The translations under genes were made by a program, and so were the position numbers. This document shows positions 1 through 64,000 of a stretch of DNA of 64,000 nucleotides, one piece after another. The stretch's first letter is position 1; each line of letters opens with the position of its first letter. The notes beneath the pieces were generated by a model. It was not told the DNA's origin, did no database searches, and worked only from the letters and a program-made list of their open reading frames with translations. The DNA lies in the NCBI GenBank assembly GCA_965247525.1, contig OZ252015.1, positions 1,759,485 through 1,823,484 of the forward strand. The letters run 5' to 3'. This DNA is from Hyphomicrobiales bacterium (GTDB lineage Bacteria; Pseudomonadota; Alphaproteobacteria; Rhizobiales; UBA4765).

Positions 1-1267
1 TTGACGTCACCTGCTGGCTTGGAACCATGCCGCCGGGCAGGGCATCGCTGCGGCTGCTTGCTGCATTGTAGCGGCCGAACATGTTGGCACTTTCCTGCGG
101 CATTGTCGGCGCATTGGTGCTGGCAATGTGGGCGTTGGTTGCTTCTGTCAGTGACTTGTCTTCGCCGATAAAGGCGCTGCCAAGGGTCGAGATTTCAGAT
201 GCGATATCGTTGATGCGTTCACGAAGAAGCGCGTTGTCCGAGCGTTCTTTTTCCCAGTTTTCATGCGCGCCTGTTTCGAGGTGCTTCAGGTCTTTTGAAA
301 GACGCTCGCGTTCGACGCGGGCAGCGTTCAGCTGGCCTTCCAGCGAGGCGCGTTCCGATTTCGTGCGCTCAACTTCTGTCAGAAGATTGTTGAGGCGAAG
401 CTCGGCATCCGCGGTGCGGCGTGACAATTCATCGTCAATTTTGTTGCGTTCCGACAGAAGCGTCTGCGCTTTGGTCGACATGCGTTCTGTTTCGGTCAGC
501 TGTGCACCGAGTTTCGCTGAGAGTTCCGAAATCCGTGCTTCAAGCTTGCCGATTTCCTGTGCCTGGCTCTGAACCGTGGCTTCAAGGGCTTCAAGCTTGG
601 TGTTCATGCTTTTGCCGACGGCGCGCTCATCTGCAAGCTCACGCTCAGTTTTGGCCAGTGCTTCATGTTTTGCAGCATGGTCAGCTTCAAGCGCTGTGCG
701 CTGTTTTTGAATGTGTTCAAGATCATACTGAAACTGTGTGATCTGTGTGCCCAATGCTGAAAGCTCAACGCGGCGCTGGTCAGCAAGCGACTGCGAGCTT
801 GCCAGCGACTTGTCGCGCTCAGCCAGACTGTTTTGTGCATTGGTCAGCTTGCCTTCAGTCTCGCGATAGCTGCGGACCATTTCGCCAAGTTCGCTTTCCG
901 ATTTCAAAAGTTCAAAGCGCTGGTTCTGTTCACGCTGTTCCAGATCGCGGATCACACCGGACTTGGTTTTGACTTCAAGAAGAAGGACGCGGATCTGCTC
1001 GTTCTTTTTTGCAATCTCAGTGACCTGACTTTGCATCTTCTGCTTCAGCTCATCGACCGAGAGCTCAAGCTTGCGGGTCGACATGGCGAAATCGGCGCGA
1101 AGCTGGTCGCGGTCCGCCTTGATTTCAGAAAGCGAGATTGGCATCGATGCCTGCACACGTTTTGTGGTCAACCGCACGGCGCGGCGCCAAACGGCATTGG
1201 CAACGAAGATTGTGGCAAGGCAGGCGGAGAAAAAGCCAAGGCCGAAGAACATTAAAAAGTCGATCAT
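1..1267 (-). CDS. membrane-anchored long coiled-coil protein, N-terminal 422 codons only (C-terminus lies beyond the window edge)
   Basis: It is absent from the ORF track because it runs off the window. Manual minus-strand translation from the ATG at 1267 (GGAAG 6 nt upstream) gives MIDFLMFFGLGFFSACLATIFVANAVWRR, a TM anchor. This is followed by uninterrupted E/K/L/Q/R coiled-coil-type sequence (..ELKQKMQSQVTEIAKKNEQIRVLLLEVK..). I checked every TCA/TTA/CTA on the + strand from 2 to 1267 and none is in this frame. The + strand ORFs 81-1255 are R/S-rich antisense shadows. Confidence 0.6.
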   Translation of the reverse strand, partial: MIDFLMFFGLGFFSACLATIFVANAVWRRAVRLTTKRVQASMPISLSEIKADRDQLRADFAMSTRKLELSVDELKQKMQSQVTEIAKKNEQIRVLLLEVKTKSGVIRDLEQREQNQRFELLKSESELGEMVRSYRETEGKLTNAQNSLAERDKSLASSQSLADQRRVELSALGTQITQFQYDLEHIQKQRTALEADHAAKHEALAKTERELADERAVGKSMNTKLEALEATVQSQAQEIGKLEARISELSAKLGAQLTETERMSTKAQTLLSERNKIDDELSRRTADAELRLNNLLTEVERTKSERASLEGQLNAARVERERLSKDLKHLETGAHENWEKERSDNALLRERINDIASEISTLGSAFIGEDKSLTEATNAHIASTNAPTMPQESANMFGRYNAASSRSDALPGGMVPSQQVTS

Positions 1268-1446
1268 TTTTCGCTTCCGGTTAAAGTATCACATTACGCA
1301 TGCCAAAAAGCCGCATGCTTTCATAGCCACCAGTTTACGCTTTTTTAACCGAGAGGCAAAGCGCAGGTTAATTTAAGGTAAACGCGAGCAAAACTCGTTA
1401 AAATGCAACCGAATTTGACGCGAAAACCGTATTGGGATTTAAAAGA

Positions 1447-2031
1447 TCAGAACGGGTTCCATGTCGCCGTATCTGTAAATTTGAGATAGCCGATATTCGC
1501 GCCAAGGCGGGCGCCGACGCCTGAGCGCATGGGCACAACCGTTATGCGGTCATAACCAAGCGCGGTCAGGCCAATACCGCCGATGAAGTAAGCCGAACCT
1601 GAAATGCCGACAAAACGGTGCAGCATTTCGCGCGGGTCATTCATCTGGTAGACCAGCATCATCACGCGGTCGCCATCGCCGCCAAAATCAAAGCCCACTG
1701 ACGGCCCCTGCCAGTAAATTTTAAGCCGCGGGCCGTTTTTCTGGTACAGATAGCCCTCGCCATAGCGAAGCCCGCCGATAAAAGCGCCTGAGCCTTCTTC
1801 ACCCTGGATATACCCCGTTGGCTGTCCCCAGTGCTGGGCGGAATATTGAACGGCCTGTCCAAGTCCCGATGAAATACCGCCAAAAAACCTATGTCCCGCA
1901 TCAAGCACTTCGTTATTCGTGAACTGCTGGGGCTGCTGGGGCATCTGCGCCTGCGCACCAGCCTGTGTGTTGGCGAGGCTCAAAAATGTGGTGAGAATGG
2001 AGGCGAGAAGAAAGAGCTTTTTCATGGCCAC
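1447..2031 (-). CDS. periplasmic DUF1134/EipA-like protein
   Basis: It has a signal peptide (MKKLFLLASILTTFLSLANTQAGA). The rest is Gly/aromatic-rich sequence (GYIQGEEGSGAFIGGLRYGEGYLY, GPSVGFDFGGDG) that I recognise as the alphaproteobacterial DUF1134 envelope-protein family. Confidence 0.55.
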   Translation of the reverse strand: MAMKKLFLLASILTTFLSLANTQAGAQAQMPQQPQQFTNNEVLDAGHRFFGGISSGLGQAVQYSAQHWGQPTGYIQGEEGSGAFIGGLRYGEGYLYQKNGPRLKIYWQGPSVGFDFGGDGDRVMMLVYQMNDPREMLHRFVGISGSAYFIGGIGLTALGYDRITVVPMRSGVGARLGANIGYLKFTDTATWNPF

Positions 2032-2133
2032 GGCCTTTCATTGGGAGACGCTTAAGCTGGCATTAGCATGCCACTGGTTAAATGACACTGAAACGGAGAC
2101 ATTTATTCGCTTCGCATTTTTCAAAAGGTTGTC

Positions 2134-2589
2134 ATGCGTTTTGCCATCATTGCTGCGATTTCGGGCTTAATTTGGGCATCTGCGCCTGTGACTGCGCAAG
2201 AGCATGTGAATGTCATCGTCGACAATTACACAGGTTACGCGATCAATGGCTTTGATCCTGTCAGCTATTTTACATCCGACAAGCCTGTTCAGGGTCTCGA
2301 TGAATATGAGCAGCGCTGGGGCGGCGTCAGCTGGCGTTTTGTCAATGAAGGAAACAGGCAGGCCTTTCTGGTCTCGCCGCAAATCTATATGCCGCAATTT
2401 GGCGGTTATGATCCGATTTCGCTGAGCCGCGGAACGCTGACTGAAGGCGATCCTACGCTCTTTCTTGTCTACCATGACAGGGTCTATTTCTTTTTCTCGG
2501 TCTATACGCGCGAAGATTTCCTGCATCGCCCGTCGCGTACCTTGCGCAGTGCCGAGCAGGGATGGCGGCGGTTTGGAGATGGTCGTTAA
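2134..2589 (+). CDS. secreted YHS-domain-like protein
   Basis: It has a signal peptide (MRFAIIAAISGLIWASAPVTAQE). The pattern AINGFDPVSYF..W.F.NEGNRQAF...P..YMPQFGGYDP is typical of YHS-type periplasmic proteins. Confidence 0.5.
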   Translation: MRFAIIAAISGLIWASAPVTAQEHVNVIVDNYTGYAINGFDPVSYFTSDKPVQGLDEYEQRWGGVSWRFVNEGNRQAFLVSPQIYMPQFGGYDPISLSRGTLTEGDPTLFLVYHDRVYFFFSVYTREDFLHRPSRTLRSAEQGWRRFGDGR

Positions 2590-2683
2590 GACTTTTGTTC
2601 TATGAGAAGTGGTGCGGCACGGGTTGTGCTGCCCGAACGGCTCATTTATTGTTTTTAAAACTAGGAAACGCGGAAGGTCCCTT

Positions 2684-3358
2684 ATGCTTGAAGCCCATTC
2701 TCTCGATACGCCAGTAGAACTGAAAAAACAGGACCTTGATCGCCTTGATCTTGCAGCACTGATTACAAGCCGTGTCTGCCATGATGTGATCTCGCCTGTG
2801 GGCGCCATCAATAACGGGCTTGAAGTTCTTGAGGACGAGACCGACGAGGAAATGCGCAAGATCGCGATGGATCTCGTTAAAAAATCGGCGCGTCAGGCGT
2901 CGGCCAAATTACAGTTCTGCCGTCTTGCTTTTGGTGCGGCCGGATCGGCGGGCGCCGAGATTGACACTGGCGATGCTGAAAGCGTTGCACGCGGTTTTAT
3001 TGAAGGCGAAAAGGTGACGATGACATGGAGCGGGCCTCGCCTGCTTTTGCCAAAAAACCGGGTGAAGCTCATTCTGAATTTGCTGATGATCGCTGCAAAT
3101 GCCATTCCGCGTGGCGGCCGCATCGGCTTTACGCTGGCCTCTGATGCACAGGAAACAAGTTTTAAAATTGAATCACAGGGCATCAATGCGAAAATCCAGC
3201 CAAGCGTGCTGGAACTGCTGAAAGGCAACAGTGGCGGCTCGATCGATTCCCACAGCATCCAGCCTTATTACACCGGATTGATTGCGGACGCTTCAGACAT
3301 GGATATTTCCGCGACAACCGAAGGTGATATCGTGACCATCACTGCAAAAACACGCTGA
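2684..3358 (+). CDS. chpT: histidine phosphotransferase ChpT (CckA to CtrA/CpdR relay)
   Basis: The phospho-His helix LAALITSRVCHDVISPVGAINNGLEVLEDE is followed by a degenerate HATPase-like C-domain, at the size of ChpT (224 aa). I moved the start to the ATG at 2684 (GGAAGG 7 nt upstream). The ORF-track start at 2609 adds an implausible leader. Confidence 0.75.
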   Translation: MLEAHSLDTPVELKKQDLDRLDLAALITSRVCHDVISPVGAINNGLEVLEDETDEEMRKIAMDLVKKSARQASAKLQFCRLAFGAAGSAGAEIDTGDAESVARGFIEGEKVTMTWSGPRLLLPKNRVKLILNLLMIAANAIPRGGRIGFTLASDAQETSFKIESQGINAKIQPSVLELLKGNSGGSIDSHSIQPYYTGLIADASDMDISATTEGDIVTITAKTR

Positions 3359-3481
3359 GTGACAGCGGTTTTTTCGGTTTCCTTAACCCTCATCGGTTAA
3401 AATTTCAGCCATTCGGCCAAGGGCAGGGCGCCCGGATGGTTTGCCCTGTCGCGAACTGTCACGACATCCAATGGTTGCTAG

Positions 3482-5191
3482 ATGGACGCACTTTTATCTG
3501 TGTTTCTCGATGAAACGCGAGAGAGCCTCGACACAGTCGAGGCCGAACTGATCAAGTTAGAGCAAAGCAATGGTTCGGCGCATATTCTCAATCATATTAT
3601 GCGCGTGCTTCACACCATCAAAGGCACTTGCGGTTTTCTCAATCTGCCGCGCCTGCAAACGCTTATCCATGCCGCGGAACTTGCCCTTATTGACACCGAT
3701 GGCGAGCAGTTTGCCACACCGCAAACGATCAACCTGTTTTTAAAAACAATCGACAGGCTGAAAGAGATAACCGCCGCGCTGGAAAAAGAAGGCGGTGAAC
3801 CTGCCGGCGATGATGACGGCCTTTTGTCGCAGTTGCAGGCGCTGGCAGATATAAAACATGAATTGACACCGCGCACTGCAAAAGCGGACAGGCCAATAGA
3901 GCCGTCACACACGCAAAGTGCGGGAGCGCGCTCGACCCAGCCTTTGCTGGATGCCTGTTCAGCGCTCATTATGCTGCGCCATCAGCTGGCAGCAACGGCA
4001 GCGCGCCTCAACGATCCTGAGCTTTCCGACCAGCTGCATTTGCTCACAGACATCGCCGATGATCTGCAGGCCGATATTCGCGCGCGCTTTAAAACAAAAT
4101 TGGCGCAGGCGTGGTCGCACCTGCCGCGTATCGTGCGTGATATTGCCCATCAGCAAAATAAAACGATCGCATTCGATATCACTGGCGCTGAACTTGAAGT
4201 TGACCGCGATCTTGCTCATGCGCTGAAAGGCGCGATGACACAGCTGCTGCGTAATGCGGCTGTTCATGGGCTGGAAGCAAAAGACAACCGCATTGCACGT
4301 GGCAAAAATGAAAATGGCCGGATTAAAGTCAGCATTGCACAGCGCAGGCAGGAATTGATTGTCCGCATTGCTGATGATGGCCGCGGGCTTCAACTGCCCA
4401 CGATCAAGGCCAAAGCCATACTTCACCGCGTGATCGACCAGAACATGGCGCAGGCGCTGTCTGAAAATGAAACACAGCAGCTTGTTTTTGCAGCCGGTGT
4501 CACGACCACGCCGCGCCCTGAATCTTTGAGCGGTTTTGGCATCGGGCTCGATGTTGTACGCCGCGATGTTGAAGCCTTGAACGGGATTGTCAGCGTTACA
4601 TCGAAACAGGGCAGAGGCACTATTTTTACACTGCGCGTGCCACTCAGTAATAGCGCGCCGCGCAATTCCACGCCGCAGTTTTTAAAAGCAGCCTTGTCGT
4701 CCAAAGACGAGGCTTTAAGTTACATTCTGTTCAAGGCCGGAGAGCATCCGCCCCGCGCTGTTCCTTTTCAATTGGTGACGCAGGTGGCGGTCGCTGGCGC
4801 GGCTTTGTTTCAGGACAATGACCACATTCAGCTGGCCTATGATGGCAAAATTATTCCGGCAATTGATGCAGACCCGGCGCGCGCGGTGTCCGCCAGCCTG
4901 CAGGCCACAAATGCCCTTGTCTTCACGGAGAAGGGCCAGATGTTTGCGGTTCTGGTCGATGCCATTGTCGATGTGATTAAAACAACTTCGGCTGTAACGC
5001 CTGTGACAACAAACAATGGTATTATCGGGCAGTGCCAGATCGGCGCGGAGCTGGTTGAGGTCGTCGATGTTACCTGTTATTTAGAGCGTGCATTTGGTGC
5101 GACAACATCAGCCGAACTCAAGCACACGAAAAAACCTTTACGGCGCAATTATCCTCTCGCATGGTCATCAACGGGGCGCACCTATGTCTGA
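3482..5191 (+). CDS. CheA-like histidine kinase (Hpt, HATPase and CheW-like domains)
   Basis: The N-terminal Hpt motif is VLHTIKGTCGFLNLPRL. The ATPase N/G boxes are LLRNAAVHGLE, IADDGRGL and GFGIGLDVV. The C-terminal CheW-like region is YILFKAGEHPPRAVPFQLV. No cheW, cheR or cheB gene lies nearby. Confidence 0.7.
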   Translation: MDALLSVFLDETRESLDTVEAELIKLEQSNGSAHILNHIMRVLHTIKGTCGFLNLPRLQTLIHAAELALIDTDGEQFATPQTINLFLKTIDRLKEITAALEKEGGEPAGDDDGLLSQLQALADIKHELTPRTAKADRPIEPSHTQSAGARSTQPLLDACSALIMLRHQLAATAARLNDPELSDQLHLLTDIADDLQADIRARFKTKLAQAWSHLPRIVRDIAHQQNKTIAFDITGAELEVDRDLAHALKGAMTQLLRNAAVHGLEAKDNRIARGKNENGRIKVSIAQRRQELIVRIADDGRGLQLPTIKAKAILHRVIDQNMAQALSENETQQLVFAAGVTTTPRPESLSGFGIGLDVVRRDVEALNGIVSVTSKQGRGTIFTLRVPLSNSAPRNSTPQFLKAALSSKDEALSYILFKAGEHPPRAVPFQLVTQVAVAGAALFQDNDHIQLAYDGKIIPAIDADPARAVSASLQATNALVFTEKGQMFAVLVDAIVDVIKTTSAVTPVTTNNGIIGQCQIGAELVEVVDVTCYLERAFGATTSAELKHTKKPLRRNYPLAWSSTGRTYV

Positions 5192-5624
5192 CGCACAACC
5201 AGTTTTAAGAACATGCCTTGTCGCCGATGATTCAAGCGTCATCCGCAAGGTCGCGCGGCGTATTCTGGAAGACCTGAACTTTCATGTCGTTGAAGCGGCC
5301 GATGGCGAAGAGGCTTTAAAATATTGCATTGATAAAATGCCTGAAGCCATTCTTCTCGACTGGAACATGCCAGTAATGGACGGCTACGAATTTCTAATGC
5401 GGCTACGCAAAGAAACAGGCGGCGACAGGCCGCGCGTGGTCTTTTGCGCAACTGAAAACGATGTCTCGCACATCGCCAAAGCGATGCAGGCCGGCGCCAA
5501 CGAATATATGATGAAGCCGTTTGACCGCTTCATCCTGCGCGATAAATTCAAAGATGCCGGTCTTGTTATCGATGAAACCGAGCAGCCGCACCCCCCTCTA
5601 AAGCCTGAAAATGCTGCAATTTAA
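5184..5624 (+). CDS. single-domain CheY-like response regulator
   Basis: Receiver motifs are present: LVADDS, LLDWNMPVMDG, KPF. The ATG at 5184 overlaps the cheA-like stop (ATGTCTGA), which suggests translational coupling. The ORF-track start at 5088 lies inside the upstream gene. Confidence 0.75.
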   Translation: MSDAQPVLRTCLVADDSSVIRKVARRILEDLNFHVVEAADGEEALKYCIDKMPEAILLDWNMPVMDGYEFLMRLRKETGGDRPRVVFCATENDVSHIAKAMQAGANEYMMKPFDRFILRDKFKDAGLVIDETEQPHPPLKPENAAI

Positions 5625-5722
5625 ATCAAATTTGAAATAACAGACGAACGACATCCTGCTTGCCCTTTTAAGCGCGTTCTGGTATCCCCCAGCTATAATT
5701 TATTCATTTAAGGGATATCAGC

Positions 5723-6283
5723 ATGACCAGAATTCAAGCCACATCACCCCTACAATCCCGTATCGGCGCGACAGATTTTTTGTCTGCCGTTAAAGCCGAC
5801 ACCCCCAAAACGCAAGCCGCACAAAAAGCCTTTTTCAACGCTTTGCTTGCCTCAGCCATTCCCGCAGCCGACCTTGCCAAATACAGGGCCGCGATTGCGA
5901 AGCTGAACGCAACCAAAGCGGGCCAGGAACCAGAAGGCGGCTATGGCGCGCTTTCAAAAACGATCAATGATTATGTCATTCTTAGAAACAAATGTATTGC
6001 GGCTTTAAAACCATTCACAAATGAAACCCGCACAAGCCCGGATACGTTTGACGAAATTGAAGCCCTTTCAACGCAAGGCCTGAACAAGGCCTCAGGCAAA
6101 GGTGTCGATGACATTATCAATAAGTCGGGCCTGTCAAAGGCTGATTTGGCCGACGCTTTCAGCGCGCCGGTCGATTTTGATAAATTTGTTGACGCCCAGT
6201 TTCAGGCGGATCCCTCGCTCGACATTAATGTCGCCGAAAGCCTTCGTCGTAAATTTTACGATGAGATCGACCCGCGCAGCTAA
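5723..6283 (+). CDS. hypothetical protein, 186 aa
   Basis: ORF with AAGGGA 7 nt upstream of the ATG and its own terminator at 6306-6336. The N-terminus is S/T/I/Q-rich with no TM segment. I recognise no domain. Confidence 0.5.
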   Translation: MTRIQATSPLQSRIGATDFLSAVKADTPKTQAAQKAFFNALLASAIPAADLAKYRAAIAKLNATKAGQEPEGGYGALSKTINDYVILRNKCIAALKPFTNETRTSPDTFDEIEALSTQGLNKASGKGVDDIINKSGLSKADLADAFSAPVDFDKFVDAQFQADPSLDINVAESLRRKFYDEIDPRS

Positions 6284-6305
6284 GGTTATTTTTCGAAAGA
6301 GTTCC

Positions 6306-6336
6306 AAAAAGCCCTCCAATAGAGGGCTTTTTATTT
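6306..6336 (+). terminator. rho-independent terminator
   Basis: The sequence is aaaaaGCCCTCcaataGAGGGCtttttattt. Confidence 0.6.
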
Positions 6337-6623
6337 GATTTGCCTTCGTATCTGTATTTAAATTGATGTCATGACACGCGTTGTCCGCATTTTAACGACC
6401 AAAGACCAGCGTACGCAGAGCCTGCTGACGCCGGTCCAAGAGTTTGGTGATGACCCTGAGCGCCGCCGTGCGTTTCAAGAAGCTTTGGAGCTTTATATTC
6501 TTTCAATGCAGAACGACAATTAGTTGGATTGCGAATTAACTATCAATTCACCTCCAGTTTGCGTGGGCATTGGCTGTGTTGCATGATGGGTGCATATTTT
6601 TTTAATTTTAACAGAGAGAAAAC

Positions 6624-7088
6624 ATGACTGGCTCTATAAACATATTAAACGCCAATTCTATGCGATTATTGGCAACTACTGACCGCGACGAAAAAACGCA
6701 AGCCAGAACGCGGCTTTTAAACGAGACTGTCATTAAGTTGCTTGAACTGCGTTACCCCAGTTTTAAATCCGATCTTGCAAAACTCGGCGATCGCTGTGAG
6801 AAATTTAATTTTGAAACTGGAAAAATGGATGATGCCTCCGAAGCGCTTTTGAAAAAACTCAACGGGCAGCTTGAATCTTGGGCAGCCGATGTGCGCAACG
6901 CGGATGATCCAACTTTGAACATGTCGTCGAAGGATGTTGCGCAATTTCTTATTGAGCAAAAAAACGATAAAAATCTTGTAAAGCGTTTTGGCGGCGCACA
7001 AGCACTTGAGAATACGATTTCTGAAATCAAAGCTCTCAAAGAATCGAACATTACGCTGTGGTATATCGTTTTTGGTGCCTGCAACTAA
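6624..7088 (+). CDS. hypothetical protein, 154 aa, AT-rich
   Basis: ORF with GAGAG upstream of the ATG. It is visibly more AT-rich than its neighbours. The N-terminus is MTGSINILNANSMRLLATT. I recognise no domain. Confidence 0.5.
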   Translation: MTGSINILNANSMRLLATTDRDEKTQARTRLLNETVIKLLELRYPSFKSDLAKLGDRCEKFNFETGKMDDASEALLKKLNGQLESWAADVRNADDPTLNMSSKDVAQFLIEQKNDKNLVKRFGGAQALENTISEIKALKESNITLWYIVFGACN

Positions 7089-7134
7089 AAGCATTCCAAA
7101 AGCGCCTCGTCTTATCAGCTTTAGCCGATAGGTT

Positions 7135-7166
7135 TAAAAAAAGCCCCGCTTGAGCGGGGCTTTTTG
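7135..7166. terminator. bidirectional rho-independent terminator between convergent genes
   Basis: The sequence is aaaaaaaGCCCCGCttgaGCGGGGCttttt, with an A-run on one side and a T-run on the other. It sits between the 6624-7088 stop and the ctrA stop. Confidence 0.65.
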
Positions 7167-7186
7167 AGTTTCAGGAGTATCTGAAT

Positions 7187-7882
7187 TTAAGCAACGAAAC
7201 TTTCGCCTTCGACAGGCTCGCGCAGGACATAGCCGCGTCCCCAAACAGTTTCGATATAGTTGAGACCGGTTGATGCTGCGAGCTTCTTGCGAAGTTTGCA
7301 GATAAACACGTCGATGATTTTCAGCTCAGGTTCGTCCATGCCGCCATAAAGGTGGTTGAGGAACATTTCTTTTGTAAGGGTCGTGCCTTTGCGCAAAGCC
7401 AGCAGCTCGAGCATCTGGTATTCTTTGCCCGTGAGGTGGACGCGCTGGCCCGACACTTCAACCGTTTTCGTGTCGAGATTGACGGTGAGATCGCCGGTGT
7501 TGATGACCGACTGGGCATGGCCCTTCGAGCGGCGAACGATGGCGTGAATACGTGCCACCAGCTCATCTTTGTGGAAAGGCTTTGTGAGATAATCGTCAGC
7601 GCCGAAACCAAGGCCACGAACCTTGTCTTCAATGCCAGCCATGCCTGACAGGATCAGGATGGGTGTTTTGATTTTCGCAACGCGCAGTGTTTTCAAGACA
7701 TCATAGCCCGACATGTCGGGAAGGTTGAGGTCGAGAAGAATAATATCGTAATCGTAGAGCTTGCCGAGGTCGGTGCCTTCTTCGCCAAGATCAGTCGTGT
7801 ATGTGTTGAAACCTTCCGATTTAAGCATCAGTTCGATGCTCTGGGCGGTGGCGCTGTCGTCTTCGATAAGAAGAACCCGCAT
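7187..7882 (-). CDS. ctrA: cell-cycle master response regulator CtrA (OmpR family)
   Basis: [66 protein letters not shown] matches CtrA almost residue for residue over the receiver and winged-helix domains. Confidence 0.9.
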
Positions 7883-8268
7883 ATTGTCGTCCCTTCTGGC
7901 TCAGGCACCGGCACTAGAGCCGGGCTGCGTTCGTTAAAATTCGCTTCGAAGAGCCAAGCTCATTATCGAATCGTTATTAAACCTTACCTGTTAACCGTTA
8001 ACAAATCGTGATTCTGCGCCGCAAGCGGTAATACGCTGGTTACTACGTTCTTCAACTTAATATTGATTGCGCCTAATACTATGAGTCAAAATAGTTTAAT
8101 CGCTTGACTCAATATTTCGGGGCTAAGTGACTCTGTTGACTCAACGAATTATACTTCGACAGCCAAGTGTCTCATAAAATTAACTGGGTGACGAGAGCTT
8201 CACTTTTAATGTGATGGCTTGCTATTTTTTGCGTCCTCGTTCTCGAATCGCGTGCATCGCGTTAGGAT
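7883..8268. promoter_or_regulatory. divergent ctrA / fliI control region with clustered GANTC (CcrM) sites
   Basis: Seven GANTC sites fall in 386 nt, starting at 7968, 8010, 8083, 8106, 8129, 8138 and 8245. There are three copies of TTGA(C/G)TCAA-like palindromes, at 8082-8090, 8104-8112 and 8136-8144. Confidence 0.5.
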
Positions 8269-9615
8269 TTGAGAGTTAACGGGGGGACGGCGTTTTTGCG
8301 CTCATTGGTTCAGGACATTTCCGGCATCAAGCAGATCAACGCTTATGGCCGCGTTGCTGCAGTGCAGGGTCTGCTGTTGGAAGTTGCGGGGCCTGTGGCC
8401 AGCATGTCGGTCGGCGCCCGCCTGATTATTGAAACAACGCAAGGCGAAGAACTCCCCGCCGAAGTCGTCGGGTTTCGTGCCGATAAGGCACTGTGCATGC
8501 CGTTTGGCCGCCTGGAAGGTGTGCGCATGGGATGCAAGGCACGCCTTGCCGGCAATGACGGCGTGGTGCGCCCGTCGCATGACTGGCTGGGGCGTGTTGT
8601 CAACGCGCTCGGTGACCCGCTCGATGGCAAAGGCCCTTTGCCCTCTGGCAGCGTTCCCATGCTTTTGAAAAGCAGCCCGCCGCAAGCGCACAAGCGCGCG
8701 CGCGTTGGCGCGCCTGTCGATCTTGGCGTGCGCTCGCTGAATACCTTTCTGACATGCTGCAAAGGCCAGCGTATGGGCATTTTTGCCGGATCAGGTGTCG
8801 GTAAATCCGTTTTGATGTCGATGCTGGCGCGCAATACCGCGTCTGACATTTCAATTATCGGCCTAGTCGGGGAGCGTGGCCGCGAGGTGCAGGAGTTTAT
8901 CGAAGACGATCTGGGGGAAGACGGGTTGAGGCGGTCGATCGTTGTCGTCTCCACATCCGATGAATCCGCGCTGATGCGTCGGCAGGCGGCCTATATGACG
9001 CTCACTTTGGCTGAATATTTTCGTGATGACGGCAAAAACGTGCTGTGCATGATGGACAGCCTGACCCGTTTTGCGATGGCACAGCGTGAAATCGGCTTGT
9101 CGACAGGCGAGCCGCCCACCACAAGGGGCTATACGCCGACGGTGTTTTCCGAACTTCCGCGCCTGCTGGAGCGGGCGGGGCCGGGCGTTGAAGGCTCTGG
9201 CTCGATTACCGGGCTTTTTTCGGTGCTGGTGGAGGGCGATGATACCAATGAACCGGTGGCGGATGCGGTGCGCGGCATCCTCGACGGCCATATTGTGATG
9301 CAAAGGGCGATTGCGGAACGCGGTCGCTATCCGGCGATAAACATTTTGAAATCTATTTCACGCACAATGCCTAAATGTGTGCCGGCAGAAGTTTTGCCCC
9401 TGTTGTTAAGGGCGCGTTCACTGATGTCGACGTATTCAGATATGGAGGAATTGATCCGTCTTGGTGCGTATCGTTCGGGTTCGAACCCGGAGGTCGACGA
9501 GGCGATCGCCTACCACCCGAAATTCGAGGCCTTTCTCAGTCAGAGAAAGGAGGAGAAAACGGGAATGGACGAAGGGTATCAACTGCTGGCGGCAATCCTG
9601 GGTGGGGGCGCTTGA
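8269..9615 (+). CDS. fliI: flagellar export ATPase FliI
   Basis: Walker A is [13 protein letters not shown] and Walker B is [11 protein letters not shown], with F1-beta-like architecture. fliJ lies directly downstream. The start is uncertain: TTG at 8269, with an alternative TTG at 8296. Confidence 0.9.
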
Positions 9616-9647
9616 AGTGCAGCGGTTTTAGTTGGAGTAGATGAGTA

Positions 9648-10055
9648 ATGAAATCGCGCGATACGTTAATTCGCCTTAAGAAATTCCAGGTCGACGAAAA
9701 GCGTCGCCAAGTCTCGCAGCTTGAAGGCATGATTGCCGAATTTGAGCGCATGGCCCATGAGCTGGACCAGCAGATCCTGTCCGAGCAGGATAAGGCCGGC
9801 ATTCATGATGCCACACACTTTGCCTATCCGACATTTGCGAAAGCCGCGATGACGCGCAAAGAAAACCTTCTTGCCTCAGCCGATGGTCTGCGTGGCCAGC
9901 TGGAAGCGGCGCGCGGTGCTTTGTCCGACGCGTTCGATGAGATGAAAAAAGTGGAGCTGCTCGACGAGCGTGACCGCGAAGCGGAGCGGTCCTTGACCGC
10001 GATGCGCGACCAGGCCGAGCTGGATGAAACGGCCGCACGCCAGTTTCACGCTTAA
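9648..10055 (+). CDS. fliJ: flagellar export chaperone/stalk protein FliJ
   Basis: This is a 135-aa all-coiled-coil protein immediately after fliI, with the size and position typical of FliJ. Confidence 0.65.
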   Translation: MKSRDTLIRLKKFQVDEKRRQVSQLEGMIAEFERMAHELDQQILSEQDKAGIHDATHFAYPTFAKAAMTRKENLLASADGLRGQLEAARGALSDAFDEMKKVELLDERDREAERSLTAMRDQAELDETAARQFHA

Positions 10056-10079
10056 AACGTTTTTGACAGAGCAGACATA

Positions 10080-10110
10080 AAAGCGCGCCCTTTCGGGCGC
10101 GTTTTTTTTT
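10080..10110. terminator. bidirectional rho-independent terminator
   Basis: The sequence is aaaaGCGCGCCCtttcGGGCGCGttttttttt, located between the fliJ stop and the LysE-family gene stop. Confidence 0.6.
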
Positions 10111-10115
10111 AAAAA

Positions 10116-10772
10116 TTATTGCAGCATTTGTGACAGGTTGGACAGTTTGTCGGACGTGATCAGCAACGCCGCCATTGTCAGCAGCACGCCGACAGCCAAC
10201 GCAAAGCCGCGCCGAAAGCGCGCATCTTCAGCGCGTTTTTTCAAAGCCGCGCCGCCAAAGCCATAGCTCAGCATCGCAATGCCATCGAGCGTAAACACGC
10301 CCGCCGCCGACATTAACAGCTGCGGGACGATTGGTTTTGTCACGTTGATGAAAGGCGGCAGCACGGCGGTGAAAAACAACAGCGCTTTCGGATTGGTGAT
10401 CTGCACGATAAAGCCGTCAACAAACGCCGAGCCGCGCGTCGATTTGATTTTCTGCAGCGGATCGATTTTTTTCGAGAACGCCATTTTGAATTGCTGAAAA
10501 GCGAGCCACAAAATATACAGCGCACCGGCAAACCCGAGAAAATAGAAAAAACGCGGGAAGGCAGTAACAAGTGCACCAAGGCCAAATGCCGCGCCAATGA
10601 ACCAGCCAAGCGTGCCCGTGTTCAACCCGGCGACACCCAATGCGGCCGCGCGCTTGCCGCGCTCCATGCCAAGCGCGATTGCAAACAGATTGGCAGGTCC
10701 AGGTGCAAAAGCCATCGCAGCCATGACGCCAAGAAACGGAATAAAGCGTGAAGGATCAATGGGGAGGGGCAT
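10116..10772 (-). CDS. LysE/RhtB-family amino-acid exporter
   Basis: A 218-aa protein with about 6 TM segments. The N-terminal motif is FAPGPANLFAIALGMERGKRAA. Confidence 0.8.
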   Translation of the reverse strand: MPLPIDPSRFIPFLGVMAAMAFAPGPANLFAIALGMERGKRAAALGVAGLNTGTLGWFIGAAFGLGALVTAFPRFFYFLGFAGALYILWLAFQQFKMAFSKKIDPLQKIKSTRGSAFVDGFIVQITNPKALLFFTAVLPPFINVTKPIVPQLLMSAAGVFTLDGIAMLSYGFGGAALKKRAEDARFRRGFALAVGVLLTMAALLITSDKLSNLSQMLQ

Positions 10773-10774
10773 GT

Positions 10775-11884
10775 TTAACGGCCTATGATTTTATCATATC
10801 CATAGGCAAAAAGCCGATCACCGGCAATGCCTCCTGCAGCGCCGCCAATAAATCCGCCCAAAATGTTTTTTGCGAATGAGGGTTTTCCAAGCCGCATAAC
10901 CGTATAAACAAAACCAAGTGCGCCGATGGCTCTGCCAGAAAAACGAACAGTTTCGCGGCCAATCGGAAAATGTGTCGGCGAGTTGTTTCGATCTGACGTA
11001 AGGCAACGATCTAAATCTTGGATAAGGTAATATCCCGCTGCCAATGCAGCAACACCTCCAACGACATAATTCGATCGAACAGATTTTCCGACCTTTTGTG
11101 CGCGTGATGAGATTTGAACAAGATTGTTTTTGACCGTTGTAAGAATTTCATGCTCGCTCGCAAACCTCATAAGATCGTTGGTTTTTTCAACATAGGGTAC
11201 AATTTGATTGAGACGAGTATTTCTCTCAATAAGTTTCAGCGCCGTTTCATTGTTCGACTGTAAATTGCGAAGCTTTATTTTGTTAATTGTACCAATATCC
11301 GAAATAATATTTTCTCTCATTCCTTTAAATATTTTTGCAATCTCGCTCTGACGGGCTATAACTTGTTTTTTCATTATAGAATGGGTTATTTCTGCTTTAG
11401 GCAACACATCTTTCGCAATGGTTTCCATCTCGATTTTGGTCTCAGCTATTTTTTGATCGAGCAAACTTATGCGTCTGACAGCCGCATTCTTAAAAAATGA
11501 CAGATTTTCCTGACTGGCCATTTCTTTTTGCACATTGGCAAAAGACTTTAGGCCAACTTCAAGATTGACGCGTTCAATTTTTGCTGCAATTTTTAGTTTG
11601 GACAAAGGCTTTGTTGACTTAACTGGCGTATCGCTATCTTGAATCAAAGATGATAAATTTACGCTGTCTTCAAAAACGGCGTTATGAAGTGAAATGCGGG
11701 ATTTGACGGGTTCAAAAATATCGCGTGTTTTCGTGAGTGATTTTTGAAAATAACGCTTTTTTTCGCGTTGAATGCCAAAAGACAGTCCCATCAATGCAAC
11801 AGGGCTGAGTGGCAGAAAATCGAGCGGTCGATCTTTTTGCTCAACGTTCAATGACGACGTCTGAAGTGCCAAAGTGGTTTTCAT
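10775..11884 (-). CDS. hypothetical coiled-coil protein with C-terminal glycine-zipper hydrophobic segments, AT-rich
   Basis: The start is set at the ATG at 11884 (MKTTLALQTSSLNVEQ); the ORF-track start at 11896 is a TTG. The middle is K/E/I/N-rich. The C-terminus carries VVGGVAALAAGYYL and ILGGFIGGAAGGIAGD. I recognise no family. Confidence 0.5.
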   Translation of the reverse strand: MKTTLALQTSSLNVEQKDRPLDFLPLSPVALMGLSFGIQREKKRYFQKSLTKTRDIFEPVKSRISLHNAVFEDSVNLSSLIQDSDTPVKSTKPLSKLKIAAKIERVNLEVGLKSFANVQKEMASQENLSFFKNAAVRRISLLDQKIAETKIEMETIAKDVLPKAEITHSIMKKQVIARQSEIAKIFKGMRENIISDIGTINKIKLRNLQSNNETALKLIERNTRLNQIVPYVEKTNDLMRFASEHEILTTVKNNLVQISSRAQKVGKSVRSNYVVGGVAALAAGYYLIQDLDRCLTSDRNNSPTHFPIGRETVRFSGRAIGALGFVYTVMRLGKPSFAKNILGGFIGGAAGGIAGDRLFAYGYDKIIGR

Positions 11885-11973
11885 AAAATAATCCAAAGCT
11901 GATATACAATATATATGTCAGCCATATTTTTTTATTCTGGAAAGAGCAAGTCCTAAGATCTGAAATGACCGTT

Positions 11974-14094
11974 TTAAACCACGCCCACTGTCTTCAGGCG
12001 TGCGCGCGGGTGAATTTCGGCCTGTGACATCACAACGGTCTGCGCGCGGAACCGCTCAACGATCTGGCGGACATAGGGGCGGATGCCAGGCGATGTCAGA
12101 AGAACAGGAATTTCGCCTTCCTGCGCGGCCTTTTCAAATTTCTCACGCACCAGCGTGATAAATTCATGCAATTTTGAGGGTGCCATTGCCAGCTGCTTGT
12201 CGTCGCCCGATCCGATCAGGCTTTCGGCAAAGGCCTGCTCCCACACCGGTGACAGCGTAATGAGTGTCAGCACGCCCTCATGGTTCTGGTTGGCCGCACA
12301 AATCTGGCGGGCAAGGCGCGCGCGCACCGCTTCGGCCACAAACATCGGGTTGCGCGTGGTGCCGACGATTTCGGCAACGCCTTCGAGAATGGTCGGCAGA
12401 TCGCGAATGGAGACGCGCTCGGTCAACAGCATTTGCAGAACGCGCTGAATGCCCGATATGTTGATCTGCGACGGCACGATATCTTCGACAAGTTTCTGCT
12501 GCTGTTTTGGCAGTTCTTTCAAAAGCTCCTGCACATTTGCGTAAGACAGCAGCTCCGACATGTTCGCCTTCATCACTTCAGTCAGATGTGTTGACAGCAC
12601 GGTCGAGGCATCGACCACCGTGTAGCCGCGGAAGGATGCTTCATCGCGGTAGACCGCATCGACCCAGCTGCAGGGCAGGCCGAATGTGGGTTCAACAGTG
12701 TGCGTGCCAGGCAGGTCGATCTGCGCGCCGGACGGGTTCATGACCATGAACTGGCCGGGGATCAAGCGGCCTTTGCCGCTGTCGACTTCCTTGATTTTGA
12801 TGATGTAGTCCTGCGCGCCGAGCTGCATGTTATCGACGATACGCACCGCAGGCATAATGAAACCCATTTCAGAGGCGATCTGACGGCGCAGCGCCTTGAT
12901 CTGGTCGGTGAGGCGATCATCGCCGCCTTTGCCGTCAATCAGCGACAGCAGGCCGTAACCGATTTCAACGCGCAGCTCGTCCATTTTCAAAGCGGTTGTG
13001 ATGGGCTCTTCGGCTGGCGCTGCTTCCGCCGCAACCTCGGCAGCTTTGATCTTTGCCTCGACAGCGATCTCGCGTTTTTGTTTGCGGCTGACAGAAAAAG
13101 CGAGCCAACCTGCGCCAGCGGCGAGTGCCATGAACGGCAGCATCGGAATACCGGGTAGCAAGCCCATCAACCCCATTACGGCCGACGACATGCCAAGCGC
13201 GCGCGGGTAATGCGAGAACTGTTTGATCAGCGCCTGATCGGCAGCGCCGCTGACACCGGCCTTGGACACGAGCAAACCGGCCGCAATCGAAATGATCAGC
13301 GCTGGAACCTGCGCCACAAGGCCTTCACCCACGGTGAGAAGCGTATAGCTGTGACCGGCATCGGCAAAGCTCAAACCCTGCTGCGCCACGCCGATGATGA
13401 GACCGCCGATGATGTTGATAAATGTAATCAGCAGGCCGGCAATAGCATCGCCCTTGACGAATTTGCTCGCGCCGTCCATCGCGCCGAAAAAGCTGGCTTC
13501 GTCTTCAAGCGCTTTGCGGCGCTCGCGCGCGACTTTTTCGTCGATCAGCCCTGCCGACAAATCGGCATCGATCGCCATCTGTTTGCCCGGCATCGCGTCG
13601 AGGGTGAACCTTGCGGCCACCTCGGCAATACGGCCCGAGCCTTTGGTGATAACGACGAAGTTGACGATGACGAGAATGGCGAACACGATCACGCCGATGA
13701 CGAAGTTGCCGCCCATGACGAAGTTGCCAAAGGCCTCGATGACGGCGCCGGCCGAATTCGTGCCTTCATGGCCATGGCTGAGAATCAAACGCGTTGACGC
13801 GATGTTCAGCGACAGCCGCATCAGGGTTGCGATCAGCAGCACGGTTGGGAAGACCGAAAATTCAAGCGGTTCGCGGATGAACAGGGCCGTCATCAAAATC
13901 AGGACAGCGGCGGTGATTGAAAAGGCCAGCGACATGTCGAGCAGCCAGCTCGGCATCGGCAACAACAGAACGGCGATAATGACAAGAACGCCAAGGCCAA
14001 GCGCCATGTCGCCGCGGCGCAGCGTGTCGACCACTTTGCGGAGCGTGAGGCCTTGCGAAGAAGGCGCTGGTAGTTTTGCCGAACCTGCGGTCAT
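11974..14094 (-). CDS. flhA: flagellar export gate protein FlhA
   Basis: FHIPEP-family signatures are present: ARFTLDAMPGKQMAIDADL, FVKGDAIAG, TVGEGLVAQVPALIIS. It is 706 aa with 8 TM segments plus a cytoplasmic domain. Confidence 0.93.
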   Translation of the reverse strand: MTAGSAKLPAPSSQGLTLRKVVDTLRRGDMALGLGVLVIIAVLLLPMPSWLLDMSLAFSITAAVLILMTALFIREPLEFSVFPTVLLIATLMRLSLNIASTRLILSHGHEGTNSAGAVIEAFGNFVMGGNFVIGVIVFAILVIVNFVVITKGSGRIAEVAARFTLDAMPGKQMAIDADLSAGLIDEKVARERRKALEDEASFFGAMDGASKFVKGDAIAGLLITFINIIGGLIIGVAQQGLSFADAGHSYTLLTVGEGLVAQVPALIISIAAGLLVSKAGVSGAADQALIKQFSHYPRALGMSSAVMGLMGLLPGIPMLPFMALAAGAGWLAFSVSRKQKREIAVEAKIKAAEVAAEAAPAEEPITTALKMDELRVEIGYGLLSLIDGKGGDDRLTDQIKALRRQIASEMGFIMPAVRIVDNMQLGAQDYIIKIKEVDSGKGRLIPGQFMVMNPSGAQIDLPGTHTVEPTFGLPCSWVDAVYRDEASFRGYTVVDASTVLSTHLTEVMKANMSELLSYANVQELLKELPKQQQKLVEDIVPSQINISGIQRVLQMLLTERVSIRDLPTILEGVAEIVGTTRNPMFVAEAVRARLARQICAANQNHEGVLTLITLSPVWEQAFAESLIGSGDDKQLAMAPSKLHEFITLVREKFEKAAQEGEIPVLLTSPGIRPYVRQIVERFRAQTVVMSQAEIHPRARLKTVGVV

Positions 14095-14250
14095 TTAACT
14101 CTGTTTTTCCCAAGGCGCCCTTCGCCAAGCTCAGGGCATTCGGGTCACAAAAAGCGTCACAGGCGCTTTTTGCCCGGCTTTCACCGAGACGCCCTCATAG
14201 GCAAATTCTGCCGAGTTCATGGTTAAAGGAGAGTTAAGAAGATGAGAAAG

Positions 14251-15618
14251 TTACGCCACTTCGGAGCGGTTTTGCCCTGACTCTGGAATATCAATGCCGA
14301 TGGCTGAGTATTCATTGAGCTTGTTGCGCAAGGTGCGAATGGAAATGCCAAGAATATTGGCGGCATGCGTGCGGTTGCCAAGGCAATGGTCAAGCGTATC
14401 GAGGATTAAATCGCGCTCCACATCCGCAACCGTGCGGCCGACAAGCGCGCGCGTAACGGCTTCCGCCGTTGCTGCTGCGGTTTCGGCAGGGCCTTGCGGC
14501 ACTTTAACATTGAGCGTTGCCCCGTCGGGCGACAGGATGGCGTCAGCGCCGATTTCAATGCCGTTCGCCAGCAGAACGGCGCGGTGCATGGTGTTTTCCA
14601 ATTCGCGCACATTGCCCGGCCACGGCGCTGCAAGCAGCGCGCCGCGCGCGTCTTTTGAAAGCTCACGCACGGGAATGCTGTTTTGCGCCGAATATTTTTT
14701 GATGAAATGTTCGGCCATCGCCAGAATGTCGTTCGGGCGCTCACGCAATGGCGGAATACGCAAATTCATGACGTTCAGGCGAAACAGCAGATCTTCCCGG
14801 AACGTACCTTTTTTGACCTCTTCCGACAGATTGCGGTTGGAGGTTGCAAGAATACGGATATTGACGGGCACAGGCTTTGAGCCGCCGACACGGTCAATCA
14901 CGCGCTCCTGAAGCGCACGCAAAAGCTTGGCCTGCAGGCGCACATCCATTTCCGAAATTTCGTCGAGCAGAAGCGTGCCGCCATCGGCCTCTTCAAACTT
15001 GCCGATACGGCGGGCGATTGCGCCGGTGAACGCGCCTTTTTCGTGGCCGAACAATTCTGATTCAAGAAGCGCTTCCGGCATCGCCGCGCAATTGATGGCA
15101 ATAAATGGTTTGGAAGCGCGCTGTGATTTTTGGTGGAGAAAGCGCGCAAGCACTTCCTTGCCGGTTCCGCTTTCGCCCGTTATCAGGATTGAGGCTTCCG
15201 ATGCGGCCACCTGTTCGGCAAGGCGGACGACGCGCATCATGGCTTCGTCTTTGGCGATAAAGTCGAGACTGTCGCGCGCGACGGCGGCAAGAATGGCGGC
15301 AATCAGTTCCGCGTCCGGAGGCAGCGGAATATATTCTTTCGCGCCGGCTTCGATGGCGGCGACAGCGGCCTTGGCGTTGGATTCAACCCCGCAGGCAACA
15401 ACCGGAACATGGATTTTTTCAAGATTGAGCTGCTTGATGAGATCGACAATGCTCAATGACACATCAATCATCACAAGATCGGCGCCGCGACCTGAGCGCA
15501 AATGGCTCATCGCCATATCGACAGTCTCGGCATTTGTGACCTTGGCGCCTTGCATATGGGCAAGACGGGTGGCCTCTCCAAGCTGGCCTTTCAGCGTGCC
15601 GACAATCATTAAGCGCAT
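14251..15618 (-). CDS. flbD: sigma-54-dependent flagellar transcription activator FlbD
   Basis: MRLMIVGTLKGQLGEATRLAHMQGAKV is a FlbD-type atypical receiver. The AAA+ core has GESGTGKE and GAFTG. A C-terminal Fis-type HTH is present. The gene is last in the fliF operon, as in Caulobacter. Confidence 0.85.
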   Translation of the reverse strand: MRLMIVGTLKGQLGEATRLAHMQGAKVTNAETVDMAMSHLRSGRGADLVMIDVSLSIVDLIKQLNLEKIHVPVVACGVESNAKAAVAAIEAGAKEYIPLPPDAELIAAILAAVARDSLDFIAKDEAMMRVVRLAEQVAASEASILITGESGTGKEVLARFLHQKSQRASKPFIAINCAAMPEALLESELFGHEKGAFTGAIARRIGKFEEADGGTLLLDEISEMDVRLQAKLLRALQERVIDRVGGSKPVPVNIRILATSNRNLSEEVKKGTFREDLLFRLNVMNLRIPPLRERPNDILAMAEHFIKKYSAQNSIPVRELSKDARGALLAAPWPGNVRELENTMHRAVLLANGIEIGADAILSPDGATLNVKVPQGPAETAAATAEAVTRALVGRTVADVERDLILDTLDHCLGNRTHAANILGISIRTLRNKLNEYSAIGIDIPESGQNRSEVA

Positions 15619-15637
15619 AATTTAAAATCCCTAAAGT

Positions 15638-15985
15638 CTAGTCTTTATCGGCTTTAATGATCTCTGTCATCGTTACGCCGAGCTTATTTTCGACAAGCAC
15701 AACTTCCCCGCGTGCCACAAGCCGGTTGTTCACATAAATATCAATGGCTTCACCCACTTTGCGGTCAAGCTCGAGAACCGAACCAACACCAAGTTTCAGC
15801 AATTGCCCCACTTCCATCCGTGCACGGCCAAGGATCGCCGAGACGTTGACGGGCACATCGAAGACCGCCTCAAGCTCGTTGGCGGTGCGTGTGGTTGGTT
15901 CATTGCCAAAGCCGGGATTGGCGGCAGGCGGCAGATTGTCGCCGCCTGACTTGTCCATGTTTTGCAATGGGAAATTCTCGGTCAT
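15638..15985 (-). CDS. fliN: flagellar C-ring protein FliN
   Basis: The SpoA domain reads VPVNVSAILGRARMEVGQLLKLGVGSVLELDRKVGEAIDIYVNNRLVARGEVVLVENKLGVTM. Confidence 0.85.
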   Translation of the reverse strand: MTENFPLQNMDKSGGDNLPPAANPGFGNEPTTRTANELEAVFDVPVNVSAILGRARMEVGQLLKLGVGSVLELDRKVGEAIDIYVNNRLVARGEVVLVENKLGVTMTEIIKADKD

Positions 15986-16608
15986 AAAGGCTCCTTCTGA
16001 GCGTCATCGTCGGTCAAGATGCCGGCTCGTTTGTCGAGAAAGCGCGTGATCGCGTCTTCAATTTTTGCGGTGATTTCACTTTGGCTGCGTTCGAACCCGC
16101 CATCGGCCCATTCAATCTTGCAATCACCGGGGCGTTTGTCGGGATCGCCAAGAACAATCAGGCGGCCTTCAATGCCGCGCTCATAGGTCAGTTTTTTCAA
16201 ATGTTGTTCAACGGTTGCAACGCTGTCAGGATGAACATGAAAAACGATGTGCGGGCATTTGCGCAGCGAATCGAGGCATTGCGACGCCATTGCCGCAATC
16301 GCTGCGGAAGGTTCGGCATCCAGCAAATGGCCGGCCAATGTTTTAGCAATCTGGACGGCGAGCGTAATGGCTTCGCGCTCAATGGCGGCGCGCTGGGTGT
16401 CAAGATTTTCAATCAGCGAATGCGTCAGCCTGCTCATTGTGTTGGCCAGCAGCGAATCCATTTCCTTCATTCCTGCGCTATAGCCGCGCTGCTCTGCAAC
16501 AGGCACAAGATCTTTCAGCTCGGCGATTTCAGCTTCAAGCTTTTTAACTTCGCTGCCTTCAACACCCGAGAACTCGTTCGAAATTATAAATTTTGCAGGG
16601 TGTGTCAT
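15982..16608 (-). CDS. fliH: FliH/FlbE-like flagellar export protein
   Basis: A 208-aa protein between fliG and fliN, with 4-nt overlaps on both sides. It has a coiled-coil N-half and a FliH-like C-half. The call rests mainly on position. Confidence 0.6.
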   Translation of the reverse strand: MTHPAKFIISNEFSGVEGSEVKKLEAEIAELKDLVPVAEQRGYSAGMKEMDSLLANTMSRLTHSLIENLDTQRAAIEREAITLAVQIAKTLAGHLLDAEPSAAIAAMASQCLDSLRKCPHIVFHVHPDSVATVEQHLKKLTYERGIEGRLIVLGDPDKRPGDCKIEWADGGFERSQSEITAKIEDAITRFLDKRAGILTDDDAQKEPL

Positions 16609-17648
16609 TAGTAGATCAACTCATCATCGCCGCCGCGCGTTTTGGCAATAATAATTTCGCCCCGCGCTGCCATGTCCTTTGCCACATTGACCATCAGCGA
16701 TTGTGCTTCGTCAACATCTTTAAGGCGCACGGGCCCAAGCGAACCCATATCGTCTTTCATGTTCTGGGCCGCGCGTGCCGACATGTTGGAAAAGAAGAAA
16801 TCGCGGATGGTTTCGTTTGCGCCTTTGAGCGCAATCGCAAGTTTGTCTTTCTCAACGCCGCGAAGAAGTGTCTGAATGCTGCCGCTGTCAAGTTTGCCCA
16901 GATCTTCAAAGGTGAACATCAGCGACTTGATTTTTTCGGCAGCCTCGCGTGAGCGGTGCTCCAGCGCCGTCATGAAACGCGCTTCGGTCTGGCGGTCAAA
17001 ACCAATGAAAATTTCAGCCATCGCTTGATGTGCATCGCGCCGTGAGGTCGTTGCGAGATTTGACATGAACTCGCCGCGAAGGGTCTGTTCGACCCGCTCC
17101 AGAACGTCCTTTTGTACGGCTTCCATGCGCAGCATGCGCGCGACCACTTCCATCGCGAAGTCTTCCGGAAAGATGGCAAGAACGCGGGCGGCATGGTCAG
17201 GGCGAATTTTTGACAAAACGACCGCCGCTGTCTGCGGATATTCGTTTTTCAAATAGGTTGCGAGGACGTCTTCCTGAACGTTTGAAAGTTTTTCCCACAT
17301 ATTGCGGCCTGCAGGCCCGCGGATTTCTTCCATGATCGTGCCGACACGGTCTTGCGGCAAAAAGCGCTGCAGAAGTTTTTCGGTTGAATCGAAATTGCCC
17401 ATCAGCGCACCGGCATCGCCCATGCGTGAGATAAACGAAAAGAAAACCTCTTCCATCGCGCCGCTGTCGACAGCGCCAAGATGTGACATCGTCGATGAAA
17501 TGTCTTTGACTTCGTCTTCGCTCAAAGCCTTCCACACCTCGGTTCCGTTTTCGGGGCCGAGTGCAAGGAGAAGAAGGGCGGCGCGCTCAATGCCGGACAT
17601 GGATTTGCGGGGGCGTGCGGGAGATTGGGTCTGTGCTGAACTGGCCAT
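16608..17648 (-). CDS. fliG: flagellar rotor protein FliG
   Basis: It has the typical FliG architecture, with [18 protein letters not shown] and the C-terminal torque helix region. It lies directly after fliF. Confidence 0.9.
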
Positions 17649-19288
17649 TACGCTGCTTTCTCATTCATCCAGGTGCGAATGACGGCGGCGGTTTCATTTG
17701 GGTTGTTACGCACCAGCTCACCGACTTTTTCGACGCTTTCTTTACGCAGAGATCCGTTGGCCATTGCGTTGTCGAGTGCTTTCGATGTCGTTGAGTCAGC
17801 AACCGACTGAGTGACGTTAAGTGTTTGGGCAATCGCGGCCTGCTGCTCATTTGGCGAAGCATTGGCCAGTGAAGGCTGTGCATTGACAGTTGCGCCGGCA
17901 GTTGGTGCCAGAACCGACTTGATCAGTGGCCGCACGCCGAACAGCAGCATCAGCAGACCGAGGATGAAGATAACGGCCGTTTCGGCGATACGGTAATAAT
18001 CTTCCATGCCGAGTTTTGGAATCATCGATGCGGGCTCTTCAGCCGCCAACTCGATGGCTGGCGCATCAGCAAAGCGCAGATTGACAATTTCCACTTTGTC
18101 GCCGCGCTTTTCATCATAGCCAATGGCGGAGCGAACAAGATCGCCGATGCGTTTGAGCTCATCATCAGCGCGCGGTGTGTAATTCATTTTGTCGCCGTCT
18201 TTGGCATAAGTGCCGTCGACGAGAACAGCAACAGAGATGCGTTTCACGCGGCCAGCTTCAAGAATTTCCGTGCGCGAGGTGCGTGAAATTTCATAGTTGA
18301 CGGTTTCATTTGTTTTTTCATTGCTGTCGCCACCCGCGCCAGCTCCGCCGGGAGGAACAATGCCGCCTGGAATTTCATTGGCAACACTGACCTGATTTGT
18401 GCCGCCTTTGCCGCTTGTCGATTTTTCTTCATTGGTCTGCGTAGAGCGGACAACCCGGCTCTCAGGGTCAAAGAGATCTTGCGTCTGCGTCACGCGGTTC
18501 CAGTCAAGCTCGGCAGAGACCTGCACTTTGGAGCGGCCAGCGCCAACAACGCGGTTGAGAATATCTTCGATTTGCGATTTGAAACGCGCTTCCTGTCCTT
18601 GCGCTTTTTCTTCCATCGCGCCCGCCATCACTTCATTCTCATCGCCGCGGCCTGTGGCAAGAAGATGGCCTTCTTCATCGACGATCGAAACGGAGGCCGG
18701 TTTCATACCGGGAACGGCTGAAGCGACCAGATGCTGAATGGCTTTGACCTGCGCGCTCTCTAAACTGCCACGCAGTTTCAAAACGATGGAGGCAGTTGTC
18801 TCCTGCTTGTCTTTTGAAAACAGCTGGCGCTCGGGCATAACAAGATGAACGCGTGCGGAACTGACTTTGTCGATCTCGACGATGGAGCGGGACAATTCGC
18901 CCTCCATGGCGCGCAGGTGGTTGATGTTCTGGACGAAGCTGGTTGTGCCCAGTGCTTCTGATTTGTCAAAAATTTCATAGCCAACGCCGCCGCCTTTCGG
19001 CAGGCCCTGTTCGGCAAGGCTCATGCGAAGTTTGGCAACTTGGTCGCTAGGGACCTGAACGACAGTGCCGTCAAACTTCAATTCATAAGGGACACCGGCG
19101 CGCTCTAACTCTTTGACGACCTGCGACGAGTCGCGCAGCGACATGTCGGAGAACAGCGTGACGAGGTGAGGACTGTTCCAGCGCATCATGATAAAGGCAA
19201 AAAACCCGATCATCATCGCTGTCACCGCGATCATCGCTGCGATGCGCCCGGCACCGAATGTTTTTATGAAAGCAACAAAACCGTTCAC
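17648..19288 (-). CDS. fliF: flagellar MS-ring protein FliF
   Basis: A 546-aa protein with N- and C-terminal TM segments. It has a YscJ/FliF-family periplasmic region (..[18 protein letters not shown]..). Confidence 0.9.
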
Positions 19289-19469
19289 GCTGGCAACCTT
19301 TGTAACTGATAGGTTTTCAAAAAATTCTAAAAGCCTTAGGCAAAATTTGCCTAGTTTATGGTAAAGATCGGGTTAACGATTTGCCCGAACTGGTTTTTTT
19401 GCTCGAATTTTTGCTAGACATCCCCGCTCTGAGGGCTGTATTGGTTAATTTTTGTTAAGGATTAGACCA

Positions 19470-20198
19470 ATGTCAGATTTAAAAATGATCGCTTCACGCC
19501 CGTTTTTTGCAGATTATGCGAGCCGCAAGGCCGCAATCGACGCCAACAAAATCCAGAGCCTGCTTCAGGACTACAACAAGGCGTTTTATCAAAAAAACAT
19601 TGCCGACTATCAAAGCCGCGGTCTTACGTTCAATGCAAAAATCATTGAGGGCGGCGCATTCGACGCCCTGACAAGCGATTTGGGCCCGGCTTGGGCAGCC
19701 CTTGCGGCCTCAATGTCATCGTCGGGTAAAATCTCCACCGAGGCGCTGGCCGCCGGTTTGGTCAAGCAGCTTGATACGGGCAATCCGAACGGAAAGATCG
19801 ATCTGTCTGAAGTGCTGGCATGGAATGCCGCGCAAAAAGACGCATTTTTTGAAACGAGTCTGCAGGACAAAGCCTTCAATCTCGTCGCCAGCCCAAAGGG
19901 ATATATCACGCAAAGCTCGCTGGAAAATTTCTTCAAGACCTATGCAGGTCAGGACGGTGTGTTCAGCGTCGACAAGATCAAGGCGCTTGCGGCCGACGAC
20001 ACGGATGAAGGCAGAAAAGCGGTCTTTAAGGCCCTTGCAGATACGCTAAAGCCAAAAGACAGCGCTTCTGGCGCAAGTGTCGCAAGGCTTGCGGGCCGGT
20101 TCATGACCAAGAATGATGCGCAAGGCCCGGATGATGCCGACCAGATCGTCGATTATCATGAGATTGACGGCGTGTTCGATACATCGACGCAGCGCTAG
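19470..20198 (+). CDS. hypothetical protein, 242 aa
   Basis: The start is set at the ATG at 19470 (AAGGA 9 nt upstream). The sequence is A/K/D/S-rich with no TM segment. A large terminator hairpin follows. Confidence 0.5.
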   Translation: MSDLKMIASRPFFADYASRKAAIDANKIQSLLQDYNKAFYQKNIADYQSRGLTFNAKIIEGGAFDALTSDLGPAWAALAASMSSSGKISTEALAAGLVKQLDTGNPNGKIDLSEVLAWNAAQKDAFFETSLQDKAFNLVASPKGYITQSSLENFFKTYAGQDGVFSVDKIKALAADDTDEGRKAVFKALADTLKPKDSASGASVARLAGRFMTKNDAQGPDDADQIVDYHEIDGVFDTSTQR

Positions 20199-20204
20199 AC
20201 CTAC

Positions 20205-20270
20205 AAAAAAACGCCCCTTGAATTGTGCCGTTTGCAAAAAGGCAAAGGCACAAAGGGGCGTTTTTAATTT
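20205..20270. terminator. bidirectional terminator (nested hairpin)
   Basis: aaaaaaACGCCCCTT (20211-20219) pairs with AAGGGGCGTttttt (20253-20261), with an inner TGTGCC/GGCACA stem. It sits between convergent stops. Confidence 0.55.
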
Positions 20271-20280
20271 TTAGGGTGTT

Positions 20281-20559
20281 TTAAGCGCGGTAGTGCTGAA
20301 TACGCGTTGTGCGCAGGCCAGCAAGGCCATGCTTGTCAATTGAGGCCTGCCAGGACAGGATTTCATCGACCGTCAGAGTATAGCGTTTGCAAGCATCTTC
20401 GATGGACAACAGTCCACCACGAATGGCCGCAACCACCTCCGCTTTTCTGCGGATGACCCAGCGCCTTGTATCTGAGGGCGGAAGGTCGGCAACCGTTAGA
20501 GGGCTGCCATCTGGTCCGATGACGTATTTAACTCGTGGGCGTAACATTTGCTCGGTCAT
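20281..20559 (-). CDS. sciP: SciP-like small CtrA-inhibitory transcription factor (DUF1153)
   Basis: A 92-aa protein. RRWVIRRKAEVVAAIRGGLLSIEDACKRYTLTVDEILSWQ matches the DUF1153/SciP HTH family. Confidence 0.7.
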   Translation of the reverse strand: MTEQMLRPRVKYVIGPDGSPLTVADLPPSDTRRWVIRRKAEVVAAIRGGLLSIEDACKRYTLTVDEILSWQASIDKHGLAGLRTTRIQHYRA

Positions 20560-20658
20560 TTTACTCTCACACTGCTGACCAATTCTTCCTCCTCAAGATA
20601 AACCGTTCAGGTTAAGGAATTCCGACCAAAGTGTTGAGAAAACATTATTTTTGACGTT

Positions 20659-21390
20659 TTATATCAATCCAGCTGACGTTTGGGTCGCTGGCGGGGTGAC
20701 AACCGAAGTGATGTCTTGCATCGACAGGCGGCGCGAGCCAACCAGGATAACGGGCGAAGCGCCTGACAGGTCAACACCTGTGACAATACCTCTTGTCGAG
20801 CTGTCAACCGCGACCTGGCTGCCGCTGGCATCTTTTGCGTCGATGGTCAGCGTGTATTTGCCATCTTTAAAGGCGATATTGTTTTTATCCTTGCCATTCC
20901 AGCTGTAAGACTGGGAACCCGGTGTCAGGGTAAAGTTTTCTTCCGACACCGTCTGACCGGCCTCGTTCCGGATTGTCGCTTTCGCGCTCAAAACCGAGCC
21001 TGAAGGGCTTGTCAGGTTCCAGACGGCATTGCCGTTTGCAAGTTCTGTGGTCTTGCCGCTTGATGTCACCTGCTTGTCGATAAAGGACAGCGCGCCGAAA
21101 TTGCTGTTGCTGGCAAGCTGCGCAATAATGGCGTCAAGGCTTTGGTTGGATTTAAGCTGCTGCTCAAGCCCTGTAAACTTTGTCAGCTGGTCGGCAAACT
21201 TGTCGGGGTCGGTTGGCGCGCTGGGGTCCTGATTTTTCAACTGTGTCGTCAGCAATTTTAAAAATGTGCTGAAGGTTTCATCGACCGATCCTGCACCAAA
21301 CGATGATTTGGCCGATGTGCTGGCAGAGACAACATTGCTTTTGCTGGCCTGCGCGATATTTGCGTATGATGCTTCTGTCACTGATGTCAT
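20659..21390 (-). CDS. flgD: flagellar hook capping/assembly protein FlgD
   Basis: The FlgD N-terminal signature is FLKLLTTQLKNQDPSAPTDPDKFADQLTKFTGLEQ. The C-domain is FLgD-Ig-like. Confidence 0.85.
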   Translation of the reverse strand: MTSVTEASYANIAQASKSNVVSASTSAKSSFGAGSVDETFSTFLKLLTTQLKNQDPSAPTDPDKFADQLTKFTGLEQQLKSNQSLDAIIAQLASNSNFGALSFIDKQVTSSGKTTELANGNAVWNLTSPSGSVLSAKATIRNEAGQTVSEENFTLTPGSQSYSWNGKDKNNIAFKDGKYTLTIDAKDASGSQVAVDSSTRGIVTGVDLSGASPVILVGSRRLSMQDITSVVTPPATQTSAGLI

Positions 21391-21406
21391 TTGTCTCTAC
21401 TCCTGT

Positions 21407-22954
21407 TTACACATGCAGATCGATGCCGCTGCCGCGGCCTTGGGAAAGGCTTGCAACCACCGGGCGCGCGGCCCAGCCGTTCAATTCTTCAACATTGATG
21501 TCCATTGTGCCGCGATGCGTTGTTTTGGTGCGCTGATCTTGCCCCTGCTGGCTTTGGCCGGACTGGTCTTTCAGCGAAAACTGCATCGCGCCTGAATCTG
21601 TTTTCAAACCGCTATTGCTGAGCGCCCGTTCTAGATTGGGCTGGTCGCGGCGCAGCTGGTCAAGTGTTTCTGGTCGTTCCACGACAAGATGCGTGGCGAC
21701 CTTTCCGTGCTTGTCGACAGAGACTGTGACATCAATCCCGCCAAGCTCGGCGGGATCAAGGCGGATCTGAAACTGTTTTTCACCACGATGCGCGGACGCT
21801 GCAATTTCGAAAGGTACGCGCGCAAGGGCAAGCGGCGCGCGGGTCTGTGCATCAATCGTTTGCGCGACAACCGTTGGCTGCTGCGTTTGCGTTTGCGTTG
21901 TCAGAACGGGTGGGGCTGGTGCTTTTGCTGACTCAGCTGCAACTGTTGCTGTCGATGCAGCGTTGACAGTCTGATCGGCGTCAGATTGTTGCGTGCTGGT
22001 ATCAGCCTGCGGCGTGTCTGAGGTGACAGTGATGTCAGATTTTGGCTGAACCGGCGTTGCCTGGGTGTCGGCCTTGGCATTTGCGTTTGTGGCTGGCGCT
22101 TGCGCAACGACTGTGGCCGTTTCGTCCTTGCCTTTTGCCAAGGTTATTTTTTTATCGACGGCTGAAACGTTTACCGCCTGCAGGCGTGTCGTCTGCGCGT
22201 CTGTTGCAGCGGGTTTCAAGGTTTCAACGAGCGCCGCGCTTAAATCTGCCGCTGCTGTTGTTTTGTCGGTCGTGGCCGCTTTTTGTGTTGCGGCAGCATC
22301 GGGTGTTGGTTTTGCTGCGGCATCAGCCGTTGCGTCAACTAAAGCTGTGGCATCAGCCACACTGGCCGTATCGCTTGTTCCAGCTGCGGCAGTAGCCGCC
22401 TGTTGTGATTGATCGCCGGACGCCTGTGCCGTGGCGCTGGCGTCCGTGCCAGCTTTTGCAAGATCTGCGTTTAGTTTGGCAGCTGCGGATGTGTTGGCCG
22501 CGGCAAGAAGGGCAGCGTCAGGTGTTGCGGATGCTGCATCTGTTCCTGCGGCTGCTGCATCTGTTCCTGCGGCTGTTTCAATCTGAGCTGTGACAAGAAG
22601 CGGCGTCCCGATAAGAGGTGTCGCGGCTGGTGTCGGCAGAGCCTGCGCTGCTGTAATGACAGTCGATGCGGTCTTGTCGTCATCGGCGGTTGTTGTGTCG
22701 CTTTGATCATCGTCATCGGATTTTGTTTTACCGGATCCGGTCGATGCGTCCTTGCTGGCAGCCTTGTCGGTTGGCGCGTTGGTGTCACTTGTCTGTGTTG
22801 GCGCCTCATTCGCGCTGTCAGCGGCTTGGCTGTCCTGCAAATGGTCGTCAAATGCTGCGCCATCGGCACCGCGTTGTTCGACAGGTTCGCGCTCGCGTTT
22901 GATGATGCTTGCGGGAATTTTGAGAAGATCTGTAATAAGACCAATGCCTGACAC
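21407..22954 (-). CDS. fliK: flagellar hook-length control protein FliK
   Basis: The middle is A/T/D/Q-rich and low-complexity. The C-terminal Flg_hook domain reads FQIRLDPAELGGIDVTVSVDKHGKVATHLVVERPETLDQL. I place the start at the GTG at 22954 (AAAGGA 7 nt upstream, sigma-54 promoter about 30 nt upstream). The ORF-track start at 23098 would overlap mnmA. Confidence 0.75.
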   Translation of the reverse strand: MSGIGLITDLLKIPASIIKREREPVEQRGADGAAFDDHLQDSQAADSANEAPTQTSDTNAPTDKAASKDASTGSGKTKSDDDDQSDTTTADDDKTASTVITAAQALPTPAATPLIGTPLLVTAQIETAAGTDAAAAGTDAASATPDAALLAAANTSAAAKLNADLAKAGTDASATAQASGDQSQQAATAAAGTSDTASVADATALVDATADAAAKPTPDAAATQKAATTDKTTAAADLSAALVETLKPAATDAQTTRLQAVNVSAVDKKITLAKGKDETATVVAQAPATNANAKADTQATPVQPKSDITVTSDTPQADTSTQQSDADQTVNAASTATVAAESAKAPAPPVLTTQTQTQQPTVVAQTIDAQTRAPLALARVPFEIAASAHRGEKQFQIRLDPAELGGIDVTVSVDKHGKVATHLVVERPETLDQLRRDQPNLERALSNSGLKTDSGAMQFSLKDQSGQSQQGQDQRTKTTHRGTMDINVEELNGWAARPVVASLSQGRGSGIDLHV

Positions 22955-22981
22955 GTCGTAATCCTTTGTTTCCTGTAGAAA

Positions 22982-22997
22982 TGCAGGAGGCGTGCCA
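22982..22997 (-). promoter_or_regulatory. sigma-54 (-24/-12) promoter for fliK-flgD
   Basis: The minus strand reads TGGCAC-GCCTC-CTGCA, which satisfies GG-N10-GC with one mismatch to TGGCAC-N5-TTGC. It lies about 28 nt upstream of the GTG at 22954, with an AT-rich stretch upstream. FlbD is encoded in the same window. Confidence 0.55.
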
Positions 22998-23127
22998 AAT
23001 AAAAATCTTTTATATATCAATGGCTTAAGATAATATAAAGCATACCCGCCAAGGATCAGAGGTCTGGTTTGGCCCTTACAAGGGCAAGTCTTGCCCATTG
23101 CCGCGCCGCATGAGAAAGACTTGGGCC

Positions 23128-24288
23128 ATGCTCAACAGCCTTGGAATTGCCAAACCGCCTGAGAAAACCCGCGTCGTGGTTGCGATGTCGGGCGGCGTGG
23201 ATTCGTCGGTTGTGGCTGCCGTGCTGAAAGCCCAAGGCTATGACGTGGTCGGCATGACCCTGCAGCTCTATAACGGCAATGCCACGCCTGCCAAAAAAGG
23301 CGCGTGCTGCGCTGGTCAGGACATTGATGATGCGCGCCGTGTGTCGGGCAAAATCGGCATTCCGCATTATGTGCTCGACTATGAGCAAAAGTTCAAAAGC
23401 AGCGTCATCGATACATTTGCGGAAAGCTATCTTGCGGGCGAAACGCCGGTGCCCTGTATTTCATGCAACCAGACCGTCAAATTTCGTGATCTTTTGGCGA
23501 CATCGCGCGAGCTTGACGCCGATGTGCTGGCGACCGGCCATTATGTTGAAAGCCGTAAAATCGGCGCGCATATGGCGATGTTTCGCCCCATCGATGCGGA
23601 TCGTGATCAGAGTTATTTTTTGTTTGCAACGACGCAGGACCAGCTCGATTATTTGCGCTTTCCGCTGGGCGCGCTGACAAAGCAGGAAACGCGCGCGCTG
23701 GCGGCTGAGTATGATCTGACAGTTGCCGCCAAACCGGACAGCCAGGACATTTGTTTTGTTGCCAATGGCCGCTATGCCAACATCATTGAAAAACTAAAAC
23801 CCGGATCGTCGCAGCGCGGCATGGTGCAGCATGTGAACGGCAAGGTTCTTGGCGAGCATGACGGCATTATCAATTTCACTGTTGGCCAGCGCAAAGGCCT
23901 GAAAATTGCGTCCGATTCGCCGCTTTATGTTGTGTCACTGGATGCAAAAAACAACCGCGTTGTCGTTGGCCCGCGAGAAGCGCTTTTTACATCGCGTCTT
24001 TCCCTTCGTGATATCAACTGGATCGGCGAGGGTGCAGCACCGGTCGATGGTCTCGGCGTGCATGTGCGCGTGCGCTCCGCGCGGGCGCCTGCGCCTGCAA
24101 TTTTGCGTGTGCGCGGCGCTGAGACCAATGTTGAATTGCTGTCGGGCGAAGATGGCGTTGCGCCCGGTCAGGCTTGCGTTTTTTATGAAAGCGATGCACC
24201 GCGCGCGCGCGTGCTGGGCGGCGGGTTTATTGCGGCAACAGAAAAGAACGTTTTGTCGCGCACGCGCGAAGATGTACTGACCTCATGA
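23128..24288 (+). CDS. mnmA: tRNA 2-thiouridine(34) synthase MnmA
   Basis: The PP-loop is [12 protein letters not shown]. The catalytic Cys context is PCISCN, and DSQDICF is present. The start is set at the ATG at 23128 (MLNSLG..). Confidence 0.9.
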
Positions 24289-24926
24289 CGAATGTGTTAC
24301 ACGGCGCGCATGTCAAAGACATGCGTGACACTTACGCCGCGTGGTCGGGAATCTATGATTTCATTTATCGTTATTTTTTTGCACCTGCACAAAAGCGCGC
24401 GGCGGCGCTGGCGGCGCAGACAGGCGTCTCTGTTCTTGAAGTTGGTTTTGGCACAGGATTGACGCTTTCCTATTACCCCAAAAGCGTTCAGCTGACGGGC
24501 ATTGATATTTCTCTGCACATGCTGGAACTTGCAAAGCAGAAATTAAAACAACCACAGAAACCCGATGTTAAAGGCTTGTGCGTCATGGATGCAGGTACGC
24601 TTGGATTTGCAGATGCGCAGTTTGACGCCATTGTTTTTCCCTTCGTGATTGCGCTGGTGCCAAGCTACCGCAAGGCGCTCGACGAGGCGGCGCGGGTCTT
24701 GAAACCGGGTGGACGCATTGTTCTCGCCAACAGGTTTGGCGCGGAAAGAGGCATGCAGGCGTTTTTTGAGGCGATTGCGGCACCGCTGGCCAATGCCATC
24801 GGCTGGAGCTGTAATTTTAAAATGTCGTTCCTTGAAGACTGGGCCAATGCGCATGGCGGCATGAAACTAAGCCTGAAACATCAGGCTTATTTCAGCGTGA
24901 TGGTTTTTGAAAAGAACGGTGCTTGA
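24285..24926 (+). CDS. class I SAM-dependent methyltransferase
   Basis: Motif I is [10 protein letters not shown] and the post-I acidic residue is present. The ATGA overlap with the mnmA stop suggests coupling. Confidence 0.7.
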
Positions 24927-24969
24927 CAGGGTGAAGCTCCTTCCCCTATCCAAAACGATCAAGACCCAA

Positions 24970-25046
24970 GGCGGGGTAGCTCAGTTGGTTAGAGCAGAGG
25001 AATCATAATCCTTGTGTCGGCGGTTCAAATCCGTCCCTCGCTACCA
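24970..25046 (+). tRNA. tRNA with CAU anticodon (elongator Met, or Ile2 if lysidine-modified)
   Basis: It folds as a cloverleaf by hand. The acceptor is GGCGGGG/CCTCGCT (two G-U pairs). The D arm is GCTC..GAGC. The anticodon stem is GAGGA/TCCTT with loop ATCATAA. The T arm is GGCGG-TTCAAAT-CCGTC. A and CCA are encoded at the 3' end. Confidence 0.85.
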
Positions 25047-25172
25047 TTTCTGTCGACCGCAGCGCGGTCAAAACATGCCGCTGGCATTTTTTTGAGACAG
25101 AAATGACAAGCCATTTATAGCGCGTCAATTTAAATGAATTTTCTATTTTTTATACGGCGCTGAAATCTTATC

Positions 25173-25622
25173 TCAGACGATATGAAAGCTGTGCAGCAAA
25201 CCCGGCGCAGGTGTGAAGCTTGTTGGCAAGACGGACACAGGCGGCGGATCCGTCACACCTTCCTGAATAAAGCGGATGGCGGACAACACGCCGTTTTTTG
25301 TAAATGGTTTTGGTATGACGCCGTGGCCACCTGCAAAATCATCGGGAATTTTCGCAGGATTTGCAGTGATGAAAAATATTAGCGTTTCAGGCCATTTTTT
25401 GCGGATGAGGCGTGCCACATCAATGCCTGATGTATTGCGTGCAAGCTGGATATCGACAAATGCGATATCAGGGGTGAGCGTCTCTTGCTCATCTTCGACA
25501 TCGAAAAGGGAAGCGGCCTGGCCAACAACCTGATGACCTGCATCCTCAACAATCATCTCAAGATCGAGAGCAAGCAGGCCTTCGTCCTCAACGATGTAAA
25601 ATGTTAGTCTGCGCTCACTCAT
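25173..25622 (-). CDS. lovR: single-domain response regulator (LovR-like)
   Basis: This is a receiver domain only ([19 protein letters not shown]..). A 4-nt overlap couples it to the upstream LOV kinase. Confidence 0.65.
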
Positions 25623-26725
25623 ACCTGTGGTTCCATCGAAAAATTCAACTCAACTTTCGTGCCGGGTTCACAATTTACGAACGCAACATCGCCACCTACT
25701 TGTTTGCATAATCGCGTTATCAAAGTGTGACCAAGGCTGTCGCTTTTAATATCGGAGGGGAAAAATCCCGGTCCATCATCGGAAATCGATATTTTTGCAA
25801 GATTGTTGAAAGCAGACGCGTGCACGGCAATTGTTCCAGAACGTCCATCTTTATAAGCATGTTTGATAGAGTTGGTGACAATCTCGTTGAGAATAAGGCC
25901 AAAGGCCGAGGCTTTCTCGGCCGGTATTTTTATGGATGAAATTTGTGTTTCAATTTTGATATCGTTGCGGCCACTAGATCCTACAATATCCGATACCAAT
26001 GTGCCGACAAAATCACCGATATCGAAATGCATAATATCGCTGGACTGATAAAGCTTGCGGTGGACTGTTGCGAGCGCATCAACGCGCTCGAGCATTGTCT
26101 TTAATTTGTCAGAAATAATAGGGTCTTTGATGCTGCGGGCTTGAAGCCGCAACATTGAACCAATCATTGTCAGATTGTTTTTAACGCGGTGATCAACTTC
26201 ATGCAGAAGCAAGGTTTTGGCATCAAGCGCGGCTTTAAGGTCTGCCGTTCGCTCTTGAATTTCCTGCTCAACATGAATCTTCTGCAGTTCAATCATGCGC
26301 TGGGCTTCGATGCGGTCTGTAACATCAAGCTGGGATGCAAAAAAGTATTGAAGTTCTCCATTGGTATTGCGCACAGGACTGAGATATAGCGCATTCCAAA
26401 ATGTTGTTTGATCTTTGCGATAGTTTAACAGGTCGATTTCAATCGAATCGCTTTTTTTTATAGCTTCTCTGATTTTTTGAACATCGCTCTGATTTGTCTC
26501 CGGTCCCTGTAAGAAACGGCAGTTGCGACCGATGATTTCCTCGCGGGAATATCCAGTTAAATCCTGAAACGCCTGATTGCAAAACACAATCGGATTATCG
26601 GGGAGGCGCGGATCCGTAATTACCATCGGCATACGCGTCGCACGTACGGCTGCGGCAAAAGGGTCGCCTTGGCCTAACTCATGTGTCACGCTGTCGGTTA
26701 AATGCCAATCGTCACTCTGCTTCAT
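25619..26725 (-). CDS. lovK: blue-light LOV-domain HWE/HisKA_2 histidine kinase (LovK-like)
   Basis: The LOV flavin-Cys motif is [13 protein letters not shown] in a PAS fold. Next comes the HisKA_2 H-box [18 protein letters not shown], then an HWE-type ATPase domain. It is 368 aa and visibly AT-rich. Confidence 0.85.
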
Positions 26726-26879
26726 TTAAAAGCCTTATCTATCTGGTTTACAAGATTATATTCATTAACGGGCGGACTTCGCTTCGGTTCCACAAACGGC
26801 CTCAAAGGCATTGTACAAAGCTCGAAAAGCCTGATCTTCACTCTATATTAAGCATAGGTGTTTAGATTTCATTATTGAT

Positions 26880-27884
26880 ATGGGTGCTTCATCCGCCATG
26901 GCCATGTTAGATAAGCCTTTGGCTTACTTGCAGAATTTGGGACAACCTGGCGCTGGCGTTGTGGAAGAATCGTCTTCCCCGCCGGCCTTCGTGAAAGTGC
27001 GCGTTGAGGTCAAGGGTTTCCCCCCTTCCGCAAAGGCGCTGGAACCCGGCAATTATACTCTCGGCTCTTCGCCTGAATGCGATTTGATTATTCCCGAAGC
27101 GCCGGCCGATGAAATTGCGCTTTTGCATGTGCGCGGCGGCACCGAGCCGCATGAGCTTGTGTCGATGTCGCGCGGCATCATGCTGGGCGGCAAACCCTTC
27201 AACCCGCAAACGCGTGTCAGCCTGCTTGCTGAAACCGTACTTGAAGTGGGCCCCGCAAAAATCACATTCATCCCGCGCGTCAATAAAATGCAGCGCGCCG
27301 GACAAATGCTTGCCAAGGTCAATCCCGGCGCATCGTTCAAAACGCCGGTGACGATGCTTTTAATTGCTGCCGCTTTGGGTCTTGTGGCGTGGTACTCATC
27401 AGGCAGCGCGCCCACACCCATCAGAAGTTTTAATTTCAACCTGCCCGAGCGCCCTTCAGGTTTGCAAAACACAGCTTCAACCGCGCCGATCACAAATGCC
27501 AAAGACACATCGGACGAATTGAACCGGCTTTTTAATGCGGCCGATCTTTCAAGCCAGATTGAAGCCAAGACCGATGGCACGCAGGTGACCGTTCAAGGCG
27601 CGATCAGCATGGGCGCTGAACCACGCATGAACGAAATCATGCGGCTTGTCGGCACACGCTCAAATGTGCCGATCAAATCAATGGTACGACCCGATTCCTC
27701 GACATTGATTGAAGCGATTGCCGGCGTGTCGCTGCAGCCGTCGCGCTATATTATTTTGACCGATGGCGAGCGCTACCGTGTCGGCGATCTGATGCCAAAC
27801 GGCTGGAGCGTTGAATCGATCGACCAGCAACAGGTTATTGTCACGCGGGATGGCCTGCGCGAAACACTCGATCTCGGGAAGTAG
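26880..27884 (+). CDS. sctD: SctD-like T3SS inner-ring protein (FHA-like N-domain, one TM, periplasmic domain)
   Basis: The FHA-like core is YTLGSSPECDLIIPEAPADEIALLHV. There is a single TM (VTMLLIAAALGLVAWY) and a roughly 170-aa periplasmic C-domain. The gene sits immediately upstream of sctV (10 nt gap), like y4yQ-rhcV in rhizobia. Confidence 0.55.
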   Translation: MGASSAMAMLDKPLAYLQNLGQPGAGVVEESSSPPAFVKVRVEVKGFPPSAKALEPGNYTLGSSPECDLIIPEAPADEIALLHVRGGTEPHELVSMSRGIMLGGKPFNPQTRVSLLAETVLEVGPAKITFIPRVNKMQRAGQMLAKVNPGASFKTPVTMLLIAAALGLVAWYSSGSAPTPIRSFNFNLPERPSGLQNTASTAPITNAKDTSDELNRLFNAADLSSQIEAKTDGTQVTVQGAISMGAEPRMNEIMRLVGTRSNVPIKSMVRPDSSTLIEAIAGVSLQPSRYIILTDGERYRVGDLMPNGWSVESIDQQQVIVTRDGLRETLDLGK

Positions 27885-27893
27885 GGTAGTTCG

Positions 27894-30044
27894 ATGGAGC
27901 GTTTCGGCATTCGGGTGATGAACCTGCTGGCAAAGCGGCAGGATCTTTTCCTGCTGACTTTCATGTTCCTGTTTATTTTGATGTTTATCATCCCGATCCC
28001 GCCTCTGGTGATTGACGGTCTGCTGTCCGTCAATATCGGCCTGACCGTTCTTGTTCTGGTGGTCTCAACTTACTTAAAAGGCCCTGCCGACCTTTCGACA
28101 TTTCCGGCGCTTATTCTTTTCACAACCGTGTTTCGTCTGGCGCTGACGGTTGCTTCGGCACGCCTTATCCTGACACACGGTTATGCGGGCGATATCATCC
28201 GCACCTTCGGCCAGTTCGTTGTCGGCGGCAACGTGATGATCGGCCTTGTGGTGTTTTTCATTATCGCGATCGTGCAGTTTATCGTCGTCGTCAAAGGCGC
28301 AGAACGTATCGCCGAGGTTGGCGCGCGTTTTACGCTCGACGCTTTGCCCGGCAAGCAGATGAGCATCGACAGCGATCTGCGCAATGGCGATATCACAAAA
28401 GAAGAGGCCAAGCGCCGACGCTCGCGCATTGAGCGTGAAAGTTCCTTCTTCGGTGCAATGGACGGTTCTTTACGCTTCGTCAAAGGCGACGCGATTGCGA
28501 GTTTTATCGTTATTTTCGTCAACCTGATCGGCGGCCTGCTTGTGGGTATGTTGTCGCGCGGTCTGAGTTTCAACGACGCGATCCACACCTTCACCATTCT
28601 GACCGTAGGCGAAGGCCTTGTGGCGCAGATTCCGGCCATGTTCATCGCTATTTCGGCAGGTATCGTTTCAACGCGTATCGTCACCGATGAATCACGAAAT
28701 CTGGGAAGTGATATTGCCCGCGAGTTGTCGGCGGAAGTTAAAGCGCTGTATGTGGCGGCGGGTATTCTCGCCATTATCGGCCTGTTGCCGGGCTTTCCGC
28801 ATTTCATCTTTTTCGGTCTTGCGGCATTGATTGTCGGCATGGCCTTTTTGGTGGCACGCGGGCGCTTTCGTGAAAAAGAAGCAGACGAGGCCGAACAGCA
28901 ATCGCAAGCCGACGATGCGCTGCGCGCGCAAATGGAAGACAGTGACGAAGAAGGCGGGGAGCAGGTTGAGCGCGGCGGTGACCGCAACAATCCAAGCCTG
29001 CCTGAAGCCGAAGAAGGCGATATTTTTATCATTGCCCTTCACCCCGATCTCTGGGCGCCATGGCGCGATGCGGCCATGCCGCGCCTGATGCGCCATGCCA
29101 TGACACGCACGCGGCAGGAAATGGGCCTTATGCTTCCCGAATTTACATTCCGCGAAATGTCGGCTTTGCCTGAAAACGGTTATCAAATCCTTGTCGAAGA
29201 CGTTCCCGTTTTCCGCGGGCAGTTTGATGTCGAAAAATTTTACAGCGTGATGTCGCCTGCCGATGCCGAGCGCCTCGGTCTCTCGTCGCAATTTGTGCAA
29301 ACATCGCAAATTGCCAGCCTCGTCGAATTGACGGAGGCACAAAGTCAAAGCGTCAGCGATGCCAAATTCGTTGTCTATGATGCCGCTGACCGCGTGGTGC
29401 AGGAGGCTGATGCTGTCGCGCGCCGCAATTCGGGCCGCGCCTTTGGCATCAATGAAGCCGCCAACTGGCTTGATGGCTTAGAAGGTCGTTACCAGCGGCT
29501 TGTTGGCGAAGTCAAAGCCAATGTGCCGATGCTGAAACTGGTTGAGATCGGTCGCCGCCTTCTTGATGAAAATGTGCCGATGGCACAGCCGCGCGTCATG
29601 CTGGAATCGCTGCTTCAGGCCTCTGCCATGGATCTTGATGCGACCGACACGGTTGAACTGGTGCGCCGCGCTTTGGCACGGCAGATCATCCATAGCTACA
29701 CCAATATCAATGGCGAAATCGACGCTATCTTGATTGAGCCATCCGCTGAAAGCATCATCCATGATATCGTGACGCAGGCGCCAGCAGACCTTGCCGCAAC
29801 GAAAACAGGCGAGCAGCTGTCGGGACTGACTTTTGCCCGCAGCATTGCTGAAGTAAACACACAAGCCTTGAGCACTGGCATGCGCCCTGTGCTTTTGACC
29901 TCGGCCCCTATTCGCCCGATGGCACGCATGATGCTGGTGCGCAACGGCGTGCAAATGCCGGTCATTTCCTTTCAGGAAATCGGCAATGATGTGCAGGTGC
30001 GGCCGTTGCGGGCGATGGGCCCGAACGATCTTGGGCTCGACTAG
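27894..30044 (+). CDS. sctV: T3SS export gate protein SctV (RhcV/HrcV; FlhA family)
   Basis: ARFTLDALPGKQMSIDSDL, FVKGDAIAS and TVGEGLVAQIPAMFIA are present. It is clearly paralogous to, but distinct from, the flhA at 11974-14094. It has an acidic linker (EADEAEQQSQADD..DSDEEGGE). Confidence 0.9.
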   Translation: MERFGIRVMNLLAKRQDLFLLTFMFLFILMFIIPIPPLVIDGLLSVNIGLTVLVLVVSTYLKGPADLSTFPALILFTTVFRLALTVASARLILTHGYAGDIIRTFGQFVVGGNVMIGLVVFFIIAIVQFIVVVKGAERIAEVGARFTLDALPGKQMSIDSDLRNGDITKEEAKRRRSRIERESSFFGAMDGSLRFVKGDAIASFIVIFVNLIGGLLVGMLSRGLSFNDAIHTFTILTVGEGLVAQIPAMFIAISAGIVSTRIVTDESRNLGSDIARELSAEVKALYVAAGILAIIGLLPGFPHFIFFGLAALIVGMAFLVARGRFREKEADEAEQQSQADDALRAQMEDSDEEGGEQVERGGDRNNPSLPEAEEGDIFIIALHPDLWAPWRDAAMPRLMRHAMTRTRQEMGLMLPEFTFREMSALPENGYQILVEDVPVFRGQFDVEKFYSVMSPADAERLGLSSQFVQTSQIASLVELTEAQSQSVSDAKFVVYDAADRVVQEADAVARRNSGRAFGINEAANWLDGLEGRYQRLVGEVKANVPMLKLVEIGRRLLDENVPMAQPRVMLESLLQASAMDLDATDTVELVRRALARQIIHSYTNINGEIDAILIEPSAESIIHDIVTQAPADLAATKTGEQLSGLTFARSIAEVNTQALSTGMRPVLLTSAPIRPMARMMLVRNGVQMPVISFQEIGNDVQVRPLRAMGPNDLGLD

Positions 30045-30057
30045 TTACGTTTTTTCT

Positions 30058-30222
30058 GCCCGAGCTTCAGCGAATGGCAGCATTCAAAATGCCCGAGCTT
30101 TAGCGAATGGCAGCATTCAAAATGCCCGAGCTTTAGCGAATGGCAGCATTCAAAATGCCCGAGCTTCAGCGAATGGCAGCATTCAAAATGCCCGAGCTTC
30201 AGCGAATGGCAGCATTCAACAA
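30058..30222. repeat. tandem array of 5 x 33 bp (GCCCGAGCTT(C/T)AGCGAATGGCAGCATTCAAAAT)
   Basis: Unit starts are at 30058, 30091, 30124, 30157 and 30190. Only a C/T variant and the last-unit tail differ. The array fills almost the whole 180-nt gap between the convergent sctV and sctU stops. Confidence 0.9.
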
Positions 30223-30224
30223 AA

Positions 30225-64000: not shown

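What the first reader, a model, noticed from the sequence alone, without database searches (positions are those of the whole stretch)
30058..30222. A ~33-bp repeat family forms arrays at gene ends around the T3SS and also occurs in-frame inside a CDS
Related copies occur at four places:
1. 5 x 33 bp almost filling the gap between the convergent sctV and sctU stops (30058-30222).
2. Two copies in the opposite orientation, starting 11 nt after the secretin-N gene stop (44302-44368).
3. One core per unit of the 87-bp array (50261-50632).
4. Four full and two partial degenerate cores inside the secretin-N CDS (43473-43664), translated as AIPQASG / AVRAERSG.

The shared core is approximately GCC(A/G)TTCGC, a 4-7 nt spacer, then G(C/T)TCGGGC, preceded by TTTCATTGC/TTTGAATGC. 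The unit length is 33 nt (11 codons), so arrays stay in frame when they land in genes.

It does not form a good hairpin, so it is not a classic REP or terminator. It has no spacers, so it is not CRISPR.
Basis: seen in the sequence. Interest (0 to 1): 0.6.

Follow-up and report, generated by a model that had tools for sequence, protein, structure and literature searches.

The report
REP-like hairpin repeat at gene ends
A short (about 33-base) weakly hairpin-forming DNA repeat, specific to this bacterial lineage, has recently been inserted and multiplied head-to-tail at the stop codons of three genes, and it also sits in frame inside a secretion-system gene; this is a new example of the "selfish" small repeats (REP-like elements) long known in bacteria, not a new kind of system.

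Summary
A 5 x 33-bp array (98% identical units) fills the sctV/sctU gap. Related cores (NNCC-ATTCG-loop-CTCGG-GNN) lie just after the secretin-N gene stop, once per unit of an 87-bp array, and four times in frame inside the secretin-N gene. A motif shared by the three intergenic loci is expected 0.01 times per window.

A model built from loci 1 and 2 alone recovers the in-gene copies. Locus 3 is linked only through a relative's in-gene copy.

An 82%-identical relative has none of the three intergenic arrays. There the convergent genes abut or overlap, and only one in-gene copy is present. A 96%-identical strain has one extra in-gene unit. Each intergenic array is flanked by a duplicated copy of the upstream gene's last 9-26 nt, stop codon included.

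The best reading is a young, lineage-specific, untagged REP-like repeat amplified by slippage. The way it spreads is unknown.

Interest is moderate to low: a new variant of a known kind.

The parts
30057..30221 (-). Five head-to-tail 33-bp units, TTTTGAATGCTGCCATTCGCTGAAGCTCGGGCA, read in the sense of sctU (locus 1)
   Evidence: TRF reports 33 bp x 4.9 copies at 98%; unit table; covariance-model hits at 38-44 bits
30045..30053 (.). TTACGTTTT, a duplicated copy of the sctU 3' end (stop codon included) on the far side of the array. Its partner is TTACATTTT at 30225-30233
   Evidence: 8 of 9 bases identical at exactly the two array borders, P about 7e-4 at a fixed offset and 9e-3 with sliding. 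In relative L023 the site is ...GACTGA|TTACATCTTCAC with no gap
30225..30233 (.). TTACATTTT, the original sctU end (stop TAA on the - strand) and partner of the 30045-30053 duplication
27894..30044 (+). sctV (FHIPEP family; type III secretion export gate), the convergent neighbour of the array
   Evidence: Pfam PF00771 at 4e-181; TIGR01399 hrcV at 1.7e-190
30225..31271 (-). sctU. Its stop codon lies immediately upstream of the array in the element's sense orientation
   Evidence: Pfam PF01312; TIGR01404 SctU
44292..44369 (+). Locus 2: an 11-nt partial unit directly after the stop codon, then units at 44303-44336 (34 nt, degenerate) and 44337-44369 (33 nt, GTTTCATTGCGCCATTCGCTAACGCTCGGGCGC)
   Evidence: Present and more uniform in the 96% strain L024. 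Absent in the 82% relative L026
44281..44291 (+). GCGCAAGCTAG, the end of the secretin-N gene including its stop. It is repeated as GCGCAAGATAA at 44381-44391, just beyond the array
   Evidence: 9 of 11 bases identical, null P about 0.009
44381..44391 (+). GCGCAAGATAA, the second copy of the duplicated gene end at locus 2
43471..43663 (+). Locus 4: in-frame copies inside the secretin-N gene. Full cores lie at 43495-43513, 43561-43582, 43600-43618 and 43642-43663. Half cores lie at 43471-43481 and 43537-43547. They encode AIPQASG / AVRAERSG
   Evidence: L024 has one extra 36-nt (12-codon) insertion, i.e. one more core. L026 has a single core; distant orthologues have none
43188..44291 (+). Host gene: signal peptide, Pro-rich and repeat-bearing linker, then an SctC N-terminal domain (residues 218-351)
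   Evidence: TIGR02516 positions 3-136, E 1e-11. The AlphaFold model has pLDDT 31-45 and no secondary structure over residues 98-224, but the whole model is low-confidence
50260..50635 (+). Locus 3: 4.3 units of 87 bp. Each unit holds the last 26 nt of the DUF1499 gene including its stop, about 26 nt of local downstream sequence, and one roughly 35-nt element TTATTGTTGTCACCATTCGGCTTCGCCTCGGGTGG
   Evidence: TRF; cores; unit table. In L026 the two genes overlap by 4 bp and there is no array. L024 has the array
49503..50285 (+). DUF1499 gene. Its last 26 nt and its stop lie inside the first 87-bp unit
   Evidence: Pfam PF07386
50629..51555 (-). Metallo-beta-lactamase-fold gene. Its stop (CTA at 50629-31) lies in the last partial unit, which keeps the ancestral GAGCGCTAG
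   Evidence: Pfam PF00753

Best explanation
This is a young, lineage-specific family of short interspersed hairpin repeats of the REP type, but without the usual GTAG or CGTC tag.

The unit is about 33 nt. It has a T-rich leader (TTTTGAATGC, GTTTCATTGC or TTATTGTTGTC) followed by an interrupted hairpin NNGCC-AUUC-(2-4 bp stem, 3-5 nt loop)-UCG-GGCNN.

Shown:
- After the split from an 82%-identical relative, and for loci 2 and 3 before the split from a 96%-identical strain (which does not cover locus 1), copies were inserted at three gene 3' ends where the relative has abutting or overlapping convergent stop codons or unrelated sequence.
- Each insertion is bracketed by a duplicated copy of the upstream gene's last 9-26 nt including the stop, so no gene lost its end.
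- An older copy sits in frame in a non-conserved linker of the secretin-N (SctC N-domain) protein, predicted without structure in a low-confidence model. It has grown to 4-5 cores and differs in number between strains.

Inferred:
- The copies were then multiplied head-to-tail by slipped-strand or unequal recombination, either as the bare unit (33 bp x 5) or together with flanking DNA (87 bp x 4.3).
- The element is essentially selfish or neutral DNA that survives where insertion is harmless: just beyond stop codons and in protein linkers.
- Spread occurs either through an unidentified trans-acting enzyme or through hairpin-promoted template switching.
- Once transcribed, the hairpins may incidentally buffer mRNA 3' ends or separate convergent transcription units, as proposed for REPs.
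For: - Family and significance.
- Hairpin with covariation. Orthologous in-CDS copies differ by a compensatory pair, L026 CGG...GCC against the window's CCG...GCG, one change non-synonymous and one synonymous.
- Insertion polarity: in L023 the sctV and sctU stops are adjacent. In L026 DUF1499 and the MBL gene overlap by 4 bp and there are no repeats after the secretin-N gene. In about 36 kb of that relative the model finds only the in-CDS copy.
- Copy-number change between 96% strains.
- Flanking duplications at all three intergenic loci.
- Distant orthologues of 244-269 aa lack the repeat-bearing linker. The linker has low pLDDT and no secondary structure.
- Other relatives carry different small insertions at the same sctU/sctV junction (palindromes, or a hicB gene), so it is a permissive site.
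- Published REP biology matches. REPs lie within 20 bp of the 3' ends of convergent ORFs, may supply stop codons, are reiterated in tandem together with flanking DNA, and form intragenic clusters encoding up to 82 aa (PMC3733652).
Against: - Only 64 kb of the 2.04-Mb source genome was available, plus about 18 kb of a close strain. A genome-wide interspersed distribution, the hallmark of REP families, is therefore untested.
- The core was not found beyond chance singletons in 596 Gb of reference genomes, in JGI metagenomes or in viral contigs.
- The hairpin is thermodynamically weak, with z-scores between +0.8 and -1.7.
- I derived the tested structure from these same sequences, and many copies are tandem duplicates rather than independent lineages.
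- There is no GTAG or CGTC tag. Only head-to-tail arrangement is seen, which is rare for REPs.
- No transposase was identified among the window genes I scanned; the window's ORFs were not scanned exhaustively.
- Variable-length target duplications (9, 11, 26 nt or more) do not fit either RAYT/IS200-type or ordinary MITE transposition.
- Locus 1 is seen in a single assembly only.
Confidence: 0.55

Rival explanations
1. Local, enzyme-free origin. The in-frame sequence in the secretin-N gene is the progenitor. During replication or repair, hairpin-promoted template switching copied units from it into nearby gene ends. Each event re-copied a few to a few dozen bases of the target, which explains the variable flanking duplications. 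Slippage then expanded the copies. Under this reading the family is confined to this neighbourhood and is not a genome-wide mobile element.
For: - The oldest detectable copy is the in-CDS one, the only copy in the 82% relative.
- The locus-3 core is closest to that ancestral-type in-CDS copy.
- All four loci lie within 20.6 kb, with none in the other 43 kb.
- The flanking duplications have variable length, 9, 11 and 26 nt, which is typical of templated insertions and not of transposases.
- At locus 2 the array starts mid-unit at a GCTA(A/G) microhomology with the gene's stop.
- The extra in-CDS unit in L024 carries a locus-2-type leader, GTTTCAT, which suggests exchange between neighbouring arrays.
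Against: - The clustering is not significant (P about 0.10).
- The rest of the genome is unseen.
- Locus 1 and 2 units carry a distinct loop and leader that are not present in any in-CDS copy, so an unseen donor elsewhere is equally possible.
Confidence: 0.25
2. A selected cis-acting element of the type III secretion region. The hairpin arrays would act as RNA 3'-end stabilisers, as insulators between convergent transcription units, or as binding-site arrays for a DNA- or RNA-binding protein, and selection would have fixed them at T3SS gene ends.
For: - The internal-loop bases AUUC/UCG are conserved and the stems covary, which suggests recognition of a folded strand.
- Every copy lies in the sense orientation immediately 3' of a stop codon.
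- In relatives the sctU/sctV junction often carries palindromes that could be bidirectional terminators.
Against: - The 82% relative runs the same T3SS cluster with zero-gap or overlapping convergent genes and no such element.
- Locus 3 lies between metabolic genes (DUF1499 and MBL-fold), not T3SS genes.
- There is no U-tract terminator signature, no Rfam family and no rhizobial tts box.
- The folding energy is not better than that of shuffled sequence.
Confidence: 0.12
3. Independent minisatellites whose similarity is coincidental, with the in-CDS repeats being an ordinary protein-level repeat.
For: - The model built from loci 1 and 2 does not detect the 87-bp cores (E = 5).
- The in-CDS periods differ from 33.
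Against: - The shared motif is expected 0.01 times per window but occurs at three loci.
- The leave-out model recovers the in-CDS copies.
- The motif taken from L026 hits only locus 3, with 0.00 expected.
- Similarity extends into the leaders and linkers.
- The common hairpin shows compensatory changes.
Confidence: 0.03

Closest known systems
REP (repetitive extragenic palindromes) and REP clusters/BIMEs, including the GTAG- and CGTC-tagged superfamilies (Di Nocera et al. 2013, PMC3733652)
   Same: - The unit is 20-40 nt and carries a stem-loop.
- It lies within 20 nt of the 3' ends of ORFs, typically between convergent ORFs.
- It can overlap or supply stop codons.
- Clusters are reiterated in tandem together with flanking DNA.
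- There are occasional in-frame intragenic clusters.
- The sequence is lineage-specific.
   Different: - There is no unpaired terminal GTAG or CGTC tag and no CCA tail.
- The stem is an interrupted 5 + 2-4 bp, not a contiguous 8-9 bp.
- Only head-to-tail arrays are seen, whereas head-to-tail dimers are 'negligible' in CGTC REPs and inverted pairs are the rule.
- Target duplications flank the arrays.
- Genome-wide abundance and RAYT association are unknown.
MIRU (mycobacterial interspersed repetitive units), a dispersed minisatellite/VNTR family
   Same: - Short units form head-to-tail arrays at several loci.
- Copy number differs between strains.
- Insertions sit at codon signals of flanking genes in a way that minimises damage (PMC12548453).
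   Different: - MIRUs are 40-100 bp and mycobacterial.
- MIRUs insert at start codons inside operons and carry an ORF translationally coupled to the downstream gene.
- Here the insertions are at stop codons, between convergent genes or after a terminal gene, and no coupled ORF is apparent.
- The sequences are unrelated.
RPE (Rickettsia palindromic elements)
   Same: Palindromic repeats of an alphaproteobacterium that occur both between genes and in frame inside protein-coding genes, adding peptide segments (PMC10969869; PMC3733652).
   Different: - The classic RPEs that insert in frame (RPE-1) are about 100-150 bp and usually single, whereas this unit is 33-42 nt and tandem. The short RPE-4 and RPE-6 are themselves CGTC-tagged REPs, and this element lacks that tag.
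- Only one host gene is seen here.
MITEs
   Same: A non-coding small element flanked by direct duplications of the target.
   Different: - There are no terminal inverted repeats.
- The unit is far below MITE size.
- The duplication length varies (9, 11, 26 nt or more), whereas MITE target duplications have a fixed length.
- No parent IS is seen.

Membership tests
REP (general class) | Unit of 20-40 nt able to form a stem-loop | tested here: met
   The unit is 33 nt. A 5-bp outer stem plus a 2-4-bp inner stem pairs in 92.9% of cells, and 5 of 7 pairs change on both sides. The fold is weak energetically.
REP (general class) | Located mainly downstream of ORFs, close to 3' ends, often between convergent ORFs | tested here: met
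   All three intergenic loci start 0-11 nt after a stop codon. Two of them lie between convergent genes.
REP (general class) | High copy number dispersed around the genome | not testable with these tools
   The source genome (a 2,039,191-bp contig) is not in the searchable DNA collections. Only four loci were found in 64 kb.
GTAG / CGTC-tagged REP superfamilies (PMC3733652) | Unpaired terminal GTAG or CGTC (TGTC/CCTC) tag, contiguous 8-9-bp stem, CCA tail | tested here: not met
   Unit sequences show no terminal tag. A C(G/C)TC motif occurs, but inside the hairpin on the 3' side. The stem is interrupted. The tails vary.
GTAG / CGTC-tagged REP superfamilies (PMC3733652) | Predominantly inverted (head-to-head or tail-to-tail) dimers / REPIN organisation | tested here: not met
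   All copies within each locus are head-to-tail. No inverted repeats of 8 nt or more occur in the locus-1 gap.
REPIN-RAYT system | A cognate Y1 (RAYT) transposase gene in the genome | not testable with these tools
   None was identified among the window genes scanned or in the gene tables of the relatives. The rest of the genome is unseen.
MIRU-type dispersed minisatellite | Head-to-tail arrays of one unit family at several loci, with copy-number differences between strains | tested here: met
   There are four loci. L024 has one extra in-CDS unit. Copy number at loci 2 and 3 is equal in the two strains.
MIRU-type dispersed minisatellite | Insertion at start codons within operons, with a unit ORF translationally coupled to the downstream gene | tested here: not met
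   Insertions are at stop codons, between convergent genes or 314 nt upstream of the next gene.
RPE | In-frame insertion into protein-coding genes, absent from orthologues | tested here: met
   The in-CDS cores are in frame. They are absent from orthologues of 58% identity or less and present once in the 70% orthologue.
RPE | Palindromic element of about 100-150 bp belonging to the Rickettsia families | tested here: not met
   The unit is 33-42 nt. The short RPE-4/RPE-6 are CGTC-tagged REPs, a tag not found here. No direct sequence comparison with RPE consensus sequences was made; no match was found in Rfam or in the plasmid collection.
CRISPR | Repeats separated by unique spacers of similar length | tested here: not met
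   The units are contiguous.
Intrinsic terminator | GC-rich uninterrupted stem followed by a U-tract | tested here: not met
   No terminator-like site was found in the 33-bp units or cores. The only such sites inside the 87-bp array lie on the opposite strand in the duplicated gene-end part, and the total number found is at or below the shuffle expectation.
MITE | Terminal inverted repeats and a fixed-length target-site duplication | tested here: not met
   No inverted repeats were found. Duplications are present but measure 9, 11 and 26 nt.
Rhizobial tts box (TtsI-dependent T3SS promoter element) | Match to GTCAGCTTNTCGAAAGCT | tested here: not met
   There were 0 matches with up to 3 mismatches in the window. 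The consensus was quoted from memory.

The most novel reading that the evidence does not exclude
The element is an active copy-and-paste hairpin repeat with a mechanism not yet described. It would target the last bases of open reading frames and regenerate the stop-codon-bearing gene end as a variable-length duplication. This would let it colonise even zero-gap or overlapping convergent gene pairs without damage, and the same element would build new protein linker repeats when it lands in frame. Alternatively, the flow would run the other way: a coding repeat seeding non-coding arrays.
Probability: 0.12. Interest if true: 0.6.

Novelty: new variant of a known kind. Interest (0 to 1): 0.33.

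Why it matters
If the reading is right, this is a clean and datable natural example. It compares the 82% relative (no intergenic copies), the 96% strain (which already carries loci 2-4) and the window itself. It shows how a small hairpin repeat invades tightly packed convergent gene ends without harming either gene, and how the same DNA becomes a protein linker repeat in a type III secretion component.

The consistent duplication of the stop-bearing gene end, with variable length, is a mechanistic clue. It points to template switching or to an unknown enzyme, and it does not fit RAYT or MITE models. This bears on the open question of how untagged and CGTC-type REPs of Alphaproteobacteria spread without a dedicated transposase.

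Practically, the arrays are candidate VNTR markers for strain typing of this uncultured lineage. They are also a warning for gene callers at these loci.

It does not reveal a new kind of system.

Tried and rejected
- Collection scans. Exact-pattern scans for GCCATTCGCTNANGCTCGGGC in reference genomes (9 loci), JGI metagenomes (13) and viral contigs (0) returned only unrelated singletons without the leader. Several were one conserved coding sequence. Exact look-ups of the window's SctV and SctU gave no contig. Cluster look-ups showed that the source is a 2.04-Mb contig but gave no access to it.\n- L023-encoded protein. I searched translations of the array hoping to find other arrays called as ORFs. 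The query was truncated by my mistake to two + strand frames, and nothing was found. The sense-strand frames remain untested.\n- Known families. Rfam gave nothing at gathering or E-value thresholds. Plasmid collection blastn gave nothing.\n- Regulatory motifs. I looked for a tts box: none. I considered the PIP box and CsrA GGA-loop ideas by eye and dropped them, because only the in-CDS AVRAERSG copies have a GGA loop.\n- DGR, integron attC and iteron/centromere readings. I considered these and dropped them. There is no reverse transcriptase or integrase in the gene tables, the units are too short, and the arrays lie between core genes.\n- Terminator reading. Rejected.\n- IS608-like TTAC targeting. 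TTAC borders loci 1 and 2, but at locus 2 the upstream TTAC lies in conserved coding sequence. I treat it as unproven.\n- Cluster members P0003 and P0004. They looked like SctV fragments at contig ends but are unrelated sequences.\n- Borderline covariance-model hits. L026 12981-13015 and L024 40-114 (17.8 bits each) were read and judged doubtful.
Full report
**What is there**

Tandem Repeats Finder reports a 33-bp unit repeated 4.9 times with 98% matches at 30057-30219. The five units occupy 30057-30221. They almost fill the 180-nt gap between the stop of a FHIPEP/SctV gene (27894-30044, +) and the stop of an SctU gene (30225-31271, -). Read on the minus strand, which is the sense of sctU, the unit is TTTTGAATGCTGCCATTCGCTGAAGCTCGGGCA.

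- **Locus 2.** Two units of the same kind lie on the plus strand at 44303-44369. They are preceded by an 11-nt partial unit that begins directly after the stop of the 43188-44291 gene. That gene matches only the N-terminal 136 positions of the secretin SctC.
- **Locus 3.** An 87-bp x 4.3 array at 50260-50635 carries one core per unit.
- **Locus 4.** Four full and two half cores lie in frame inside the secretin-N gene (43471-43663). They are translated AIPQASG / AVRAERSG.

**Is it one family, and more than chance?**

- The motif CCATTCG-N4-10-CTCGGG has 10 hits at three loci, against 0.01 expected from shuffles.
- A covariance model built from 14 non-identical copies (R1) finds only these four loci in the 64 kb. 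The weakest copy it still detects (the degenerate first locus-2 unit) scores 14.9 bits and background starts at 11.5 bits.
- Those tests use sequences the motif was derived from, so I built a leave-out model from loci 1 and 2 only (R2).
  - Its best non-self hits are the in-CDS copies: 23.0 and 21.7 bits, E about 1e-3. The in-CDS copy of a relative scores 29.1 bits, E 6e-5.
  - The 87-bp cores score only 9.3 bits (E 5).
- Locus 3 is linked through another route. The relative's in-CDS copy is CCATTCGGC-AA-GCCTCGGG. That motif, with 1-4 free loop bases, hits only the four 87-bp cores, with 0.00 expected.
- Similarity also extends outside the core.
  - The in-CDS linker CTCGGGCATGAATGCT resembles the locus-1 junction CTCGGGCATTTTGAATGCT.
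  - An extra in-CDS unit in a close strain begins GTTTCAT, as locus-2 units do.

The family is real. Its members fall into sub-types that differ in inner stem and loop.

**The hairpin**

Minimum-free-energy folds are no better than shuffles (z from +0.8 to -1.7).

The copies nevertheless share one architecture:

- a 5-bp outer stem (UGCC/GGCA, GCGCC/GGCGC, CACC/GGUG, ACGCC/GGCGU);
- a conserved internal loop (A/G)UUC ... UCG;
- a 2-4-bp inner stem with a 3-5-nt loop.

On the 14-sequence alignment, 92.9% of cells pair, against 77% in column shuffles and 29-51% in slid registers. Five of seven pairs show changes on both sides.

One compensatory event separates homologous in-CDS copies. The relative has CGG...GCC and the window has CCG...GCG. 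One of these changes alters the amino acid (R to P) and the other is synonymous. This suggests, on one event, that the constraint acts on the nucleic acid and not on the peptide; replacement of the copy by gene conversion from another family member would give the same pattern.

Two caveats apply. I derived the structure from these same sequences, and tandem copies are not independent.

**Comparative evidence**

The source is a 2.04-Mb contig that the DNA tools cannot reach. Three relatives could be fetched.

- **82%-identical genome (L023/L026).**
  - The sctV and sctU stops are adjacent (GACTGA|TTACAT, gap 0).
  - The DUF1499 and MBL-fold genes overlap by 4 bp.
  - The sequence after the secretin-N stop is unrelated to the repeat.
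  - Across about 36 kb, the only family member is a single in-CDS core.
- **96%-identical strain (L024).** It has loci 2, 3 and 4 (locus 1 is not covered). The in-CDS array has one extra 12-codon unit.
- **More distant orthologues of the secretin-N protein (244-269 aa).** They lack the entire repeat-bearing linker.

The intergenic arrays are therefore insertions younger than the 82% split; loci 2 and 3 are also older than the 96% split, and the age of locus 1 relative to that split is unknown. The in-CDS copy is older and still changing in number.

The sctU/sctV junction is a recurrent landing site. Other relatives carry a 197-bp cluster of unrelated palindromes, a 94-bp palindrome or a hicB gene at that position.

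**Anatomy of the insertions**

Each intergenic array is bracketed by two copies of the upstream gene's end, stop codon included.

| Locus | First copy | Second copy | Match | Null P |
|---|---|---|---|---|
| 1 | AAAATGTAA | AAAACGTAA | 8 of 9, exactly at the borders | about 7e-4 at fixed offset |
| 2 | GCGCAAGCTAG (44281-91) | GCGCAAGATAA (44381-91) | 9 of 11 | about 0.009 |
| 3 | TGCGCCAGAAATTAAACGAGCGATAA | ...GCGCTAG | 24 of 26 | 3e-4 |

At locus 3 the rest of the 87-bp unit resembles the relative's sequence downstream of the DUF1499 stop. The unit is therefore local gene-end DNA plus one roughly 35-nt element, reiterated. The last partial unit keeps the ancestral GAGCGCTAG, which supplies the stop of the convergent MBL gene. 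In every case both neighbouring genes keep intact ends.

**What it most likely is**

Size, hairpin, position within 0-11 nt of stop codons, preference for convergent gene ends, tandem reiteration with flanking DNA and in-frame intragenic clusters are all documented properties of REP-type repeats (PMC3733652).

The family fails the defining features of the tagged superfamilies:

- no terminal GTAG or CGTC tag;
- no contiguous 8-9-bp stem;
- no CCA tail;
- only head-to-tail arrangement.

It is therefore not a member of those superfamilies. It also resembles MIRUs in being a dispersed minisatellite that inserts at codon signals with minimal damage (PMC12548453). It resembles RPEs in being translated in frame (PMC10969869).

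I read it as a young, lineage-specific, untagged REP-like repeat. The insertions, duplications, copy-number change and covariation are shown. Amplification by slippage, tolerance in a linker predicted without structure (pLDDT 31-45 over residues 98-224, in a low-confidence model) and any RNA-level side effect are inferred.

How it spreads is unknown. The variable duplication lengths fit template switching better than RAYT or MITE transposition.

**Rivals**

- **Purely local template-switch origin from the in-CDS copy.** This is the main alternative. It cannot be separated from the preferred reading without the whole genome. The clustering of the four loci is suggestive but not significant (P about 0.10).
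- **A selected T3SS cis-element.** This is unlikely for three reasons.
  - The relative manages with zero-gap junctions.
  - Locus 3 is between metabolic genes.
  - No terminator, Rfam family or tts box is present.
- **Chance similarity.** This is excluded.

**Limits**

- One protein search was wasted on a truncated query.
- Locus 1 is supported by one assembly only.
- The organism is known only as an alphaproteobacterium with a roughly 2-Mb genome. The evidence is its CtrA, an HWE histidine kinase and an Rhc-type T3SS with a Y4YQ domain.

**Verdict**

This is a new variant of a well-known kind of bacterial repeat. It is of moderate to low general interest, with a modest chance (about 0.12) that the stop-end-duplicating insertion reflects an undescribed mechanism.

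Noticed in passing
window 40758-41057 and 41393-41692: A 300-nt stretch is duplicated at 100% identity, 635 bp apart, inside two tandem paralogous genes (40757-41407 and 41392-42033, both on the - strand, no Pfam hit). The region has the lowest G+C of the window (39%). This points to a very recent tandem gene duplication or gene conversion next to the T3SS cluster.
   Followed up: no
window 45754-45908 and 45937-46056: In-frame 54-bp repeats (2.9 copies at 94%, plus diverged copies) lie inside the 1158-aa gene with no family assignment that follows the secretin-N gene. The orthologue in L024 is 1151 aa and the one in L026 is 1144 aa, so this repeat probably also varies.
   Followed up: no
window 61185-61416: Nested 21-, 51- and 72-bp tandem repeats lie inside a 754-aa EF-hand protein gene (60750-63014, -).
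   Followed up: no
L025 15725-15921; L029 15724-15817; L027 10493-10896: The sctU/sctV junction is a hotspot for small insertions in this clade. One relative has a 197-bp cluster of unrelated palindromes, including GGATCCCCGCCTTCGCGGGGATGACGG. Another has a 94-bp long-armed palindrome. A third has a hicB antitoxin-like gene. The 82% relative has a gap of zero.
   Followed up: partly
L007 2914-2934 (Cardiobacteriaceae MAG): A chance exact match to the core sits in AGCGCCATTCGCTAACGCTCGGGCGCTTTTCC. This has the same interrupted hairpin followed by a T-run and looks like a terminator in an unrelated gammaproteobacterium.
   Followed up: no
window 8269-23098 versus 26880-38395: Two type III export systems lie side by side. 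One is a flagellar set (FliI-like ATPase, FlhA, sigma-54 activator, FliF, FlgD, hook-length protein). The other is a non-flagellar Rhc-type T3SS with a split secretin: a Y4YQ-domain gene at 26880-27884, which also weakly matches the C-terminal part of SctD (TIGR02500, E 1.5e-17, below cutoff), and the separate SctC N-domain gene at 43188-44291.
   Followed up: partly
window 52868-54273: A LuxI/LuxR-type autoinducer synthase and receptor pair and two Flp/Fap pilin genes lie just downstream of the 87-bp array. The 82% relative lacks the P450 and LuxI/LuxR genes at this place.
   Followed up: no
L024 40-114 (-) and L026 12981-13015 (+): Two borderline covariance-model hits (17.8 bits each) fall inside coding sequence, for example TTGCGCCATTCCG...CCCCGGGCGC with a large insertion. 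They could be decayed family members or chance matches.
   Followed up: partly
window 30057-30221, + strand: All three reading frames of the 33-bp unit are open on the + strand, apart from the TAG in the two TTTAGCG variant units. A 102-codon ORF (29986-30294) runs through the array, overlapping both gene ends. No protein matching two of these frames exists in the 5.8-billion-cluster protein collection.
   Followed up: partly
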